A stretch of 64,000 nt of DNA from a virus. Under the pieces are notes generated by a model that was given only the letters and a program-made list of their open reading frames with translations, was not told the DNA's origin and did no database searches. Below, piece by piece: positions 1 to 64,000 of the stretch; positions within the stretch are counted from its first letter, which is position 1; each line of letters starts with the position of its first letter. The position numbers and the translations under genes are program-made. The stretch is from IMG/VR virus record IMGVR_UViG_3300021963_006848, positions 33,039 through 97,038 of that record. One strand, given 5' to 3'.

Positions 1-375
1 AGTTCTGAAATCGAAGACTTGTTGTTGAACTTCTCCGTTACCTATCTTTAAGTCTAGTTGCAACTTTCCATCCCACTCTGCATCGTGTACTAAGTCGAAC
101 AAATAGAGGTTTATTAAAGTTAGTTGCTGCTTATTAAATATCATTTTGAAGAGATTTTCTATTACTTGTATGAACTTCTCTTCATACACTGTTGGATCTA
201 ATCCAATCTCCTCCTCCATAAAGTCTCTCCTATCTTCTATTTCTCTTAAAATAGTCAAGGTTTCCATAAACAGCTTCTTATTCATAAGGTCTCTATCTTG
301 TTCTTTAAGCTTGAGCTTAAAATTAACTTTTAAATAATTCTTTACAATTGATCTTATTGCAGTTTTCTCATTCAT
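1..375 (-). CDS. hypothetical protein, 3' end truncated by the window edge
   Basis: Manual translation from ATG at 375 (MNEKTAIRSIVKNYLKV...) stays open for 125 codons to position 1; missing from the ORF track. Confidence 0.8.
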   Translation of the reverse strand, partial: MNEKTAIRSIVKNYLKVNFKLKLKEQDRDLMNKKLFMETLTILREIEDRRDFMEEEIGLDPTVYEEKFIQVIENLFKMIFNKQQLTLINLYLFDLVHDAEWDGKLQLDLKIGNGEVQQQVFDFRT

Positions 376-415
376 GTTTAATCAATTTAAAGTAACTTAT
401 TCTAATTACCTACTC

Positions 416-799
416 TTAAGCTGTTAGCTTATCCTCTGGTGCTTCTTCTGGAGCAGCGGTTCCTGGGTTCTGTCCAGATAATGCTTGACGTACAATCTTA
501 TCAATATACTCTATGTAGATAAAGAAACCTACAATAGTCTTATCCTTTAAGTTACGGTCTCTCTCTACTCTCATACCAAACTCTGCTAGACCTTTTTCAA
601 GTCTTTCTTCTAGTTCAATAGCAATATCATTTTGCTCTGTCGGAGTGATAGCTCCAAACTGAGTAGGTAGGAACTGCACCTTAATACCTTTCTTTTGAGG
701 ATCTTCGTTTACGTCTACCTTTAGAATAAAAGAATGTCCAGCAAAGTTTACTTTTGCTGCTTCACTTATTACTTGTTTAATTTCTTTAATATACTTCAT
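416..799 (-). CDS. hypothetical phage protein
   Basis: 127-aa ORF, co-directional with neighbours, TATTTAT motif upstream. Confidence 0.75.
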   Translation of the reverse strand: MKYIKEIKQVISEAAKVNFAGHSFILKVDVNEDPQKKGIKVQFLPTQFGAITPTEQNDIAIELEERLEKGLAEFGMRVERDRNLKDKTIVGFFIYIEYIDKIVRQALSGQNPGTAAPEEAPEDKLTA

Positions 800-836
800 A
801 GTGTCTGAAATGTTTTCAATTATGTAAATAAATAGC

Positions 837-2024
837 TTAGGATACTTGTATTAGAGAATTTTGAGACTCAACTAATCGTAAGATTGTTACTGTTAAGTTA
901 CCTAACTTAAACTTGCCGTTATGCCCTTGTTCTTTCATTATTTCTGGAAGTATTTGAAGAGCTTGATAGTCTTGGTTAGTAAAGGCTTTGCCGTCTATCT
1001 CTACTACAATATCATCATAGTCAAATGGATTTTGATAACCTAATGTAAAGACTCTCTTATGTAAATCATAGCTAGTTCTCTTATGTTCATATTCATAATA
1101 AGATGCAAATAATACTCCCATCTCATCATCTATGTAAATTCTATCGCACCAAGGTTCTAAAGTATCTAATAACTTTAAATTACAGCTCTTAACTGCATAG
1201 GCAATGTTGTACTTAGGGCTAACGATTGGCTTCATTAGCGACGTGTGATTAACGTTAGACCCCCATTTGCGAATGAACTCTCTAGTAGAATTATTCATAA
1301 GCTGTTGCCATTCTTCGTCTTTCTTTTCTCCTACACTTCCATGTTGGAATTGTCCTCCTCTTCCTGTAAAGTGGTATACTAAGCTAGACCAAGGCTGTAT
1401 AAAGCTGAATCCGGCTAAAAGCATTCTATTGAAGATATCTGAATCTTCTCTGGCTGATTTTAGAATAGGATCATGTCCTCCTAATGTTGAGAAATCTTCT
1501 TTATACATCATCCATGGAGCAAAAATACCTTCTGTTACTTCGCTTGAATTATTCTCTCTAGCTACGAATGTATTAAAAGCTTCTTCTTTAAACTCTTCTG
1601 GCCATACTCCAAAGTCCATCAGAATCTTTTCTCCTGCGTTTGGGTGTAGAGGTGGTTCAATTCGAGTAGAACAAACTACTGTCTTCTTTTGTAACTGATT
1701 CCATGCTTGTAGGTCTGCGTTTTTTCCTAATATCATATCAGCATGGAATATCATAAAAGCAGCTGTTGTGCTCTTATCTATACAGTAGTCATATGCTTTC
1801 CCTATACCGTAGAGTTCTTTACCTAGTTTAGGATTTACAAAATAGGTTATTTCGTATTTATCTTTATTTTCACGCAACCATTCAACTGTACCGTCGTTGT
1901 CTGAATCTACAAATACAATTATATCGTGATCTGGTCTAAATGCATTCTTCCTAATAGAAGGTATACAGGTCTTTAAGTACCTTAAGTTATTCTTACTAGG
2001 GATGCAAAATGTTATTTTTTCCAT
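837..2024 (-). CDS. glycosyltransferase family 2
   Basis: N-terminal ITFCIPS...VFVD, HADM DxD-like motif, GG.D...EDSD, VYH. Confidence 0.85.
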   Translation of the reverse strand: MEKITFCIPSKNNLRYLKTCIPSIRKNAFRPDHDIIVFVDSDNDGTVEWLRENKDKYEITYFVNPKLGKELYGIGKAYDYCIDKSTTAAFMIFHADMILGKNADLQAWNQLQKKTVVCSTRIEPPLHPNAGEKILMDFGVWPEEFKEEAFNTFVARENNSSEVTEGIFAPWMMYKEDFSTLGGHDPILKSAREDSDIFNRMLLAGFSFIQPWSSLVYHFTGRGGQFQHGSVGEKKDEEWQQLMNNSTREFIRKWGSNVNHTSLMKPIVSPKYNIAYAVKSCNLKLLDTLEPWCDRIYIDDEMGVLFASYYEYEHKRTSYDLHKRVFTLGYQNPFDYDDIVVEIDGKAFTNQDYQALQILPEIMKEQGHNGKFKLGNLTVTILRLVESQNSLIQVS

Positions 2025-2854
2025 TATTTTATTCCATTTACCATTCCGTAAGCATCAAAGGTTGGAAGACCGTTCCACTTACTATAAAATTTTCTTACGT
2101 TTTCTGCTTCAGCTCTTTTTTGTCTCTCTGAAGATTGACCTCCATTCTCTTCTAATCGATGGCTTCCTCTTGCTCCAAAATGCCATACTACAGATTTAGA
2201 AGGCATTACAAACTCTACCCCTACTTGCTTCATTCTTAAAAATAAATCCATATCATCCCAGCTAGTAGGAGCAAATAGAGGATCATTTCCTCCAACCTCG
2301 TCCCATACAGCCTTCTTAACTAACCCCGATACTCCTTCTCCTTTTGGTATCTGGAAGTCATTAAGTAAAGCAAATTCTTTAGCATATTCTTCTAATCTTT
2401 CTTTGTCGAAATCGTTTGCGAAAGCGCCAAAATCAGATGGATCAACTAACAATGTTCCCCAACGAGTTGGAGAGTTAAACATATTAGGTTCTATTCTAAA
2501 AGAATTAACCCATAATTTTTTATCAGGATTAGCTTCATGTACTTTCATTAATTCTAAATCCCAATTCTCTGTAACATAGAAGTCTGAGTGAAGGAAGTTA
2601 ATATACTCTGTTTCACATTTCTCAGCGATAAAATTCATTCCCTGTCCTAACCCAGAAGGCTCTAAGTCTTTTATATAGACTGTTAGGTTGTACTTTACTC
2701 CATTATCTGCTAACCATTGGTAAGTTCCATCTGTACAATTCTCTGCATGAATAATAAATGGAGCGTCTTTGTAGTAGCTATTCTTCCTAACAGATTCAAC
2801 TGCTAGTTTTAAGTACGGTAGATTGTTGTAAGTACTAATACAATGTGTTAACAT
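2024..2854 (-). CDS. glycosyltransferase family 2
   Basis: ISTYN, NCTDGT, FLHSD, VGGND...WDDMD, VVWH. Confidence 0.85.
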   Translation of the reverse strand: MLTHCISTYNNLPYLKLAVESVRKNSYYKDAPFIIHAENCTDGTYQWLADNGVKYNLTVYIKDLEPSGLGQGMNFIAEKCETEYINFLHSDFYVTENWDLELMKVHEANPDKKLWVNSFRIEPNMFNSPTRWGTLLVDPSDFGAFANDFDKERLEEYAKEFALLNDFQIPKGEGVSGLVKKAVWDEVGGNDPLFAPTSWDDMDLFLRMKQVGVEFVMPSKSVVWHFGARGSHRLEENGGQSSERQKRAEAENVRKFYSKWNGLPTFDAYGMVNGIK

Positions 2855-3627
2855 AGTGATTCTTTTTTCCAGTCAATAAAATATGCCATCCATTTTTCTT
2901 CTGCATGAGTTGAATATGCAGTAATCGGGCTTAATAACTTCTTTCCTTTTTTGGCTAGCATTTTAAAATTAGCACCACCCATTGGTAGAGGCTGCCCTGC
3001 ATGTAGTTTAAAAAAATCGTCATAATCTTCAACTACGTTCTTAGCTGTAGTAGCCCACGTCATTGTAGTACTATCTACTGTTCGCCAATGTGTTGACTTA
3101 CTTATGTAGATGGTATCTTGTTTACCAACATTATAGATTACTCCTGGTTTTCTAATACCGTTTTCTTCTACGTCTACCATTTCATGTCCCCATTCGTATC
3201 TAGGATCTTTTAAATTCTGATACTTATCTGGATGGTCATAAAGTGTTACATAATCTGCTTTTAGATCTTCAAAAGCTTCCATTAAGATCTCGTAAGCACC
3301 TCTTCTATGTAAGTAATCATCTTCTAGAAAATAGAAGATAGTATCCTCAGGTGCTAATCCTTCTTTTATTATGTTGTAAGCTAAATCTATACTAGCTAAA
3401 AATGAACCGGTGTTGCCGTTATTAGTAAGGTAGATATTCTCTTCTTGAACATACTTCCTGACCATATCGTGAGTTTCTTCCGTAACATTATCACACAGTA
3501 TTATCAGATTCTTATTTGTAAACTCTCGTACATAGACCCTTAAACAGTCTTCCTTACTTGCGTAATCAGGTTTTACTTTTTCTGGATTACTGTAATCGCT
3601 AATTCTATATATTGTTACTAGATTCAT
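2848..3627 (-). CDS. putative GT-A fold glycosyltransferase
   Basis: ILCDN, GN.GSF, FYFLEDDYLH motif; lies in the GT cluster. Confidence 0.65.
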   Translation of the reverse strand: MNLVTIYRISDYSNPEKVKPDYASKEDCLRVYVREFTNKNLIILCDNVTEETHDMVRKYVQEENIYLTNNGNTGSFLASIDLAYNIIKEGLAPEDTIFYFLEDDYLHRRGAYEILMEAFEDLKADYVTLYDHPDKYQNLKDPRYEWGHEMVDVEENGIRKPGVIYNVGKQDTIYISKSTHWRTVDSTTMTWATTAKNVVEDYDDFFKLHAGQPLPMGGANFKMLAKKGKKLLSPITAYSTHAEEKWMAYFIDWKKESLC

Positions 3628-4498
3628 ATACCTGTCTTAAAAATGTTATCATTGCTTCTTCACTCTTCTTTGCATATTCTTTAAACAGCTCGTCATTTCG
3701 AGTAGCTGAAGTATTTGCTCTCTTCTTTGGATGCCAGTAGTTATGTCCTTTTAGTCTTGTAGTTACGCAAATCTGAGGTATTAATTTGGCTTTGAAAAAA
3801 TTCTCTGCACAAGTATCTTCTCTTACAAAATGCATATCCGCAGGTATCCAAGGATAAGGAACTCCTTTAGAAATACAAAGAAGAGCTCCGTCTATTTTTA
3901 GCGGTACTTGCTGTAACACTATGTCGCTCTCTTGATTAAACCTATCTAATTGATCTTGTGTTATTACGTCTTTATATTTCAATGGCGACTTTAATAATTC
4001 AATACAATCTGCTCTATGTTCTGTTCCGCATTTACACGGTTTACTATATCCTTGTAAATTATTATGCGTTACAATATCCCAGCTATCATCCCACATTGGT
4101 CTAGAAGCAAAGGTTAGTAAGTGAGGAGTATCTATCTCAGTTTGCTGTAGTATATAAAAGAAATCTACAGGAAGAAGCGTATCTGTTTCTCCCCAAACTG
4201 TATACTTAGCTGCAGGGTTGTATATCTCTCGTCTCCAATCGGCTATATTATAGAAAGCTGATCTGTTATCTTTCTCCCAGATCTCAACTCTACTCATTAG
4301 AGGATGGTCTATAAACTTTGCTACCATCTCATCTACAGTTACCTCTTGTGGTTGTTCTAAATAAGTCTGTTTATTGATACAAAACTTTAAACGTACATCT
4401 AAACCTGGTGCTTGTTCTAAAGCAGCTTGTATAGAGTCTAGAGTTTCGTTAACCATCTCTGCTTCGTACCACATTATATGCATTTGGAATAGTATCAT
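3605..4498 (-). CDS. putative glycosyltransferase / hypothetical protein
   Basis: VWGETD (ExD), later REDT and GHN; context only. Confidence 0.45.
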   Translation of the reverse strand: MILFQMHIMWYEAEMVNETLDSIQAALEQAPGLDVRLKFCINKQTYLEQPQEVTVDEMVAKFIDHPLMSRVEIWEKDNRSAFYNIADWRREIYNPAAKYTVWGETDTLLPVDFFYILQQTEIDTPHLLTFASRPMWDDSWDIVTHNNLQGYSKPCKCGTEHRADCIELLKSPLKYKDVITQDQLDRFNQESDIVLQQVPLKIDGALLCISKGVPYPWIPADMHFVREDTCAENFFKAKLIPQICVTTRLKGHNYWHPKKRANTSATRNDELFKEYAKKSEEAMITFLRQVYESSNNI

Positions 4499-5295
4499 AG
4501 TTGCTCTAGAGTTATACGTTCGAATCGTTTATCTGCAGGATTATTATTTGACAATATACGAACTTTTATTTCATTTTCCAAGAACCAATCATACATTTTA
4601 TCCGTACACTCAATTGTGTGAAGTAACTCTTCATACTCAGGACCTCCTCCTACATCTACTTTATAAAGATCTTTAGCATGTTGGTCGATCCAATTAGTAT
4701 CAACTGACATTAAATTGTTAGAAGGATACTTGCTTAAATCTCCAATATCCCAACCTATTGTAACTATATCTTTACATCCTAAATGTAATGCTAAAGGAAA
4801 ACCTGATTCATACATTATACCTGGGCCCCATACTAATTTACCTTCTCCGTATAATTTCCAATTATCAAAGTTTCTAGTATACGCAGTAGTCTGATCTTTA
4901 GTAACCCAGGGTGTTGAGTAGACAGGAATAGCTAAGTCTATACGTTGGTCCCATTGTTGGATACGGTCTAACTCTCCTTGTATATTCATAGCAGTCAACT
5001 GCCAATGTCTAATTGTATTCTCAGAAAAGTATTCGTAAGGCTGGTAATTATATACAGACAGTAAATGAAAATCTACTACCTCTTTTATATACTCATAAGA
5101 TTGCTTACAAGCAATTACTAGCTTACCTTCTAACTTTTCTATTAAGGAATCTCTATCATGAGATAAAAGAGAAGGACCGCATGTAACTAAGTATGCAGTC
5201 TCTCCTTTATAAGTGTCTTTTAATAGCTGTATTCTTTCGAAGGAATCTTCTTGAGATCTTAGCTTAGCTAATACGCTTGGTGTTGCTGAATTCAT
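4495..5295 (-). CDS. Maf/DUF115 (MptE-like) protein, candidate nonulosonate transferase
   Basis: TAYLVTCGPSL, VIACKQ, LALHLGCKDIVTIGWD motifs; adjacent to neuA. Confidence 0.65.
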   Translation of the reverse strand: MNSATPSVLAKLRSQEDSFERIQLLKDTYKGETAYLVTCGPSLLSHDRDSLIEKLEGKLVIACKQSYEYIKEVVDFHLLSVYNYQPYEYFSENTIRHWQLTAMNIQGELDRIQQWDQRIDLAIPVYSTPWVTKDQTTAYTRNFDNWKLYGEGKLVWGPGIMYESGFPLALHLGCKDIVTIGWDIGDLSKYPSNNLMSVDTNWIDQHAKDLYKVDVGGGPEYEELLHTIECTDKMYDWFLENEIKVRILSNNNPADKRFERITLEQL

Positions 5296-5971
5296 TATAT
5301 AAAACCTCTCCTACTTTAAATTGCCAGTCGTAGTCGATATCGAATGCTTCTAATTCTGGCATTGTGAATAATTTAATTCCTCCTGGTGCTTGAAAGTCTC
5401 CCATAAATCTATCTTGAGCGATAAGATCTAATCTAGAAGCATATAATACGTGAGCTGCTTCATAGGTAGGTTCTACTGCTTTAGTATTCATTATAGTCTG
5501 ATCTTCAGGCCATGGTGTAACTAAAGCACCTTCTTTATTCCAATAGTATTGCTTTTTTTCTATAACTGCAAAAAGGTTTTCTTCTTCTTGAACTATAAAC
5601 TGTCTTACAAAGGAATCAATAGTATCTGTTGTTAGTAGAGGATTACATCCGGAAATTAGAACTACATACTTATACCAAGGTGGTAATTTATCATGCCATT
5701 CATAAATCTTCTGTAAACTATTATCGTTGTTTGCTGATTCGTGGCTTCTCCCAAATACGTAAACTCCTTTTTGTGCTGCTATATTAGATAGCTCTTCTTC
5801 GTGTACTGAAGCAACAATGTTATTACGTGGAATTACATCGGAATCCAATAACTTATCTAATACTAATTCAAATAGATTTGTATCTGCGAAAGGCTTGATC
5901 ATCTTTCGAGGTACTCTTTGACTATTAAGTCTTGCCTGTACTACGAATGCAATTTCTGCTATATCTTTCAT
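5264..5971 (-). CDS. neuA: acylneuraminate (nonulosonate) cytidylyltransferase
   Basis: QARLNSQRVPRKMIKPF N-terminal motif, CNPL, DIDYDWQF. Confidence 0.85.
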   Translation of the reverse strand: MKDIAEIAFVVQARLNSQRVPRKMIKPFADTNLFELVLDKLLDSDVIPRNNIVASVHEEELSNIAAQKGVYVFGRSHESANNDNSLQKIYEWHDKLPPWYKYVVLISGCNPLLTTDTIDSFVRQFIVQEEENLFAVIEKKQYYWNKEGALVTPWPEDQTIMNTKAVEPTYEAAHVLYASRLDLIAQDRFMGDFQAPGGIKLFTMPELEAFDIDYDWQFKVGEVLYNEFSNTKRIS

Positions 5972-6657
5972 ATTAGTTTTTTTGTTTCTTCTGTTAATGG
6001 AAAAAATTCTCTACTGATAGGTGTTCCTATATTGTAATCAAATCCTTCTCCTAGATTTTGTAAAGTTTCATGTCCTCTAACTCCTTTCAATACTGTATAA
6101 GCATCTGTAAAAATACTTAAATAAGACATTGGATGTCCTTCGTAATCTCTCCTAGTATCTGTAGGCTTTAATCCTTTATGTTTAGTGAAGGCATGTATGT
6201 TACTAAAATCTTTATTAAATCCATCAAACCCAGCAAAGTAAATTATATGAGCTTCTGTAGATAAAGCAAGCTGTATTAACCTAAAAGCGGCTCCAGATTT
6301 GTAAGCTGGGCGGTTATTATCTTTGAAAAACTGTAACTCTGTTTCGTGAATAGGTATATTGATAGTTTCTTTAAACTTACGAAACTCTGAAGTGTTTTGC
6401 TTGCCGCGGTAATGAGAAGTTTCGAAAACTACTGTTGTATTACTATTAGTAAGTTTCTTAATTAACCTTTCTTCTTTAAGGGGAGTTGTGTACGCAAGTA
6501 CGTAGAAATCAATCTCTTGATTCAAAACTCTAGGCTCTAAATAGAAATCGTTACATGTCCATAAATAATCGTAAGGAAGATTCTCCCACTTAGTATCTAA
6601 AGTAGATTGCCCTCCTCCTAGTATTAATATTTTTTTATCTTTATACTTTGCTAGCAT
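5968..6657 (-). CDS. putative sialyltransferase-like protein (Cst/GT42- or Maf-like Rossmann fold)
   Basis: ILILGGGQS, WTCNDFYLE, SG, IYFAGFDG resemble Cst-type motifs. Confidence 0.55.
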   Translation of the reverse strand: MLAKYKDKKILILGGGQSTLDTKWENLPYDYLWTCNDFYLEPRVLNQEIDFYVLAYTTPLKEERLIKKLTNSNTTVVFETSHYRGKQNTSEFRKFKETINIPIHETELQFFKDNNRPAYKSGAAFRLIQLALSTEAHIIYFAGFDGFNKDFSNIHAFTKHKGLKPTDTRRDYEGHPMSYLSIFTDAYTVLKGVRGHETLQNLGEGFDYNIGTPISREFFPLTEETKKLI

Positions 6658-7372
6658 TATTTTTCTTTTTAAGAGTGCTCCAGAAAGTATGAGTACTGCC
6701 TTCTGCTTCTCTTACTTTTCCTCTGTATCTGTAGTTAAAAATATAATGGTATCCGCTATCATACTGTTCGGACAGCGGTCCAATAAACTCAAAATTATTA
6801 AAAATTTCTTCCCATTGAGATTTTTTCTTTATCTCATGAGAAAGATGTAGATTAGTCTTTTTGTCTACTTTAGAAGGTTCAAACCACGGTGATAAACTAA
6901 ATGCAAAAATACCTTCATCTGATAAATGGTTATATACGTTCTTTGCAAATGTAGCTAAATTTTCTGGAGCTATATGTTCAATAACTTCCCATGCATTTAT
7001 CAGATCAAACTTAACTTCTTTTTCAGATTCTAATATTTGAAAAGGTTTACTGATATCACAAGTAAATAAATTCTTATTATGTAACTTAGTCCAATTGTCT
7101 ACCTGATTAATTACAGGCCAGTTACTTCCTTCTAATCCGACTGTTAAACATCCTCTTTTTAAAAAATCAGATACAAGGTAACCACTTGCGGCTCCTAAGT
7201 CTAAAACTCTTAAGTCTGGTTTTTTAAAGTAATCTACAACTTCATCTGCAAACGGATTAAATCCATCCGACCAGGTATAATAAGGACCCCCTAAGATATT
7301 CTTAGTACCTTGGGGGTAAATATGGTCCGGTGAATCTACCGCTATCGGAAAGTCTGTGAGTACTTTAAACAT
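6641..7372 (-). CDS. class I SAM-dependent methyltransferase
   Basis: VLDLGAASG, FDLINAWEVIEHI, L...G. Confidence 0.85.
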   Translation of the reverse strand: MFKVLTDFPIAVDSPDHIYPQGTKNILGGPYYTWSDGFNPFADEVVDYFKKPDLRVLDLGAASGYLVSDFLKRGCLTVGLEGSNWPVINQVDNWTKLHNKNLFTCDISKPFQILESEKEVKFDLINAWEVIEHIAPENLATFAKNVYNHLSDEGIFAFSLSPWFEPSKVDKKTNLHLSHEIKKKSQWEEIFNNFEFIGPLSEQYDSGYHYIFNYRYRGKVREAEGSTHTFWSTLKKKNNASKV

Positions 7373-8223
7373 TATCCTCTTAGTTTAGCTCGTACTGGTT
7401 TTTCTGATTCTGTAACTTGTATAACACCGTCGCCAAAAGCTTCTTCTAATTCTCTAATACCACTTACAAGTTTAAATAATCCTTGCGGCTCTACCGATGC
7501 TAAATGATCAGAACCCCACATTTGTCTATCTAATGTAATATGTCGTTCTATAATAGAAGCTCCTAAGTAAACTGCAGCTACTGTTGTACCTAATCTAAAC
7601 TCATGACCTGAGTAACCAATTTCAAAGTCTGGATATTCTGCACTTAGAGTCTGAATACCAGAAAGGTTTAGTTCATTGATTGGAGCTGGATAGGTAGAGT
7701 TACAATGTAGTAATCCAATCGTATGAGGATTATTGTGGATTAACTTAGCTTTACGTAACACTGCTACTGCGTTATCAATTTCTTCTCTTGTAGACATACC
7801 TGTCGAAAAGATAACTCTTTTACCTGAAGCTACGCACCCTTCTAATAACTCGTTATTTGTTAACATTGCTGATGGTACTTTCAAAAACGGGACATCGTAC
7901 TGTTTTAAGAATTCTAGAGAATCCATATCCCAAGGAGATGCAGACCATTCAATACCGTGAGATTTACAATGAGCATCAATAGCGTCATACTCAGCTTTTT
8001 CAAACTCTACCTTATACTTATAGTCTAAGTAAGTCATTTGACCCCATGGAGTATCCCTCATTACATTTTTTTGATGCTCAGGTACACATACGTCTGGGTT
8101 TCTCTTTTGAAACTTAACTGCATCACATCCAGCGGCGGCTGCAATATCAATTAGTCTTAATGCGTTTTTCAAGTCGCCGTTATGGTTAATTCCAATCTCG
8201 GCAATGATGTAAGTCTTTTTCAT
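7372..8223 (-). CDS. neuB: N-acetylneuraminate/nonulosonate synthase, short form without C-terminal SAF domain
   Basis: IIAEIGINHNGD, DAVKFQKR, LHCNSTYP, GYSGHE, IERHITLDR, GSDH. Confidence 0.93.
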   Translation of the reverse strand: MKKTYIIAEIGINHNGDLKNALRLIDIAAAAGCDAVKFQKRNPDVCVPEHQKNVMRDTPWGQMTYLDYKYKVEFEKAEYDAIDAHCKSHGIEWSASPWDMDSLEFLKQYDVPFLKVPSAMLTNNELLEGCVASGKRVIFSTGMSTREEIDNAVAVLRKAKLIHNNPHTIGLLHCNSTYPAPINELNLSGIQTLSAEYPDFEIGYSGHEFRLGTTVAAVYLGASIIERHITLDRQMWGSDHLASVEPQGLFKLVSGIRELEEAFGDGVIQVTESEKPVRAKLRG

Positions 8224-8226
8224 ATT

Positions 8227-8538
8227 TTAATCTAAGTAAATTTCTTCAATTCTACAACTCTTATCACAGATAAGTAAATCATATGGAGGTTTTTCTCCTA
8301 CTATGAGGTTATGAAATTTACAACCCCAAGTATTTAATTGGAATAGAGTTAAGTCTTCGTATTCTGGAATTCTATCTCGATGTACAGACCCTCTTGCAGT
8401 CCAGTAGGTAATTGTATTACCTTCATCGTACAGCTTATTAATTTTTTCTATATTACTAAGGTTAGGAAGTGCGTACTGGTATTCTCTTTCTCCTTCGTAA
8501 TAGCAAATCGTTTCATCGATGTCTACGTATATGTTCAT
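8227..8538 (-). CDS. small HAD-superfamily phosphatase
   Basis: YVDIDETI (DxD), WTARG, KP..D..I.DK. Confidence 0.8.
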   Translation of the reverse strand: MNIYVDIDETICYYEGEREYQYALPNLSNIEKINKLYDEGNTITYWTARGSVHRDRIPEYEDLTLFQLNTWGCKFHNLIVGEKPPYDLLICDKSCRIEEIYLD

Positions 8539-8540
8539 AA

Positions 8541-9167
8541 CTATAAAGTTTCGTAATAACTATTTTGTCTCTCTTGACGAGCTATATCTTTTGGATGATA
8601 TAGAGCTAAACTCTGTTCAGCTGGTAATGGTGCATATGTCTTAAAGCCTTCTAACCTTTCGTGTACTTTGTTAACCCATTTGATCTCAGGTTTATTTTTC
8701 CAAATTCTCCATTGATAGTCAGGCCAATTAACTCTGCCGTTAATATCAACATACCAGCCCCATTTATTAATATGCTCCATTGTAAGTCCTTCTACGGTAT
8801 TTACTCTAGGAACTAAAAGAACTTCTAGATCAGTATTTTCTTCTAGAATTCCTGGAAGAGCATCTATTAAGTACTTATGTGGTATTTCATCAGCATCAAT
8901 CTGAAAAATGTAATCACCGGTGCAGTAAGATGTTAGTTTATTTTTCCAATCTGCAAAATGACCTTCAAACCATAAACCTCTCCAAAACTGAATATTAGGG
9001 TAGATATTCATCTTAGTTAACCATTCAGCTACTCGCTCATCACCGTTCTTTTGATCATATAAAATAATTACTTCATCTTGTACTCTTTTATTTTCTTTTA
9101 AAAAAGTAACAAGCTTCTGAATTTCTTCATACTCATTGCAGACAGTTATTGCATAACTAATTTTCAT
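8541..9167 (-). CDS. glycosyltransferase family 2
   Basis: ISYAITVCNE, FQIDADE, PDYQ.R, VHE. Confidence 0.85.
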   Translation of the reverse strand: MKISYAITVCNEYEEIQKLVTFLKENKRVQDEVIILYDQKNGDERVAEWLTKMNIYPNIQFWRGLWFEGHFADWKNKLTSYCTGDYIFQIDADEIPHKYLIDALPGILEENTDLEVLLVPRVNTVEGLTMEHINKWGWYVDINGRVNWPDYQWRIWKNKPEIKWVNKVHERLEGFKTYAPLPAEQSLALYHPKDIARQERQNSYYETL

Positions 9168-9168
9168 A

Positions 9169-9618
9169 CTATAACTCTACTTGAAAGAATCCAATATATT
9201 CTAATGCATCCATGAAATCTCTTTGTCCAAACTTTTTCAAGTTCTGCATATCCATCTTAAAGTTATGACCTTCAGGATACTTCTTACTATCTAACTCTTC
9301 TTGAGTTAGTTTAATAGCACGTACTCCAGCCCAAGACCATTCTTTAGATGTAGTACCATCTAAAAATACCATTCCTTTTTCTGGTATAGTGATCGTAGCA
9401 GGTAACCATGCTAGGTTTGTATCATCTACAAACTTAAGATCTTTGTATAACTCTGGAGAAGATTCTACAGCTGTTTTTACAACTGCTCCATTTTCTTGCA
9501 TTACTGTTGATGTAGTAAAACCACATGCCATACAAAGCCATGTCTTAGTCTTATCGTCTATATGCTGTTCATAACAAGCATTACCTCCACATCTTTTACA
9601 GGTTGTTAACGTATCCAT
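9169..9618 (-). CDS. hypothetical protein with zinc ribbon
   Basis: CKRC...CMAC. Confidence 0.7.
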   Translation of the reverse strand: MDTLTTCKRCGGNACYEQHIDDKTKTWLCMACGFTTSTVMQENGAVVKTAVESSPELYKDLKFVDDTNLAWLPATITIPEKGMVFLDGTTSKEWSWAGVRAIKLTQEELDSKKYPEGHNFKMDMQNLKKFGQRDFMDALEYIGFFQVEL

Positions 9619-9619
9619 A

Positions 9620-10897
9620 TTAATCTATTTTTTCTAATTTTGGTAAATTTAATTTAGGGAGCATTAGCTCTATCTGTTTAGGGAACACCGGTACGTAATT
9701 TGTTAGGATCTCGTCCAAAGCTTCTTTCATCTTATCAAAGCTGAAATTAGTTCTATTTTTATACCCTAACTTCTTAGCATTAACTCGATACTTATCATAA
9801 TTTTTATACAACTCTTTCATTGCCACAATTGCATGATTATCATAAGGAAAAAACCAACTACTACCTTCAACTAAAACTTCTTCTGCTATTGAGCTTTTAT
9901 GTAGAGGTTTTAATTCTCCACCAACTAAAATCGATAACTCCTTATCAAGAAAATCTATATGTCCAGACCAAGCTGATGCGATAATAGGTTTATTTACTAA
10001 GCTAAATTCTAATAGAGGTCTGCCGAAGCCTTCTCCTTTAGTTAAGCTAACCATAGCTTTTACTTTAGCGTTATTATACAACTCATTCATTTCTTCATCT
10101 GTCAAGTCTCCATGAAGTAAGTATATATTAGGTAAAGTACCTTTAACTTCGTTTCTGATCTTTTCTATATTGTTTAAGATCTTATTTCTATCCATAATAG
10201 AAGATGTAACCATACTTACCTTTAATATAAGAGCTGGTGGATTAGGCTTATTTTTAAATGCTTCTAAGAACAATCTAACAAGCAATCCGATATTCTTTCT
10301 ATCATGACCTAATGCTCCGGGTAGCCAATGCCCTACTGCTAAAAAACAAAAGGCTTCAGGTATGTCATTTTTTAAATTAAACCTAGTAGGTAATTCTAAT
10401 GGACGGTACTTATTTGTATCTGCGCCCTCAAATAGAATCTCAATAGGTTTAGTTACTTCAATTTTCTCTCTAGTACCTCTTGCTGTATCTGTCATATCGT
10501 ACTTACTTTCTTCAAATACTAACTTAGAATGTGCTGAAGATGTTAGTACTAAGTCCATTACATTACACCCCATTACCCATTGAGGAGAAGCTAATGTAGT
10601 CTCTATACCGGCAGTTACTCCAATATTAAACTTACCTACTCTTTGAAACTCATTAGGTACAGTAATCTGAATCCAAATATCCGGTTCATAAGTTAACTGC
10701 GGTATAATAAGGCTTGCTAGGTCGTCTCGTTTATGATCATCTAAATAACCCTGTCTTGTATTCCCCCATCGTTGAGATAAGATACGTACATCGTATTTCT
10801 CTAATGCTAATAAAGCTTGTACAAAATCTCTTGCTCTAGCTCCATATCCGGAGTAGGTATCTACTGGGCAGCTTACTACAACCTTTATCTTACTCAT
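9620..10897 (-). CDS. glycosyltransferase family 4 (GT-B)
   Basis: SGYG, DRKN, GEGFGRPLLE, PIIAS.WSGH. Confidence 0.88.
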   Translation of the reverse strand: MSKIKVVVSCPVDTYSGYGARARDFVQALLALEKYDVRILSQRWGNTRQGYLDDHKRDDLASLIIPQLTYEPDIWIQITVPNEFQRVGKFNIGVTAGIETTLASPQWVMGCNVMDLVLTSSAHSKLVFEESKYDMTDTARGTREKIEVTKPIEILFEGADTNKYRPLELPTRFNLKNDIPEAFCFLAVGHWLPGALGHDRKNIGLLVRLFLEAFKNKPNPPALILKVSMVTSSIMDRNKILNNIEKIRNEVKGTLPNIYLLHGDLTDEEMNELYNNAKVKAMVSLTKGEGFGRPLLEFSLVNKPIIASAWSGHIDFLDKELSILVGGELKPLHKSSIAEEVLVEGSSWFFPYDNHAIVAMKELYKNYDKYRVNAKKLGYKNRTNFSFDKMKEALDEILTNYVPVFPKQIELMLPKLNLPKLEKID

Positions 10898-12344
10898 AAC
10901 TATATTTACTTAATTTATGTTGAATGTAATTTTTATCTAATTTGTCTACTCGGATAATATCGTACTTACCTCTAGGTGTAAACGTATTAAAAGTTTCATC
11001 TATTGCTGCAATTACGTTCTTACCCATGTTGGTAGCTGTCATCATCGCTTCATCAGATAGTACCCACTCTCGTCCAGCTGCTCCTCTCTTTACTCTTTCC
11101 TCAGGACTCATGTTATAAACTTTCTCTATTGCGAGTGCTATATCTTCTGGTGAACTTCTATCGTCAAAGATATAAGGTGTTTGTGGGGATCCTACTAACG
11201 ATAAGTTAGATGGGAAAACCGGTACAGCCCATTCTCCGCATTCTTTGATAGTACCTCTATGATTAGATGGAAAGTCTTTAGTTAATTCGACCCATTTACC
11301 ATCTTTAGAGAATCTCATCTGGTCTTGCATTCCACCGGTTACGTTAGCAATAATCATAGTACCTGTCATCATAGACTCTGTTAAGGATAATCCCCAACCT
11401 TCGTTAGCTGAAGTAAGTACTGTTACGTCTGCTAAGTTATAAAGCAGGTTCATTTGTGCTGTGTTTAATCTCTCTGCTGAGAAGAATACATTCACATAAG
11501 AAGGATCACATAAAGCTTCTTTTACTGCTGCAAGATCTGTACCGTTTTGGTCTACTACTTGAGTATGCATAACTAAAGCACATTTCTTAGCTGCTTCTTC
11601 TCCGATGTTATCACAGAAGAACCTATAAGCTAAAATTAGATCTTCTACTTTCTTTCTATGTATGTTTCGTGAATTAAAGAATACTACATATTGTATATCT
11701 TTTCCTTTAAATACCTCTTTTTTAAACTCTACAAACTTATCCCAATCTTCATAACTTTCAGTAATAGGGAAGAAGTACTTTTCATTTACTCCGTGAGGTA
11801 CGTACTTAATAACCTTATCTTCAGCTTTATCTCCTAATACAAGCTCGTTAATTAATTTTGTCTGTTTAGAGATAGCCATTAATAAATCTACCGATTCATA
11901 GTAAGGCTTGTTATACATTGGAGTAGGATAATTATCCCAGATATTCAAATAGAAAATAGGTATTTTAGACCTGATTTCTCTCTCCATATCAAACAACCAT
12001 ATCCAATATCGAGGATCTGTAAAAATAAAGATAGCATCGGGTTTTTCATCCTTTAATAATTTTCTAAGCTTAAACGGATCTCCATATCCTGTGCTTGGAT
12101 AAATTTTAACAGAAGCATCTTCTACCCCTGTTTCTTTTGAAGTATCTTCAGATAGGTCTATGATTGTACCTTCTTCTTTGTGTTGAACAGCAGCTCCAAG
12201 ATTTACCCAATTATAACGATGAGCAGTAGCTAGTACAATTTCTTTAGCCATTGTACCTACACCTGAATGTACTCTAATATCATCGCATAAAAGTAAAATC
12301 TTTTTACGCTCTTCTTTCTTCAAATAACCAATTCTTTCTTGCAT
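10890..12344 (-). CDS. glycosyltransferase family 4 (GT-B)
   Basis: SGVG, VPHG, SRNIHRK, NEGWGLSLTE. Confidence 0.88.
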   Translation of the reverse strand: MQERIGYLKKEERKKILLLCDDIRVHSGVGTMAKEIVLATAHRYNWVNLGAAVQHKEEGTIIDLSEDTSKETGVEDASVKIYPSTGYGDPFKLRKLLKDEKPDAIFIFTDPRYWIWLFDMEREIRSKIPIFYLNIWDNYPTPMYNKPYYESVDLLMAISKQTKLINELVLGDKAEDKVIKYVPHGVNEKYFFPITESYEDWDKFVEFKKEVFKGKDIQYVVFFNSRNIHRKKVEDLILAYRFFCDNIGEEAAKKCALVMHTQVVDQNGTDLAAVKEALCDPSYVNVFFSAERLNTAQMNLLYNLADVTVLTSANEGWGLSLTESMMTGTMIIANVTGGMQDQMRFSKDGKWVELTKDFPSNHRGTIKECGEWAVPVFPSNLSLVGSPQTPYIFDDRSSPEDIALAIEKVYNMSPEERVKRGAAGREWVLSDEAMMTATNMGKNVIAAIDETFNTFTPRGKYDIIRVDKLDKNYIQHKLSKYSYE

Positions 12345-12349
12345 GTAAC

Positions 12350-12538
12350 TTATTTAACTTTTGTGTCTGTTTGATCGTGAATTTTTTCTCTAAACTCCTT
12401 ATCTGTAATATAAAGAAAAATCGCTCGTGAAGCAAGCTTTTGAAAAGAAAATTTGTACTTTACACAGGTAAATTTAAACTGCTGCAATAAATCTTCTTCC
12501 AACTGAACTGTTGTTAGTTTTTTAGGACCATTACTCAT
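12350..12538 (-). CDS. small protein, possibly ribbon-helix-helix DNA binding
   Basis: 62 aa, TTVQL beta strand followed by two helices. Confidence 0.5.
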   Translation of the reverse strand: MSNGPKKLTTVQLEEDLLQQFKFTCVKYKFSFQKLASRAIFLYITDKEFREKIHDQTDTKVK

Positions 12539-12580
12539 AACTTATAGTATTATATACATATATAAATATATAGAAAATAC

Positions 12581-13513
12581 CTAAACACCTTGTGGGCATA
12601 TAGGATTATTTCTGAAAACGCAAAATCTACAACTACTCTCAGATGGAGTAGCTTGAAAATCTTTATCAAAAAAGTTTCCAGCTTCGTCTAATGTCTCTTT
12701 GACAAACTTAGTCATCATAGCAACAGCTTCACCTCTTTTTATTTTACCAGATGGTGGTTTGAATTCTTGGATACGTCTTTGCATCGAAGCAAACTCAGCT
12801 TCCATTGGAACTTTTCTTTTTAAAATATAATAGACAACTTCAATCTTATCAATATCGATATCAAATTGCTTAGCAAAGAACTCTTTATACAAGAGTACTT
12901 GAGCAATCTTAGTATTATCTTTCTTTACATAATCTGACCAACCTGAAGTAGATGTCTTTAAATCTATAATATACCACTTGTCTACTGTTTCGTTATATAA
13001 AACAATATCGATTAATCCTTTGAAAAATACACCAGGTCTTAACTCTTGATATAGTAAAGTTTCTATACCTGCTAGATAAGTATTCTTATTAGAAAAATAT
13101 AAGACTCTCTTCTTCTTTAAAAAATCAAGAATATGAATTCCATCTAAGTAAAATAGATTCATCTCATTCTGATCTGAAAAATGCTCATGACTATACATTA
13201 CTTTCTGAGCTTTGTAGGCTTTCACCATATTCTCTTGAAGTAGACTATGTAGGTCCATTTCATTAGCTTTCTTTATAGTATCATTATAAAGTACATCTAA
13301 CCAGGACTGTATAGTTTCATGCATAGCTGTACCAAATACAGCATGTATAGAAGGTTTGTAAGGTGCTAAATTTTTAACATAAGTTAAATACCATTGCTTT
13401 GGACATGTTTCAAAACTTGATAATTGACTATAGGAGATATGTTTATTAGCCCTAGTTTGTTTTATTTTACTTTCCTGTACTAGCTTGACTAGTTGTGGTA
13501 TTTTCTTGGGCAT
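12581..13513 (-). CDS. PD-(D/E)XK nuclease, RecB/Cas4-like with Fe-S cysteines
   Basis: SYSQL..F.TCP, FGTAMH, GLID...IIDLKT, C-terminal CRFC...C. Confidence 0.85.
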   Translation of the reverse strand: MPKKIPQLVKLVQESKIKQTRANKHISYSQLSSFETCPKQWYLTYVKNLAPYKPSIHAVFGTAMHETIQSWLDVLYNDTIKKANEMDLHSLLQENMVKAYKAQKVMYSHEHFSDQNEMNLFYLDGIHILDFLKKKRVLYFSNKNTYLAGIETLLYQELRPGVFFKGLIDIVLYNETVDKWYIIDLKTSTSGWSDYVKKDNTKIAQVLLYKEFFAKQFDIDIDKIEVVYYILKRKVPMEAEFASMQRRIQEFKPPSGKIKRGEAVAMMTKFVKETLDEAGNFFDKDFQATPSESSCRFCVFRNNPICPQGV

Positions 13514-13685
13514 AACCTTTTAATTTTTCTACGTAAACCGCAGCGTCTAATAATTCTTCCTGTAAATGTGTTAACCAGTCTAAAAAGTTGAGATCATCTC
13601 TCTCCATCGTTACACCGTACTTCCGGAAGCCTACATCAGCCCTCTCTAATAATCTCTTGGCAATAGCCTCTTCTATTTTGCTCAT
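13467..13685 (-). CDS. small phage protein, possibly MazG-like helical
   Basis: KYG...WL.HLQEELLDAAVY motif. Confidence 0.6.
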   Translation of the reverse strand: MSKIEEAIAKRLLERADVGFRKYGVTMERDDLNFLDWLTHLQEELLDAAVYVEKLKGYAQENTTTSQASTGK

Positions 13686-13709
13686 TATATAACTTTTATT
13701 TATTCTTTA

Positions 13710-13740
13710 AAGATATGAAAAATTACGCAGGGTAACAACT
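13710..13740 (-). promoter_or_regulatory. Bacteroidota-type promoter (AGTTG-N16-TTCGTAnnTT class)
   Basis: One of ~12 intergenic copies with the same 31-nt span. Confidence 0.75.
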
Positions 13741-13745
13741 TTACT

Positions 13746-14933
13746 TTATAGGTACCTAATCGTATTGTCTTCGTCTGGTTTTATATTCTTAGACACCCAA
13801 CCTTCTTTCCCGTTAGAATACTGTACTCTCATTCTGGAAGGAGTCTTCTGTAAAATCTTAACTATTTTTATTTGCTCAGGATGATCTTTGATTTCCTTTC
13901 CGGATTCATCTACGATCTTCCAGTCATCTTCTAATAGCTTCTCTTCTTCTAATCTGATAGGTTCTTCTTGGATCTCTCCTTGTATCTTACTCTCTTTATA
14001 CCTTTGTGCTGCTTCTTGCAATGCTTCGTTAGGTTTAAAGATCTCATCATCATCTAAACCATCAGCTATTGTAGCATCCCATTCTTTCATCTCTTCATGA
14101 TAAGCTTTCTCTTCATACAAGGTCTCTTTTGGTTTTAACTGAGCAAATGCAAAATTAGCTGCAATTACTAGTGAGATTGCTAGAGGGTCGAATACGAATA
14201 TGATAATAAGGAGTAGATAGTTAACGATTTGGTCCATAGGAGCTCCGGTAAGTCCGGAAATATACTTCAAAGGTCCTAATTCAGCAGCTATATCACTACC
14301 TGTTTTTACTTCTATAATTTGATTATCTAACTCAAAAATTTTAGTATTGATATCATCAAGCTTTATATTAAGAGCTTCTTGTCTAGTATTAGAAGCATCT
14401 AATTGTCTTTCTAAAGACTTTCTATCAGCAGAACTACTTGACTGTATTAAGTTACCTTTCTTATCTACATAACTAGTTTTGTTATTAGCTAGCCCTGATT
14501 GAAGATTAGTCATACTAGTTACTAACCCTTCTTTCTCTTTTACAAGCAAGTCTCTTTGACCTATGTAATTAGTTCTTTTAGTTTCTAATAGAGTAACTTG
14601 TGCGTCTACAGTACCAGCTCTATTAGCTGTTTCTTGGTATGCACCAGATAAAAACCCATAAATACCCATTGATGTAATCAACATAAGTACTATGGTTGCA
14701 ATTGAGAGATAAGCTCTAAGTACCTTATTTAAAGTATCCCAATACTGGTACAATAGAGATGCTATTACTAATTTAGCAACTTCTAAAGAAGAAGCCATAA
14801 TAATAACTTGCAAAGAAGCTCCAGCAAAAAGCTTACCGAGACCTGATACTGAATAAAAGGCCGCCGATAAGCTTACTGATAATGCTGAAAATGCAATAAT
14901 GAAGGGGAATATACCTTTACGTAACTTTTCCAT
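13746..14933 (-). CDS. membrane protein with long coiled coil
   Basis: Three N-terminal TM helices, coiled coil, TM helix IIFVFDPLAI, acidic tail. Confidence 0.75.
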   Translation of the reverse strand: MEKLRKGIFPFIIAFSALSVSLSAAFYSVSGLGKLFAGASLQVIIMASSLEVAKLVIASLLYQYWDTLNKVLRAYLSIATIVLMLITSMGIYGFLSGAYQETANRAGTVDAQVTLLETKRTNYIGQRDLLVKEKEGLVTSMTNLQSGLANNKTSYVDKKGNLIQSSSSADRKSLERQLDASNTRQEALNIKLDDINTKIFELDNQIIEVKTGSDIAAELGPLKYISGLTGAPMDQIVNYLLLIIIFVFDPLAISLVIAANFAFAQLKPKETLYEEKAYHEEMKEWDATIADGLDDDEIFKPNEALQEAAQRYKESKIQGEIQEEPIRLEEEKLLEDDWKIVDESGKEIKDHPEQIKIVKILQKTPSRMRVQYSNGKEGWVSKNIKPDEDNTIRYL

Positions 14934-14939
14934 TTATTT

Positions 14940-15350
14940 TTATTTAACCAACAACAGCAAAGTAGACACGATAGCTACTCCAGATCCAATCTTGTAGAAA
15001 AATACTCGTGTATTAGCTGCTTTTAAAGCTCTTTCTAAATCCTTAGAAAGCTGTTGTTGTAGTTTAAACTGCTCATCTTTTCTAAGAATAATCTCATTAA
15101 GATTCACAATTTTACTTGATTGCGTTACTATAATACTATCTTTAAGAGCTACCTTTTGTTCAGTAGCTGCTAAAGTTTGATGTAGGTTAGTGATCTCTAC
15201 TTGAGAACCATCACCCTTAATCAGATCCTTAATTACGAGACGTGCTATCGGCTTGCGCAGTTGTATCGCTGATGAGTCCTTTGTAACGTTCTGTGAAAAA
15301 ACGCTCAAGCTCGTCATCAGTATAAGAATCGACAGAGTTAACTTTTTCAT
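14940..15350 (-). CDS. exported coiled-coil protein with C-terminal hydrophobic segment, spanin-like partner
   Basis: Signal peptide ending VFS/Q, coiled coil, hydrophobic C-terminus; overlaps the next gene by 122 nt. Confidence 0.55.
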   Translation of the reverse strand: MKKLTLSILILMTSLSVFSQNVTKDSSAIQLRKPIARLVIKDLIKGDGSQVEITNLHQTLAATEQKVALKDSIIVTQSSKIVNLNEIILRKDEQFKLQQQLSKDLERALKAANTRVFFYKIGSGVAIVSTLLLLVK

Positions 15351-15612
15351 TTGTTTCTTGTTTAATTAATACTAATTTGTCTTTTAAGCTCTGAATTTTA
15401 TCGTCCTGAATTGATACTTCAGTTTCGTATTCAGCAATTTGATCATCTAGTTTGCCGTTCTCAACATATATAGAATCTACTGTATGTTGAAGAGAGTCGA
15501 TCTTAACCTCATATCCTTTAACATCTACCTTTATAGGTGCTTGTACAAAGAACAGGATATAAGCAGCCAAGACCGCTATGATCCCTATTAAGATAATATT
15601 TGTTTTCTTCAT
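15229..15612 (-). CDS. putative i-spanin-like protein
   Basis: N-terminal TM helix plus coiled coil; directly downstream of the endolysin. Confidence 0.55.
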   Translation of the reverse strand: MKKTNIILIGIIAVLAAYILFFVQAPIKVDVKGYEVKIDSLQHTVDSIYVENGKLDDQIAEYETEVSIQDDKIQSLKDKLVLIKQETNEKVNSVDSYTDDELERFFTERYKGLISDTTAQADSTSRN

Positions 15613-15627
15613 TTTTTACCTTTTAAT

Positions 15628-15658
15628 AATTTACGAAAAAATGCTCAGACGAGCAACT
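15628..15658 (-). promoter_or_regulatory. Bacteroidota-type promoter
   Basis: AGTTG-N16-TTCGTAAATT. Confidence 0.75.
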
Positions 15659-15663
15659 TTTTC

Positions 15664-16278
15664 TTATGCTTTAACGTATCCGTAGTACTTTAACGTTTTA
15701 GCTTTTCTATCCTCTAATCCATGAGTACCACCGTTAACTCTTTTTGTAAGAGCTAAAATAGCAGCTTCGTTTACACCTTGATCACAAATAGACCATAATT
15801 TATTCTTATCGAAAAAGAATAAAGCTGATTCAAATGAATAGTCAGTAGCAACTAAATCTGGATTAGTTAAGATCTCAGGTTTGTTGATATGCTTAGAAAA
15901 TTGAGTGTAGTTGTCTTTACCAGTCAATTGGATTGCTCCACGACCACGGAACTTCCAACCATCACCTGATGCTTCATCACCATTACCCATACGAGAAGCA
16001 TAAACGCGGTTAGCGATTTTCTCTGGTTGGCGAGCATAAGATTCTTCTAAGTTACCTGGGAAATACTTTCCAAAGATACCCTGTAAGCCTTGAGCTGAAT
16101 AGTTCAAGTTTTCATTGTATACTTTAAAGTCACCTGTCTCATGTCCTGTTTGAGCAAAGAAGTGTGCTGCTCTTTCCGGAGTAAGATTGTAAAATTTCAT
16201 TGCTGCTTTCATAGTACCTGGACCGAAAGCTCCATCAGCTGTTAAGCCTAATTTGGTTTGTAGTGCTTTTAAACTCAT
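15664..16278 (-). CDS. endolysin, glycoside hydrolase family 19 with short peptidoglycan-binding N-terminus
   Basis: LQ..LG..ADG.FGPGT; FAQTGHETG, FRGRGAIQLTG..NY, VNGG..GL.DR. Confidence 0.9.
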   Translation of the reverse strand: MSLKALQTKLGLTADGAFGPGTMKAAMKFYNLTPERAAHFFAQTGHETGDFKVYNENLNYSAQGLQGIFGKYFPGNLEESYARQPEKIANRVYASRMGNGDEASGDGWKFRGRGAIQLTGKDNYTQFSKHINKPEILTNPDLVATDYSFESALFFFDKNKLWSICDQGVNEAAILALTKRVNGGTHGLEDRKAKTLKYYGYVKA

Positions 16279-16296
16279 TTTAGTTCTATTTTATAA

Positions 16297-16539
16297 TTAT
16301 TCTTCGTTATTTTCTGCTTTTTTACCAAAGATTTTACCAACTTCTGCAATACCGAATGCACCTAATGTGATGTATACGAATGAATTGAAGATGATAGGTT
16401 CAATTACTAATGGGTTACCTAAAAAACCTGTTACGATGTCTGCTGCTGCGAATACTACCATTACTGCGAATGATGCAAATCCAACGATTGATTTTTCGTT
16501 GTAATCATTACTGTCTTTGAAAATGTCTTTAAATGCCAT
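16297..16539 (-). CDS. putative holin
   Basis: 80 aa, two TM helices, charged C-terminus, immediately upstream of the endolysin. Confidence 0.6.
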   Translation of the reverse strand: MAFKDIFKDSNDYNEKSIVGFASFAVMVVFAAADIVTGFLGNPLVIEPIIFNSFVYITLGAFGIAEVGKIFGKKAENNEE

Positions 16540-16620
16540 AGCTTTTAATTTTAAGTTTTAAGTTAAGCTACAACCATGCACTCTAATGCTTTTACGCAAC
16601 TCTTTGTTATAAATAGGCCA

Positions 16621-16654
16621 AAAAGAAAAGGAGCACGAAATTAATCGTACTCCT
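16621..16654 (-). terminator. intrinsic terminator
   Basis: AGGAGTACGA-TTAATT-TCGTGCTCCT followed by TTTCTTTT on the minus strand. Confidence 0.75.
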
Positions 16655-16709
16655 CTCTATATGACCGGGCCTTGCTCCTACCCTCCTCCCGGTCAAGCTT
16701 TTAAAAAAT

Positions 16710-16934
16710 CTACTTGCTGAGTTCTTGTACTTCTTGTGGTAGGAATTCAACATTAACATGGCCGCAGGCCGTGCAAGCAAAAACCGGAATCGGTACATAA
16801 GATGGTACCCCAGTTCCTGTTAATAACCCAGATGCTTTTCTAAGATGAAGGACTTGATTGAAAAAATGTCCCCCGCATTCGTCGCATAAAACCGGGCTTG
16901 TTTGGTCGATACCAATATTTAATTTTTGTTCCAT
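16710..16934 (-). CDS. small zinc-finger protein
   Basis: CDECG...CTACGH. Confidence 0.75.
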   Translation of the reverse strand: MEQKLNIGIDQTSPVLCDECGGHFFNQVLHLRKASGLLTGTGVPSYVPIPVFACTACGHVNVEFLPQEVQELSK

Positions 16935-16936
16935 TA

Positions 16937-17188
16937 TTAACGTGGTTGTTTGTAGTATTCACCTTTGATAGGTCCTTCTGTTGCAGAAGCAGTTTCCTTC
17001 TTCTTACGTGGCGCGGATTTTTTCTTAGGTTTAGCAGCTTTTTCAACTTCGGCTTGTGCCTCTGCTTGAACTTCTTTAGCTCCTTCTACGATGTTAGCAA
17101 TTGTTTCGGCGGTATTTTTTGCCGAAGTCTTCAAGTAAATAAACCCACCGATTAATACGATGGCAGCGAAAATTACAATAATTGTCAT
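16937..17188 (-). CDS. small membrane-anchored Lys/Ala-rich protein
   Basis: N-terminal TM helix, KPKKKSAPRKKK. Confidence 0.65.
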   Translation of the reverse strand: MTIIVIFAAIVLIGGFIYLKTSAKNTAETIANIVEGAKEVQAEAQAEVEKAAKPKKKSAPRKKKETASATEGPIKGEYYKQPR

Positions 17189-17227
17189 GGTTTTTGAATT
17201 GATTGTTTATATAAATAGTTTAATTGT

Positions 17228-17725
17228 TTAAAATTTAGGTACCGGAGTAGGCTTGATCCTATACTTGTCATCCATGTGTAAGAAGAACTTATGCAAGTCC
17301 CCATCCCAATTCAACATCTCATCCTCTACCTGCTCCTTTGTTACTCTATAGTTTCTTGTAAACTCTCTAATCAACTCTTCCAACTTCTTATTCTCCTCCT
17401 TCTCGTGATCTTCAAGTAATCTCTTCCGTCTTGCTCTCATCAAAGATGACTCCTCCACCCACTTGGCGTAATCTGGTGACATCTTCTCCCACATCTCATT
17501 TAGGTTATGCTCGCACAATTCGGCTTGATACTTCCAATGAGGGTAATCGTAGTCTCCGTTCTTAATCCTATCTCCTAAGAATGCTCTCGAGGATAAGGGC
17601 TTATTAACTGATTCATACATTCTCCACCACGTAAAAGGATTATAATTCAATTTTCGTAATCCTTTAAGCTTTGTATTGAGGAGCTGCTCACGGGTGTGAA
17701 CGGGGTTATACATCTGCTGTTTCAT
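17228..17725 (-). CDS. hypothetical protein
   Basis: 165-aa ORF with promoter motif at 17732-17762. Confidence 0.75.
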   Translation of the reverse strand: MKQQMYNPVHTREQLLNTKLKGLRKLNYNPFTWWRMYESVNKPLSSRAFLGDRIKNGDYDYPHWKYQAELCEHNLNEMWEKMSPDYAKWVEESSLMRARRKRLLEDHEKEENKKLEELIREFTRNYRVTKEQVEDEMLNWDGDLHKFFLHMDDKYRIKPTPVPKF

Positions 17726-17731
17726 ATAATA

Positions 17732-17762
17732 AAGATACGAAATAAAATGATAAGATACAACT
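17732..17762 (-). promoter_or_regulatory. Bacteroidota-type promoter, near-leaderless transcript
   Basis: AGTTG-N16-TTCGTATCTT ending 6 nt before the ATG. Confidence 0.75.
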
Positions 17763-17771
17763 ACTAAATTT

Positions 17772-17847
17772 CCGGAGACATCTCCATATTCGCGCGGGAC
17801 ACCTTCGGTGAAGAGAGGGACAGACGCCCCCCTGCTTCCCCCTCCGG
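17772..17847 (-). other. GC-rich multibranch structured element downstream of groEL
   Basis: CCGGAG/CTCCGG outer stem with two inner hairpins. Confidence 0.45.
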
Positions 17848-17849
17848 TT

Positions 17850-19475
17850 TTACATCATACCGCCAAAGTCGTTTTTCTCTTCTTTATCTTTTTTGATATT
17901 AGAGATAACTGCTTCGGTTAGTAAGATTGTACCTGCTACCGATGCGGCGTTTTCTAGTGCTAAACGTGTAACCTTAGCCGGATCGATAATACCTTCGTCA
18001 AACATATTTACTACCTCTTCTGTGCGTGGATTATATCCTACCCATTTATCATTCTTATCGTTAATCTTTGTAATTACTTCTGAGATTTGCTCTAAGCTAT
18101 ACCCTGCATTTTGTAATATCTTTACAAATGGCTGACGGCAAGCTAACTTAACAAACTGGGCACCTAAGTCCTGAGAAGAATGGTTTGTAACTACCGGGTT
18201 TTCATCTAGGTACTTAGAAGCATTTAATAATGCAATTCCTCCTCCAGGTAAGATACCTTCTTCTAGAGCTGCTCGTGTAGCGTGCAAAGCATCGTCTACT
18301 CGGTCTTTCTTCTCTTTCATCTCTACTTCAGTATGACCACCTACATATACAATCGCTACTCCGCCAATAAACTTAGCTAAACGATCTTGTAGATTTTCTT
18401 TTTCGAATGGAGATTTAGCTTCGTCGATTTGAGTCTTTAATTCTTCTACTCGACCTGTAATGGCTGCATCTTCTCCTGAAGCATCAATAATTGTAGTAGT
18501 GTCTTTTCCTACCGTTACTTTCTTAGCTTTACCTAACCACTCAGGGTTAAACTTCTCTAACTTCATTGCTTTCTCTGAAGAGATTACCTGGCCACCTGTC
18601 AATATCGCAATATCTTCTAGAACTGCTTTTCTACGATCTCCAAATTCAGGAGCTTTAACAGCTACACATGATAAGATACCTCTCATCTTGTTAACTACTA
18701 ATGTAGATAATGCTTCTCCGTCAATATCATCAGCGATGATTAATAGAGATTTATTCTGCGAAGAACATGCTTCTAATACAGGGAGTAACTCTTTAACAGA
18801 GTTTAATCGCTTGTCTGTAATTAAGATCAACGGACTTTGAAGAACGGCTTGCATAGTGCTATTATCTGTTACAAAGTACGGGGACTTATAACCTCTGCCG
18901 AATTGCATACCTTCTACTGTTTCCAGATAGGTTTCTCCGGTACGTGATTCCTCGATTGTAACAACTCCATCTCTGCCAACTTTGTCCATGGCAGTGGAAA
19001 TCAACTCACCTACTTCGGTGTCGTTATTAGCTGAGATGGTAGCAACCTGTTTAAGCTGTCCTTCGTCCGTGATTTCTTTAGAGTAATTTTCTGTCAAGTA
19101 TTCAACTACTGCTGATACTGCTTTATCTACTCCTCTTTTAATTTCTACTACGTTATCTGAGTCGTCAATTGGTGAATTAGCAATAGCATAAGCTAACAAG
19201 GTAGATGTTGTTGTACCATCTCCTGCTTCGTCAGCAGTCTTAATCGATGCTTGCTTTACTAACTGCGCTCCAATGTTAGGAACTCTTTCCTCTAATTCAA
19301 TAGCTTTTGCTACTGTAACACCATCTTTTGTCGAAACAGGACTGCCCATTTCTTGTTCGATGATAACGTTACGTCCTGATGGACCTAATGTTGCTACAAC
19401 TGCATCTGCTAATTGTTTAACTCCTTGCAATAACTCTTCACGAGCTACTTTTGAATATGTTACTTTCTTTTCCAT
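17850..19475 (-). CDS. groEL: chaperonin GroEL
   Basis: TLGPSGRNV, TKDGVTVA, AGDGTTT, GIIDPAKV, GGMM tail. Confidence 0.97.
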   Translation of the reverse strand: MEKKVTYSKVAREELLQGVKQLADAVVATLGPSGRNVIIEQEMGSPVSTKDGVTVAKAIELEERVPNIGAQLVKQASIKTADEAGDGTTTSTLLAYAIANSPIDDSDNVVEIKRGVDKAVSAVVEYLTENYSKEITDEGQLKQVATISANNDTEVGELISTAMDKVGRDGVVTIEESRTGETYLETVEGMQFGRGYKSPYFVTDNSTMQAVLQSPLILITDKRLNSVKELLPVLEACSSQNKSLLIIADDIDGEALSTLVVNKMRGILSCVAVKAPEFGDRRKAVLEDIAILTGGQVISSEKAMKLEKFNPEWLGKAKKVTVGKDTTTIIDASGEDAAITGRVEELKTQIDEAKSPFEKENLQDRLAKFIGGVAIVYVGGHTEVEMKEKKDRVDDALHATRAALEEGILPGGGIALLNASKYLDENPVVTNHSSQDLGAQFVKLACRQPFVKILQNAGYSLEQISEVITKINDKNDKWVGYNPRTEEVVNMFDEGIIDPAKVTRLALENAASVAGTILLTEAVISNIKKDKEEKNDFGGMM

Positions 19476-19786
19476 TAGTTTACTAATTCTGTTTTTTCTT
19501 TTACTGTTGCTAAAATTTCTCTATCTTGTGTGATGTAGTATTCATCTCCTTCAAATTCGATACGGATTGTACCGATCTTAGGAACTAATACAATATCTCC
19601 TACTTTAGCATTAACTCGAATATAATGTCCAAATTCAGATTGACGTCCTGGTCCTATAGCTATTACTTGACCCATTTCTGGACGTTCTTTACCCATATCT
19701 GGAATTACGATATTACCATACATTTGCTCATCTTCCTCGATAGGTTTAATAAGCACACGGTCATTTTGAGGTTCTAATACTTTCAT
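19475..19786 (-). CDS. groES: co-chaperonin GroES
   Basis: P..DRVLI, IVIPD..KE.P..G.V.A.GPG. Confidence 0.95.
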   Translation of the reverse strand: MKVLEPQNDRVLIKPIEEDEQMYGNIVIPDMGKERPEMGQVIAIGPGRQSEFGHYIRVNAKVGDIVLVPKIGTIRIEFEGDEYYITQDREILATVKEKTELVN

Positions 19787-19813
19787 GATGTTTATAACTT
19801 GTTTATTAAATTT

Positions 19814-19844
19814 AATATACGAACTATTACTTTAAAATCAAACT
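19814..19844 (-). promoter_or_regulatory. Bacteroidota-type promoter for groES-groEL
   Basis: AGTTTG...TTCGTATATT, same 31-nt span. Confidence 0.7.
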
Positions 19845-19859
19845 CTAGGGCAGAGTTTT

Positions 19860-20267
19860 TTACTTAATTTTTAAAGTTTTTGGTTTAGCTTTTTCCGAAA
19901 TAGGGATAGCAATTTCTAACAAACCATTTTCAAGCTTAGCTTCTGCTTTACTTAGATCATACTTTGCTGAGATTTTGTATCCTAGATCGAAAGAACGTCT
20001 TGCTAGACCTCTATGTATTGTTCCGGGATGTAACGTATCATCTTCTTCCGGTTTTTTATAACTAATTTTGAGAATATCTTCTTCGATATTCACTTTTACA
20101 TCTTCCTTTGTAAGACCGGTACATGCGACTTCGAAGTGAAGTTTGTCGTCGGTGTAGAAAATGTTTAAGGGGTGTGGTTGTTTTGCCGTTGCGGCCGAGA
20201 GAAATCCACTTGTTGGGTGGAAAAAATTGTGAAATAAGATGTCGAATTCATTGAAATTTGTACTCAT
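19860..20267 (-). CDS. small heat shock protein (Hsp20/alpha-crystallin)
   Basis: P.NI, L.ISY, HRGLARRSF, A.LENGLL.I. Confidence 0.92.
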   Translation of the reverse strand: MSTNFNEFDILFHNFFHPTSGFLSAATAKQPHPLNIFYTDDKLHFEVACTGLTKEDVKVNIEEDILKISYKKPEEDDTLHPGTIHRGLARRSFDLGYKISAKYDLSKAEAKLENGLLEIAIPISEKAKPKTLKIK

Positions 20268-20357
20268 TTGATTTACAGTTTGTGAGGTCCTAAGATCCTC
20301 GGTTTAACATTTGGTTAATATAACTACTCGCCCTAGAGTCGATTTAATATAAATATC

Positions 20358-20720
20358 TTATGTCCAAAAAACCTGCACACCAATAATAGCGCATGCAAGT
20401 AAAAGACATACGAATGTTTTGGTTGTAACCGGTTCATTAAATAATGCATAACTCATTATATAAAAAACTATAATACCTATTCCAAACCCTATCAAACGGC
20501 TTGGCCAGATCTCTCCATTAAAAGCAGCTACAAATTTTTCTACTGATTTAATGAATAGAATAGAAATAGGAATTGATATTAATAAGACCCAAAATGGATA
20601 TTTAGCATACCACCCCCACTTTATATTTCCTTGGAGTTGTAGGAACGTTATGATTTGAGCCAACGTTCCATACAATGCTCCTTCTAGTAATAATTTATAC
20701 ATAATAATTTTAGTGCCCAT
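20358..20720 (-). CDS. small four-TM membrane protein (DMT-like)
   Basis: Four hydrophobic segments; start may be the downstream Met (MYKLLL). Confidence 0.6.
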   Translation of the reverse strand: MGTKIIMYKLLLEGALYGTLAQIITFLQLQGNIKWGWYAKYPFWVLLISIPISILFIKSVEKFVAAFNGEIWPSRLIGFGIGIIVFYIMSYALFNEPVTTKTFVCLLLACAIIGVQVFWT

Positions 20721-23025
20721 CTCTCCAGTTATCAGAAATCTCTGGTGGTGCTTTTAGGGTTACACCCGGAAGAACTGTTGTAGTCTCCATGATGTTTCGT
20801 ACTATAGGCGCAAACATCTCTGCGTCTTTTTCCGATACGTTTATAATTAACTGGTCATGTACTTGAGCTTGCACTCTAGCATCAATGCCTAGTTCTTTTG
20901 CTTTACGGTTAATTTGAACTGCTGCTCGGTTTACTACCGCAGCTGCTAATGACTGTAATTGAAAGTTAAGACAGTTATTAAGGCCGTTTCGATAGTCTCT
21001 ATAAAGAGCCATCACATCATCTTTACCGTACTGAGTTGCTAGTTCATTTCTAAACTTCCAATCCATAATCTTTTCTCCGTATCTATCGTAAATTCGTTTT
21101 ACTTTAGGTAAGTGACGAATACGCCCTACGTAGTTAGTAATAAATCCATGCTCTTTAACTTGCTTTCTAGAGTTCTCTCTCCAAGACTTTAACTCAGGGA
21201 AACCATCTAGATAACCTTGTACGAGTTTCTCAGCTTCTTTTTGAGGGATACCTAAAGTCATACCTAATGCATAAGCCTCCATACCGTAAGCAATTCCTAA
21301 CGAGTAAGCCTTAGCTTGATTACGTTTAACAGGGTCAAGTTTCTTAAGATAGTTAGGAGCTTTCTTATCTGGAGATACGCCTTCTAGTTTTTCAGTCTGA
21401 ATAGCAACAGTAGAATAGAAGTCCCAACCATTATTAAAGATCTCTTGTAGTTTAATATCACCAGCTACAGAAGCAAAACAGTGAGGTTCTAGAGACTCGT
21501 AATCGGCGTCAATTACCTTACGTCCTTCACCAGCAATCAAAAATGCACGAACTATATTAGTATACTTTACAATAATAGGAGCATCTTCCCCCTCTTCTTT
21601 CGGTTTAGGTAATTGTTGAGCATCTGAACCGTAACGTCCGGATACTGTACCGTTCTGCTTGAAGTAGAAATAATAACGTCCGTCTTCTGAGCCGTCAATA
21701 AAGCGGTCAATGTAGGTAGATTTAATCTTTAGAAGCTTATTATAGATTCGTAAGTTTTCTGCCCAAGTATATTCTTTAGATAAGTCCTCTAACATCTCCA
21801 TATCAAATTGATCAGTTCCTTTAGTAGTCTTAGACTTAGCTTTGATACCCATATACTTGAATACAATCTCACCTAGGTGTTTTTTAGATTGAATGTTAAT
21901 ATACTCACCGTCGTTAGTTTCTTTCCACATCGCCATTGAAATACGAGCAACCTCTAATGGATCTAGCAATTTAACATCCCCGGTAAGTAAGAATTCTTTA
22001 TAGATAGAATCTTCTAGTTCAGAAACAGTCTTATTAGTAATAGAGTATTTACCAGTCTTCTCAGATCGAGGTAAAGGTAGAGAGTACCTTTTACATAACT
22101 CTTGAGCCCAGTTACCTTTATTAGTAGGAGGGTAGTTACTAAATGCAGTATCCATTACCCAATTCTTACCATCATCGGTAGCTAATAGACTCTTCATTAC
22201 GATCTTCTTATTTTCAATAAGATCTGCCTGTATCTCACTGTGAACTTGACGTAATAAATCCATATCAAGATCAACGCCATACTCTTCCATCGGAACAGTA
22301 ACTTCACGGTAGATAGGCATAACCTCTTCTTCAAAGAAGAACTTTTCTAGATTCTCTTGTTTTAGTTTATCTAAGTATAGGTTGCAAATACGTAACGTTA
22401 AATCGGTATCGGCAGCAGCATACTTAGATAGTATCTCCATATCGGCTTTGTAGATCTCGTAGTTTTCTTTCGTAACAGATCCTCCGTTAGCTTTTATAGA
22501 TTCTTTAAGTTCTATCTGCTCTTTGTTGGCTGCTTCTTCTACATCTAAACCTAATGCTTTCTGATTCATAATAGCAATTGATTTCAATCCAAATGGATTA
22601 CCAAAACCAAAAGCTCCATCTTCTTGAACCGTATGAACAAGTAACCCAGTATCTACCCAAAGATCTTCTAACAGGTCAATACCGTAATAGTTTTTTACAA
22701 ATCGAGTATCGAAAGAGGCGTTATGCATTACAAGCTTTTTACCTTTTAACATTGGTAGTAGCTTCTTAGTAATAGCATGAGCTCCTCTACCACCGATTAG
22801 ACATTCCTCTAACTGCTGTGTAGTAGCGTTCCACATTTGAGTAGGTAGGTAAAAACCTATACCTTCATCTCCGGATACTGACCAACCTACTATGCTACCT
22901 TTTCGCATATTAAGAGAGTCAGTCTCGGTATCGAATGCTATAACTTCAGAAGCATTAATATGTTCGATCAGTAGGTCTACTAATTCAATAGAGTCTACGG
23001 TGTAGTATTTTTTTTCTATATTCAT
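20710..23025 (-). CDS. polA: DNA polymerase family A (3'-5' exonuclease plus polymerase, no 5' nuclease)
   Basis: Exo motifs DTET, HNASFD, YAAAD; TVSGR; motif A DYESLE, motif B KAYSLGIAYG, motif C VHDQL. Confidence 0.93.
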   Translation of the reverse strand: MNIEKKYYTVDSIELVDLLIEHINASEVIAFDTETDSLNMRKGSIVGWSVSGDEGIGFYLPTQMWNATTQQLEECLIGGRGAHAITKKLLPMLKGKKLVMHNASFDTRFVKNYYGIDLLEDLWVDTGLLVHTVQEDGAFGFGNPFGLKSIAIMNQKALGLDVEEAANKEQIELKESIKANGGSVTKENYEIYKADMEILSKYAAADTDLTLRICNLYLDKLKQENLEKFFFEEEVMPIYREVTVPMEEYGVDLDMDLLRQVHSEIQADLIENKKIVMKSLLATDDGKNWVMDTAFSNYPPTNKGNWAQELCKRYSLPLPRSEKTGKYSITNKTVSELEDSIYKEFLLTGDVKLLDPLEVARISMAMWKETNDGEYINIQSKKHLGEIVFKYMGIKAKSKTTKGTDQFDMEMLEDLSKEYTWAENLRIYNKLLKIKSTYIDRFIDGSEDGRYYFYFKQNGTVSGRYGSDAQQLPKPKEEGEDAPIIVKYTNIVRAFLIAGEGRKVIDADYESLEPHCFASVAGDIKLQEIFNNGWDFYSTVAIQTEKLEGVSPDKKAPNYLKKLDPVKRNQAKAYSLGIAYGMEAYALGMTLGIPQKEAEKLVQGYLDGFPELKSWRENSRKQVKEHGFITNYVGRIRHLPKVKRIYDRYGEKIMDWKFRNELATQYGKDDVMALYRDYRNGLNNCLNFQLQSLAAAVVNRAAVQINRKAKELGIDARVQAQVHDQLIINVSEKDAEMFAPIVRNIMETTTVLPGVTLKAPPEISDNWRDGH

Positions 23026-23489
23026 TATGCAAATTTTTCGATTAAAGGATTCTTATCTACTGGTAACCATACTCCAATGCTGCCATCTTTTAAATGAGAC
23101 GTCTTAATACTACGATCTTTTAATCGTTTATCAATGTAACCTCTCATCTCGTTGACGCTATAAAAGTATATATTCTTAGTATATACACTGTAGCAAAATA
23201 TCCAATCAGACTTAGTTGTATTAAACCAACCTAACTTACCGGTGCCTTTATAAAGCTCCATAAACGTAAGTCCTGATTCACCGATATTAGCCTTTGCATC
23301 ACCTCTATCCCAGGTGTTAGTCTTTCGATTAAAAAATTCGAAATCTAAACCTTTTTGTTGATAGCCTTTGAATGCAGAGTAATCGGTTAGGTCTTTTACT
23401 TCTGTAATCTGACTTAGAGCTTGAATAACTGCGTATTCCCCTACTCTACCCTTCTCTAACTTTAATTGAAAATCTTCTTTTGTAGCCAT
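23025..23489 (-). CDS. PD-(D/E)XK-like protein; start revised to MATKEDF
   Basis: G..GE, G.D, DAK, E, GW...KSD motifs; promoter at 23515-23545 lies inside the longer ORF call. Confidence 0.55.
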   Translation of the reverse strand: MATKEDFQLKLEKGRVGEYAVIQALSQITEVKDLTDYSAFKGYQQKGLDFEFFNRKTNTWDRGDAKANIGESGLTFMELYKGTGKLGWFNTTKSDWIFCYSVYTKNIYFYSVNEMRGYIDKRLKDRSIKTSHLKDGSIGVWLPVDKNPLIEKFA

Positions 23490-23514
23490 ATTATAACCTT
23501 TATTATTATACCTT

Positions 23515-23545
23515 AATGTACGAAAAAAAAGGGGAAGTTCCAACT
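23515..23545 (-). promoter_or_regulatory. Bacteroidota-type promoter
   Basis: AGTTG-N16-TTCGTACATT. Confidence 0.75.
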
Positions 23546-23559
23546 GCTTCCCCTATTAT

Positions 23560-23823
23560 TTAATACTCTCCGTAAAGATCAAATTTCTCTGGTTCCGGAG
23601 GGGTAACTGTGATTTCCTGCTCACGGATTGCATAAAGCTTTCCGGCAAGTGGATCTAATCTATATGCTCCTTTAAACTTAGTCTTACGTAGGTAGGTTGT
23701 CAATGTTGGAACCAACCCTTCTATAACAACTCCTAAATCTATGTTCAGCTCCCAGTTATCACCAGGAGGAACACGGGTAGCAATATGCTCTGTGAATTCT
23801 TGTTTAATTACTTCTGTTGCCAT
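23560..23823 (-). CDS. hypothetical protein
   Basis: 87-aa ORF coupled to the queF stop. Confidence 0.7.
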   Translation of the reverse strand: MATEVIKQEFTEHIATRVPPGDNWELNIDLGVVIEGLVPTLTTYLRKTKFKGAYRLDPLAGKLYAIREQEITVTPPEPEKFDLYGEY

Positions 23824-24737
23824 TATTGACGTAACGTTTTAGCGATAGTGTATTCTGGTTCTGTAAAGAAATCTGGGATGTAGCTCTGATGAGTAGCTCG
23901 GATAGGGTTAATATCTAAACCTCCTCTACGGGTGTATAAACATGCTACCATTAACTGCTCTGGTTTATATGCATCAGTTAAATGCTTGAATACCATTTCA
24001 CAAATCTCTTCATGGAAGTGGGATACAGTTCTATGAGATACAATATACTTTGCTAAAGACTCAGGAGAAGGCATATTCGTACCTTCCATACGGATGTAAA
24101 CATCGCCCCAGTCTGGTTGATTTGTTACTCTACAGTTTGAACGTAATAAGTTAGACTTATACCGTACTTCTGCTGTTCCTACTTCTGCAACGAATTTAGT
24201 TTCTAACTGACTAGCATCAGATTTAAAGGAAGTAAAATCTACTTGATCTAAATCAGCTGCATCAGCTAAATCTACATAACCTTCGAATGTAATTGGATTA
24301 GCTTCTTCTATCGTTGAATAGAAACTAACTGTAGTAGTGGTATTTAGTAACTCATCTAAATCTCTCTTTACCCTAGCTTCAATACCTGCAATACAATCTG
24401 CTGCTGTTTCTCCGATACGAGTCATATTAAATGAGTTTAGGTATAGTTTAATAGATTTAGACTCTACGTGAAACTCTGAAGAAGCAGGGCATACAATCTT
24501 CAACATACCTGCTACAGGCTGTCCTTTAGTTGTAATGGCTGAAACCTCATATGCATTCCATGTATCTACTCCTACGAATTCTTTACCAGATAACTCATAA
24601 GCTTCTCGATTTAAGTATCGAGGAATCTTTACTAACAATTCCGGATCATAGGTATCTTTATAACCTTCACCACCGACTTTACCTAAATGCTTACCGGCAA
24701 TGGCTACTACTGCTTCTTGATTTTTTTCGTTTGACAT
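23823..24737 (-). CDS. queF: NADPH-dependent preQ0 reductase, bimodular type
   Basis: WNAYEVS, VESKSIKLYLNSF, SNCRVTNQPDWG, FHEEICE, YTRRGGLDINP. Confidence 0.95.
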   Translation of the reverse strand: MSNEKNQEAVVAIAGKHLGKVGGEGYKDTYDPELLVKIPRYLNREAYELSGKEFVGVDTWNAYEVSAITTKGQPVAGMLKIVCPASSEFHVESKSIKLYLNSFNMTRIGETAADCIAGIEARVKRDLDELLNTTTTVSFYSTIEEANPITFEGYVDLADAADLDQVDFTSFKSDASQLETKFVAEVGTAEVRYKSNLLRSNCRVTNQPDWGDVYIRMEGTNMPSPESLAKYIVSHRTVSHFHEEICEMVFKHLTDAYKPEQLMVACLYTRRGGLDINPIRATHQSYIPDFFTEPEYTIAKTLRQ

Positions 24738-24738
24738 A

Positions 24739-25257
24739 TTATTTTATAAAATTTAAAATTTGATCTACTCTTTGCATAGGTGAACCAGTTATAGTTAAGT
24801 AAGGTTGTCTAACTGTTTCTAATTCTGATTTAAAACGTTCATCTATCTTCTTTCTCCACTCTTCATTAACACTTCTCACTCCATCATCTACTGATTCGAA
24901 TTCAATAGGAAAATAAACATAATGTGTGTATTCTCCTTTGATTCTATTCCAAGTATCTTGAATAAAGTCATGAGTACCTCTATCTATACCATCCATGAAA
25001 CAAGTATAAACTAAAACGTCCATATAGCATCTATCTAAGACTAAGTTATAAGGCTTAAGTAAAGCTTCTAAGTGAAAAGAACTAATAGCTAACTGAGTAG
25101 CATCACTGCCATACTCGTTAATAGGAAAACCATAACTTGCTACAGTTCGAGTAGATTCATTTATAAACTCATACTTAGGTAATTTATTCTTAAGAAGCTC
25201 ATATACCGTAGTCTTACCTGTGCTACTTGCTCCTACTAATGCTATTCTTTTTATCAT
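24739..25257 (-). CDS. P-loop nucleotide kinase (AAA_28/dNMP-kinase-like)
   Basis: GASSTGKTT, LDR, DDGVR. Confidence 0.75.
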   Translation of the reverse strand: MIKRIALVGASSTGKTTVYELLKNKLPKYEFINESTRTVASYGFPINEYGSDATQLAISSFHLEALLKPYNLVLDRCYMDVLVYTCFMDGIDRGTHDFIQDTWNRIKGEYTHYVYFPIEFESVDDGVRSVNEEWRKKIDERFKSELETVRQPYLTITGSPMQRVDQILNFIK

Positions 25258-25820
25258 GACAAAACTACTTTTAAAAACTTATACCACATATACAATGCCT
25301 TATCTCTTAATGTAAGATAAAAAGCTCGTTCATCCAACCCTTCTTGTAAAAATTCTTCATAATCTATAACCTCTCCTTCGTCAACTCCAGCAGTTACTTT
25401 ATGTAAAACTGCTCCTGCAGTTACATACTGCTTATACGATCTTTCTTGAGGATCTTTACCTTTTAATTCTGGATACTTTGTAATTAGTCCTGGGTGTCCG
25501 TTAAAGATTCTATATCTATCACAAATCTCAGGAGGCATTACTCTCAACCACCCGTGCAAGGTAACTACTAGTTTCTCAGGAGGAGCTAAATGACTAAATA
25601 GGTACTCGTAATCCTGTAATGTAGGTTTATTCGGAGTTACATAGAAAAAAGGTAATTTTAGTATCCTCTCATCTACCTTACGTAAATGTTCTGGTCTTTC
25701 ATTAGTTACAATCAAATTAGGCCATCTACCTAATTTCTCAGACAATGCTACTATCTCAGAACCTGTTTGAGAGAAGAAAGCTACCCACTGATTGCTAGTA
25801 TTTGGTTGATCCGTTTGCAA
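25254..25820 (-). CDS. PurN-like formyltransferase, candidate preQ1 formyltransferase (DpdN-like)
   Basis: FSQTGS, LHGWLRV, NGHPGL, LKG.DP, HKV..GVDEG. Confidence 0.8.
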   Translation of the reverse strand: MQTDQPNTSNQWVAFFSQTGSEIVALSEKLGRWPNLIVTNERPEHLRKVDERILKLPFFYVTPNKPTLQDYEYLFSHLAPPEKLVVTLHGWLRVMPPEICDRYRIFNGHPGLITKYPELKGKDPQERSYKQYVTAGAVLHKVTAGVDEGEVIDYEEFLQEGLDERAFYLTLRDKALYMWYKFLKVVLS

Positions 25821-26598
25821 ATTGTCTAAATCTTTGAATGTTAAATAATACCTTACTTACGTCTTCTACATTAGCATTAATCATCTCAAATAATTTTTGA
25901 GACTCTTTATCCCATAAACCTTCTTCTTTATACTCAATCCCTTTAATACCATGAACTACCGGGTTAGACGTATCTAGTGAATAAATCCAGTCGTAATTTG
26001 CATGCTTATAGAATGCAAACTCTTGAGGTAATCCACATCCAAGTAAATGGTGAGGTTTATCTACATTAATAACACCGTCTTTGAGTAGATCTCCAAGTAA
26101 CTTCACACGTCCTAACATCCAGCTAACATACTTATTAGGATGTGGTACTGATTGTGTATAATACGAGTAGTCAAAAGATATAGCTATCATATCTACGTTA
26201 GCTACCTTATCCATATGTTGATAACATTCAACTATCTGCTTATATGTTCTTCCTTGAACTACCCCTATCTTTTTATTTTTAATTTCCGAGTACTTACTAT
26301 TCCACATATCCATAGAAGCCATAGTTTTAACACTATCTTCTAATACGTCTGGCACTATATACCAAGTAGGGTTTAGTTTCTTAATCCACCATGCAAATTC
26401 TTCTGAATCAAATGCATTTCCTAATTCAAAAATAGAATTATCTAGAATTACCTCTCTACCTTTCTCAATAGCATCATAAAATAAGTCATAGTACTCATAA
26501 TCTTCTGCAAATAAATGCACTAAAGCATAATCGTAGTCTGTATACTGTTGAACAGTTTCAAAAATACTTTTTGGAGATTCGTGAGCTATCTTAATCAT
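25795..26598 (-). CDS. TGT/DpdA-like TIM-barrel protein
   Basis: ILDNS.FE, VPD, VVQG, HLLG, SLDTS parallel DpdA/TGT motifs; sits in the que cluster. Confidence 0.7.
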   Translation of the reverse strand: MIKIAHESPKSIFETVQQYTDYDYALVHLFAEDYEYYDLFYDAIEKGREVILDNSIFELGNAFDSEEFAWWIKKLNPTWYIVPDVLEDSVKTMASMDMWNSKYSEIKNKKIGVVQGRTYKQIVECYQHMDKVANVDMIAISFDYSYYTQSVPHPNKYVSWMLGRVKLLGDLLKDGVINVDKPHHLLGCGLPQEFAFYKHANYDWIYSLDTSNPVVHGIKGIEYKEEGLWDKESQKLFEMINANVEDVSKVLFNIQRFRQFANGSTKY

Positions 26599-26785
26599 TT
26601 GTTATATCGTTTAGAGTTTTTTGAACATCTTGCAATTGCTCTGCTAACTTGTCAAGTAAATCATCTGCTTGCTTTGTTAGGTCAACATTATTTAACAGAG
26701 AAATAACTGCCGATAAGGGCACCATTTCAGTCTGGTATGCTTGTACATAGACAGCATGCTTTTTTATATCTTCTATTAACGACAT
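26591..26785 (-). CDS. hypothetical protein
   Basis: 64-aa ORF coupled to both neighbours. Confidence 0.65.
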   Translation of the reverse strand: MSLIEDIKKHAVYVQAYQTEMVPLSAVISLLNNVDLTKQADDLLDKLAEQLQDVQKTLNDITND

Positions 26786-27255
26786 TAGAAAAACTTTTTT
26801 AGATTTGGTTTAAAATAATTTACCGACTTCATTACCTTTCTATCTCTAGTTCGGTATACAATATAGAAGTCTCCTACCTTCTCGTAATGACAAGGCTCTC
26901 CTTGCTGCTCAGAGCGTATATTAACAGTCTCGATAGCCTCTTCTTCTGACTTACAAGCTTTAGACATATTAGATGCTTGAACTTCCGCATAAGCGTCATT
27001 AAACTTATCTTTAAGTCCGTGTAACATTACACCATTACCTAACGATACGTAAGTAATATCACATAAAGCATCTAATACTTCTACAATATCACCTTTCTCA
27101 CATGCTTCTTTATACTCTTCTAGTTCTTCTAGAATAAAGTTATATACAAATTCCCACTCTTTACGTTCAGGTATAACTGGGGTATAGTTATTTGGTTTAC
27201 CGAAGGTAGCGTTAAACAGCTCTACTTCGTTCACAAAAGGTACGTTATTTTTCAT
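26785..27255 (-). CDS. MazG-like nucleoside triphosphate pyrophosphohydrolase
   Basis: EELEE...EVLDALCDITYV...V.ASNMSK. Confidence 0.85.
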   Translation of the reverse strand: MKNNVPFVNEVELFNATFGKPNNYTPVIPERKEWEFVYNFILEELEEYKEACEKGDIVEVLDALCDITYVSLGNGVMLHGLKDKFNDAYAEVQASNMSKACKSEEEAIETVNIRSEQQGEPCHYEKVGDFYIVYRTRDRKVMKSVNYFKPNLKKFF

Positions 27256-27261
27256 ATACTT

Positions 27262-27292
27262 AATTTACGAAATTAATCAATAGGAAGCAACT
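27262..27292 (-). promoter_or_regulatory. Bacteroidota-type promoter
   Basis: AGTTG-N16-TTCGTAAATT. Confidence 0.75.
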
Positions 27293-27294
27293 TA

Positions 27295-28005
27295 TTAGTT
27301 GCGACATTTTCCTGCTAATTCTATATTCTTATAGAACTCAGCTCTACAAGAATCTTCTTTTAAAAATGCTCCTGAAAGTTTAGCTGTCTGCATTGAAGCA
27401 CCATTATGTTTAGTACCTCGGCAAGATACACAATTGTGTGTTGCATCTACCATTACAGCTACTCCTTCGTTACCTTCGCAGATCTTATCAATAGCATGAT
27501 GAATAGCTACTGTTAATTGCTCTTGGATAGCTCCTCGACGACCGAAGTATTCTACAATACGGTTTAGTTTAGATAATCCAATAACCTTACCGTCTTTACC
27601 TGGAATATAAGCTACACTAACTCGACCTTGAATAGTCTGGTGATGATGTGAACACATCGAAGTTAAAGGAATGTTACTTTCCTGTACTAATCCGTCATAA
27701 CCGTCTGATGGGAATGCTGTAATTTCTGGTGGTGCTGAGAATCGACCTGCCCATAGGTCATTTACGTATGCTTTTGCTACTCGACGTGGAGTATCAGATG
27801 AGTTTGGATCATTTCTCCAATCACACCCTAAAGCATCTAAGAACTTACCGAATGCTTCTGCAGCGTTTGAGATAATTTCATATTTCTCAGAGTCGGTAAG
27901 ATGAACATCTACCATTTTACTAATTTTTTGCTTTTCAGCTAACTGTGTGGATAAACCATTTGCGTAACCTGCTTCGGTTACCTCTAACGAATACTTCTTC
28001 TTCAT
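27295..28005 (-). CDS. folE: GTP cyclohydrolase I
   Basis: DTPRRVAK, SMCSHH, GLSKLNR, QEQLT, HNCVSCRG. Confidence 0.96.
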   Translation of the reverse strand: MKKKYSLEVTEAGYANGLSTQLAEKQKISKMVDVHLTDSEKYEIISNAAEAFGKFLDALGCDWRNDPNSSDTPRRVAKAYVNDLWAGRFSAPPEITAFPSDGYDGLVQESNIPLTSMCSHHHQTIQGRVSVAYIPGKDGKVIGLSKLNRIVEYFGRRGAIQEQLTVAIHHAIDKICEGNEGVAVMVDATHNCVSCRGTKHNGASMQTAKLSGAFLKEDSCRAEFYKNIELAGKCRN

Positions 28006-28015
28006 TTTATATGTT

Positions 28016-28042
28016 TGTTTTTAAAGTGGTGCTACGACACTA
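28016..28042 (-). promoter_or_regulatory. preQ1-I-like riboswitch candidate, copy 1 (folE leader)
   Basis: AGUG-UCGUAGCAC-CACU-UUAAAAACA; 27 nt identical to 31310-31336; lies between the promoter at 28052-28082 and the folE ATG. Confidence 0.7.
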
Positions 28043-28051
28043 CTATAACTT

Positions 28052-28082
28052 AATTTACGAAAACTTTGCTTAAGATCCAAAT
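28052..28082 (-). promoter_or_regulatory. Bacteroidota-type promoter
   Basis: ATTTG-N16-TTCGTAAATT. Confidence 0.7.
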
Positions 28083-28504
28083 TATTTCAAGTAATCTTGA
28101 ACGTAATCACTGTCTTTATTTTCCCAGGGGAATACTAACCATCTAGCATCATCGATTAACTCGCAATACTTATCCGGAACGTACTTACTATTATGCCTAA
28201 ATGCTAATGATAAAGTTAAAAATTCATAAGCATCAATTTCTGCAAAAGTAATACCTGTATCGCATATATCATCTACTACTAGAGTTTTATGTCTCAGTCG
28301 AGTAGGTAGTAATTTAGCGTCTGCTAAACTTATATAATTAATTTTGTACCTATGTGAAATTAGAACTGCAGGAATTAAACCTCCTCTAGGTAAACCTGTA
28401 ACGTATGCTATAGGTTCTTGACAATCTAGCCACATTCCAATTTTATCAATTTGACTCTCCACCCACTCCCAGGTAAGGTCTCTTGTAATAATTACTTCTC
28501 TCAT
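28082..28504 (-). CDS. type I phosphoribosyltransferase (Gpt/Hpt-like)
   Basis: GLPRGGLIPA, LVVDDICDTGIT PRPP loop, WLVFPWE. Confidence 0.9.
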   Translation of the reverse strand: MREVIITRDLTWEWVESQIDKIGMWLDCQEPIAYVTGLPRGGLIPAVLISHRYKINYISLADAKLLPTRLRHKTLVVDDICDTGITFAEIDAYEFLTLSLAFRHNSKYVPDKYCELIDDARWLVFPWENKDSDYVQDYLK

Positions 28505-28899
28505 TTATTAGAAGTAGTGTAGCTAATTGAACTTCCGGACGGATATCCTAAAGTAGTTGATGTTTTTGTAAATGGCGGTGTAGCATATGTAATTGAACCA
28601 CCACCCGGTGTTGTTGTAACTACTGCCTGCGTAGTACATGTTCCTGATAATCCTATCGGGTTAGTAAGTGGTACATCTCCTACATAAAATGGATTTACCT
28701 TATGAGGTTCTTGCCATCTTGGATATGATTCATGTACTCTAAAAGTGTTGTGATCTGAAATGATACCTCCAAGTGGTATTGAATCGTCTACTTCTTTTAA
28801 CTTATCTTTTAATGCATCCCATTGTTTTGGAGTTGGTGCGTACTCGTGGCAAGCTTCTACAAAACCTTGCATCCATGTAACAAATTCTTTTGATGTCAT
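28501..28899 (-). CDS. hypothetical protein
   Basis: 132 aa, F..W..GF N-terminus, Thr-rich tail. Confidence 0.65.
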   Translation of the reverse strand: MTSKEFVTWMQGFVEACHEYAPTPKQWDALKDKLKEVDDSIPLGGIISDHNTFRVHESYPRWQEPHKVNPFYVGDVPLTNPIGLSGTCTTQAVVTTTPGGGSITYATPPFTKTSTTLGYPSGSSISYTTSNK

Positions 28900-28904
28900 A
28901 ACTT

Positions 28905-29504
28905 TTAATTACAATTTATTTTATATTCTTGCCATTTTTTAGTAGGCGGTTGATTCGGAAAATAATAACATTCAGTTTTACCGCTCTTAGTAAATTTAAT
29001 TACTTTATAAAATGCATCAGGTACTGTGGCATTTGTAGGTAGTTTGATAGACTTATCGCTGAAAATTGCTCTAACTGTTACTTCTAACACTTCTGTATCT
29101 GCCCATACTCTCTCTTGTGCTTCCAATAGTCGCCACTCTCCTCTATTTAATCTTTCATTCTGTAAAGCAGAATTTAGATAGGTAAAAGTCTGTTTTAAGT
29201 TCTCTTTGGAGTCGGTAAAATGTGCAGCAGGAGCCATATGTCCTTTATCGTATATGTTTGCTGCGTAGTCATTATTATCAGATGTATGGTAATCTTTCTC
29301 TGTGTAGAAATCTAACCCTTTTCTATCTGCTACTTTTACTATAGGTCTTGCAGTGTATTTAACCCAGAGAGGCTGTTCTTTAGTCTCTGAATACATTACT
29401 TCAAATATTGGAGTTTTAACTAGTACTGAATCTCGTAATTGCCCGTAAGCAGTTGTTAATGTTAATAAAAATGCTAAAAGAAGCAAATTCGATTTTCTTC
29501 CCAT
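28905..29504 (-). CDS. exported DNA/RNA non-specific endonuclease (NucA-like)
   Basis: Signal peptide AYG/Q; DKGHMAPA, TF.Y.N..Q...LNRGEW..LE, VPDAFYKV. Confidence 0.9.
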   Translation of the reverse strand: MGRKSNLLLLAFLLTLTTAYGQLRDSVLVKTPIFEVMYSETKEQPLWVKYTARPIVKVADRKGLDFYTEKDYHTSDNNDYAANIYDKGHMAPAAHFTDSKENLKQTFTYLNSALQNERLNRGEWRLLEAQERVWADTEVLEVTVRAIFSDKSIKLPTNATVPDAFYKVIKFTKSGKTECYYFPNQPPTKKWQEYKINCN

Positions 29505-29764
29505 CTGTAATTGTTTAACTGTTTATAATCGGTTTCTGATAAAATTGTAACATTTTGAGTATCTACAGGATGTTCATCTATGTAGTTAATTAACTCTAGG
29601 AAAGTTACAGGACCAAATTCTATTTCGTCGTAATCTTCTGTTATTAAGTGAAGGTTACCGTTCTGTACTTTATAATCCCATACAATCAAACCATCTACTA
29701 GTATTTCAACATCTCCCATGTTGTCTATACCCACTTCAAATTTTAATATATCTTCTAAGTTCAT
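29474..29764 (-). CDS. acidic hypothetical protein; start revised to MNLEDIL
   Basis: TATTTATA motif at 29771-29778 precedes the ATG at 29764. Confidence 0.6.
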   Translation of the reverse strand: MNLEDILKFEVGIDNMGDVEILVDGLIVWDYKVQNGNLHLITEDYDEIEFGPVTFLELINYIDEHPVDTQNVTILSETDYKQLNNYRWEENRICFF

Positions 29765-29783
29765 AGTAAATATAAATAGAGGT

Positions 29784-30566
29784 TTACACAGCTCTCTTGG
29801 TATCAAAAGCAATAATATGCTCTCTACCTGTAAATCGGTATGCATTTTGAGTACACCATTCTATAACTAAAGGATATACTCTAATTAGCTCTTGACGATT
29901 ATCTCCTGGAGGCATTATAATTACCTTATTTTTAGGTATCTCTAACTCATCCAACCAAGCTCTTGTCTCTAACCATTCTTCAGGTCTCTCTACTGGATTA
30001 GCTACGATTTTAACGTGGTAATCTTTATGGTATGCCAATGTCTCTTTAATTGCTTCTTTATTGAGACGATGCCTGTTGTGCGTGTCAATAAGCTTCTGGT
30101 CCGTAACTGCACCTTGAGGAGTAAGTACCCCCAATACAGGCACACTATTGGTAAACTTAGGACTAAGACTAATAAGGTCAATAGGATAGTCGGTAGCGAG
30201 GAAATGGCTCCCTTCAGTCTCGATGGTAATAATGATACCTCTTTCATGAGCAAAATGTGTTAATTCGTTAACTAAAGCTGGATGCATTGTTGGTGAACCC
30301 CCTGTTAACATCATCTCCTTCACTTCTGGGTTCTCATCGTATATCTTAACGATATCGTTGAAATTATAAATACCTTTTTCTGGATGTATACTGGTATACC
30401 AAGAGTCACACCATCCGCCTTCTCCAAAGTAACAACGGTGAGTACAACCTGTAGTTCTAATTGCTACAGTTGGGTAGCCAGCTCTTGAACCTTCTGATTG
30501 TACGCAAGTGTACAATTCTACGATAGGTAACTTTTTACTATAATCTGTAATTCTTCCTAAACTCAT
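29784..30566 (-). CDS. queE: 7-carboxy-7-deazaguanine synthase (radical SAM)
   Basis: QSEG...G.PT..IRTTGC...C...WCDS, TGGSP, IETEG, SLSPK. Confidence 0.92.
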   Translation of the reverse strand: MSLGRITDYSKKLPIVELYTCVQSEGSRAGYPTVAIRTTGCTHRCYFGEGGWCDSWYTSIHPEKGIYNFNDIVKIYDENPEVKEMMLTGGSPTMHPALVNELTHFAHERGIIITIETEGSHFLATDYPIDLISLSPKFTNSVPVLGVLTPQGAVTDQKLIDTHNRHRLNKEAIKETLAYHKDYHVKIVANPVERPEEWLETRAWLDELEIPKNKVIIMPPGDNRQELIRVYPLVIEWCTQNAYRFTGREHIIAFDTKRAV

Positions 30567-30577
30567 TATTTTTTATT

Positions 30578-31039
30578 TTATGCTTGATAAGATGCAGAAT
30601 TTCTTTCGTGTTCGTAAACTTCTACTTTTACAGCTTTTACTCGTCCTTCGGTTTCTGCTTCTAAGAACTCATTAATTTCGTTATACAGATACTCTGCAAA
30701 TCTTTCACATCCTGTTGCAGGAAGTATACGTAACTGTATTATACCGTCTTCATCCATCTGCTTAAAGTTCTCTAAATATGGATCATCCTCTGCTACTATT
30801 GTAGTATGGTCTAATAAGTAGTTAAAGAAGTCTTTAGGTGAACTACCGTACATAGTAGTCTTTGCTCTCTTCATTCCACCAAAGTCCCATACCCAGTTAC
30901 GTTCGTCTAATTCTCCTTCGAACCATACTCTAAAAGATACTGCGTATCCATGTAAATACTTACAGTGAGTTCCTTCTGCTTTCCATTGACGAAAACAAGT
31001 AGAGTATCCGTCAAATAATTTTGTTGATTGAAATTTCAT
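30578..31039 (-). CDS. queD: 6-carboxy-5,6,7,8-tetrahydropterin synthase
   Basis: HCKYLHGY, DFG, LDH, E..A, EVYE...NSA. Confidence 0.9.
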   Translation of the reverse strand: MKFQSTKLFDGYSTCFRQWKAEGTHCKYLHGYAVSFRVWFEGELDERNWVWDFGGMKRAKTTMYGSSPKDFFNYLLDHTTIVAEDDPYLENFKQMDEDGIIQLRILPATGCERFAEYLYNEINEFLEAETEGRVKAVKVEVYEHERNSASYQA

Positions 31040-31049
31040 ATTGTATAAT

Positions 31050-31304
31050 TTAAACTAATTCTTCGTAAATTCCAACTAGTTCGGAAACAATTAACAATAC
31101 GGCTGCAATCTCTATTGAAAAAAATAGAGCTACATATCCTGCAATCCTAATACCGGATTTAAGGAAACTTACTAGTTGGTGTTTTTTTGGATCGGGAAGT
31201 TTTTGACCTTTTATTACTAAATCGTCATAAAAAGTTACTGCAGGTTTTACTTTTTTACCTTTCAGATTTCGAGATGCGTGTACTACATCATGCGGGTTTG
31301 TCAT
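31050..31304 (-). CDS. small membrane protein leading the queD-queE operon
   Basis: 84 aa with hydrophobic C-terminal half; downstream of riboswitch copy 2. Confidence 0.65.
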   Translation of the reverse strand: MTNPHDVVHASRNLKGKKVKPAVTFYDDLVIKGQKLPDPKKHQLVSFLKSGIRIAGYVALFFSIEIAAVLLIVSELVGIYEELV

Positions 31305-31309
31305 GGGTG

Positions 31310-31336
31310 TGTTTTTAAAGTGGTGCTACGACACTA
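31310..31336 (-). promoter_or_regulatory. preQ1-I-like riboswitch candidate, copy 2
   Basis: Identical 27-mer; lies between the promoter at 31349-31379 and the ATG at 31304. Confidence 0.7.
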
Positions 31337-31348
31337 TTGTCTAAAACT

Positions 31349-31379
31349 AATGTACGAATAATTATCTTACGAAACAACT
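31349..31379 (-). promoter_or_regulatory. Bacteroidota-type promoter
   Basis: AGTTG-N16-TTCGTACATT. Confidence 0.75.
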
Positions 31380-31383
31380 TTTA

Positions 31384-31500
31384 CTAAAAATTCTTATAAA
31401 TAAAAGGGTCTCTTTTTTTTAATTCTTCTATTTTCTTCTTAAACTCTCTTTTCTTTTTCCAGTTTTTGAAAAGTTTCTTTATAGTATCTAAAAATTTCAT
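31384..31500 (-). CDS. 38-aa basic peptide coupled to the carbamoyltransferase (DPFIY motif)
   Basis: MKFLDTIKKLFKNWKKKREFKKKIEELKKRDPFIYKNF; ATGA overlap with the upstream stop. Confidence 0.65.
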   Translation of the reverse strand: MKFLDTIKKLFKNWKKKREFKKKIEELKKRDPFIYKNF

Positions 31501-33176
31501 TTGTGTTTCATTTTAATAATGAGGTAGTTATCTATTACAAGAAAATCCATCTTACTATCTAAAAATCTCTCTACTGCTTGCTTTGGTGTTATAGTAATTG
31601 TCTGATCCTTAAAATTAAAAGATGTATTTAAACATATAGGATAACCTGATATACGTTTCAATGCTAAAAGCAATTGGTAATACCTTGGGTTTTGTTCTTT
31701 AGTAACTGTTTGAACTCTTGCTGTATTATCAATATGAGTAATAGAAGGTAGTCTGTGGTTCTTTTTAACTTCTACAACTTGATTCATATAAGGTACCGGT
31801 TCTTTTATATCGAAAAATATTTTAGCGTCTTCTTCTATACATGAAGGAGCGAAAGGTCTAAAGCTTTCTCTCTTTTTGATAACTTTGTTGATTTTATCTT
31901 TAATACCTGGATGAAGAGGTGAAGCAAGTATAGACCTATTACCTAGAGCTCTTGCTCCAAATTCCATATTACCTTGGAACCATCCTACTATATTCCCGCT
32001 ATGGATTATAGATGCTACCTTATTCAGAAGTCTCTCTTCTGTAGGGTATCTAAAGTAGTATATCTTGTTACCAAAGTACTCTAATTGAGTACGTATACTT
32101 ACTTCATTGAAAGAAGGACCTGTGTAAGGAACGCTATTATCCTTTCTAGGACCTTTATAAGATGCTAAGCATGCACCAATAGCAGAACCTGCATCTGAAG
32201 GTGCAAATGGTATGTGGATTGATGAATAATGTTTATATGCTTTTGTGTTAGCTAATCCATTATACGCACATCCGCCTCCTAAACAGAGATTATCAGAATT
32301 AACTAATTCTTTAGCTTTCTCTAGAATTCTATTAAACTGCTTTTCGTAAATAAACTGTACAGCTGCTGCTAGATCATAATCATCTTGTGTAATTTCATCT
32401 TCCGGAAGGCGAGGACCTCTACCTAATACATTACATAGGTCAGAAGTAAACATTATCTTATCTGAATACTCCCAAGTAAAGTATTCTGGGTAAAATGAAA
32501 AAATTGATTCTTTTTCGAATTTAAAAAGCTTATGAAGGAATGGAACATACTTACTAGCATCTCCATATCCAGCCATACCCATAACTTTGTACTCACCTTC
32601 GTTAGGTTTGAAGCCAAGAAATGCGGTAAAGGTAGAGTAGAATAATCCTAAAGATTCTGGGAAGTTAATAGCAAATACTTTTTCTATAGAACTATCTTTT
32701 GCTTTTGAAATTGTAACTGTTTCAAACTCTCCAACTCCGTCTATAGTTACAACTGCCGCTTCTTTGTAAGGGCTAGTAAAATAGGAAAATGCTGCGTGAG
32801 ATAAATGGTGTTCAACATACCTAACAGGGCCTTGGTATAGGAAATGTTTTGCTAATAAAAAGTTAGGATTGTGAAGTTCTTTTCTCTCTTTGAGAAATTT
32901 TAATCTTCTAAAGAATGTACGAAAAGGATATTTGTTAAAAGATTTGAGTACTCTTGCTCTCTTTAATTCTGGAATCTCATACCAGCAAACTTCGTCAATG
33001 TCGTTTATTGTAAGTTTACTTGCTCTTAAAACCCATTTGATCGCATCTACTGGAAAACTATCGTCATGTTTGATACCTGATAGCTTTTCTTGTTCAATGG
33101 CATAAAGAACCTTACCGTCTTTAACGATGCATGCTGCAGAGTCGTGGTAAAATGCTGAAATGCCTAGTTGTATCAT
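31497..33176 (-). CDS. O-carbamoyltransferase, NodU/CmcH family
   Basis: HDSAA, EHHLSHAA, DGVGE, YKVMGMAGYG, EFGARALGNRS, RESFRPFAP, LNTSFN. Confidence 0.95.
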   Translation of the reverse strand: MIQLGISAFYHDSAACIVKDGKVLYAIEQEKLSGIKHDDSFPVDAIKWVLRASKLTINDIDEVCWYEIPELKRARVLKSFNKYPFRTFFRRLKFLKERKELHNPNFLLAKHFLYQGPVRYVEHHLSHAAFSYFTSPYKEAAVVTIDGVGEFETVTISKAKDSSIEKVFAINFPESLGLFYSTFTAFLGFKPNEGEYKVMGMAGYGDASKYVPFLHKLFKFEKESIFSFYPEYFTWEYSDKIMFTSDLCNVLGRGPRLPEDEITQDDYDLAAAVQFIYEKQFNRILEKAKELVNSDNLCLGGGCAYNGLANTKAYKHYSSIHIPFAPSDAGSAIGACLASYKGPRKDNSVPYTGPSFNEVSIRTQLEYFGNKIYYFRYPTEERLLNKVASIIHSGNIVGWFQGNMEFGARALGNRSILASPLHPGIKDKINKVIKKRESFRPFAPSCIEEDAKIFFDIKEPVPYMNQVVEVKKNHRLPSITHIDNTARVQTVTKEQNPRYYQLLLALKRISGYPICLNTSFNFKDQTITITPKQAVERFLDSKMDFLVIDNYLIIKMKHK

Positions 33177-33214
33177 ACTCTTATAAATAGAACTTTATTA
33201 TTTTTTACTAGACG

Positions 33215-33288
33215 TGGACCAACCTGGGCTCGAACCAGGGACCTACTGATTATGAGTCAGTTGCTCTAACCAACTGAGCTATAAGTCC
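33215..33288 (-). tRNA. tRNA with CAT anticodon, probably Ile2 (lysidine type), otherwise elongator Met
   Basis: GGACTTATAGCTCAGTTGGTTAGAGCAACTGACT-CAT-AATCAGTAGGTCCCTGGTTCGAGCCCAGGTTGGTCCA. Confidence 0.9.
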
Positions 33289-33291
33289 AAG

Positions 33292-33388
33292 TACCTACCA
33301 GATGAATATTTTATCCCCATATGGGCCACGGCCATTAAGTGCGTTACTTTCATTCATCGGCCATCACACAGTTTCACTGCTTAAGGTA
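33292..33388 (-). ncRNA. small structured element between tRNA genes
   Basis: TACCT/AGGTA ends, GATGAAT/ATTCATC, ATGGCC/GGCCGT crossing pair, CCCATATGGG hairpin. Confidence 0.4.
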
Positions 33389-33392
33389 AGTG

Positions 33393-33561
33393 CTGTAGAG
33401 GAAGGAGTCGAACCTTCACGCGGCGATTCAATAAATGACATTCTTGCTAGCTAGCGTGTGGTCAACCCATTATCATTTATCTATCTCTTATCCGCACCCT
33501 CGAGACGGGAGGGCATGTCTGCCACGACCGGGGACACCCCAATCCATTCCACCACTCTACA
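33393..33561 (-). ncRNA. 169-nt tRNA-like RNA with D-loop hairpin insert and very long variable arm
   Basis: Acceptor TGTAGAG/CTCTACA, T arm GAAGG-TTCGACT-CCTTC, stem CCCTC/GAGGG with loop CCGTCTC. Confidence 0.75.
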
Positions 33562-33577
33562 ATAAAAAAAAGAAACG

Positions 33578-33663
33578 TACCTCGAGCCAGAGTCGAACTG
33601 GCACGGGCGTTTCTGCCCACAAGATTTTAAGTCTTGCATGTCTACCTATTTCATCATCGAGGC
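33578..33663 (-). tRNA. tRNA-Leu(TAA)
   Basis: Class II cloverleaf, CAAGA-CTTAAAA-TCTTG, variable arm GGGC/GCCC. Confidence 0.95.
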
Positions 33664-33680
33664 AGGTACGTTAATTTTAA

Positions 33681-34536
33681 GTAAGCCTGAGACTACAGCT
33701 CTAACGCTAGATCTTTTGAGGTATTATCTTAATTCCCCTCTTGTCCAGAGACTTTTGATCTCTATTCTAGCAATGCTGGTTATTTAGGTGAACCACTCCT
33801 TGAGCTACTTATTATTTGGACTACTCTCTCCCTACTCGTCTCTATTCAAATCTGCCGACCTGATTAACCCTTGCGAGGCTATAGAACTTTCTAGAGAATC
33901 ACTCTTGACTTGCGATCTTAAGTGGCACTGAACAGCTCAGTACTATGTAAGCATCTTTCGTCCGTAGCTGGCAAGCGCTTTTGCTTTTATGATTATGTAT
34001 TTTTGAAAATGCAATAATTCAAAAGTTAGCGACTTGTGGATTGTAAAGGTAGCGGCCTGCCCTAAGCTCTCTTAACTTTTGATCAAGAGAATACTTAACT
34101 ACCTTTTGAAGTGTCCCCACCTCCATACTTTAAGATATCTTCATAACTAACATCTTGGTAGATGCTTGCTAAGGTAGATAACAGCACCACCTGTACACCT
34201 ACTTGCCTTTCAGCTTTAAGATACCTCTTATATTGAGCAACGCAATAATATACTTGGATAAGTATACTTCTTGCAAATACCCTACAGGTTAATCTTATTA
34301 CTCTTCCGAGCTCAACTAAACGACCCACATCGCCTAGTCACTAAACCACTTTCCCTAAAGTGTTACCCTCAGTACTTAAGGTTTAATGATACCCTGCTTG
34401 CATACTTAAGCTCTTGCGAGCCGCAAACTACCTCAGTCAAAGCAGTTCACTTTACACCGGTTTCCCGGTTTATTTACCGACTATATGCCGCCGAATGTTA
34501 TTTATGATTTAGCCGAAGCTTCATCAATGGATAACA
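33681..34536 (-). ncRNA. large (~850 nt) structured non-coding RNA, GOLLD-like
   Basis: No credible ORF, many GNRA/UUCG-capped hairpins, own promoter and boxA, followed by tRNAs; ends approximate. Confidence 0.7.
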
Positions 34537-34538
34537 AT

Positions 34539-34551
34539 GTTTTCAAAGAAC
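34539..34551 (-). promoter_or_regulatory. boxA-like antitermination element
   Basis: GTTCTTTGAAAAC just downstream of the promoter at 34566-34596. Confidence 0.55.
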
Positions 34552-34565
34552 GTTTTATTTAATTT

Positions 34566-34596
34566 AAGATAAGAACTTTATTTCGTATCTCCAACT
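34566..34596 (-). promoter_or_regulatory. Bacteroidota-type promoter for the ncRNA/tRNA operon
   Basis: AGTTG-N16-TTCTTATCTT. Confidence 0.7.
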
Positions 34597-34599
34597 AAT

Positions 34600-34827
34600 T
34601 TAGTAAATTTTATTTTCCTGATTTCTTCTAGCTTCTTCTGCTTCTTTGTACATATTAATCCATGTCAAAGATACATCTACAGGAGCTAAAACCCAAGCCA
34701 TAACTAAAACCATAATTGAGTCTAGTTCTGGAGAATTACCCATACTATCTACACCAACTCTTTTATACTTTTTATGTAATTGTATAAAACAGTAAATGAT
34801 ACAAATGATATAGTAGGGGACAAACAT
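34600..34827 (-). CDS. small membrane protein
   Basis: Two hydrophobic segments; promoter at 34847-34877. Confidence 0.6.
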   Translation of the reverse strand: MFVPYYIICIIYCFIQLHKKYKRVGVDSMGNSPELDSIMVLVMAWVLAPVDVSLTWINMYKEAEEARRNQENKIY

Positions 34828-34846
34828 ATAACTTCTTATTTAATTT

Positions 34847-34877
34847 AATATACGAACGTTAGTTCTAAATTGCAACT
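34847..34877 (-). promoter_or_regulatory. Bacteroidota-type promoter
   Basis: AGTTG-N16-TTCGTATATT. Confidence 0.75.
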
Positions 34878-34885
34878 TTTTTTTA

Positions 34886-35092
34886 TTAAAATTTTCCCGG
34901 CCTGAAATAGGGTATATAAGCTTTTCCTCTAATAGCACGTTGCTGATTGAAAGGGTGTGTTCTGAAGTAATACCCTCTGATTTTGTTTCGATGGTTCCAT
35001 AGTCGCTTTTCATGAATCGACATTTTCATTGGCATCCATACACAGCTACTTAGTAGTAATATAACACTCATTAATAATAATAACTTTTTCAT
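34886..35092 (-). CDS. small basic putative lipoprotein
   Basis: MKK, hydrophobic stretch, LSSC lipobox. Confidence 0.6.
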   Translation of the reverse strand: MKKLLLLMSVILLLSSCVWMPMKMSIHEKRLWNHRNKIRGYYFRTHPFNQQRAIRGKAYIPYFRPGKF

Positions 35093-35094
35093 AA

Positions 35095-35940
35095 TTATAA
35101 CTGTTTAATGTATTCTAGTAATCTGTCTTCTGGTTGCCATCCAAGTCTTTCTATGGCGTCTTTATTTTCTCTTAAAGTCTCTCTGTAGTTACCTTTTTGT
35201 TCTCTCATGTAGACTTTAACGCAGTTAAATTTTTCTACAAACATATTAGCAACTTGATTTATAGAGTAATTTTTACCTGTTCCTAATTCCCAAGCATCTT
35301 CGTGTTTTTCATCACTCTCTGCAACTTTAATTAATCCATCTACAATATCTCTTATATGAGTGAAATCTCGTCTCTGTTCTCCATCACCTACTATGGTGAT
35401 AGGGTAGTTTTTAGCAACTTGACCTCTCCATCTACCTATAACTGCTGCCCAATCTCCTTCTAAAATTTCATTAGGTCCGTATACATTGTAGAATCTTACA
35501 ATTTCAGCATCTAAGTTAAACACCTGCTTATACATCTTTATAATTTCTTCCCCCATGTGTTTAGAACATGCATATGGAGACTGCAAAGGGTTATGCCATC
35601 TAGAAGAAGATCCTGCATATATAACTTTAGCTTCTATTTGATGAGCAAACTTACATACATCCAAAGTTCCTTGAGTATTAACTCTAAAGGTTTCTTGTGG
35701 GTTAGCAAAGGAAGGCTGTATTCTACTTAAAGCAGCTAAGTGATAGATAAGATCGAAATCTTTATCCATTAAGTCTATTCGCTCTATATCACCATACCAG
35801 TAATGGCAACCTGGGATTTCGTATTCTTTAAACCCTACAGAAAGGTCATCTAATGAAGTGACAGAATGTCCTTCTATTACCAACCTTTTTATAAGGTTAC
35901 TTCCTACAAATCCATTTCCTCCAGTAACTAATATCTTCAT
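35095..35940 (-). CDS. NAD-dependent nucleotide-sugar epimerase/dehydratase; start revised to MKILVTGG
   Basis: GGNGFVG, HLAA, YACSK (YxxxK), RFYNVYGP, GDGEQRRDF; the longer ORF call overlaps a tRNA. Confidence 0.9.
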   Translation of the reverse strand: MKILVTGGNGFVGSNLIKRLVIEGHSVTSLDDLSVGFKEYEIPGCHYWYGDIERIDLMDKDFDLIYHLAALSRIQPSFANPQETFRVNTQGTLDVCKFAHQIEAKVIYAGSSSRWHNPLQSPYACSKHMGEEIIKMYKQVFNLDAEIVRFYNVYGPNEILEGDWAAVIGRWRGQVAKNYPITIVGDGEQRRDFTHIRDIVDGLIKVAESDEKHEDAWELGTGKNYSINQVANMFVEKFNCVKVYMREQKGNYRETLRENKDAIERLGWQPEDRLLEYIKQL

Positions 35941-35955
35941 ATAAACCTTATCTAG

Positions 35956-36027
35956 TTGCGGGAGAAGGATTCGAACCTCCGACCCCAAGGTTATGAGCCT
36001 TGTGAGCTACCTCTGCTCTATCCCGCG
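35956..36027 (-). tRNA. tRNA-Met(CAT), initiator-like
   Basis: CGCGGGA...TCCCGCA-A with C1:A72 mismatch; CAAGG-CTCATAA-CCTTG. Confidence 0.9.
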
Positions 36028-36035
36028 ATATAATG

Positions 36036-36108
36036 TACTCCGTAGGGGTTTCGAACCCCTAATCTCCTCCGTGAAAGGGAGGCGACTTAACCGTTTGTCC
36101 AACGGAGC
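36036..36108 (-). tRNA. tRNA-Glu(TTC)
   Basis: GCTCCGT/ACGGAGT, CCTCC-CTTTCAC-GGAGG, AGGGG-TTCGAAA-CCCCT. Confidence 0.92.
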
Positions 36109-36115
36109 GGAATTG

Positions 36116-36498
36116 TGGAGATGGAGGGAGTCGAACCCTCGTCCAAATACGGATTTAATAAACCTCATTCACAAGCTTAGTTAATTTTTCTAAATTAACA
36201 AAATATAAAGTTTGATAAATGTGGGAACCAAACTTTCAAACAACCTGGTCTCGAAATTATTTAATAGAGCTCCGACCTGTTACTCCAACTCTCACTTCTT
36301 TTTAAATTCCCATGAGTGATACGGGAAAGATTAGGCAGCTACTGCGTAATCAGCACCTACGAAAGCCATAGCGTCTTCGAAAGTGAAAGAAGATAATTCT
36401 TCTGCGTTTATTGTTTGATAGGTGTTTAAGGATTTCCATCTAATCCTGCTTGCATCAATTGTACCAACTCATCGTACCTGTCAAAACCGGGCATCCCC
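36116..36498 (-). ncRNA. ssrA: tmRNA with tag AEELSSFTFEDAMAFVGADYAVAA*
   Basis: GGGGATG/CATCTCC acceptor with G3:U, TTTGAC, GGACGAGGGTTCGACTCCCTC T arm, ATAAAC-GCA resume site, tag ORF at 36331-36405. Confidence 0.93.
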
Positions 36499-36503
36499 AA
36501 TTG

Positions 36504-36575
36504 AGCTTCCTCGAGGAATCGAACCCCGTTATCCTGAGTACAAATCAGGCGCATCACCATTTATGCTTAGGAAGC
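36504..36575 (-). tRNA. tRNA-Thr(TGT)
   Basis: GCTTCCT/AGGAAGC, CCTGA-TTTGTAC-TCAGG. Confidence 0.92.
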
Positions 36576-36577
36576 AA

Positions 36578-36716
36578 TTTAGGAAAGGAGAAGATGGTTG
36601 CGTGGACATCTCCTTTTATGATTGGCATTACTTAGGTGTATTTTTCCCAACTCCGATGATACCCGCCAAAATACACTCTCGAGCCATTGATACCATCATT
36701 CCCCAATCAACCTAAA
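36578..36716 (-). ncRNA. ~139-nt structured RNA candidate upstream of tRNA-Thr
   Basis: TTTAGG/CCTAAA, TGATTGG/CCAATCA, GTGTATTTT/AAAATACAC, AAAGGAGA/TCTCCTTT stems. Confidence 0.55.
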
Positions 36717-36724
36717 AGGTTTTT

Positions 36725-36913
36725 TTACTTTACTTCAGTTTCAGCTTTTGGAGCTTCTTCAGCAGGAATTTCTGCTACTGTAGAATCTGTTGCTGTTACT
36801 GCAGCTGTATCTACTGCTACTGCTGTTGAGTCTGTTGCTACTGCTTCTGATTTACCGTTACCGCATGATGCTAATGTAACTACTAAAGCTGTTGCTAAGA
36901 TTACTTTTTTCAT
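36725..36913 (-). CDS. small Ala/Thr-rich lipoprotein
   Basis: LASC lipobox, DST/DTA motifs. Confidence 0.8.
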   Translation of the reverse strand: MKKVILATALVVTLASCGNGKSEAVATDSTAVAVDTAAVTATDSTVAEIPAEEAPKAETEVK

Positions 36914-36956
36914 AATTGTTTTTGTTTTTGTTTAAATTTACTGATATATAAATAGT

Positions 36957-37796
36957 TTACTTGATATGTTCTGCTAAAACTTTTTCTACATGGGATTTAG
37001 CTACTTCCCATTCAACTGGTCCTGTCTCGTCTTCGTATTGAACAGGATCTTTACGGCCCAACTTAATAAAAGCTTCAATACGCTCCACAGAGCTAGCAGA
37101 CTTATAGTCGCTATTACCAGAAGGGTAAGGCTTATATGAAGTGTTAGTTCTCTTGTACACCTCATCAAAGTCCAAACCGAGTGTTTCACATGCTTTAAGT
37201 CCATCTTCTAGAATACCAAATTTATCTGTATCTAAATAGGGAGTATAAAACTTAACACGTTCTGCATCCCAGTTACCAATTCTAAATGCTTCCATATCTG
37301 CATCTCTAAACTCTTGACGACAGTCAGGGTAGATTGCATGATCTCCAGCATGAATACCTAGAGAAATAAAGGTATCTTCTTTTGTTTCGTTCGCTACTGA
37401 TAAAGCTACTGCTTGTACTAATGAACTAAAGATCTTATTACGATTAGGTACAACAGTATCTTTCATGTTATCTTGTTCGTAATGACCTTCCGGTACATCT
37501 TTACCTCCTTCAACTAATGCTGAGTTTAGTAGTTCTTTCAACCCATCTAATTTAATAATCTGATGTGTTGGTGGGAGAAAAGAATAATTCTTATCGTTAT
37601 CAAACGGTGGATGCATAGCATTCCATATCTCATTAATATACTCTACTAATGATGTTGCACGTTCTAACTCTACTCTATGTTTCTGACCGTAATCAAAAGA
37701 CAAAGTAGTAACTCTGTAGCCATTTGCTAACAAATGTAGTAATAAAGTAGAGGAGTCCATCCCTCCAGATAAGGACAATACAGCATTCTTCGCCAT
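36957..37796 (-). CDS. queC: 7-cyano-7-deazaguanine synthase
   Basis: SLSGGMDS, FDYGQKH, VVPNRN, HAGD...YPDCR. Confidence 0.95.
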   Translation of the reverse strand: MAKNAVLSLSGGMDSSTLLLHLLANGYRVTTLSFDYGQKHRVELERATSLVEYINEIWNAMHPPFDNDKNYSFLPPTHQIIKLDGLKELLNSALVEGGKDVPEGHYEQDNMKDTVVPNRNKIFSSLVQAVALSVANETKEDTFISLGIHAGDHAIYPDCRQEFRDADMEAFRIGNWDAERVKFYTPYLDTDKFGILEDGLKACETLGLDFDEVYKRTNTSYKPYPSGNSDYKSASSVERIEAFIKLGRKDPVQYEDETGPVEWEVAKSHVEKVLAEHIK

Positions 37797-37848
37797 AATA
37801 CGTAAAATTTAAAATATGCCAGGTATTAATAGGATATAGGCAAATCCT

Positions 37849-38163
37849 TTATTCGAAGGAGACAATATGCTCCATTCTGGTAGTAATTGCATCCCACTTC
37901 TGCATATATTCTTTTACAGATGTGTATCTTGTCTTCTCACCAGAATTTAATAACTCTTTAGCTACTGTACGTAAAGCACCGTTAAATGTAGAAGGATAGC
38001 TTACAGTTCTAATATAAGCAGTATTCTTCTCACCTTTAATTACTCTTTCGAAGACAGTAAAGCCACCTGCTCCTGATTTCGCTTTCGAAATAAAGAAAGG
38101 TTCCATTGCTGGGTCTTCAATAATAATGTCCTCTTTTGGGATCGTGTTTGGATTTCTTAACAT
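37849..38163 (-). CDS. hypothetical protein
   Basis: 104-aa ORF within the operon. Confidence 0.7.
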   Translation of the reverse strand: MLRNPNTIPKEDIIIEDPAMEPFFISKAKSGAGGFTVFERVIKGEKNTAYIRTVSYPSTFNGALRTVAKELLNSGEKTRYTSVKEYMQKWDAITTRMEHIVSFE

Positions 38164-38179
38164 AACTGATTACTTTTAT

Positions 38180-38443
38180 TTAATTAAAGATAAGAACTTT
38201 TAGCTCATTTTCCGACAATCCACCTACTTTTTTAGCAACAATTTTTCCCTCTTTAACAACAACTGTTGTCGGTAGGGACATAATCTTATATTCTGCAGCT
38301 TTTCCGGAAACATCCTTATCTACATCTACTTCTAGAAACTCTACTCCGGTTTCTACATTCTCTGTCACTACTTTGCTCCAGATAGGAGCGTATGCTCTAC
38401 ATGGACCACACCATGTTGCGTGGAATCTAATTACTTCTGTCAT
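38180..38443 (-). CDS. trxA: thioredoxin
   Basis: FHATWCGPC, VDVD, SLPT. Confidence 0.92.
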   Translation of the reverse strand: MTEVIRFHATWCGPCRAYAPIWSKVVTENVETGVEFLEVDVDKDVSGKAAEYKIMSLPTTVVVKEGKIVAKKVGGLSENELKVLIFN

Positions 38444-38471
38444 ATATGTTATAATGTACGATTTATATCTT

Positions 38472-38502
38472 AAGATACGAATAAATACTCAGAAAAGCAA
38501 CT
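38472..38502 (-). promoter_or_regulatory. Bacteroidota-type promoter
   Basis: AGTTG-N16-TTCGTATCTT. Confidence 0.75.
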
Positions 38503-39855
38503 TTATAATGCAAATCTACTACCTATGGTAAAGTTATAGGAAGGATTTTGATTGAATCCGGTATCTCCAATAACTAATGCACCAAAGTTTACTTTGAATC
38601 TTCTGGAAAGGTTAAAATCAAAGTTACTTCCTAGAATATAGTTATAAGTTTCTACTCCTATTACTGTTTTTGAATCAACCATATAAAGGGATCCTAAATT
38701 CGACCAGGCAAACATAGGAGATATGGTAACTCTCTTAGTTACAAACGGTTTAGTAACAAATGCTGTGGCAATTTGTGCAATGCTGGTATTATCTTTTACA
38801 AAAGTACCTGCAAAAGTTAATGCATAACCGCCTACTATTCCTTTTGGCCCCATTAAAATTAAACTATTCGTTACGTTAGGGCTAAAAACTCCAAACATAC
38901 TTGCTGCTGATACACTACTTGAGAGTATCATTACCGGTTTGTAATCTTGATCTAAGAATATCTTAGAGTAGTTAAGAGATAAGTTAAATTGCTGAAGATT
39001 ATCCCATAACATAAAAGTAGCTCCGTAAGATTCTAAACCAGTTAGACTACTTTTTGACACTCCCATTGTCATCATATTAGTGAATTTACCGTCTGGTGTT
39101 AATCCAGAAGCTATATTTGCACTAACAATAGGAGGATTTATTGGTCTCTTTTTTTCTTCTTTCTTTTCTTCTTTTTTCTCCTCTTTCTTTTCTTCTTTTG
39201 ATTCTTCCTTCTTTTCTTCTTTTTTCTCTTCTGATTTTGACTCTTCTTTTTTCTCTTCGCTCTTAGATTCAGTTTTCTTTTCTTCAGTTTTACTTTCTGT
39301 TTTAGATTCAGTTTTAGTTTCAGTTTTAGTTTCAGTTTTAGTCTCCGATGAAGAATTGTTGTTATTACCAGATGATGAACTACTAGATGAAGAAGATCCT
39401 CCGCTTGCTGGTGGAGGTGTAGAAGACCCACTACTTGATGCTGGAGGTGTTACTGGTGGAGGTGGTGGAGGTGGAGGTATAGTAGCAGCGGCTGTAGCAG
39501 CAGCATTTGATGCAGAAGCGGCTGCTTGAGAAGCAGTACTAGCTGCTTGCGTTACTGTATTCTGTATAACTTGTGTTACTACAGTACTGGTTGGGCAAGG
39601 TCTATTTTGTACCTCTAGTATTGTTTTGTTTATCCAAGATTGTGCAACTCCTTGCTGTACTTCTTGTGCTGTAAAAGTCCTTACTTGATCATAAAAAGCT
39701 ACAATAGCACTACCACTAACATAAGTAGTAGTCACTGTTTTAACCTGACCTGAACATTTATCTATATACGTTTGTACTACAACCTGACCATTAGCGGCTT
39801 TGGTTGCTAGTAAAACTATAACTAATATCGTAAACTTGGTTATCCATTTTCTCAT
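38503..39855 (-). CDS. exported protein with Pro/Ser/EK low-complexity linker and beta-barrel-like C-terminus
   Basis: Signal ANG/Q; PPPP, SSSS, ETK and EEKK runs; alternating hydrophobic strands ending YNFTIGSRFAL. Confidence 0.65.
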   Translation of the reverse strand: MRKWITKFTILVIVLLATKAANGQVVVQTYIDKCSGQVKTVTTTYVSGSAIVAFYDQVRTFTAQEVQQGVAQSWINKTILEVQNRPCPTSTVVTQVIQNTVTQAASTASQAAASASNAAATAAATIPPPPPPPPVTPPASSSGSSTPPPASGGSSSSSSSSSGNNNNSSSETKTETKTETKTESKTESKTEEKKTESKSEEKKEESKSEEKKEEKKEESKEEKKEEKKEEKKEEKKRPINPPIVSANIASGLTPDGKFTNMMTMGVSKSSLTGLESYGATFMLWDNLQQFNLSLNYSKIFLDQDYKPVMILSSSVSAASMFGVFSPNVTNSLILMGPKGIVGGYALTFAGTFVKDNTSIAQIATAFVTKPFVTKRVTISPMFAWSNLGSLYMVDSKTVIGVETYNYILGSNFDFNLSRRFKVNFGALVIGDTGFNQNPSYNFTIGSRFAL

Positions 39856-39990
39856 TATGTCATACTACCATAACCGTGAGGTTATGTTGCTGTTATCTGT
39901 TAATAAATTAATAACACATAAACCTAGCTTTTTACTAGTACAACATTTTAAATTTTTACAACTTAGCTATATTAAACGTAAACTTCTTAA

Positions 39991-40713
39991 TTAATTTTTA
40001 AAAATTCCTTTTTTTACCATTCTATCTAGAATTCTGGCACAAGCTATATCTAGAGCTTTCTTAGTTGCTATTGAAATAGTAGATTGGTTAAATTTAACTT
40101 CATCTACTGTTGCATCTGAAAGTAAAGTCAATTCTCTTGTAGTTTTTGCTTCTCCTAAACCTGATGCACTAAATACTACTCCAGTTTCAGCATTTGTAAA
40201 GCGAACTTGTAAACCTAAACGAGTAACTACCATGTTTTTTACTCCATCCTTTAAGTTAATAGTTTCATCTTCTGAAATTGAGTAATCATACACCTCTATT
40301 GTAACAAAATACTCAGCTAAATTGATTTTACCTCTACCGTCAAGTTTATTTTCAGATATTCCTGCTTGAGAAGCCTGAAATTGCTTAACCATACGGTTTT
40401 TAATCTCAGTTTTATCTTCTGTAAACTTAAATCGATTAAGGTTCTCAAGATACTCCATTGTAATGTTAGCTACACCTAATCCTACGCGTTTCTCTTTAAG
40501 TTCTGGGTACATTTCATATACTTCATCACTAATACCAGCTTTTAGTATCTGGATAGGGATTTGAGGTCCTTCGTAGTCTAAGAACTTACTAATATCAATC
40601 GCGGTTTCGAATGATGCTTTGTATTGCTCAGTTTGAGTTTTACCTACTGTTTGAGCAATAACACTTACACTGCTTAATAAAAAGCAGCTTAATAATAGAC
40701 TTAATCTTTTCAT
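39991..40713 (-). CDS. CsgG/HfaB-like exported protein
   Basis: Signal VIA/Q; GLGV...L...NRF.F.E, AEYFVT.EV.DY, LQVRF.NAETG.V..ASG.GE. Confidence 0.65.
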   Translation of the reverse strand: MKRLSLLLSCFLLSSVSVIAQTVGKTQTEQYKASFETAIDISKFLDYEGPQIPIQILKAGISDEVYEMYPELKEKRVGLGVANITMEYLENLNRFKFTEDKTEIKNRMVKQFQASQAGISENKLDGRGKINLAEYFVTIEVYDYSISEDETINLKDGVKNMVVTRLGLQVRFTNAETGVVFSASGLGEAKTTRELTLLSDATVDEVKFNQSTISIATKKALDIACARILDRMVKKGIFKN

Positions 40714-40721
40714 ACATTGTT

Positions 40722-40949
40722 TTATTTTTCTGGTCCTTCATATCCCCAGTTTCTAGGATCATGGGTGTACCTTCCATCAATTCTAACTGTAAGTTCGTCT
40801 GTTACAACAGATAGCTTTTCTTCTTGACCAAGAGCCATTCCGGCAACAAAGTAAAGTTGAAAACTAAGTGCGAAACACACCCAACATAACACTAGACCTA
40901 CTGATGCGTAGGCTGCAAAATCTCCGATTTTGGATAACATCTTTTTCAT
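40722..40949 (-). CDS. small membrane protein
   Basis: One long TM segment. Confidence 0.6.
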   Translation of the reverse strand: MKKMLSKIGDFAAYASVGLVLCWVCFALSFQLYFVAGMALGQEEKLSVVTDELTVRIDGRYTHDPRNWGYEGPEK

Positions 40950-40969
40950 ATACGTTTTTTTTTAATTGT

Positions 40970-41305
40970 TTACTCTTCTGTTGATGCTGCTGCTCCTCCT
41001 GTGTTAGATAAAGAAACTCCGTCTTCTTCGTCCATTTTTTGAACTAACATCTTATCTTTATCTGTATCAGAGAACCAGTAGTCTATAATTTTACCATACG
41101 ACCCAATGAAAGCTCCTAATAAAAGTAAAAGAAGTTCTTTCCATTCCTGTCCAACAACTGTTTCCATGTGTATTGATAATACAATACCAAATGTTGTGAA
41201 CATAAAAGTAACTAAGACGATTAAAGTCATTAACCATCTTCTTTTCATCATTAAGTTTAGCAGGTCTTTGAATCCGCTTGGTTGATTTTCCATATTATTT
41301 ACCAT
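40970..41305 (-). CDS. two-TM membrane protein
   Basis: Two hydrophobic helices, IIDYWFS, acidic tail. Confidence 0.7.
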   Translation of the reverse strand: MVNNMENQPSGFKDLLNLMMKRRWLMTLIVLVTFMFTTFGIVLSIHMETVVGQEWKELLLLLLGAFIGSYGKIIDYWFSDTDKDKMLVQKMDEEDGVSLSNTGGAAASTEE

Positions 41306-41628
41306 TTAGGGGCTTCTTCTTTAAATTCATCTCCTTCCTTTTTCTTAGGTTTAGGTTCTGCTTTAGCAGCTGGATTAGCAGCTGGTTTTTCAATTACTCT
41401 TTCTTTGATGATAGTATTAGTACCACCTGCAGCTTGTTGCTGTTGGTTAGAGTTTGTAATGTTAATTACTGGAGCTGCTTGTTGTACTGGAGCTGGTTCA
41501 TCACCACCTGTTAATTGGGTTACTCCCCAAGTACCAACACCCATAATAGCGGTAGTTGCTACACCGATAATGGTCTTTTTTAATCCAGACCAAGTACCGT
41601 CATTGTTTTGTTCTAATTCTTCTGACAT
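41299..41628 (-). CDS. single-TM protein with disordered tail
   Basis: TM helix then Q/P/K-rich region. Confidence 0.65.
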   Translation of the reverse strand: MSEELEQNNDGTWSGLKKTIIGVATTAIMGVGTWGVTQLTGGDEPAPVQQAAPVINITNSNQQQQAAGGTNTIIKERVIEKPAANPAAKAEPKPKKKEGDEFKEEAPKW

Positions 41629-41640
41629 TTTTATTAATTT

Positions 41641-42006
41641 TTAAAGTTTGTTAAAATCTGTTATTCCTAATTGATTATTATTTGAATCAAATAGTCCAAT
41701 TCTGTAAGCTGATGAAGGTAATGCTGAAGTGTATACTTTAAGTATATTATCACCTGCTTTTACCATCATAGTTTCTTTAGATACTACCTTATTGGATATA
41801 TCAAAGATTTTTATTGTTACTAATTGTGAAACCTCCATCTTAACATTCATCGCAACTTCTGTTGTTACGAATGCAGATTCTAATTTGATACCAACTGCAT
41901 CTTTAATTTGCAATTGTTCCTTAACTTGTTGTTCAGGTAATATATCATCTTTGTAACAACCTGTTAAACTAAGCATTACTAATGCTACTAAAGTTAATTT
42001 TCTCAT
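41641..42006 (-). CDS. lipoprotein with Ig-like / T9SS-CTD-like domain
   Basis: LTGC lipobox; VTIKIFDI..KVV...G.N...L....Y.I. Confidence 0.65.
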   Translation of the reverse strand: MRKLTLVALVMLSLTGCYKDDILPEQQVKEQLQIKDAVGIKLESAFVTTEVAMNVKMEVSQLVTIKIFDISNKVVSKETMMVKAGDNILKVYTSALPSSAYRIGLFDSNNNQLGITDFNKL

Positions 42007-42007
42007 C

Positions 42008-42349
42008 TTATTTAATTATTATTGTTGTTTTACTTATCTCTTTTTTAGTAACATCTTCTAGTAACAAATATAAATACGTAGACTGTATTGAGTTCGTGTA
42101 AATCTTCTTAACATTTTCCCCAAGCTGTCCTATAAATTTCTCTCTACTGATTACTTGACCGCTTTCTTTATCGACTAGTGTTAATGTATACGTTCCAGCA
42201 GATGGTAAATCAAAGTAAATTGATTGTCCGTTTACTACTCTACTTTCACCAACACTAAATATCTTTTCAACAGGTGGAGTTGGAGTTGGTAATTCTGGTT
42301 TAGTACATCCTACTAATAAAATCAACGATATGTAAAGTATGTATTTCAT
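42008..42349 (-). CDS. lipoprotein with Ig-like domain, probable paralog of its neighbour
   Basis: LVGC lipobox; YTLTL.D...GQVISRE...G.N..KIYT. Confidence 0.65.
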   Translation of the reverse strand: MKYILYISLILLVGCTKPELPTPTPPVEKIFSVGESRVVNGQSIYFDLPSAGTYTLTLVDKESGQVISREKFIGQLGENVKKIYTNSIQSTYLYLLLEDVTKKEISKTTIIIK

Positions 42350-44649
42350 TAGTTTAACTTAATTTTTAACTGCTTACCGTCTTTATTTACTGCATCAGTA
42401 TTTGAAACTGAGGTTAGTCCTAATATCCCATTTAATCCAATTAATGGTAAAAATGTAATTTTATATTCAGTCGTCTTATCTAATACAGTAGATCCATCTG
42501 TTATTAATGAACCTAATGTCACATAAGTACCTCTATCGGTACCGAAGTTTGTTGGGTTGCCTTTTGTATTAAACTCTACTTTTTCAAATTTTAAAGCAGT
42601 GTTGTCGTAGTTTATATTAAACTGCGTTCCAACTAACTCTTGCTGCAATGGGTCTACTGATAATGTTACAACTAACTTACCGCCTATATTTTCACCTATT
42701 AGGTACGCGTTGATTTGATTAGAAACAGTATTTACTGCTAAGCTCATACTCTTTACTGAGTTGTTCGCTATAGTACCTACGCTTTGCTGTGCTGAATGTG
42801 ATAAGTTTACATCACCTAACCAAGTTACGCTTATGTTATAGGTGTTGTTAAGGTTCCCTAACGTAAAAGGTATTAAATTACGGGTAGAGTTAAATTGAGT
42901 TCCCCAATTTGATACTGTTATCGCATCATATTCTGACTTATTGTATAACTTCATCAGATAAGTTAGTGCAGTAGATTGAGACAACGGCTGTACGCCTGTA
43001 AGATGTTGTAATAACTTATAGGTATCTGCTTCATTGAATACCCCGTTTCCGTCAACATCTGCGTTTAAGTATTGAATACCGTTTGTTAAACCTAATCCAC
43101 TTTGATTTCCAAACAATCCACCATCAGCTAATTCTTTGAATGCTAAATAAACATCTGATACACCAACTATGTTACTATATAATGTATTTAGTTCTGTTTG
43201 ATTAGAATGGGTTAATTCCATTCCATGTGGTTTATATGTTAATATAGATGAAAAAGCAAATTCAGCCTGTAATCCATAAAATCCATTTCCTGCTCTTATG
43301 TTTGATGCAAAAGATGAACCACTAAAATTGAATTGAGTTGCAGTATAAACATACACCTCTGTCCAACCATTAGGGTCATATGAATTAAACGTTACTGGTC
43401 CATTCCATAAATCAAATAATTGTAAACTACTAATTTTAGTGGGGTCTGATACTATACCATTTACTTCTCTGCTATCAATTCCAATTCTATATCGCTGGTT
43501 AGTTACATCATATTGATAAATTACACACCACTCAACTTGTCCAGAGGTTGTAGTTGCTCTAACACCACCATTTGATACTCTTACGGTATCCAATAAACTC
43601 GTCAAATCAACTTTACCCAAACCACTTAATTGTCTAGCAGTTCCGTTTACTATATTCCAAGTATTATTTGTATATGTATATCCTCTAGCTGTGAATTTTG
43701 TTTCATCCACATTACCACCAAAATCAACATTGAATGATGCTCTCAATACTTCTCCGTTTGAATGGGTTACACTATTGGTATAGAATTCAGTAAATGTTGC
43801 ATCATCAGGATTAGTCCAAGTTCCAAATTCAACAACATAAGCACAACTGAAATTATTAGGTAAATCATTCCATTGAGAACCACCACCCCATTTAGTTACT
43901 GCGTAATCTTCGTTACCACTATTGTTTGGTTCACCACCTGCCCAGTTATTATATTGTCCTTGTATGTTTCCGTTAAGTTGTCCGTTTGCTGTTTTGATTA
44001 AAGTTCCGGCTTCGGGTCCAGCATCGATTCTCCATTGTCCCTCAGCTACTTCATCGGTTAATGCAAACCATATATTAGCTTGTGGAACATTATTAAAAAT
44101 AAATTGGTCTTCTGATGAAGATGTTATTGTTACTAAATATCCTTGTTGACCTTTGAATGTTTGTTGAGCAGATAATGTTCTTGCATTTGTATAAGTTGCT
44201 CCGGTTGATATTGGTCTATAAAAATGGCCGTTCACACCATTATAAAAATAACCAACAGGATTTACAGTTGCTGCTACTGATAATTGAACATTACCAACTA
44301 CTGAACCTGTGTTTACTTTTAGATTTGCTAATGCTATATTGATATTAGCCATTGTACCTGTTACCACTAAACGAGTTTTATTACCAGGTAAGGTAAACCC
44401 ACTTGCCGGTGTTAATCCATCTAATCTATCTAAGTAGAATGTAGTTCCAGCTGATGGATTAATTAAACTGATTGAAGCAAGTAGTGTTGAAGTTGAATTA
44501 AATCCACTCAATACAAATCCACTTCCATCTTGTGCATTTGTAGATGGAGTAAAGGATTTAGAGTCTGGAGCAGATACACTCTGTCCAACCCCCAAAAATG
44601 GTGTCAATAATAACAGTAATATAACTAATAAGTTTTTCATACTATTCAA
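42349..44649 (-). CDS. exported protein with C-type lectin, dockerin-like and cohesin-like domains
   Basis: Signal GVG/Q; NGHFY, GYLVTITS..E, EG.W, W..GEPNN, WNDL; DVDGNG.FN.AD; QFNINYD...L. Confidence 0.75.
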   Translation of the reverse strand: MNSMKNLLVILLLLLTPFLGVGQSVSAPDSKSFTPSTNAQDGSGFVLSGFNSTSTLLASISLINPSAGTTFYLDRLDGLTPASGFTLPGNKTRLVVTGTMANINIALANLKVNTGSVVGNVQLSVAATVNPVGYFYNGVNGHFYRPISTGATYTNARTLSAQQTFKGQQGYLVTITSSSEDQFIFNNVPQANIWFALTDEVAEGQWRIDAGPEAGTLIKTANGQLNGNIQGQYNNWAGGEPNNSGNEDYAVTKWGGGSQWNDLPNNFSCAYVVEFGTWTNPDDATFTEFYTNSVTHSNGEVLRASFNVDFGGNVDETKFTARGYTYTNNTWNIVNGTARQLSGLGKVDLTSLLDTVRVSNGGVRATTTSGQVEWCVIYQYDVTNQRYRIGIDSREVNGIVSDPTKISSLQLFDLWNGPVTFNSYDPNGWTEVYVYTATQFNFSGSSFASNIRAGNGFYGLQAEFAFSSILTYKPHGMELTHSNQTELNTLYSNIVGVSDVYLAFKELADGGLFGNQSGLGLTNGIQYLNADVDGNGVFNEADTYKLLQHLTGVQPLSQSTALTYLMKLYNKSEYDAITVSNWGTQFNSTRNLIPFTLGNLNNTYNISVTWLGDVNLSHSAQQSVGTIANNSVKSMSLAVNTVSNQINAYLIGENIGGKLVVTLSVDPLQQELVGTQFNINYDNTALKFEKVEFNTKGNPTNFGTDRGTYVTLGSLITDGSTVLDKTTEYKITFLPLIGLNGILGLTSVSNTDAVNKDGKQLKIKLN

Positions 44650-46303
44650 TTACTAAGTCTATTTTGTTTCCTTTAGCATCTACTGCGTCAGATAATACAA
44701 AGTAGAATAATCCTGCAGTATTACTTAACTGTACTTTAGGAGTAAATACTAACTTATATGGAGTGCCTGTCTTAATTCTAGATGTTTTAACTTGGTCAAT
44801 AGAACCAAATGTTAACCTACCGTTTTTATCTGTTGAAAAGTTTGTGATAGTAGAACCTGCATCAAATATGATATTTTCTAAAGTTAATTTAGATTCATCA
44901 TAATTCATAATAACTTCTAATCCTGCTAGTTCCTCTTTTGTCAAAGTAGTTGTTAATACAACTTTTCCATTCTCTAATGTAGATGTTACGCTCAATTTTG
45001 CAGTTTCAACTGCTTTATTTTGATAAGCCATTACTATATTAGAAGATGTTGACATACTCTTAACAACTAATGCGTCTGTTTTATTTGCTGCATTTGTGTA
45101 TATACCGCTACTTATTCTACTTGCTATTACTGCCGGATCTGATGAATGTGACCAGTTCAAATCTCCACCCCATGCAAATACTGCATGAACTTCTTTTGTA
45201 GGTGAATCAATTAATACTTTATTTTTAACAACACCGTCTAACCAACTTTGATTAAGTAAACCACTATACCATCTTACCGAAGTTGATGTACTTGAAGGAA
45301 TCATAGCTGGTGTATCTACATTAACACCCATTACGTGTGCAAATAAGTAGTATGAATCATTTTCGCTGAATTCAGTTTTATTTTTTGTGATAAGACCGAC
45401 TTTCTTTTCTAAGTTCGGATAAGTAAAGAAGTTAGCAGTTCCGTTGATATCAGTCTGTGAGTGTCCTAAAAATGCCTTATAAGCATCAGATACAGTTACT
45501 ATGTTATTCATCCAGCTCTTTTGAAATGCTGGACCTACAAACACACCTACTGAATCACCTACTTTAACCTGTGTAGTAAATAAAGCCTCACCACTAGCAT
45601 CTAATGGTAATTGAGCAATAGGGGGTAATGACCAGTTTATATCTCCACTACCGTCGGTTTTTAATCTCATCAATTGAACACTATGATCAGTAATCGTATA
45701 TCCTTGTGGGAATAATACTTTTACTTTAAACTGAGAGGTATTACCTATTATACCGGTTAGAGATATATTTGTATTACTTCTAGTTACAGGGGAAATGTAC
45801 GTCCCATCAGTATTAATAGAGTATGCTAAGTCTAACTTATGAATATCGTTATATGTGTTCTGATCTTTTAATACAAACTTCTGAGTTGCTATATCACCAT
45901 CTATAGATGCATCGGTTCTCTGAATAGTCAACTGTCCAACGTTCCAGTCATTATTTACTGTATATGCCCAAGGGGTAGCTTGGTATTGTTGGTATAAGCT
46001 AGTAACAGCAACATTTGGTGCTGGAGTAAATGTGTAGTTATTCCATCCTGTATAGAATGTTTGAACGGATGTTCCTTGTGAGAATACTGTACTATTTGGC
46101 ACCATAGCCAAAGCTTTGTTATTAAACGAGTATCTCAACCAGAAATAACGAGGGGCTGTAGTACCTTTTGTTACAGTATACTTAACTGTTAAGGTATCAC
46201 CTACTTTCAGATTAGTTGTTGGACTAATAGTTTGGTTAACTGAAAGTTGTGCAAATGAGTTTAATGATGTAAATAAAGCTAGAATTACTAAAAGGTTCTT
46301 CAT
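44642..46303 (-). CDS. exported protein with cohesin-like domains, partial paralog of the 766-aa protein
   Basis: Signal SFA/Q; KVGDT.TV, VSDAY.AF, W.GD.N.SHS, GLE..MNYD.SKL. Confidence 0.65.
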   Translation of the reverse strand: MKNLLVILALFTSLNSFAQLSVNQTISPTTNLKVGDTLTVKYTVTKGTTAPRYFWLRYSFNNKALAMVPNSTVFSQGTSVQTFYTGWNNYTFTPAPNVAVTSLYQQYQATPWAYTVNNDWNVGQLTIQRTDASIDGDIATQKFVLKDQNTYNDIHKLDLAYSINTDGTYISPVTRSNTNISLTGIIGNTSQFKVKVLFPQGYTITDHSVQLMRLKTDGSGDINWSLPPIAQLPLDASGEALFTTQVKVGDSVGVFVGPAFQKSWMNNIVTVSDAYKAFLGHSQTDINGTANFFTYPNLEKKVGLITKNKTEFSENDSYYLFAHVMGVNVDTPAMIPSSTSTSVRWYSGLLNQSWLDGVVKNKVLIDSPTKEVHAVFAWGGDLNWSHSSDPAVIASRISSGIYTNAANKTDALVVKSMSTSSNIVMAYQNKAVETAKLSVTSTLENGKVVLTTTLTKEELAGLEVIMNYDESKLTLENIIFDAGSTITNFSTDKNGRLTFGSIDQVKTSRIKTGTPYKLVFTPKVQLSNTAGLFYFVLSDAVDAKGNKIDLVIE

Positions 46304-46773
46304 TATAAAAGTTGGTTTATTATTCCTTCACAAGTTTTTTTCAAAGCAGCTGAGATGTCTGAATCAGATATCTTACCTCCTTTGTCGAGAATAACAACAG
46401 ACGTAACTAATGTCTTAGCCTGTTCTTTTATAATAACGCTTTTCTTTTTCTTACCGTTTTCGTATAACGTACCCTTTGCAATGATTTCAGTGATATCGGA
46501 AGTTTTTCCGTATACTGCAATCTGTGTAGTCACTTTTTTAACATCAAAATATAGCAACTCAACTTGTAGAGTTATAGTTGCATTTGGTGCTAAATCAAAA
46601 CCTTTATCTTGAATAACTTCTTCTAGAATATTTTTTACTCCAAAAGAAAGGTCTCTGCTTCCGGCATGAGGACCCATTAAAATTTTATTTTCTACGTCTC
46701 CTACTTTAACTGCATTTTGAGCATATAAAGTACTATTGAATATCAATAGAAAACTTATTAACAAAAATTTCAT
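46303..46773 (-). CDS. exported protein, possibly CsgG/TolB-N-like fold
   Basis: Signal LYA/Q; GVKNILEE, C-terminal SAALKK helix resembling the 240-aa protein. Confidence 0.55.
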   Translation of the reverse strand: MKFLLISFLLIFNSTLYAQNAVKVGDVENKILMGPHAGSRDLSFGVKNILEEVIQDKGFDLAPNATITLQVELLYFDVKKVTTQIAVYGKTSDITEIIAKGTLYENGKKKKSVIIKEQAKTLVTSVVILDKGGKISDSDISAALKKTCEGIINQLL

Positions 46774-46873
46774 AAGTATATGTTATGTTAGCTGTTAGCA
46801 CAACGATTCTTACGAAACTTTTATTCTAGTATAAATATCGGGGATTTGTATTTACTGTATTACTTTTTACTAC

Positions 46874-47617
46874 TTATGAGTAGCAAACTACACCGTATTG
46901 TGTATAGTAGGAACAACCACCATACGTGGTTACACTGCCTATACGAGCACATACTGTTGTATTATTGAATGGGCCTAAGAAAATTTGAGTAGTAGATCCA
47001 AAACAAGGTGTATACTGTACCCATCCTCCGCAAGATCCTCCGTTTAGTTGATATAGAGAACAACCTAAAGTGGGGGCAGGATAGCTTGCTGGCGGTGCAA
47101 CAGGTGATGGTGTTGGGCTAGGAGTAACTGGGCTAGGAGTTACAGGAGCAGCTGTTGGTGCAGCTGTTGGTGACGGAGTAACTGGTGCGGCAGTAGGAGC
47201 TGCTGTTGGTGAAGCTGTAGGACTAGCTGTTGGTGAAGCTGTCGGGCTAGGAGTAACTGGGCTAGGAGTAGGAGATTCTGATGGTGGTGCAGTAGGAGCA
47301 GGAGTAACTGGTGCAGGAGTTACTGGAGCTGGTGTTACCGGTGCAGCAGTTGGTGCTGCAGTTGGTGCTGCTGTAGGAGCAGGTGTAGGTACTATAGAAT
47401 ACACAAATAAATCTTCTGTACTACATTTACCTGTACTTTTAACATATAACACGTGGTACAGAGTATCTACATCTATATAATACCCGTCTACTAACTGCTG
47501 TCTTGTTACTCCAGTTGCAATTCTATTAGGGGCTGATATAGCTGTATGATATACATCAAAAGGTCCTACTGTAGATCCTGCTGTTGTAATCTGTATTTTA
47601 AGTGTTCTTGTTGCCAT
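46874..47617 (-). CDS. Pro/Thr/Ala-repeat protein with Cys-rich C-terminus, putative virion protein
   Basis: N-terminal GPF.VYHT domain, [15 protein letters not shown] repeats, no signal peptide. Confidence 0.75.
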
Positions 47618-47624
47618 TTAACTA

Positions 47625-48398
47625 CTATTGAATAGCTTCTATTTGACCTGATCCTGGAGCTGGTGTTTCACCTCCATAACCTATAGTTGGTGCGAATCCG
47701 CCTCCTCCTCCGCCTCCACCTCCGGTAGGTGCTGGTGCAGTTGGTGCAGGGGTTGTTGGTTCAGGTGTAACTGGACTAGGTGTTACAGGAGATGTATATG
47801 TTGTAGGTGCTGGAGTAACAGGGCTAGGTGTTACTGGTGAAGCAGTTGGTGCTGTATAAGTAGGAGATATAGTTGGTGGTGCTGCTGGCGCTGTTGTTGG
47901 TTCCGGAGTTACCGGAGCAGGAGTTACTGGTGAAGGAGTTACAGGAGCAGGAGTTACAGGAGCAGGAGTTACTGGTGAAGGAGTAACAGGAGCTGGAGTA
48001 ACTGGTGCTGCTGTTGGTTCCGGAGTTACTGGTGCTGGAGTAACTGGTGCTGGAGTAACTGGACTAGGTGTAGTTGGAGCTGCTGTTGGAGCCGCTGTAG
48101 GACTAGGTGTAGGAGCGGCAGTTGGACTTGGAGTCGGAGCTGCTGTAGGTGCAGCTGTTGGTGCTCCTGTTGGTACAGTTAAATTAGCTACTCCTGTATT
48201 ACCACATACACCATTACTAACTACATAGAAGTCGTTTGTACCATCTGGTACAGTTATATTAAATGGAGTAGTCATCTGGGTTCTTGTAAGTCCAGAGATT
48301 ACTAGATTAGACGGATTATTTGGATCAGTATGATAGAGTGAAAACGGACCTGCGTCTGTTCCTATCGATGTTCCTGTTATAGTTACTGTTATTGGCAT
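47625..48398 (-). CDS. Pro/Thr/Ala-repeat protein with paralogous N-terminal domain
   Basis: GPFSLYHT...G.TR.Q...YV.S.G.C, ~150 aa of repeats, poly-Gly. Confidence 0.75.
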   Translation of the reverse strand: MPITVTITGTSIGTDAGPFSLYHTDPNNPSNLVISGLTRTQMTTPFNITVPDGTNDFYVVSNGVCGNTGVANLTVPTGAPTAAPTAAPTPSPTAAPTPSPTAAPTAAPTTPSPVTPAPVTPAPVTPEPTAAPVTPAPVTPSPVTPAPVTPAPVTPSPVTPAPVTPEPTTAPAAPPTISPTYTAPTASPVTPSPVTPAPTTYTSPVTPSPVTPEPTTPAPTAPAPTGGGGGGGGGFAPTIGYGGETPAPGSGQIEAIQ

Positions 48399-48441
48399 CT
48401 TTCTTTATTTAATATAACGATTTCTAATAAATAGTCAAACT

Positions 48442-48657
48442 TTAAATTGCTGAAAGTATCTCAGCTTTTTTAGCTATGTATTCCTCTTCTGTTGCAGTTA
48501 TGAAAGGTCCTTGTGCTAATACATTATCGTATAATGTAGAATTACCTCCATCATGTCTGATTAACATCTGACCTTCTTTGACTAAACATACTGTCAAGCT
48601 TTTTGTTTCGTCGTCTAATTTTATTACTCTATCTGAGTCTTTCAAGTATTGTATCAT
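48442..48657 (-). CDS. hypothetical protein
   Basis: 71-aa ORF between the repeat genes. Confidence 0.65.
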   Translation of the reverse strand: MIQYLKDSDRVIKLDDETKSLTVCLVKEGQMLIRHDGGNSTLYDNVLAQGPFITATEEEYIAKKAEILSAI

Positions 48658-48670
48658 AGTTTAATTTATT

Positions 48671-51298
48671 TTAAGGTTGTGGCACATCCCCACAATTTAT
48701 ACAGAAGTAATCACATGGTTCAAATTGTGCTTGACATCCGAATCCACAATCACAACTGTAAGTGCCTCCTGTTGGAGGTGGTATGTAGATTGGAGCTGCT
48801 TGTGGTGCTGGGGTATTTCCACAGAAGGCCATACATTCTGCATAAGAAGTAAATTCTCCTGCTCCTGGATTAGAATAACAATCTCCTGCTCCGTTACATG
48901 TCCAGTCGTAAGTTACTACTGGAGCAGCTGTTGGACTTGCTGTTGGACTTGCTGTTGGTTGAGCTGTAGGAGCTGGATAAGGAGCTGGTGTTACCGGGGC
49001 TGCTGTTGGACTTGCTGTAGGTGCAGGAGTTACCGGTGCTGCTGTTGGACTTGCTGTAGGTGCAGGAGTTACCGGTGCTGCTGTTGGTGCGCTAGTTGGA
49101 CTAGGGGTAACAGGAGCAGCAGTTGGTTCTGCAGTCGGACTAGGGGTAACAGGAGCTGCTGTTGGTGCACTAGTTGGGCTAGCAGTGACAGGAGCTGGAT
49201 ATACCGGACTAGGTGTAGTTGGTGCTGCTGTTGGAGCTGCTGTAGGACTAGCCGTAGGTGACGGAGTCACAGGAGCGGCAGTTGGAGCTGCTGTAGGTTC
49301 TGCAGTTGGTGACGGAGTCACAGGAGCGGCAGTTGGAGCTGCTGTAGGACTAGCAGTGACAGGAGCTGGATACACCGGACTAGGTGTAGTTGGTGCTGGT
49401 GTAACTGGTGCACTGGTTGGTGCGGCTGTTGGACTAGGTGTAATTGCTATACAGTATTGACTACATTCTTCTAAGGTACTATATACTCCAATTCCTGGTC
49501 CCATATACGTACATTGACCATCTACGCAATCCCAATCAAGTGATGCTGCAAAAGGAGCGGCTGTTGGACTAGCAGTTGGTGCTGCGGTTGGTTCAGCTGT
49601 AGGTGCCGGTGTTACTTCAGTAGGTGCTGGTGTTGTAGGAGATGGTGTTACTGGTGCAGGGGTACTAACTGGTGCTGGGTATCCAGGAGCTGGTGTTACT
49701 GGAGCTGGTGTTACTGGAGCTGCTGTTGGTCCTGGTGTTGGTGCAGGAGTTGGACTAGCAGTTACAGGAGCTGCTGTTGGTTCAGCAGTAGGACTTGGTG
49801 TCGATACTGGTGCTGGATAACCTGGAGCTGGTGTTACTGGTGATGGTGTAGTAGGAGATGGTGTTACTTCAGTAGGTGCTGGTGTTACTGGTGAAGCGTA
49901 CGAAGGACTAGTTACTGGAGCCGATACTGGGCTAGGAGTAACTGGTGACGGTGTTACTGGTGCAGGAGTAGTTTCTGATGGTGCTGAAGTTGGTGCTGCT
50001 GTCGGTGCTGCATAAGCAGGACTGGATACAGGAGCTGATACCGGGCTTGGTGTTACAGGGGCTGCTGTAGGAGCTGGTGTTGGACTTGGAGTTGTTAAAC
50101 ATCCGCCATTAGTAGTACAAGTACCACCTTGTTCAAATATGTAAGCTCCGCCTGTTACTTCTACTCCTCCTTGAATAAAGACTGGTATATTATATGGAGA
50201 AGTTAAGCTTACGCAAATTCCAGCAGTATACGTACCGTCTCCATTATTTATAGTTTCTAAACTATTGATTAACTGATCTGTTACTATATCATCATAAGAT
50301 GTTCTATATCTTACGTATAAGTCATTAGGTACAGAGCTATAAGTTATTGTAAAGCAATTACCTGTAGGTAATACTGGAGCTGGTGTTGGACTAGCAGTTG
50401 GTGCTGCGGTTGGTTCAGCTGTAGGTGACGGAGTCACAGGAGCTGGTGTTACTGGAGCTGGTGTTACTGGAGCTGGAGTAACTGGAGCATTAGTTGGTGC
50501 TGCTGTAGGTTCTGCAGTTGGTGACGGAGTCACAGGAGCTGGAGTTACCGGTGCGGCAGTAGGTTCAGCAGTTGGTGACGGAGTCACAGGAGCTGCTGTT
50601 GGAGCATTAGTCGGTGCTGGTGTTGGACTAGGAGTAGGAGCCGGTGTTGGACTAGGTGTTGGTGCAGCGGTAGGAGCGCTAGTTGGTGCTGGTGTTGGGG
50701 CAGGGGTGTTTAAGAGAGCAATAAACTTAATATCACATTCTGCACCTGTTATATCTAAAGTACAATCTCTTTCAAATACAGCATATAGAGTATTAATACT
50801 ACTACTATAAGGTACGTTAATTAAATGGTTGGTTGAATAAGTAGGAAAGTTAATATCAAATGCAGCGGCTCCTTGAGGGCGTGCTGAGTTCCATTTTCTA
50901 CCTGTTACCCATTTCTTAAGTACAAAGCCTGCTGATCCGGTAGCTAAATAACTAGCAGATGGATAAGGTTCATACATAAAAACTTTATTAGATCCAGAAA
51001 TACCACCTTCGTACTGTTGTGCATACGAAGAAGTAAGTGCCGGACCTACTAATCTAACAGCTCCTGTTGGGAACATTACTGCAGATCCATCTGTGTCTGA
51101 ACCTGTTACAAATGCATTGAAGTAGAAGCCCCATTTACCGCGAAAATAATCCATATCATCTTCGACTGTATAAAAGCCTTGTCTAGCTGGCCAGACATGT
51201 GAATGCAGACCCTGTAAATCATTCTCAACAAGAAAATCATTTAAGTGATCGTCAACATTTATTCCACTACCGGTATTGGGGAACTGATAACTTGGCAT
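48671..51298 (-). CDS. large Pro/Thr/Ala-repeat (mucin/extensin-like) protein with Cys-rich modules
   Basis: 875 aa; three repeat tracts separated by Cys domains; no signal peptide. Confidence 0.8.
48915..50710. repeat. coding tandem repeats of 12-15 nt units with higher-order duplications
   Basis: e.g. near-identical ~49-nt blocks at 49179 and 49350 (171 nt, 57 codons apart); GGTGACGGAGTCACAGGAGC recurs. Confidence 0.85.
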
Positions 51299-51335
51299 CT
51301 ACCTATACTAATTAATTATATTTTATAAATAGCAA

Positions 51336-52307
51336 TTAAGACTCTATTTTACTTGCTATCCATTTATAAGTTTCAGTTAAACCTATATGTAGAGGTTGAG
51401 ATGGTGCCCAACCTAACTTCTCTTTAATCAAAGTGTTGTCTGATGTTCTACCCCTCACTCCTTGTGGACCTGGTATGTTCTTAATTTCAATATTCTTATT
51501 TGCTAGACTAGCTACTAACTTAGCTAACCCGTTCATTGAGATAATCTCTTCTGATCCTATATTGATAGGTTCTTTATAGTCCGAATTCATCAATCGTCGA
51601 ACACCTTCTACAGCTTCATCTATATAAAGGAACGAGCGGGTTTGTAAACCATCACCCCACACTTCGATTTGACCATTTGTAGGAGTTTTAGCAACTTTAC
51701 GACATATTGCTGCTGGTGCTTTCTCTTTTCCTCCGTCAAATGTACCTTCTGGTCCAAATATATTATGGAAGCGAGCGATTCGTATATCTATACCGTAATT
51801 TCGGTTATAAGTTGCGTATAAACGTTCAGAAAATAGCTTTTCCCATCCATACTCTGAATCAGGTTGTGCTGGATAAACTGAATCTTCTTTACAGTTCGGA
51901 TTTTCAGGGTCTAACTGGTTATGCTCGTTATAAACACAAGCAGATGATGCATAGAATATCTTTCTAACGTTTTTCTTTTGTGCTTCGTTTAAAACGTTCA
52001 GATTTATTAACATAGAGTTGTGAACTACATCTGCATCATGATCTCCGGTGTTAATATAGCCTGCTCCTCCCATATCTGCTGCTAATTGGTAAACCTCATC
52101 AAAGGGTTCTTGGAAAGGTGCGTACATTATAACCGATGTCTTCAAAGGATCTCGCAAATCAGCAATAACAAAGTCATCTGCTGTTGAATCTGAGAAGTCT
52201 GGGTATTTAATATCTACTCCTCTCACCCAGTATCCTTCTGATTTTAATCTTGTAACTAAATGTGAACCGATAAAACCACCGGCACCTAATACTAATGCTG
52301 TTTTCAT
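51336..52307 (-). CDS. GDP-mannose 3,5-epimerase-like SDR
   Basis: GAGGFIG, LAADMGG.G, SSACVY, YGWEK, RFHNIFGP.G...GGKEKAPAA.CRK, WGDG.QTRSF. Confidence 0.88.
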   Translation of the reverse strand: MKTALVLGAGGFIGSHLVTRLKSEGYWVRGVDIKYPDFSDSTADDFVIADLRDPLKTSVIMYAPFQEPFDEVYQLAADMGGAGYINTGDHDADVVHNSMLINLNVLNEAQKKNVRKIFYASSACVYNEHNQLDPENPNCKEDSVYPAQPDSEYGWEKLFSERLYATYNRNYGIDIRIARFHNIFGPEGTFDGGKEKAPAAICRKVAKTPTNGQIEVWGDGLQTRSFLYIDEAVEGVRRLMNSDYKEPINIGSEEIISMNGLAKLVASLANKNIEIKNIPGPQGVRGRTSDNTLIKEKLGWAPSQPLHIGLTETYKWIASKIES

Positions 52308-52311
52308 TTTA

Positions 52312-53874
52312 TTATTTTTTAATATAGTAATCTTCTAATACTAATCCGTCCATTTGTGTGTTGTTCAACATCCAAACTGCATCTTTGTAGCTGTTTAGTA
52401 TTGGCTTACCTCCTATGTTAAAGGAAGTATTCAACAACACACCTACACCTGTTCTTTCATGTACTAAAGTTAATAAGTTGTAAAGGAATGGATTCTGTTC
52501 TTTAGTAACTGTCTGTACTCTAGCTGTTCCATCTACGTGGGTAACAGCTTTCAAGACATCTCTGTATTCTTCTCTAACTTTAGGACAAAAGGACATCCAT
52601 CTAGACTCCTGATTGAATTCAAAAAACTTGTTTACATCCTCTAATCTAACCACTGGTGCGAAAGGTCTGTAGTATTCTCTATTTTTTACCTTAGCATTCA
52701 AAGTATCTTTCATACCCGGTAGGCAAGGATTACATAAGATACTTCTGTTACCTAACGCTCGTGGTCCTACTTCTGATCTACCTCTAACTACTCCTATTAT
52801 TCTACCTTTTATAATCTCATCTGCTAAAGCTTCAGTAACTTTTTCTGCTTTATAGCTTTGTACGTAGTCTTGAAGTTGAAACTTATCCCAAGCTTCCGGA
52901 CCTGCGTATGTTGCATCAAAGGCTTCTTTAGGTTTAAGAAAATCTAACATGAATCCTAATGAAAGCCCACAGTCACTTGGATTTGGTGGTATAAAAGTCT
53001 TTGTTATGTTGTTTAATTTTGTATTATTCAGAATATTTAAACCACATCCTCCAGCGATTGCTAAATTATTATTAGCTTTTGCTATATCATCTTTACTTAC
53101 TTCGAAAAAAATATCTTCAAAAACTTTTTGAGAAGTGGCTGCTATATCTAGCTCTAGTTGACCACTAAGTTCATCTGGGAATCCTAGAGCTTCTTTCATT
53201 TTATTATAATTAAACTCTCTTAATTCCCTAGTACCGTGGTGTCCTGTATAAAACTCTCTCATAACAGTAATAAATTCTTCTCGAATATTTCCATATCCAC
53301 ATAATCCCATCAACTTACCTGCATAAACTAGGTAAGCTTTAACCCAATCTTCACGTTTAATAGAAGAACAATAATGTCCTATTTCAGCATACTTTTCTCC
53401 GATATTATAATCGTAATTCATCCAAGAAAATTTAACTCCTTCTTCTCTAGTAGCTGTATAAAAATTAAAACATCCATCGTTTCCTCCGCCGTCGTAGGTA
53501 ATTATTACAGCCTCCTGTAGGTCTGATTGGTAAAAAGCTCCGGAAGCATGACCAAACTGGTGAAATACTTCTACTAATTTCTTAGCATTAAAAAAAGATA
53601 AAAACTTACTTTCACTTCCTAAGTAGTTTATATAGGTACGGGTATCTTCTTGATTGCAGATTAAATGTTCGTATTCTTCTGCTCCGTACTTATCTTTAAA
53701 ATACTTTAGAATATCTTTTATTACATTGAAAGGTTCGTGAGCAGGTAAATACCAGATTAAACCTCCGTTTTTGATATTAGTGTAACGTTCTACTTCTAAT
53801 ACTTCTAATATCTTCCCATCTTTAGCTAAAGTAAGAGAAGCGTTATGTCCTGAATATAGTGCTAAATTATACAT
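52312..53874 (-). CDS. O-carbamoyltransferase, NodU/CmcH family
   Basis: HNAS, HQFGH, DGGG, GKLMGL.GYG, E.GPRALGNRS, RPFAP, LNTSFN. Confidence 0.92.
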   Translation of the reverse strand: MYNLALYSGHNASLTLAKDGKILEVLEVERYTNIKNGGLIWYLPAHEPFNVIKDILKYFKDKYGAEEYEHLICNQEDTRTYINYLGSESKFLSFFNAKKLVEVFHQFGHASGAFYQSDLQEAVIITYDGGGNDGCFNFYTATREEGVKFSWMNYDYNIGEKYAEIGHYCSSIKREDWVKAYLVYAGKLMGLCGYGNIREEFITVMREFYTGHHGTRELREFNYNKMKEALGFPDELSGQLELDIAATSQKVFEDIFFEVSKDDIAKANNNLAIAGGCGLNILNNTKLNNITKTFIPPNPSDCGLSLGFMLDFLKPKEAFDATYAGPEAWDKFQLQDYVQSYKAEKVTEALADEIIKGRIIGVVRGRSEVGPRALGNRSILCNPCLPGMKDTLNAKVKNREYYRPFAPVVRLEDVNKFFEFNQESRWMSFCPKVREEYRDVLKAVTHVDGTARVQTVTKEQNPFLYNLLTLVHERTGVGVLLNTSFNIGGKPILNSYKDAVWMLNNTQMDGLVLEDYYIKK

Positions 53875-54793
53875 TAACTAGTTTTTTATTTATAAAATCA
53901 ATACCTGCATAATCTGCGTATTGTTGTAATGTTCTCTGTGTTCCTAATCCATACTTACCTAAATCTCCTCCTTCTATTAACATCCTAAGCCTTTCTATTG
54001 CAGCTCTATGTCTTGTATGTGCCTCGATGCTAGGTGCTGTATTGTAGTGTTTTTTAGGTACTGCATTATGTGTTCTATGCCATGCAACTATTTGCGAAGG
54101 TGTATATAAGTCGTAACCGTGAGTATAAGATCTAATAGCTAAAGCAAACTCTTCCCCAGTATAGTAGTGTTCTGGATCTTGCTCAACCTTGACTACCCAT
54201 TCACCGTCTGTAAATATAAAACCTCCATATAATAAGATAATACTTTTTGGCTGAAATCCAATGTTTATTTCATTTTCATATCCCCCATAGTTAGGCCAGT
54301 ATTCTGCTGTTAAGCTTGCAATCTTAGGAATGTTCATTCTATCTAAATTATTAAAATGTCGATATGAATGATCTACTCCAGTTTCATCATCTCTATGATA
54401 AGGAGGTGGTAAGAAGGATAGTAATGGTTTTATTCCTGTAGAAGCTAGAGCTTCATAATCTTTTATAAGAATCTCATCCCAATCTTGTATAAACCGAGTA
54501 TGTGAATCTACCTGTAAACTATATTTCTCTCCATTATAGTTAGTCTGTGCAATCTGTCTCGCCCAACATCCACCTTTTGATTCTTCATAAGGAAATTTTA
54601 TAACTTTTAAATTATAAAAATCTACAAGATCGTCTATACAACTCTTTCCTGTTTTAACTTTATCGTCGTATTGGAGGCACACTGAGAAGTATAAGTTTTC
54701 AGGATACTTAGCAGTCCTTATACAGTCTAAGATTGTAAAACGTATTTCATAATCTAAGTAACTAGCAATAGATATAAAAATTGTATTTTTCAT
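53867..54793 (-). CDS. GT60-like (Skp1 hydroxyproline / polypeptide GlcNAc-transferase-like) glycosyltransferase
   Basis: TIFISIASY.D, G.CWAR, LQVDSHTRF..DWD, GGFIF, GEE...R.YTHGYD, YGLG.QRTL..Y. Confidence 0.85.
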   Translation of the reverse strand: MKNTIFISIASYLDYEIRFTILDCIRTAKYPENLYFSVCLQYDDKVKTGKSCIDDLVDFYNLKVIKFPYEESKGGCWARQIAQTNYNGEKYSLQVDSHTRFIQDWDEILIKDYEALASTGIKPLLSFLPPPYHRDDETGVDHSYRHFNNLDRMNIPKIASLTAEYWPNYGGYENEINIGFQPKSIILLYGGFIFTDGEWVVKVEQDPEHYYTGEEFALAIRSYTHGYDLYTPSQIVAWHRTHNAVPKKHYNTAPSIEAHTRHRAAIERLRMLIEGGDLGKYGLGTQRTLQQYADYAGIDFINKKLVNV

Positions 54794-54795
54794 GT

Positions 54796-55620
54796 TTAAT
54801 TTTTATATAGTTCTGTAAAAAATATTCCCCATTCCCCTACCCTGTTATATTGGTGTACTATGCAAAAAATATCTCTAGTCTTCTTATTTATAATTTTATC
54901 AGATTCTTTGATCGGTACCCCGTACTTATATGCGTTTGCAAATCCCCATTCGTAAAATACATTACTTGGACCTGCTACTCCGCAGTGGACAGCTAACCCG
55001 CTATCACTATTAACTATTTGAATACGATCTGTTAAAAAAGTAGAAAGTAGTGCTACATTTAATGCAGGCTGATCGGCACTTTGAAAATTTTGCTTTCTCG
55101 TAGCAACATACATATGTAGTAGGATATTAGTGATGGGGTGGGGTCTACCGAAGATAATTCCTGAGTTAATTATTTCTCTATTGTATAACTCTTGGGAAAA
55201 CTCAGTATGGTCTGTTTCTATAGCTCTCTTATTCCAAGGTTCATCTTTATGTTCAATACCTTCTGAGGTAAGTATTATATCTTTTGTTGCATTTTTTAAA
55301 AACCATTCGAAAGGATCTCTTTGAAAAACTACATCTACCGTATCTGTTAAAAGAACTATATCTTCCTGTGTTAAGTTCTTCAAGAATTCTCTAGCTTTGA
55401 AATGTCTTTCCCACTTACATATATTAGTGTCTGCTTCGTCTTTAGTAGGGCAATGTACTAACTTTACCCCTAGTTTTTCTAGTTCTGATATACTCCCAGG
55501 AATTTCTTGATCTAATACTAAAAGTACTATTTGACAATTGCAATACTTTAAAGCACTTTGTATCCAACCATTAATCCTTAGTTTATTACAATGTTTAATA
55601 GATCCTATCAAGTAGTTCAT
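54796..55620 (-). CDS. GT-A glycosyltransferase (DV.FQ.DPF / HQY.R type, PLOD-GT-like)
   Basis: LLTDTVDVVFQRDPF, NSGIIFG, DQ..LN, IVHQYNR. Confidence 0.7.
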   Translation of the reverse strand: MNYLIGSIKHCNKLRINGWIQSALKYCNCQIVLLVLDQEIPGSISELEKLGVKLVHCPTKDEADTNICKWERHFKAREFLKNLTQEDIVLLTDTVDVVFQRDPFEWFLKNATKDIILTSEGIEHKDEPWNKRAIETDHTEFSQELYNREIINSGIIFGRPHPITNILLHMYVATRKQNFQSADQPALNVALLSTFLTDRIQIVNSDSGLAVHCGVAGPSNVFYEWGFANAYKYGVPIKESDKIINKKTRDIFCIVHQYNRVGEWGIFFTELYKN

Positions 55621-55621
55621 G

Positions 55622-57166
55622 CTATAGTTTTTTAATATAATAGTCTTCTAATAAAAGAGCATCCATTTGTTTATTATCTAAAACCCAAAGTGCATCTTCA
55701 TACGTATTCAGAATTGGTTTTCCTGCTATATTAAAAGATGTATTTAAAATTACTCCTATACCTTTTTGGTTGTGCATTTCAGTCAGTAAGTCGTATAGAA
55801 ATTCATTTTGTTTTCTTGTGACCGTCTGTACTCTAGCAGTTCCGTCAACATGAGTAATAGCTTTTAAAATATCTTTATATTCGTCTTTAACTTCAGGACA
55901 AAAAGACATCCATCTTGATTCTTTATCCCAGTTAAAGTACTTATTTACATCTTCTAATCTAACTACTGGTGCGAAAGGTCTATAGTATTCCCGTCCTTTC
56001 ACTTTAGCATTTAGTGTATCTTTCATCTCTCCAATAGTTGGATCACATATGATACTCCTATTTCCTAAAGCTCTTGGACCGTGCTCTGATCTATCTCTAA
56101 CTACACCAACTATTTCTCCTTTTATTAATTTCTGAACTAGTTCTGCTATTTCAATTTTAGTACCTTTTCTCTCATAAAGTAATTTAGGAAGTAACTTTCT
56201 ATCCCAAACTTCCGGACCTAGGTAAGTTGTATCTACCGGTATGTGTGGTCTCATTTTGCTACAAACTAACCCTACTGCTAATCCTGTATCGTTTGGATTA
56301 GGAGTTACAAAAGTCTCTCTCTTCAGAGCTAGTTTAGTGTTTAGTAGTATATTTAACCCACATCCTCCGGTAATAATAAGCGGTAAGTCGTTATGGAGTT
56401 CTAAGATATTTCTTGTTTCTTCTTCAAATAACTGCTCAAAGACATACTGATTAGTTGCAGCTAAGTTCTTTGCATAGTTACCTTCATATCGTATCTGTTC
56501 CGACTCTATGTTGAATATCTTCATAAAGCGAGTTAATGCTTCACTTATATTATCTGTTGTATTAGAAGCATAGAATTCTCGAAAAGGTTGTACTAAGGAA
56601 TCATCTACTTTTCCAAAACCAGCTAATCCCATTAATTTTCCAGCATATACTAGATTACCTGTGTAAATCCATTCTTGTTTTATATCTGAGATGAAGTGAG
56701 CAGGCATCATATAAGAAACAGCGTAGTCTTTTTTACCCACGTATATCTTCTCTATAGGAGTTTCACTTCTTTTATCTCCTAAGTAAATGTTAAAGAAACC
56801 TTCATCACTTCCTCCATCAAAAGAAATAATTAAAGCTTTCTCAAAGTTTGATTGGTATAATCCGGAATATGCATGAGCTTCGTGATGAGGTAACCACTGG
56901 TAATTACCGGCTGGGAATATCTTCCACATCTCTTTATCTACCGAGTTATATACTACATTATCGTATTTTTCTACTCCGTATTTTGTCTTAAAATAGTCTT
57001 TAATTTCTGTAAGTAGTTCAACTATATTCTCATGATGTCCCCAATAAAAGAAAGCAGCATTTTTTACATTTATTAATCGCTCTAACTCTACTACTTCTAA
57101 AACTTCTCCTTTGTAGGAAATAGCTAAGCTAGCATTATGCGACCCAAAAAAACCTAAATTAAACAT
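55622..57166 (-). CDS. O-carbamoyltransferase, NodU/CmcH family, paralog of 52312-53874
   Basis: HNAS, HHEAH, DGG, GKLMGLAG.G, GPRALGNRS, RPFAP, LNTSFN. Confidence 0.92.
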   Translation of the reverse strand: MFNLGFFGSHNASLAISYKGEVLEVVELERLINVKNAAFFYWGHHENIVELLTEIKDYFKTKYGVEKYDNVVYNSVDKEMWKIFPAGNYQWLPHHEAHAYSGLYQSNFEKALIISFDGGSDEGFFNIYLGDKRSETPIEKIYVGKKDYAVSYMMPAHFISDIKQEWIYTGNLVYAGKLMGLAGFGKVDDSLVQPFREFYASNTTDNISEALTRFMKIFNIESEQIRYEGNYAKNLAATNQYVFEQLFEEETRNILELHNDLPLIITGGCGLNILLNTKLALKRETFVTPNPNDTGLAVGLVCSKMRPHIPVDTTYLGPEVWDRKLLPKLLYERKGTKIEIAELVQKLIKGEIVGVVRDRSEHGPRALGNRSIICDPTIGEMKDTLNAKVKGREYYRPFAPVVRLEDVNKYFNWDKESRWMSFCPEVKDEYKDILKAITHVDGTARVQTVTRKQNEFLYDLLTEMHNQKGIGVILNTSFNIAGKPILNTYEDALWVLDNKQMDALLLEDYYIKKL

Positions 57167-57167
57167 A

Positions 57168-59921
57168 TTACCTTTTTAACTTTATATTAAAATAACTTTC
57201 TAAATCTTCTACCGTTCTAACATGTGTTTGTTTCAACAGAAAATCATTTACTAATTCTCGTGCATAGTCTTCTATATAGTACTTACCGTTGTGTTCTCTA
57301 TAAGGTTTATCAGTTGCTGCTACCTTAAAGTTATAATTATGCCATACTGTAGCTAAAGATGTTACTTTTAAATTCCACCCTTTCAAATAACTTAAAAAAG
57401 TTTGAAAGTCTTCTTCTCCATTAAACCTAATGTTATCAGGTAATCTTACTTCTTCTATCCACTGTCTTCTAGTAAATATGAATCCTGCTGCTGCCCATCG
57501 AGTATCAACTACTTCGTAATCATTCAAGGTAGGTAGGTTTTCAGCTATACATCTATTATCATCCGGACTTGTTTCTAGTAAAAATTTCCTAATACGTAAA
57601 GGTGTATTATTAGGTTTATTTAAGTACTCCTTTTCGTAATCTGGAACGTCGAAATGATTAGGATAGGTTGTTAGTATTACTTTGTCTTGCTCAATACTGT
57701 TATACTGGTTTATTAGTATTGCATCCCAGGCTTGTCTAAATCTACTATGTGAATCTACTTGAAGAAAGTAATCTTCGTTTCTCACAAGCTCATTCTTTAT
57801 TCTATTTCTTGCATATACAACCCCTTTAGCTTGCTCTTTAGGTGTGAAAATAATTCTCAAATTTGGAAAGTTATACTCTTTTAATTTAGCATAAGCTTCT
57901 TCTGTGTCTTGTATATTTACTCCTACAAAAACTCTACTAGGGTCAATAGCTTCTTCATATAAACTTTTTAAAGTATCTATAAGTTGAGAATCGCAGTAAC
58001 TTGCTATTGATACGAATATGTTACCATTTCCAAAACTCCAACTATCGTTATACTCTCTAAACCAGTTACCTTTAAAATGACATTCTGCAATAAATGGTAT
58101 TTGATGTCCTAGGTTAAATTTTTCAGTATTAATATAGTAATTTTTATCCTCAATGTCAGACATATACCCTCTCATTCTATAGATGTAAGAAGATAGTGTT
58201 GAATGACTATTACCTATAAACTTAATACTACGAGTACATATGAACTGCTCAATAATAGGAATCCAGTTATTATCAAATTCATTATAGATACTAACTTGAT
58301 TCTTTAAATCTTCATAGAAAGAAACTCGATAAAGACCCATGAGAGGTCTAAAAAATTCTTTATCCCTGTGGTCTGTTGCAATGTAAAGCTTACTTCCCTG
58401 AGGGATTATGTCTTTTATATTCTCTAAAATTTGCTCACAGCTAATAAATAATTCCTTATATTGGAAGTCATTTCTACGAATATGAATAGAGTAGTAATCT
58501 CTATCTCCTAACTTATTAATAAACTGCCAAGCTAAATCAAAAATATCTGTACGATATCTTACATGCTTAGCGATAAGTTTTTTGATCTCTACATCTAAAC
58601 TTGTAAATAAAGTCTGGTGAGTAACACCTAGAAGATTAGATTCAAGAAAAATAAATTCTTCATCTGTAAAGTATTCTTCACTTCTTAATACTGGGCGGTG
58701 TTTATGAAACTTAACAGGTGGGTTAATTTTTTCAAAATTCATGACGTGTAAAACTGCATCATAATCTAATACTTTGCATATACTTTTTACACTGTCGTAA
58801 TTATGTTCTAGTTCTTTTTCTTCACAGAACTTACTGAACGGTATAGAAATTACTCCTAAATCTGAAGTATCAAAAAAGGATTCCATACTAGAGTTCCCTT
58901 CTAGTAAGTACATTTTATATTCTGGTGTCAGAACAAGTTTTCGATTAGTTAAATATGCTATACATACTGCTAACTCTAACGACATTCTTATATTGTTGAA
59001 ACCACCAGGCCAAGGTCTAAATAAAATATAACCTTTGCTGCCATCGTAAAATTTAAAGATGCTAGAAAAATCCCACTTATTATAGTATATGTAATCTGTT
59101 CTATACTGATCTACGCTCGTAACCATCTTATTACTTACTTCGCTTATTATATTTGATAAATCGTATTTTTGTGTTTGATCAAAGGTATGATCTTGCTTAA
59201 AGAACAATTTGTTTCCTTGCTTATCTAAAATTACATTAGGGTAGTGTATTATACTTCCTATTGTGGACCTACCGGTATCGTTCCATGCAGTACAGGTTCC
59301 AATATCCTCAACTAAATCAACTTTTATATTAGAATCTTTAATTGCATAGTCCAATCCCCACATTTCTGCTTCCCATCTTCCTTCTTTCTTTCTGATCTGC
59401 TCACAATACTCTGTATATTTTTTGTAAAATTTCTTTAGAGTATTAAACTTCAAAGCAAATGGGTACATTATCCCTTGTGCATTATGAATATCTTTTTCTC
59501 GATCTTCCCATCCGTTTAGTGGAACAAAGTGAATAAACTTTTGACCGATAATATGATTGTCTTCTAATTCAAAATCAACTGCTTTAGTAAACAGCATATC
59601 TGGGTCCAGGAATAATAACTTATCATTATCTTGGAAGTAGTTATTTTCGCATAACCATTCTACAGATTTATATTTGTTAGGGATACCACCCCACCAGTCA
59701 TCGTTAGCTGTTTGCCAATTGTGAGCATAGTCTGGTTGATCTATTACTATAGCGTCAGATAAAAAACTAAAATCTGGATTTTCATGTCTGTGTCCGTAAT
59801 CTCCAGAGAGTAGTATAACTAACTTACCTTTTTGACCTACCTTCTTTAAAGACCAGTGTAATAGTTTTAACTGCCATGCTTGATACTCACATCTACTAGT
59901 TCCGACAACAATATAGTCCAT
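57168..59921 (-). CDS. three-domain glycosyltransferase: HPAT/SGT1-like, O-fucosyltransferase-like and GT60-like
   Basis: N: Y..WQ...L..S..K.GQ.G....LLS, NK...V.WL, LDPDM, W.AEM.G; middle: GGFNNIRMSLE, H.RR.DF, YIATD, EQ.IC, FIG...ST.S; C: IFVSIASY.D, QVDSHSRF, AAGF.F, GEE. Confidence 0.82.
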   Translation of the reverse strand: MDYIVVGTSRCEYQAWQLKLLHWSLKKVGQKGKLVILLSGDYGHRHENPDFSFLSDAIVIDQPDYAHNWQTANDDWWGGIPNKYKSVEWLCENNYFQDNDKLLFLDPDMLFTKAVDFELEDNHIIGQKFIHFVPLNGWEDREKDIHNAQGIMYPFALKFNTLKKFYKKYTEYCEQIRKKEGRWEAEMWGLDYAIKDSNIKVDLVEDIGTCTAWNDTGRSTIGSIIHYPNVILDKQGNKLFFKQDHTFDQTQKYDLSNIISEVSNKMVTSVDQYRTDYIYYNKWDFSSIFKFYDGSKGYILFRPWPGGFNNIRMSLELAVCIAYLTNRKLVLTPEYKMYLLEGNSSMESFFDTSDLGVISIPFSKFCEEKELEHNYDSVKSICKVLDYDAVLHVMNFEKINPPVKFHKHRPVLRSEEYFTDEEFIFLESNLLGVTHQTLFTSLDVEIKKLIAKHVRYRTDIFDLAWQFINKLGDRDYYSIHIRRNDFQYKELFISCEQILENIKDIIPQGSKLYIATDHRDKEFFRPLMGLYRVSFYEDLKNQVSIYNEFDNNWIPIIEQFICTRSIKFIGNSHSTLSSYIYRMRGYMSDIEDKNYYINTEKFNLGHQIPFIAECHFKGNWFREYNDSWSFGNGNIFVSIASYCDSQLIDTLKSLYEEAIDPSRVFVGVNIQDTEEAYAKLKEYNFPNLRIIFTPKEQAKGVVYARNRIKNELVRNEDYFLQVDSHSRFRQAWDAILINQYNSIEQDKVILTTYPNHFDVPDYEKEYLNKPNNTPLRIRKFLLETSPDDNRCIAENLPTLNDYEVVDTRWAAAGFIFTRRQWIEEVRLPDNIRFNGEEDFQTFLSYLKGWNLKVTSLATVWHNYNFKVAATDKPYREHNGKYYIEDYARELVNDFLLKQTHVRTVEDLESYFNIKLKR

Positions 59922-61175
59922 TTATTGAGGTACAAATTTATAATCTGCTAATGTATAATGTAAAAAGAAATTTCTAAAGAATTCTCCTTCAAAAGGTTCA
60001 ATACGTCCATGTTTATTAGTAGCAGATTCATATAGAATCATTTCCCCTGGTTCTGCATAAACTTTATGCCATCTACCTAAATGGTCTTGAATATCTAATG
60101 GCCAATCTCTATCTACCTGCTTATCTACTATTACTATAGATGATATGTGGTGAGTTACTAAAGTATCTGTATGTGGTTCTAGTATAGCCCCTCTTTTATA
60201 AGATCTGATACCGTAAATCCATTTCGGTACTAAACGTTCTTTATTACCTATAAACTCTTCGTGGATAGGTTGTAACTCTTCTGCAATAATCTCTCTAATA
60301 CGGGTAAAAGCATCCATACTAAAGATTTCTACCGGTGCATTTCCTTGATTATCGTGTATAAAATCAGTAATACCGTTCCAATGTTCTGCTCGTACTGTAG
60401 GTTTCAGTAAGTTGTATGCTTCTGTAATCAACTGGAAGGTCTTTTCAGGTACTTTTACAACTTTAAATCCTAGTTCAGAAAGCTTTGGTAAATCTTCTTT
60501 CTTTGAAAATACTTTTTGTACTGGTTGCTGTGGTTGTGTCATTTCTTGATATTCTTTTGCAAGTCTAGCATCTTCAGCACTATTGAATACATTTTCTCTA
60601 AACCATTTTGTAATAATTACTTTTCTACCTTTTCTTACAGGTAAACCTGCATGTAAAGCGGCTGAGTTTTCAGTTCCTGTACCGTTAGAGTTTTTCCAAA
60701 CTACTGCAGTACCTTTTACTGGTGTGAATGTCTTTTGTAAGGTAGGAAAATCTGTTTCACCTCCTTCTTCAACATCATTAAGGTATATCATAAACGTCCA
60801 TGTTCTTTGGCCGCTAGATAAACAATGGTTATGGTATGCTTCTTTACCAAAAGCATCTTGGTGGTGTCTAAATTCTTGACCTACCTCATATATTTGACCT
60901 TGTGTTGGTTCTGAATAAGGAGCTTCTATTCCTAGTTCTATATACATTTTTTGATTAACATTACTGATAATCGGATCTGTATCATGTAAAACTGCTGTAG
61001 AACTAGTACGGCCTTCATCGTATTTTATAGATTGGGTTCCACTGCCTGCTACGCTTGATCGAACACTTCCGTGTTCTGTTAGTCTTACAATATGATCACA
61101 TTCTTCGTTCGTTAAGAACTGAGGGATTGTGAATATTTCCAATCCATGGCTGTTTTCTATATATACTCTTTCCAT
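59922..61175 (-). CDS. prolyl 4-hydroxylase fused to a second 2OG-Fe(II) dioxygenase domain
   Basis: FLT.EEC, RTS, Y..GQ.F..HQD, QR..T.MIYLNDVEEGGET.FP, HAGLPV..G.K...TKW; second domain HTD...HGR...R. Confidence 0.88.
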   Translation of the reverse strand: MERVYIENSHGLEIFTIPQFLTNEECDHIVRLTEHGSVRSSVAGSGTQSIKYDEGRTSSTAVLHDTDPIISNVNQKMYIELGIEAPYSEPTQGQIYEVGQEFRHHQDAFGKEAYHNHCLSSGQRTWTFMIYLNDVEEGGETDFPTLQKTFTPVKGTAVVWKNSNGTGTENSAALHAGLPVRKGRKVIITKWFRENVFNSAEDARLAKEYQEMTQPQQPVQKVFSKKEDLPKLSELGFKVVKVPEKTFQLITEAYNLLKPTVRAEHWNGITDFIHDNQGNAPVEIFSMDAFTRIREIIAEELQPIHEEFIGNKERLVPKWIYGIRSYKRGAILEPHTDTLVTHHISSIVIVDKQVDRDWPLDIQDHLGRWHKVYAEPGEMILYESATNKHGRIEPFEGEFFRNFFLHYTLADYKFVPQ

Positions 61176-61192
61176 ATAAGGGTGTTTTATTA

Positions 61193-62908
61193 TTAACCAT
61201 CACAAGCTACACAATCTTCTGCAGTTCTACTACCAATGTCTCCGTTAATTACAGAATCTGTTCTTAGATAATATAAGGTTTTTATACCTAACTTCCAAGC
61301 CGTCTGGTGAACTAAGTTGATAAATCTTGGACTATCAGTTGGATCGAATGCTAAGTTTAAAGACTGAGTCTGATCGATATACTGCTGACGTATTGCAGCT
61401 TGTTCTACCAACTGTAGCTGGTTAATTTCAGCAAATGTTAAGAAGATTGGTTTATCCTCTGCAGGCATAACATCTTCTGGTAAATTTGCAATAGAACCTC
61501 TATCTTTCATAATCTGGTCCCATACTTCTTCTGTATTATGACCTCTTTCTAATAAATAGTTTTCTAGTTCAGGATTTTTACGAATAAAAGTTCCCTTTCC
61601 TGAATTAAATGTGTAGATATTCGCCGGTAATGGTTCAATACCTGCTGATACACCTCCTGATATAGTTGAATTTGAAACTGTTGGTGCAATTGCAAGTAAG
61701 TGGGTATTTCTCATACCTGTACCCTTACACCATACTGGTTCTCCATATTCATCAGCTAACTTTCTAGAAGCAGCTTCTGCTTGTGTTTTAATTTGAGAAA
61801 ATATCTGATGTGTAAAGCTATTTGCAGCAATACTAATAAAAGGTATCTTCTTTTGTTGTAATAATGTATGCCAGCCTAAAACTCCTAGTCCAATAGCTCT
61901 TCCTTTCTTAGCTGAACGATGTGCTCTGATTAAAGACTCTTTTCCGTTAGTCTTCACTAAAAACTCTTCCATTACTCCATCTAAGAAGTAGATTGCAGTT
62001 TCAATTAAATCAGTAGATTTCCATTCATCCCATTTAGCTAAGTTAACCGAGCTCAAGCAGCAAATAAAACTATGCTCTTCGTCAGTATGTAGAGTAATCT
62101 CTGAACATATATTAGTCATTGTAACTTCTAAATTATTCTTAATATATGCCGGAGGGTTAGCATTATTTACATTATCTTTAAACATAATATAAGGTTCCCC
62201 TGTCTCAACTCTAGCCTTTAGTATTTCTACCCAGACTTCCATTGCCTCAGGGTCTCTACGCTCGATCTTTTGCATAAAGTTATCATCCACTACAACGCAT
62301 TGATGTAGGTTTAGACACTGTCTATTCGGATCTCCTTTAGGTCGTCTAATCTGTAAAAATTCTTTAATATCTGGATGGTTAATATCTAGGTTTACGGAAG
62401 CCGCTCCTCTTCGAACTGCTCCTTGATTTGTTGCAATAATAGTAGAATCATAAATCTTAGCCCAAGGAATAACTCCTTCTGACTGTCCTAGATCTCCGTT
62501 ACCAATTTTGGAACCTCTTCCTCTGATTTTGGAAAGACCAATACCTACACCACCTCCTAAAGAAGTCAATCTCATCAATTCAGCATTTGTTAATCCAATA
62601 CCTCTAATAGAATCTGGAGTATCAATACCAAAGCAGGAAATAGGTAGTCCTTTGTCTGTACCCGTGTTAGATAAAACTGGAGAAGCTAAATTCAACCAAC
62701 CTTTCCACATATACTTAAAAAACTTGGCAGCTAAATCAGGTCGATCTAATCTTGCTGCAACTGTATCTGATACTCTCTTATATGCTTTTCGAGGAGTCTC
62801 TCCTGGAAGGAGGTATCCTTTAGATATTGTTGATAAAGAAATTTCGTTCATCCATTCAGGATAATCTTTTCCTGCTTCCCAGGCGGAAGTATCTACTTGT
62901 AGTGCCAT
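61193..62908 (-). CDS. nrdA: ribonucleotide reductase class I alpha subunit, no ATP cone
   Basis: ISCF, GGGVG, TNICSEI, APT, KTLYY, C-terminal CVAC. Confidence 0.95.
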   Translation of the reverse strand: MALQVDTSAWEAGKDYPEWMNEISLSTISKGYLLPGETPRKAYKRVSDTVAARLDRPDLAAKFFKYMWKGWLNLASPVLSNTGTDKGLPISCFGIDTPDSIRGIGLTNAELMRLTSLGGGVGIGLSKIRGRGSKIGNGDLGQSEGVIPWAKIYDSTIIATNQGAVRRGAASVNLDINHPDIKEFLQIRRPKGDPNRQCLNLHQCVVVDDNFMQKIERRDPEAMEVWVEILKARVETGEPYIMFKDNVNNANPPAYIKNNLEVTMTNICSEITLHTDEEHSFICCLSSVNLAKWDEWKSTDLIETAIYFLDGVMEEFLVKTNGKESLIRAHRSAKKGRAIGLGVLGWHTLLQQKKIPFISIAANSFTHQIFSQIKTQAEAASRKLADEYGEPVWCKGTGMRNTHLLAIAPTVSNSTISGGVSAGIEPLPANIYTFNSGKGTFIRKNPELENYLLERGHNTEEVWDQIMKDRGSIANLPEDVMPAEDKPIFLTFAEINQLQLVEQAAIRQQYIDQTQSLNLAFDPTDSPRFINLVHQTAWKLGIKTLYYLRTDSVINGDIGSRTAEDCVACDG

Positions 62909-62930
62909 TATGTAATTTAATTAAATGTTT

Positions 62931-63908
62931 TTAAAATGCTTTTGACCAATCCATATGACCTTTAGAGTAGTTTGTTACTCTACTTGCAAAAAAGTCTGTA
63001 TGCTGTTTGCCTGCAATTACTGCATCAAACCACTTCATTGTCTTTAATGCTCCTGCATCAATCTGGTCAGAAGGGATCAAAGGTTTTAAGCCTAGATCTC
63101 CCATTTTAGTATTAACCCTATGTTTAATAAAGTTTTTAAGATCATCTTTAGATAAATTCTCTAGATCTCCTAATTCAAAAACTTTATCGATAAAATCAAA
63201 CTCTAATTTTAAAGCTAAGTGAGCTGCTGTTTCGATTTCACCTTGTAACTTTTCTGTATTAATCTCTGGGTACTCTGAAAGTAGTTGACGGAATAACCAA
63301 CAACCTGCTTCTGAGTGAAGAGATTCATCTCGTACGGACCATTCTACAATCTGTCCAATACCTTTCAATTTATTTCTCATCTTAAACGATAATAATACCG
63401 CGAAAGAAGAAAATAAATTAACTCCTTCAGTAAATGCTGAGAAGATAGCTAAAGATTTAGCTCGTTCATGCCAATCTGGAGTACCGTCATGACTATCTCT
63501 AACATTCATTAGAGATTCAATCTTTGCTTTAGTAGCTTCGTCTTCTAAGAATTCTGCAAAGTTATCTAAACCTAACTGCTCGTTAAGTAGAGAATAAGCT
63601 TCTGCATGTATAGTTTCAAAAGATCCAAAAGTAACACCCATCATAATAACCTCAGGCTTTCTAAACCAGCTAGTTACTAGTCCTGTCCAGTAATCGTTAA
63701 CTACCGTCTCAGTCTGAGCAAAGCCTTTTAATATACCGCCGACTACATTCTTCTCGTGATCTTTTAGATTAGATTTCCAATCTGTAACATCTTGTGCCAT
63801 TGGTACTTCTGTGTGTAGCCAATGAGCCTGTTGTTGCTTTAACCAATAATCATACGCCTTTGGGTATTCAAATGGTTTATAAACAACTCTTTCATCTCTT
63901 AGTCCCAT
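62931..63908 (-). CDS. nrdB: ribonucleotide reductase class I beta subunit
   Basis: KPFEYP, W...EV, E..H...Y, EG..LFSSF, DESLH, HTDFF. Confidence 0.95.
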   Translation of the reverse strand: MGLRDERVVYKPFEYPKAYDYWLKQQQAHWLHTEVPMAQDVTDWKSNLKDHEKNVVGGILKGFAQTETVVNDYWTGLVTSWFRKPEVIMMGVTFGSFETIHAEAYSLLNEQLGLDNFAEFLEDEATKAKIESLMNVRDSHDGTPDWHERAKSLAIFSAFTEGVNLFSSFAVLLSFKMRNKLKGIGQIVEWSVRDESLHSEAGCWLFRQLLSEYPEINTEKLQGEIETAAHLALKLEFDFIDKVFELGDLENLSKDDLKNFIKHRVNTKMGDLGLKPLIPSDQIDAGALKTMKWFDAVIAGKQHTDFFASRVTNYSKGHMDWSKAF

Positions 63909-63929
63909 AGTATATTTTTAGTGTGTTAA

Positions 63930-63975
63930 ATAATAAAATCCCCGGTTGAGTTTAGCAGAAAATGCTTCCGGGGAT
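63930..63975 (-). terminator. hairpin with U-rich tail in the nrdB leader
   Basis: ATCCCCGG...CCGGGGAT followed by TTTATT. Confidence 0.45.
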
Positions 63976-64000
63976 GTAGAAATAAATAGCATCTTCCTCT

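Follow-up and report, generated by a model that had tools for sequence, protein, structure and literature searches.

The window, a stretch of 64,000 nucleotides from the virus record IMGVR_UViG_3300021963_006848 that belongs to a large, uncultured phage, contains a block of 11 open reading frames between positions 46874 and 61175, all on the minus strand, with intergenic gaps of -8 to +43 bp. Transcription of the block is co-directional, with the enzyme genes first and three repeat-protein genes behind them. Since a promoter and terminator scan of the block gave signals at or below the shuffled expectation, the proposed operon structure is based on gene packing only. A near-identity DNA search against deposited phages produced no match to the window. 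Comparisons with Pfam and solved structures bear out the enzymes named in a preliminary description of the block, namely a prolyl 4-hydroxylase (P4H), glycosyltransferases, two carbamoyltransferases and a GDP-mannose 3,5-epimerase (GME), accompanied by the three repeat proteins. From a direct reading of the N-termini, a hydrophobic signal sequence is absent from every enzyme and repeat protein of the block, which agrees with the earlier statement that none has a signal peptide and supports the view that enzymes and substrates occupy a common cytoplasm.

The first gene (59922–61175, minus strand) encodes a 417-aa two-domain 2OG-Fe(II) oxygenase (PF13640, 5.5e-17). The amino terminal domain (approximately aa. 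16–197) is a collagen/plant-type P4H that matches the solved enzymes of B. anthracis, human, PBCV-1, and Chlamydomonas (PDB: 5iax, 7zsc, 5c5t, 2jig) with E-values from 3e-24 to 2e-16. Its HHQD and LHAG sequences and a lysine at +10 align with the catalytic residues of these structures, that is, the HxD and distal histidine of the Fe(II) triad and the 2OG-binding lysine. The second domain (approximately aa. 215–417) had been missed in the preliminary description, which recognized the P4H correctly. By fold, it appears to be a PHD/P4H-like oxygenase: an AlphaFold2 model (pLDDT = 96) was searched with Foldseek and the best 35 matches were all of the PHD type (TM 0.57–0.60), with PHD2, DdPhyA, and PPHD at the top. 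In a VIA search, an uncharacterized oxygenase (Z = 15.4) and HalB (Z = 14.5) were interleaved with PHDs (Z = 14.6–12.9). Of 14 homologs, 13 retain the HxD and histidine of both domains along with the lysine of the P4H domain, and the HxD and histidine of the C-domain are retained by all 14; a Paraglaciecola homolog has lost the HxD of the P4H domain.

The adjoining gene (57168–59921, minus strand) encodes a 917-aa fusion of three glycosyltransferases (PF10250, 1.9e-24; PF11397, 6.6e-39). An HPAT-like GT-A domain with a DPD motif (aa. 1–290) is followed by an O-FucT-like domain with the sequence HIRRND (aa. 298–587) and a GT60 domain with a DSH motif (aa. 634–898). The central domain belongs to the GDP-fucose protein O-fucosyltransferase (O-FucT) superfamily (GT65/68/106) with a score of 87.3 bits to PF10250 against a cut-off of 31.5 and a match to POFUT2 at 7.8e-5; its residues H480, R482, and D485 show no variation among 37 sequences. 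The metal motif of the GT60 domain (D723, H725) is likewise invariant across the fusion family, as is the DPD motif of the first domain in the family alignment. Thus, two of the three domains previously proposed for this protein, O-FucT and GT60, are directly recognizable in the window copy. The third, described as HPAT/SGT1-like, is recognizable in some members of the family: the HPAT model PF23452 gave no match to residues 1–290 of the window protein at E ≤ 1, but it matched 11 of the 37 family members (best 5e-7), including the homolog P0008 at 26.2 bits against a cut-off of 23.9. At least 171 homologs of the fusion were found, some of which have additional GT2, GT_PLOD, DUF5672, or carbamoyltransferase domains; in P0025, a carbamoyltransferase is fused to the triple glycosyltransferase. 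The fusion was absent from the cultured phages searched, where only single-domain matches were seen in Synechococcus, Xanthomonas, and Stenotrophomonas jumbo phages.

Two O-carbamoyltransferases of the NodU/CmcH type are present on the minus strand, one of 514 aa (55622–57166; PF16861, 1.2e-61; PF02543, 1.2e-17) and one of 520 aa (52312–53874; PF16861, 2.1e-63; PF02543, 3.9e-19). Both carry the Carbam_trans_N and Carbam_trans_C domains. Since their matches to the NodU model (1.3e-49 and 3.6e-46, respectively) fall far below its equivalog cut-off, they are members of the family and not NodU itself. Between them lie two further glycosyltransferases on the same strand. The 274-aa GT-A enzyme (54796–55620; PF03407, 1.2e-8) had been described as PLOD-like. 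It is corrected here to a GT77-type enzyme with 35.7 bits to PF03407 against a cut-off of 22; the PLOD glycosyltransferase model PF25342 gave no match at E ≤ 0.01, and the likeness to the GT_PLOD domain of the homolog P0044 is marginal (E = 0.023). The 308-aa protein (53867–54793; PF11397, 2.1e-47) is a stand-alone GT60 polypeptide HexNAc-transferase-like enzyme with a DSH motif. Both GT60 copies, the stand-alone protein (162.7 bits) and the fusion domain (134.8 bits), score well above the PF11397 cut-off of 21, and QVDSH can be read directly in each. The last enzyme gene (51336–52307, minus strand) encodes a 323-aa GME with 329 bits to the Arabidopsis enzyme (PDB: 2c59, 1.9e-97), compared to 97 bits (1e-26) for the next family, UXS. 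This epimerase is predicted to supply GDP-L-galactose and GDP-L-gulose.

The three repeat proteins are also encoded on the minus strand. Repeat protein 1 (48671–51298, 875 aa) has an N-terminal globular domain and three [A/T/S]-P tracts (aa. 194–314, 399–585, and 616–796), with small cysteine-containing modules between and after the tracts. Its N-terminal domain is kept directly after GME in close relatives; it has no Pfam or PHROG family and no usable lead in the ESM Atlas, and an AlphaFold2 model made from a shallow alignment was unusable (pLDDT = 45). Repeat protein 2 (47625–48398, 257 aa) consists of a 70-aa N-terminal domain, a 158-residue tract and a poly-glycine tail, and repeat protein 3 (46874–47617, 247 aa) of a 70-aa N-terminal domain, a 115-residue tract and a C-terminal cysteine-rich β-type module. 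The N-terminal domains of repeat proteins 2 and 3 are paralogous (37% identity, E = 2e-11), and a language-model search placed that of repeat protein 3 near 72–77-aa virus-only protein clusters (score 0.92–0.94). Among the repeat genes is a 71-aa open reading frame (48442–48657, minus strand) with no family match that is 86% identical in the relative L003. For the globular parts of the repeat proteins of six lineages, Pfam and PHROGs provided no family other than phrog_1084 in the relative G001; phrog_1084 is a family of unknown function. Just downstream of the block are three signal-peptide proteins, one with a C-type lectin domain. The signal peptides point to a host among the Bacteroidota. 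Elsewhere in the window, a 450-aa open reading frame (38503–39855) passed a composition filter for candidate substrates, but it has a signal peptide and low-complexity stretches of poly-Pro, Ser, and KE-rich sequence and was therefore rejected.

The repeat tracts total 489, 158, and 115 residues in repeat proteins 1, 2, and 3, respectively, with a proline content of 31–34%. Nearly every proline follows an alanine, threonine or serine, and the sequence PP occurs once or twice per protein. Since contiguous prolines are nearly absent, the motifs resemble the AP, TP, and SP of arabinogalactan proteins (AGPs) and mucins; the Ser-Pro3–5 motif of extensins is not found and the earlier term "extensin-like" was wrong. 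As for the signal peptide and secretory passage by which hydroxyproline-rich glycoproteins (HRGPs) are defined, the three N-termini have no hydrophobic stretch. Tandem DNA repeats underlie the tracts and account for a local jump in GC content and GC skew.

In every close relative whose contig extends far enough, the gene order is RNR, P4H, fusion, carbamoyltransferase, (GT77), GT60, carbamoyltransferase, GME and repeat gene. At least five other phage lineages, with a fusion that is 38–52% identical, likewise have repeat genes next to the enzymes. In L021, L025/L027/L035/L039, L024, L046, and L048, the repeat open reading frame is 65–329 bp from the cluster and on the opposite side compared to the window; in L051 it is about 1 kb away, and in L045 a cut repeat open reading frame ends 27 bp before the fusion gene. 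Within 2 kb of the clusters, eight repeat loci were counted in 50 kb of flanking sequence versus about 1.4 expected from a background of 10 loci in 350 kb (Poisson P ~1e-4). Across phages, the adjacency of enzymes and repeat genes is above chance and is kept after rearrangement, but two lineages (L030–34 and G001) have no repeat gene within 8–10 kb of the enzymes. The 51-kb contig of L030–34, which is 31% complete, has no repeat gene at all, while G001 has repeat genes at a distance from the enzymes. Repeat linkers were also found in phage proteins remote from such clusters.

The content of the cluster varies as well. Among phages with RNR genes that are 97–99% identical, GT77 is either present or absent (it is missing in L002–L004, L015, and L037) and the pair of GT60 and second carbamoyltransferase may be only about 50% identical, as seen for the stand-alone GT60 allele of L036 and L037. 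Cassette-like variation of this sort would be expected of a surface glycan. A GME is found with the O-FucT-like domain in the majority of phage lineages, as well as in Paraglaciecola and cyanophage S-SCSM1. In the relative G002 (166.6 kb, 89% complete), there is no P4H but the repeat protein, GME, fusion glycosyltransferase, GT60, and two carbamoyltransferases are all retained, indicating that hydroxyproline is not essential to the system. The G002 repeat protein is very rich in threonine and serine, with the repeat (TPS[IV]T)n. With respect to the O-glycosylation of hydroxyproline and threonine that had been suggested, the link from enzymes to repeat proteins is conserved but hydroxyproline is not obligatory.

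The double oxygenase also occurs in three bacterial loci, in each case with either the whole fusion or the HPAT-like part of it. These loci are on a 4.3-Mb chromosome of Azotimanducaceae (GC 0.53), a scaffold of Paraglaciecola (GC 0.40), and a contig of Myxococcota (GC 0.65). The first two also have a stand-alone GT60. In all three, which come from unrelated phyla, a PT-repeat open reading frame lies 0.6–1.7 kb from the enzymes. By direct reading, the bacterial repeat proteins carry an RR motif (RRDFVTK, TRRDVLQ, ARRSALKK), a hydrophobic stretch, and AxA. Since Pfam gave no TAT_signal match in these proteins, their assignment to the Tat pathway relies on motifs read by eye. RR-type signals would fit a protein that is fully modified before it leaves the cytoplasm, and they raise the separate idea that Tat exports proteins which have been glycosylated beforehand. 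A Microthrixaceae locus (L078) was set aside from this argument because a PqqD/RRE domain is part of its repeat protein and spurious proline-rich frames arise there from the high GC content. Taken together, the phage and bacterial gene neighborhoods support the view that enzymes and repeat proteins are functionally linked, and this link is conserved across rearranged phage lineages and bacterial phyla.

With these observations in mind, the block probably encodes a plant- or mucin-like glycosylation pathway for the repeat proteins, the chemistry being deduced from sequence. That it is a cytoplasmic pathway for the post-translational modification of the phage's own Pro/Thr/Ala/Ser-repeat proteins is the reading we favor, with reasonable though far from complete confidence. 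The double oxygenase would hydroxylate proline in [A/T/S]-P motifs, with an N-terminal domain of the collagen/plant type and a PHD-like C-terminal domain. Peptide-directed transferases would then start the O-glycans, the two GT60 domains on threonine and serine or on hydroxyproline, and the HPAT-like domain on hydroxyproline or, like its GT96 relative, on serine. The O-FucT-like domain may add L-galactose (6-hydroxy-L-fucose) from GDP-L-galactose that the phage GME would make from host GDP-mannose. The GT77-type enzyme would lengthen the chain and the two NodU-type enzymes would O-carbamoylate the sugars. The products are likely to be heavily glycosylated, extended linkers that join small globular and cysteine-rich modules. 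Linkage to threonine and serine may be the core of the system, and proline hydroxylation an addition that is present in most lineages and missing in at least one.

The modified proteins would most probably be released at lysis as virion appendages. The contig of the window is 54% complete and has no terminase match, and the window proteins that were scanned matched no virion family. In G001, a complete genome of 172 kb, the repeat proteins are encoded in the head-tail module, with the large terminase gene to one side and the tape measure gene to the other. From this gene context in one relative, a virion location is inferred for the repeat proteins; it is the one basis for the virion fibers of the preliminary description. 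A wider proposal, which is put forward tentatively, is that one complete cytosolic pathway for the glycosylation of Pro/Thr-repeat proteins, of a type hitherto known from eukaryotes, is common to phages and to bacteria from several phyla. In this pathway, a double prolyl hydroxylase would act ahead of the HPAT-like, GT60, and O-FucT-like transferases, and the glycans would be decorated with L-galactose and carbamoyl groups. The finished glycoproteins would leave bacteria by Tat and be carried on phage virions as variable glycan-coated appendages. The plant HRGP and protist Skp1/mucin pathways would then have a prokaryotic equivalent, from which they perhaps arose.

Glycosylation may instead be of a mucin type confined to threonine and serine, with the oxygenase serving another role or stiffening a polyproline-II linker without sugar. 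The label "hydroxyproline glycoprotein" would then be wrong and the link to the substrate would still hold. Threonine is the acceptor of the GT60 enzymes from Dictyostelium and T. cruzi, the P4H-less G002 keeps its transferases and a repeat protein very rich in threonine and serine, and the Paraglaciecola P4H domain is without its HxD. In addition, GT95 (HPAT) is related to its sister family GT96, which acts on serine (PMC8012813). On the other hand, the double oxygenase is directly upstream of the fusion in most phage lineages and nearby in three bacterial phyla, its catalytic residues are conserved, and one in three repeat residues is a proline in an A-P, T-P, or S-P context of the kind that plant and viral P4Hs accept. 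On balance, a pathway without hydroxyproline glycans is considered unlikely, but it is the strongest of the alternatives.

It is less probable still that the enzymes are auxiliary metabolic genes that remodel host lipopolysaccharide, capsule or glycoproteins, for example against superinfection, with the repeat proteins as unrelated neighbors. Both GME and carbamoyltransferases serve polysaccharide pathways too, and the signal-peptide and lectin-domain proteins just downstream of the block would suit such a role. Cyanophage S-SCSM1 has three 2OG oxygenases, an O-FucT, a carbamoyltransferase, GMD, GFS, and GME with no repeat gene annotated in the 19 kb viewed, and reviews of cyanophages place 2OG oxygenases and carbamoyltransferases among the host-like genes that have no assigned role (PMC3037559). 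However, genes for an undecaprenyl-phosphate-linked transferase, a flippase, a polymerase or a membrane protein are missing from the block, the characterized members of the GT60, HPAT, and O-FucT families act on polypeptides, and the adjacency of repeat genes far exceeds chance, survives rearrangement and recurs in unrelated bacteria. Hypermodification of phage DNA, with glycosylated or carbamoylated bases as the joint product of the oxygenase, transferases, and carbamoyltransferases, is very improbable. The phage does invest in DNA modification, with a QueC gene in the same window (36957–37796), many phage glycosyltransferases act on DNA, and two homologs of the fusion weakly match a TET-associated glycosyltransferase family (P0102, E = 0.0025; a member of the alignment, E = 0.00021). 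Yet both oxygenase domains resemble the P4H/PHD and not the TET/JBP type, no hydroxymethylase is present in the block, and in bacteria these enzymes are encoded near repeat proteins that bear RR-type export signals.

Should a pathway for the phage's own repeat proteins be confirmed, a type of modification would be placed outside of its known eukaryotic range. O-glycosylation of the Hyp and mucin types, as carried out by P4H, GT95/96, GT60, and GT77 enzymes, is regarded as a eukaryotic feature that belongs to plants, algae, and protists. A full-text literature search that covered few subscription journals found no such system in phages or bacteria, in line with the earlier claim that it is undescribed in a bacteriophage. 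As a system it is compact, with enzymes, sugar-donor supply, and substrates together in 14 kb and no membrane steps. It would represent a new class of phage surface chemistry, and the swapped alleles among near-identical phages would suggest variation like that of an O-antigen locus. It would also account for the presence in aquatic phages of 2OG oxygenase and carbamoyltransferase genes, a long-standing puzzle, bear on the origin of the cytoplasmic Skp1 and plant HRGP pathways, and provide a route to glyco-engineered proline-repeat linkers in bacteria.

Mycobacteriophages offer a precedent since they glycosylate their own virion proteins with their own glycosyltransferases. To our knowledge, phage virion glycosylation is known only from these few mycobacteriophages and proceeds by unrelated enzymes. 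Their glycosyltransferases are of other families and act on the C-terminal tails of capsid and tail-tube proteins, and no hydroxylase, epimerase or carbamoylation is involved. In plants and green algae, HRGPs are made by P4H, followed by HPAT (GT95) and SGT1 (GT96), and then GT77 arabinosyltransferases, on AGP and extensin repeats. The phage block shares with this pathway a P4H that falls in the same structural class (1.6e-16 to the Chlamydomonas enzyme), an HPAT-family domain in some members of the fusion family, a GT77-family enzyme, and the non-contiguous A-P, T-P, and S-P motifs of arabinogalactan proteins. In contrast to plants, there is no secretory pathway, the phage enzymes are without a type-II Golgi membrane anchor and their substrates without a signal peptide, and the Ser-Pro3–5 extensin motif is missing from the repeats. 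The phage block also adds GT60, O-FucT-like, carbamoyltransferase, and GME functions, and its P4H is dispensable in one lineage.

Chlorovirus PBCV-1 also combines a virus-encoded P4H of the same family (vCPH, PDB: 5c5t, 2.2e-17) with virus-encoded proline-rich repeats. Proline-rich viral peptides are substrates of vCPH (Eriksson et al. 1999, as cited in PMC7019647). According to the same chlorovirus review, an unpublished analysis of PBCV-1 virions found no hydroxyproline despite the active viral P4H (PMC7019647), which is a point against reading the phage products as hydroxyproline glycoproteins. Unlike the phages considered here, PBCV-1 infects a eukaryotic alga and its P4H has no linked Hyp- or Thr-glycosyltransferases. 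The protist mucin-type pp-α-GlcNAc transferases resemble the phage enzymes in their GT60 family and Thr/Pro-rich acceptors but work in the Golgi.

In Dictyostelium and Toxoplasma, Skp1 is glycosylated on hydroxyproline by PhyA, a P4H, followed by Gnt1 (GT60), PgtA, and AgtA (GT77). Here the parallels are soluble cytoplasmic enzymes, a prolyl hydroxylase beside a GT60, and GT77 and fucosyltransferase-type steps; the model of the oxygenase C-domain also resembles DdPhyA (PDB: 6t8m, TM = 0.60, Z = 12.9). The phage fucosyltransferase-like domain is of PF10250 and not GT74, two oxygenase domains are joined in one chain, and carbamoylation is added. While the protist pathway is directed to one proline of Skp1, the presumed targets of the phage enzymes are hundreds of prolines or threonines in repeat tracts.

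The window is the final 64 kb of a 97-kb IMG/VR record that is about 54% complete. All of its genes run on the minus strand; among them, five tRNA genes and one for tmRNA are grouped at 33214–36575 (ARAGORN). The 97-kb record has no match to a large terminase, and its structural module therefore probably falls in the part not recovered. Between 61175 and 46874 lie eleven co-directional ORFs with gaps of only -8 to +43 bp. The block noted in the preliminary description was confirmed, with one enzyme relabelled. The block opens with a 2OG oxygenase with a prolyl 4-hydroxylase (P4H)-type N-terminal half (59922–61175; PF13640, 5.5e-17), followed by a fusion glycosyltransferase with O-FucT and GT60 domains (57168–59921; PF10250, 1.9e-24; PF11397, 6.6e-39) and a NodU-like carbamoyltransferase (55622–57166; PF02543 and PF16861). 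The 274-aa glycosyltransferase that comes next (54796–55620) had been called PLOD-like; Pfam assigns it as a GT77-type GT-A enzyme (PF03407, 1.2e-8), and its likeness to the PLOD glycosyltransferase domain is only marginal. The enzymes end with a second GT60 (53867–54793; PF11397, 2.1e-47), a second NodU-like carbamoyltransferase (52312–53874; PF02543 and PF16861) and a GDP-mannose 3,5-epimerase (GME; 51336–52307), which matches the Arabidopsis enzyme at 1.9e-97 and scores better than the next sugar-nucleotide family by 70 orders of magnitude. As described earlier, when the sequences were read directly no N-terminal hydrophobic signal was present in any enzyme or repeat protein of the block.

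The N-terminal half of the oxygenase resembles the solved P4Hs of Bacillus anthracis, human (C-P4H), chlorovirus PBCV-1 and Chlamydomonas (3e-24 to 2e-16), and its HxD, distal His and Lys align with theirs. A second oxygenase domain with its own HxD...H, at residues about 215–417, was absent from the preliminary description. The AlphaFold model of this C-terminal domain, calculated with 22 homologues, has a pLDDT of 96. The top Foldseek ranks are PHD2, Dictyostelium PhyA and Pseudomonas PPHD (TM 0.57–0.60), while alignment with VIA-align (Z 12.9–15.4) intermixes other 2OG oxygenases; the modeled fold suggests a prolyl-hydroxylase-like oxygenase. The two-domain form is common (1195 hits) and is kept in both phage and bacterial loci, where both metal triads are intact in 13 of 14. 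The first 290 residues of the fusion protein had been considered HPAT-like. While the window's copy fails the HPAT model, the designation finds support at the level of the family: PF23452 was matched in 11 of 37 homologues, one of them above the curated cut-off, and a DPD motif is invariant in this domain. In one homologue a carbamoyltransferase is fused to the triple glycosyltransferase, tying carbamoylation to the same pathway.

The three proteins encoded downstream of the enzymes contain 489, 158 and 115 residues of repeat, which is 31–34% proline, and have no family match. With almost no exceptions, the residue before proline is A, T or S, and contiguous prolines are nearly absent. The repeats are thus AGP- or mucin-like rather than extensin-like as had been proposed. 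The tracts are built on tandem DNA repeats, which account for a local rise in GC content and a flip in GC skew. Across phage lineages the repeat proteins have an architecture in common and not a sequence, with [X-P-T/S] linkers connecting small globular modules that are often rich in Cys. In one viral locus (L048, 7000–8556), an internal globular module occurs three times between (APTP)n linkers and the protein ends in a collagen-like GPPGPPGPPGPPGVPGEP tail. Between the first and second repeat proteins of the window lies a 71-aa ORF (48442–48657, minus strand) that has no family match and is 86% identical in a related locus (L003).

The enzymes and repeat genes are linked beyond this window. 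In close relatives, with 97–99% identity in the genes upstream of the P4H (RNR), the order P4H, fusion, carbamoyltransferase, (GT77), GT60, carbamoyltransferase, GME and repeat gene is held wherever the contig extends far enough. A profile scan identified 34 more viral loci, with fusions of 35–64% identity. A repeat ORF lies 65–329 bp from the cluster in several of these (L021, L025/27/35/39, L024, L046 and L048) and approximately 1 kb away in L051, in each case on the opposite side of the cluster from that in the window, indicating that the linkage outlived rearrangement. In L045, a cut repeat ORF stops 27 bp short of the fusion gene. With each lineage represented by one locus, 50 kb of near flank contained 8 repeat loci, versus 10 in 350 kb of background (approximately 1.4 expected, Poisson P ~1e-4). 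The preliminary description had named occurrence of the enzymes apart from repeat proteins as a point against the pathway. Two exceptions to the adjacency were seen: L030–34 lack a repeat gene throughout a contig of 51 kb (31% complete), and in a complete 172-kb phage genome (G001) the repeat genes lie away from the enzyme cluster.

In G001, the interval between the large terminase and tape measure genes encodes a 461-aa repeat protein and a very long repeat-linker protein whose ORF runs off the contig at both ends, and the neighbours of these ORFs match virion or baseplate PHROGs. From this context, repeat proteins of this kind may be virion components. As a caution, PBCV-1 particles contained no hydroxyproline in an unpublished analysis named in a chlorovirus review, despite an active P4H (PMC7019647). 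The long G001 ORF is recovered as two pieces, one of at least 1626 aa (L065, 7039–11916) and one of at least 1471 aa (L057, 1–4416). Beta-rich modules recur in it, and there is a match to a proprotein-convertase P-domain; its true length is uncertain since both contig ends share a duplicated segment.

The fusion or parts of it were also found in bacteria in one genome-collection scan. A double oxygenase and a stand-alone GT60 are encoded on a 4.3-Mb Azotimanducaceae chromosome (GC 0.53) and a Paraglaciecola scaffold (GC 0.40), and a double oxygenase on a Myxococcota contig (GC 0.65); in all three loci a PT-repeat ORF is 0.6–1.7 kb away. The Azotimanducaceae locus additionally encodes a sulfotransferase, GT25-, GT92- and GT10-type domains and an MBOAT protein. 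Read directly, the N-termini of the bacterial repeat proteins present an RR motif (RRDFVTK, TRRDVLQ, ARRSALKK), a hydrophobic stretch and AxA. This resembles a Tat signal, although the short Pfam TAT_signal model gave no match, and would fit export after modification by soluble cytoplasmic enzymes. A Microthrixaceae locus (L078) was set aside due to spurious Pro-rich frames arising from high GC and a repeat protein bearing a PqqD/RRE domain. In this locus the PT-repeat ORF (8183–8806), with its N-terminal PqqD/RRE domain (PF05402, 7e-7), adjoins a homologue of the oxygenase C-terminal domain, a GT60 and an HPAT-like domain, a hint that one of the bacterial versions uses RiPP-style recognition.

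The phage genome G002 (166.6 kb, 89% complete) encodes a (TPS[IV]T)n/(VTPSP)n protein, GME, the fusion, a GT60 and two carbamoyltransferases, and no P4H was detected in it by family or protein search; in this lineage GME is next to the fusion, in the position that P4H takes elsewhere. In Paraglaciecola, the P4H N-terminal domain has lost its metal ligands. Hydroxyproline is therefore not obligatory, and the core of the system is probably Thr/Ser glycosylation with proline hydroxylation as a frequent addition. Other steps vary among phages with near-identical RNR genes. GT77 is present in some and absent in L002–L004, L015 and L037, and when L036 and L037 (RNR 97–99% identical to the window's) are compared with window 52312–55620, the pair of GT60 and second carbamoyltransferase is approximately 50% identical between flanks of approximately 90%. 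This looks like the behaviour of a surface-glycan locus, by analogy with allele or cassette exchange in O-antigen loci.

Enzyme families, motifs, gene packing and enzyme-repeat linkage are direct observations, and the earlier interpretation of the block as a pathway that glycosylates its own repeat proteins is partly supported by them. In such a pathway, the oxygenase would hydroxylate the prolines of [A/T/S]-P, and the GT60 and HPAT-like domains would start glycans on Thr/Ser and/or hydroxyproline. L-galactose is 6-hydroxy-L-fucose, and the O-FucT-like domain may use GDP-L-galactose from the phage GME; the two occur together in most phage lineages, Paraglaciecola and cyanophage S-SCSM1. GT77 would extend the chain and the NodU-type enzymes may O-carbamoylate its sugars. 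A less likely reading is that glycosylation is restricted to Thr/Ser and the oxygenase has another job.

Remodelling of the host envelope would accommodate the comparable enzyme set of S-SCSM1 and the usual classification of 2OG oxygenase- and carbamoyltransferase-type phage genes as host-like with a role unknown (PMC3037559). This explanation is disfavoured, as is DNA hypermodification, since the glycosyltransferase families present have polypeptides as acceptors, lipid-carrier and flippase genes are missing from the block in the one case and TET/JBP and hydroxymethylase genes in the other, and the repeat linkage reaches bacteria. In S-SCSM1, a Synechococcus phage (L020, MK867354, 102203–111294), a 2OG oxygenase and an O-FucT precede a 2OG oxygenase homologous to the window's C-terminal domain, with further genes for a carbamoyltransferase, mannose-6-P isomerase, GMD, GFS and GME. 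As a cultured cyanophage, it could serve as a test bed.

Directly downstream of the repeat genes, three minus-strand genes (46303–46773, 44642–46303 and 42349–44649) encode proteins with Bacteroidota-style Sec signal peptides. One of the trio, of 766 aa, contains a C-type lectin domain (PF00059, 1.6e-5) and is cohesin-like at its C-terminus. In a 51-kb relative (G004), homologues of this protein and of the 156-aa one are encoded approximately 7 kb away from the P4H and fusion genes. Such a secreted phage lectin may have some connection with the glycoprotein pathway beside it. Further along, a 450-aa signal-peptide protein (38503–39855, minus strand) combines a poly-Pro/Ser tract with a long low-complexity stretch of Lys/Glu/Thr, and its C-terminal half is beta-rich; it is not a repeat-type substrate.

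No published description of such a system in phages or bacteria was found in the literature open to full-text search. The protist Skp1 pathway is cytoplasmic and consists of P4H, GT60, a fucosyl step and GT77. The phage system shares this location and a comparable enzyme set, but would target repeat tracts and not the single proline of Skp1. Relative to the plant and algal hydroxyproline-rich glycoprotein pathway, the likeness lies in how P4H, GT95/96 and GT77 work (PMC8012813), while the phage system has no secretory route. It differs from both in its double oxygenase, L-galactose supply and carbamoylation. Judged from its predicted enzymes, the phage system would work like these two pathways and is a member of neither.

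Follow-up and report, generated by a model that had tools for sequence, protein, structure and literature searches.

Architecture of the glycosyltransferase gene

The window analysed in this study, i.e. the whole stretch of 64,000 nucleotides examined (positions 33,039 to 97,038 of the IMG/VR virus record IMGVR_UViG_3300021963_006848), carries on its minus strand a trifunctional glycosyltransferase (GT) gene at 57168..59921 (stop codon included), whose 917-aa product is referred to here as P0001. The reading frame, taken from the list of open reading frames (ORFs) and its translation, begins with ATG and has no internal stop codon, and the product is composed of an HPAT/SGT1-type GT-A domain, an O-FucT GT-B domain and a GT60 domain. 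The whole protein is matched by 171 homologous clusters (E<=0.001), and among the proteins retrieved the same three-domain layout recurs in 64, with 40 further ones carrying an additional, second GT60; the architecture is neither a product of chance nor an assembly artefact. Each of the three domains has motifs of the catalytic type that do not vary among 26 homologues of 46-93% identity: D106 and D108 in the first, R482, N484, D485, S574, T575 and S577 in the second, and D723 and H725 in the third. The preliminary description had read the gene as one 917-aa fusion of HPAT/SGT1-, POFUT2-like GT-B and GT60-type domains; all three family assignments hold, and the limits given for them (residues 1-270, 295-600 and 635-917) are correct within ~20 residues. 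Its view that these families are mainly eukaryotic stands for HPAT/SGT1 but not for GT60 and O-FucT, which have known phage or bacterial members, such as phrog_24687, the NCBI 'GlcNAc-transferase family protein' and the O-FucT of cyanophage S-SCSM1.

The three domains of P0001

Residues 1-252 (59166..59921, minus strand) form a GT-A domain of the HPAT/SGT1 (GT95/GT96, PF23452) superfamily, as indicated by hhalign, profile matches, an AF2 model and Foldseek. The P0001 sequence of the window itself has no Pfam match to PF23452 even at E<=10 and thus does not reach the gathering score of 23.9 bits; this score is passed by full-length orthologues (25.5-29.8 bits, 46-74% identity), and the relatives P0178 and P0139 score 37.1 and 41.6, respectively. 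A profile search of 1.8 billion proteins with the N-terminal domain found 117 representatives, and 65 of the 92 matches of at least 200 aa are PF23452 members (best E 1.8e-40). Among the matches is a protein of the streptophyte alga Coleochaete, whose relatives are annotated as peptidyl serine alpha-galactosyltransferase or as HPAT-like. Aligned by hhalign, the phage N-domain family and 16 plant and green-algal sequences match at 99.9% (E 4.3e-33, 241 columns, query 2-252), with the plant signatures YxxWQ, NKP, LDADM, WxSEMYGY and HYG paired with the phage YQAWQ, NKY, LDPDM, WEAEMWGL and HYP, respectively. The DxD-type metal/nucleotide-sugar motif D106-P107-D108 (59598..59606, minus strand), which lies in LFLDPDM, is invariant in 41 diverse relatives and pairs with the plant ILDADM. 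The AF2 model of the domain (pLDDT 88.5) shows GT-A topology; its best Foldseek matches are retaining GT-A enzymes of GT6/GT8 with TM ~0.5, and no HPAT/SGT1 structure was found among the fold-search matches. Judged from the orthologues and the profile-profile comparison, the N-terminal domain of P0001 is a member of the HPAT/SGT1 superfamily. The possibility raised earlier that it matches an unrelated GT-A family was examined, and the hhalign result places it with the plant and algal HPAT/SGT1 proteins instead. The named eukaryotic sequences fetched for a comparison of GT95 with GT96 were SGT1-like only, with no bona fide HPAT1-3 references among them. The domain starts at Met1 with strand beta-1, and no membrane anchor was found in it (maximal 19-residue KD hydropathy 1.14). 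No genes for the supply of UDP-arabinofuranose, a possible donor route for the HPAT-like domain, were seen. A helical extension and linker (residues 253-297; 59031..59165, minus strand; AF2 secondary structure), with a helix at 261-282 and a pLDDT that drops toward its end, connects this domain to the next.

The O-FucT-type GT-B domain occupies residues 298-587 (58161..59030, minus strand), where PF10250 is matched over profile positions 1-326 of 326 (E 1.9e-24, 87.3 bits vs. a cutoff of 31.5) and residues 469-587 align to the POFUT2 structure 4ap6. Most residues of its motifs GGFNNIRMS (306-314), HIRRNDF (480-486) and STLSS (574-578) are invariant in the 26 homologues. Among solved structures, sequence comparison picked out POFUT2 (4ap5/4ap6; E 7.8e-5) alone, and in the 4ap6 alignment the GDP-fucose-binding HLRRxDF and STFS of POFUT2 pair with the phage HIRRNDF and STLSS. 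The catalytic base of POFUT2, Glu54 in PPEGFNLRR, is absent, PGGFNNIR being aligned there in a weak N-terminal segment of the 4ap6 alignment; the Glu54 position corresponds to G306, which is nearly invariant (at least 90% in the 26 homologues) and adjoins the invariant G307. Because Glu54 is replaced by Gly, the middle domain is no orthodox POFUT2. PF10250 is not a purely protein-directed family, as some of its members act on glycans, and the acceptors of POFUTs are folded Cys-knot modules, not linkers. No TSR, the acceptor fold of POFUT2, was recognised by Pfam in the neighbouring proteins.

The C-terminal GT-A domain (residues ~633-917; 57171..58025, minus strand) belongs to GT60 (PF11397, 'GlcNAc'), with its best Pfam stretch at 682-898 (E 6.6e-39, 134.8 bits vs. 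a cutoff of 21) and a phrog_24687 match spanning residues 634-866. I635...D644, D723 and H725 are invariant in the 26 homologues, and the invariant D723-S-H725, which sits in QVDSHSRF, has the DxH form of the metal-binding motif used by GT60. The GT60 region of two relatives also gives sub-threshold matches to PF20691 (TET-associated glycosyltransferase; E 2e-4 and 2.5e-3).

A double hydroxylase gene abuts the glycosyltransferase gene

Directly upstream of P0001 lies the gene of P0003 (417 aa; 59922..61175, minus strand), a double 2OG/Fe(II) oxygenase, whose stop codon abuts the ATG of P0001 with no spacer (TAAATG). Its N-terminal half is a collagen/plant-type prolyl 4-hydroxylase (P4H), matched in the PDB at 3e-24 to 2e-16 by the P4H of B. 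anthracis (3e-24), human C-P4H and the P4Hs of PBCV-1 and Chlamydomonas. The C-terminal half, the second of the two oxygenases, has a fold like that of PHD/PhyA and an invariant H..D..H..R; the best Foldseek matches of its AF2 model (pLDDT 92.6) are Dictyostelium PhyA (6t8m), a P. putida P4H and PHD2, and 4iw3 was also matched.

Such a double hydroxylase is found directly upstream of the P0001-type gene in 44 of 55 viral loci, with a gap of mostly 3-7 nt and at most 69, although the compared loci are mutually related and their counts do not represent independent events. The adjacency persists where the identity of the HPAT domain is only 28-36%, and it is also seen in Saprospiraceae/Bacteroidota MAG contigs and on one complete gammaproteobacterial chromosome. 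A Paraglaciecola scaffold has a weaker P4H-like gene ~5 kb downstream, and about 10 of the 55 viral loci are without a P4H within reach. In the relative P0178, HPAT, GT60 and P4H are joined in one chain of 1190 aa.

Downstream enzymes and repeat proteins

Downstream of P0001, five further enzyme genes follow on the minus strand: a carbamoyltransferase of the NodU/CmcH type (55622..57166; Pfam PF16861 and PF02543), a small GT-A glycosyltransferase (54796..55620; PF03407 Nucleotid_trans, 35.7 bits vs. a cutoff of 22), a second, standalone GT60 of 308 aa (53867..54793; Pfam E 2.1e-47), a second carbamoyltransferase (52312..53874; Pfam) and a GDP-mannose 3,5-epimerase (GME; 51336..52307; E 1.9e-97 to Arabidopsis GME 2c59). 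PF03407 is presumably the Pfam family of GT77-type enzymes, and its member here showed no relationship to the PLOD-GT domain of other fusions. The standalone GT60 is 61% identical (E 2e-133) to residues 919-1221 of P0028, and is thus orthologous to the fourth domain of the 40 longer, 1200-aa fusions; in another relative, P0036, the triple GT is joined to a carbamoyltransferase in one chain. The GME, present in many related loci, fits the GDP-L-sugar chemistry of the O-FucT fold, and is the likely donor supplier of that domain. No hydrophobic segment of membrane-anchor grade was found in any protein of the cluster (KD19 hydropathy), and no genes for a lipid carrier, flippase, polymerase or initiating phosphoglycosyltransferase were seen in the enzyme block by Pfam.

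The first of three candidate substrates recognised by translation and composition, P0002 (875 aa; 48671..51298, minus strand), starts 37 nt beyond the epimerase gene. It consists of a globular N-terminal part of ~200 aa followed by long (A/S/T)-P-(T/V/A/S) repeats that are broken by small Cys modules, with 20% P, 15.5% T and a single PP dipeptide. P0242 (257 aa; 47625..48398, minus strand) combines a small N-domain with repeats of the same form, and P0243 (247 aa; 46874..47617, minus strand) has a small N-domain, repeats and a Cys-rich C-terminus; no recognisable relatives of the N-domains were found. The preliminary description spoke of one repeat substrate, which does not agree with the three adjacent candidates and a fourth PT-rich ORF farther downstream; these four, all downstream of the cluster, are the only PT-rich ORFs among the 238 of the contig. 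As the repeat prolines are almost never contiguous by composition analysis, the candidate substrates resemble AGP/mucin linkers, not Ser-Hyp4 extensins. Of 42 loci centred on the fusion, 18 contain PT-rich ORFs, as against none of 67 control loci centred on the DNA polymerase in the same phage lineage (Fisher p = 2e-9); in many loci the fetched flank has no PT protein. Very divergent loci likewise carry an xPT/TPS repeat protein, and at ~31-43% identity the enzymes of phages and of two gammaproteobacterial genomes, one of these a complete chromosome, have a repeat protein as neighbour.

A possible pathway and its alternatives

What the sequences show directly are the families of the domains, their conserved motifs, the adjacency and co-occurrence of the genes and the natural fusions; the acceptor residues, donors, order of action and product destination in the pathway proposed here are our inference. 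The location of P0001 between a double prolyl hydroxylase and three repeat proteins suggests that the coating of the phage's own mucin-like proteins with sugars is its most likely function, and on the sequence evidence P0001 is probably a soluble, hydroxyproline (Hyp)-dependent O-glycosylation machine for these proteins. The earlier proposal of a peptide-directed, Hyp-linked enzyme acting on repeat substrates is favoured in its general idea by the P4H adjacency (44/55), by P0178 and by the PT-repeat enrichment. P0001 would be cytoplasmic, with the hydroxylase gene directly ahead of it co-transcribed and probably co-translated. The hydroxylase would turn isolated repeat prolines of the three repeat proteins into Hyp, upon which the HPAT/SGT1-like domain, the GT60 domain or both may initiate glycans on the peptide, since both families have Hyp-directed members, GT60 also Thr-directed and SGT1 Ser-directed ones. 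The O-FucT-type domain would then transfer an L-sugar from its GDP-activated form, most probably the L-galactose or L-gulose that the cluster's own GME makes, to the first sugar or to Ser/Thr; the standalone second GT60 and the GT77-like enzyme would lengthen the glycans, and the two carbamoyltransferases would cap hydroxyls on the sugars. The products would be heavily glycosylated, mucin/AGP-like proteins, probably displayed on the virion or the infected cell.

Sequential glycan building by an initiator and elongators would fit the precedents at least as well as a model in which each domain serves a separate hydroxyl. In the latter, the stricter form of the preliminary proposal, which we regard as unlikely, the three domains are independent initiators, the HPAT-like domain acting on Hyp, the O-FucT-like domain on Ser/Thr and GT60 on Thr or Hyp, and place short decorations side by side. 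Peptide-directed founders are indeed known for each family, namely HPAT/SGT1 (PMC8012813), Gnt1 and the T. cruzi pp-GlcNAcT (PMC6939170), and POFUT2. Moreover, Pro, Thr and Ser are available in every repeat unit, and the two distinct prolyl-hydroxylase-like domains of the partner could supply two Hyp-directed transferases. However, the catalytic Glu of POFUT2 is not kept, POFUTs take folded Cys-knot acceptors rather than linkers, and in both precedent pathways a single initiator is succeeded by elongators, an arrangement of chain building that is also resembled by the variable added GT domains (second GT60, PLOD-GT, GT2, DUF5672) together with GME and the carbamoyltransferases.

The other explanations differ in the target. 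That the genes are an auxiliary set modifying the host surface or a polysaccharide (LPS, capsule or cell-wall glycan), with the repeat proteins being unrelated structural genes, has been the interpretation of similar cyanophage genes, and Nod/Nol-type carbamoyltransferases do act on glycans. Yet the block is devoid of an initiating phosphoglycosyltransferase, flippase, polymerase or membrane segment, characterised members of two of the three domain families act on peptides, PT-repeat proteins are specifically enriched nearby, and a prolyl hydroxylase, useless in polysaccharide synthesis, is the most tightly linked gene and even fused to GTs, so that we hold this explanation to be quite improbable. 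Modification of host proteins for takeover, such as proline-rich envelope or translation factors, in place of the phage repeat proteins, appears more improbable still: EF-Tu is a known target of a bacterial P4H of the PHD type (4iw3, also matched in the fold search), the enzymes are cytoplasmic, and ~10 of 55 loci are without a nearby P4H and many without a PT protein in the fetched flank, but the repeat protein accompanies the enzymes in phages and two gammaproteobacterial genomes at ~31-43% identity, which argues for a dedicated substrate travelling with the enzymes. Phages often combine oxygenases and GTs for DNA hypermodification, and the weak sub-threshold PF20691 matches in two relatives would agree with a TET/JBP-style hydroxylation and glycosylation of DNA bases; this can hardly be credited, as it is prolyl 4-hydroxylases (3e-24) and not TET/JBP that the oxygenase matches, and the GT60 Pfam match lies 30 orders of magnitude above the TAGT match.

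Comparison with known systems

Repeat-protein glycosylation by P0001 and its neighbours, as preferred here, has its closest parallels in two eukaryotic pathways. In plants and green algae, P4H is followed by HPAT1-3 (GT95) on Hyp and SGT1 (GT96) on Ser, and then by RRA/XEG113 (GT77) (PMC8012813, PMC4738400). Alike in the phage are the collagen/plant-type P4H adjoining a GT-A domain of the HPAT/SGT1 superfamily in which all signature motifs align, the PF03407 (GT77-type) enzyme in the cluster, and the Pro/Ser/Thr/Ala-repeat candidate substrates. On the other hand, the enzymes of plants are individual type II membrane proteins of the Golgi, whereas the phage domain is soluble, begins at Met1 and is fused to two GTs; the phage repeat prolines are non-contiguous and AGP-like in contrast to the plant Ser-Hyp4, no UDP-Araf supply was seen, and the carrier here is a phage or bacterium, although the HPAT family has been described as plant-specific. 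In the Skp1 pathway of Dictyostelium and Toxoplasma, PhyA is followed by Gnt1 (GT60), the bifunctional PgtA and further GTs (PMC6939170, PMC3515798). This system likewise uses cytoplasmic, soluble enzymes, with a prolyl hydroxylase ahead of a GT60 that places alpha-GlcNAc on Hyp in Skp1, and with successive steps, among them the addition of a sugar of the L-fucose type, carried out by one multi-domain GT; the second oxygenase domain of P0003 is structurally nearest to Dictyostelium PhyA. However, Skp1 is a folded regulatory protein in which a single proline bears a single glycan, as opposed to hundreds of candidate repeat sites in the phage, and its pathway has nothing that corresponds to the HPAT-like domain, the domain of O-FucT fold, GME or the carbamoyltransferases.

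With POFUT2 (GT68) and POFUT1 (GT65) the middle domain shares the PF10250 GT-B fold and the GDP-sugar-binding HxRR.DF and S-T-x-S; it differs in the invariant Gly at the Glu54 position, in that no TSR/EGF acceptor domains were recognised, and in its likely donor, GDP-L-Gal or GDP-L-gulose (cluster GME) in place of GDP-fucose. Among viruses, the citing articles mention O-glycosylation of mycobacteriophage virions (Freeman 2023, cited in PMC12582341) and a P4H of chlorovirus PBCV-1 whose substrates are viral repeats rich in proline (Eriksson 1999, cited in PMC7019647). Cyanophage S-SCSM1 has an island, read as cell-wall modification, in which a standalone O-FucT lies between 2OG oxygenases, together with GME and a carbamoyltransferase (PMC9602691); like the present cluster, the island is downstream of RNR genes. 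What these precedents share with the phage system is that enzymes encoded by a virus act, or have been suggested to act, on proteins of that virus. As described in these sources, P4H, HPAT-type, GT60 and O-FucT domains are combined in none of them, and a fusion of three domains is likewise absent. No paper describing this module or a plant-like route in phages or bacteria was found in the literature. The serine-rich-repeat adhesins of Gram-positive bacteria are glycosylated by GtfA/B and multi-domain GTs such as dGT1. As in the system proposed for the phage, a long repeat protein of low complexity is O-glycosylated in the cytoplasm by a dedicated, clustered and partly multi-domain set of GTs before its export, but the GT families are different, accessory Sec export is used, and there is no prolyl hydroxylation.

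Implications

Hyp-linked glycosylation is regarded as eukaryotic, being known from plant walls and protist Skp1; if our reading is true, it would extend to Hyp-dependent protein O-glycosylation in phages and bacteria. A more far-reaching version, which we put forward as rather doubtful, holds that two hydroxylase-transferase pairs (collagen/plant-type P4H with HPAT/SGT1, and PHD/PhyA-type hydroxylase with GT60) act on one repeat protein; phages and some bacteria would possess a complete soluble prokaryotic Hyp-glycoprotein machinery, with GT95/GT96 and the Skp1 enzymes sharing ancestry with, or having been exchanged with, the viral/bacterial gene pool. The soluble, membrane-free set of hydroxylase, transferase, epimerase and carbamoyltransferases would serve the production of Hyp-glycosylated or mucin-like repeat proteins in E. 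coli, and would give structural studies of GT95/96 and GT60 their first soluble and tractable representatives. For large aquatic phages, the pathway offers a hypothesis for the coating of fibres and other exposed proteins, which bears on adsorption, protease resistance and grazing, and the question of the evolutionary origin of GT95/GT96 is reopened.

Domain composition of the fusion protein

The 917-aa glycosyltransferase fusion is encoded by one unbroken ORF of 917 codons (window 57168-59921, minus strand), in which the preliminary description had recognized HPAT/SGT1-like, POFUT2-like and GT60-like parts. This three-domain architecture was borne out, the last two domains by Pfam and the N-terminal one by profile comparison. 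PF10250 (O-FucT) covers residues 298-587 over its full profile (E 1.9e-24), and PF11397 (GT60, 'GlcNAc') covers residues 682-898 (E 6.6e-39), the start of the GT60 domain being moved out to residue 634 by phrog_24687. The only solved structures reached by sequence search were those of POFUT2 (4ap5/4ap6, E 7.8e-5); in this alignment HIRRNDF and STLSS of the fusion stand opposite the GDP-fucose-binding HLRRKDF and STFS, and the position of the catalytic base Glu54 is a conserved Gly in the fusion family (26 homologues), so that the middle domain is a PF10250 member but not an orthodox POFUT2. In 26 full-length homologues (46-93% identity) the DxD-type pair D106/D108 of the N-domain, residues R482, N484, D485, S574, T575 and S577 of the O-FucT domain, and D723/H725 of the GT60 domain are all invariant. 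NCBIfam had no match for the fusion, its hydroxylase partner or the 875-aa repeat protein of the cluster; against the phage collection, blastn of the fusion gene gave no match, and tblastn gave single-domain matches only.

The HPAT/SGT1-like N-domain, the least obvious call of the preliminary description, also held. The N-terminal 290 residues have no significant Pfam match, the HPAT model being empty even at E<=10; full-length orthologues at 46-74% identity reach the gathering score of PF23452 ('HPAT'). A profile made from the window N-domain and five close relatives was searched exhaustively against 1.8 billion proteins and found 117 representatives, and PF23452 members make up 65 of the 92 profile hits of at least 200 aa (best E 1.8e-40). 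Among the hits is one from the streptophyte alga Coleochaete scutata, a protein whose relatives are plant proteins named 'peptidyl serine alpha-galactosyltransferase' or 'HPAT-like'. When 41 phage/metagenomic N-domains (window sequence first) were compared as a profile with that of 16 plant/green-algal sequences, the match had a probability of 99.9% (E 4.3e-33, 241 columns), with all signature motifs aligned. The AlphaFold model of the N-domain (pLDDT 88.5) has a GT-A topology. Among solved structures it comes closest to retaining GT-A enzymes (GT6, GT8, LARGE1, XXYLT1), at a TM of about 0.5 only; since these are generic GT-A hits and the matches include no HPAT or SGT1 structure, the fold search neither strengthens nor refutes the sequence assignment. 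The named eukaryotic relatives retrieved were SGT1-like only, and the mid-length hits carried no names in cluster look-ups. Judged from sequence, the N-domain is placed at the superfamily level (HPAT/SGT1), GT95 and GT96 being taken together.

A 293-aa metagenomic protein on an 8.8-kb contig (P0009) shares about 43-48% identity, depending on the alignment, with the window N-domain in its HPAT-like domain, and has a precomputed EF-P C-terminal domain hit (PF09285) in its C-terminal stretch. It may be a chimera created in gene calling or assembly, or the HPAT-like domain may truly be fused with a translation-factor-like OB domain.

The double hydroxylase partner

Directly upstream of the fusion lies a 417-aa hydroxylase (59922-61175, minus strand), whose stop codon meets the fusion ATG (TAAATG). 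Its residues 16-197 match solved P4Hs from B. anthracis, human (C-P4H), PBCV-1 and Chlamydomonas (E 3e-24 to 2e-16). Its C-half (59925-60560, minus strand) has no Pfam match, and is recognized as a second 2OG/Fe(II) oxygenase domain by an H-x-D...H...R pattern invariant in 21 homologues and by an AF2 model (pLDDT 92.6) with the 2OG oxygenase fold. The best fold matches of the C-half are PHD-type prolyl hydroxylases (TM 0.55-0.6), Dictyostelium PhyA, the Skp1 hydroxylase, coming first, followed by P. putida P4H and human PHD2, with ectoine hydroxylase nearly equaling these scores. This second oxygenase is joined to the collagen-type P4H in nearly all related loci.

The downstream cluster and its repeat proteins

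The genes on the 3' side of the fusion, spaced at -8 to 4 nt, encode in order a carbamoyltransferase, a PF03407 (GT77-type) glycosyltransferase, a second GT60, another carbamoyltransferase and GDP-mannose 3,5-epimerase (GME), the last identified unambiguously (E 1.9e-97 to Arabidopsis GME). The cluster is read as a putative operon from its gene spacing; a promoter/terminator consensus scan of 46-64 kb, in which promoter-like sites were fewer than in shuffles, was uninformative. An 875-aa protein composed mostly of (A/S/T)-P-(T/V/A/S) repeats and small Cys modules begins 37 bases past the epimerase, with two smaller proteins of the same repeat kind after it. Proline makes up 17-24% of these proteins and is almost never contiguous. 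Their N-terminal parts have no Pfam match, and residues 1-200 of the 875-aa protein drew no usable match from the ESM Atlas. Only four of the 238 ORFs on the 97 kb of the phage are PT-rich, every one of them downstream of the cluster; the fourth, of 450 aa (38503-39855, minus strand), follows the three repeat proteins at a distance of about 9 kb and may be a further substrate. Just 3' of this glycoprotein cluster, a 766-aa ORF (42349-44649, minus strand) encodes a predicted carbohydrate-binding protein, which passes the Pfam cutoff for a C-type lectin (E 1.6e-5) and matches cohesin weakly.

The window is the final 64 kb of a 97-kb IMG/VR viral contig with an estimated completeness of about 54%, whose genes are nearly all on the minus strand with minimal spacers, and include those for a DNA polymerase, GroEL, ribonucleotide reductase and further glycosyltransferases; the source is a large tailed phage with a genome of roughly 180 kb. 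Since the nearest matches of the fusion gene in cellular assemblies, at about 50% identity, are Saprospiraceae/Bacteroidota MAG and SAG contigs, a Bacteroidota host is suggested. Glycan chemistry in this phage reaches well past the fusion cluster, with a third, Nol-like carbamoyltransferase (31497-33176, minus strand; phrog_1601, E 1e-114) and two further glycosyltransferases (9620-12344, minus strand; phrog_2170) elsewhere in the window.

Recurrence in viral and cellular genomes

A scan of viral contigs with the fusion profile yielded 55 loci, in 44 of which the two-domain hydroxylase gene is directly upstream of the fusion, at a gap of 3-7 nt in most and of up to 69 nt in four. The adjacency holds in loci whose HPAT domain is just 28-36% identical, and GME, carbamoyltransferases and the second GT60 co-occur widely in the related viral loci. 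Distant fusion copies (22-30% identity in the HPAT domain) were seen on three IMG/VR contigs labelled GVMAG (L046, L056, L057), so that either the module occurs in giant viruses too, or phage contigs were misassigned.

Cellular assemblies have the hydroxylase-fusion pair as well, both in Bacteroidota contigs and in the complete 4.3-Mb chromosome of a Ca. Azotimanducaceae bacterium; on a 712-kb Paraglaciecola scaffold, the fusion is accompanied by a P4H-like gene that is a weaker match and lies about 5 kb to its 3' side. A PT-repeat ORF is present at both gammaproteobacterial loci, as is a second GT60, and at the Paraglaciecola locus these are joined by GME. The Ca. Azotimanducaceae module (L062; OZ255839 3800864-3823524) is part of a larger island, in which obvious phage genes were not seen, encoding a 1319-aa GT92/GT2/GT25/GT10 multi-domain enzyme, an MBOAT, two sulfotransferase-domain proteins and a second GT10. 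Its PT-repeat ORF (405 aa, stop-to-stop) has an N-terminal 'RR..LKKIL' stretch resembling a twin-arginine leader, which would fit export of a cytoplasmically modified protein.

Among the retrieved proteins, 64 are HPAT-OFucT-GT60, 40 have a second GT60 fused, 16 are OFucT-GT60 and two are HPAT-GT60; the standalone GT60 of the window is 61% identical to the fourth domain of the second-GT60 fusions. One relative is fused to a carbamoyltransferase, and another, of 1190 aa, holds HPAT, GT60 and P4H in a single chain. Such domain shuffling supports one single predicted pathway. Longer fusions (P0055, P0158, P0189 and other relatives) add PLOD-type GT (PF25342), GT2, DUF5672 or PqqD-like domains. 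PF25342 is the collagen Gal-Hyl glucosyltransferase family, and hence another collagen-modification family taken up by the same scaffold. The GT77-like gene of the window was considered as an equivalent of this domain and rejected, there being no BLASTP similarity.

Of 42 loci of 12 kb or more with the fusion at their centre, 18 have PT-rich ORFs by a fixed criterion, against 0 of 67 control loci built around the DNA polymerase of the same phage lineage (1.2 Mb in all; Fisher p = 2e-9, which overstates independence, the loci being related). Very distant loci, too, encode repeat proteins of the xPT/TPS type.

A predicted pathway and its alternatives

The plant HRGP pathway and the Skp1 pathway are two precedents made up of the same parts as the phage cluster. 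In the pathway of plants and green algae, P4H acts first, HPAT (GT95) and SGT1 (GT96) next, and GT77 elongators after these (PMC8012813); in that of Dictyostelium and Toxoplasma, cytoplasmic PhyA acts before Gnt1, a GT60 enzyme that modifies Hyp, and the bifunctional PgtA comes third (PMC6939170). The hydroxylase partner has a domain of each of these two types, and the fusion a transferase of each, a pairing that is no more than suggestive. A hydropathy scan found no membrane-anchor-grade hydrophobic stretch in any cluster protein, and the machinery is thus predicted to be soluble, whereas the plant enzymes are Golgi-anchored (PMC8012813).

Considering the families, motifs, gene coupling, natural fusions and substrate co-occurrence, the best-supported reading is that the module carries out cytoplasmic, Hyp-dependent O-glycosylation of the phage's own repeat proteins. 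Proline in the repeats would be hydroxylated; the HPAT/SGT1-like domain, the GT60 domain or both would initiate on Hyp, or on Ser/Thr; the O-FucT-type domain would take GDP-L-galactose or GDP-L-gulose from the epimerase of the cluster; the remaining glycosyltransferases would lengthen the glycan, and the carbamoyltransferases would cap it. The preliminary description had the three fusion domains each acting on a different peptide hydroxyl (Hyp, Ser, Thr) of one substrate. What points instead towards stepwise glycan building is that the middle domain has lost the catalytic Glu of POFUT2, that relatives have variably gained extra glycosyltransferase domains, and that the cluster contains sugar-tailoring enzymes. 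We consider initiation followed by elongation clearly more probable than three parallel initiators, which seem rather unlikely.

The main rival from outside this scheme is modification of the host cell wall or polysaccharide. The cultured cyanomyovirus S-SCSM1 of Synechococcus carries a simpler island (L065; MK867354 94780-111790), likewise located 3' of nrdA/nrdB, in which a standalone O-FucT between two 2OG oxygenases is accompanied by a carbamoyltransferase, GMD, GDP-fucose synthase and GME, and these were published as cell-wall modification genes (PMC9602691). A polysaccharide target would leave both the "obligatory" hydroxylase and the repeat proteins of our cluster unexplained, and lipid-carrier machinery is absent from the cluster. 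S-SCSM1 is a simpler, experimentally tractable analogue.

Viral precedents match the phage module in part only: the P4H of PBCV-1 acts on viral proline-rich repeats (Eriksson 1999, as cited in PMC7019647), and mycobacteriophage virions are O-glycosylated by phage glycosyltransferases (Freeman 2023, as cited in PMC12582341). HPATs have been described as plant-specific (PMC4738400), and in the literature that we searched, no phage or bacterial HPAT-type enzyme, no such fusion and no phage P4H-GT module is described. Hyp-linked protein O-glycosylation is itself already known; what is new here is its predicted occurrence in a new biological setting and in a new, fused and soluble form.
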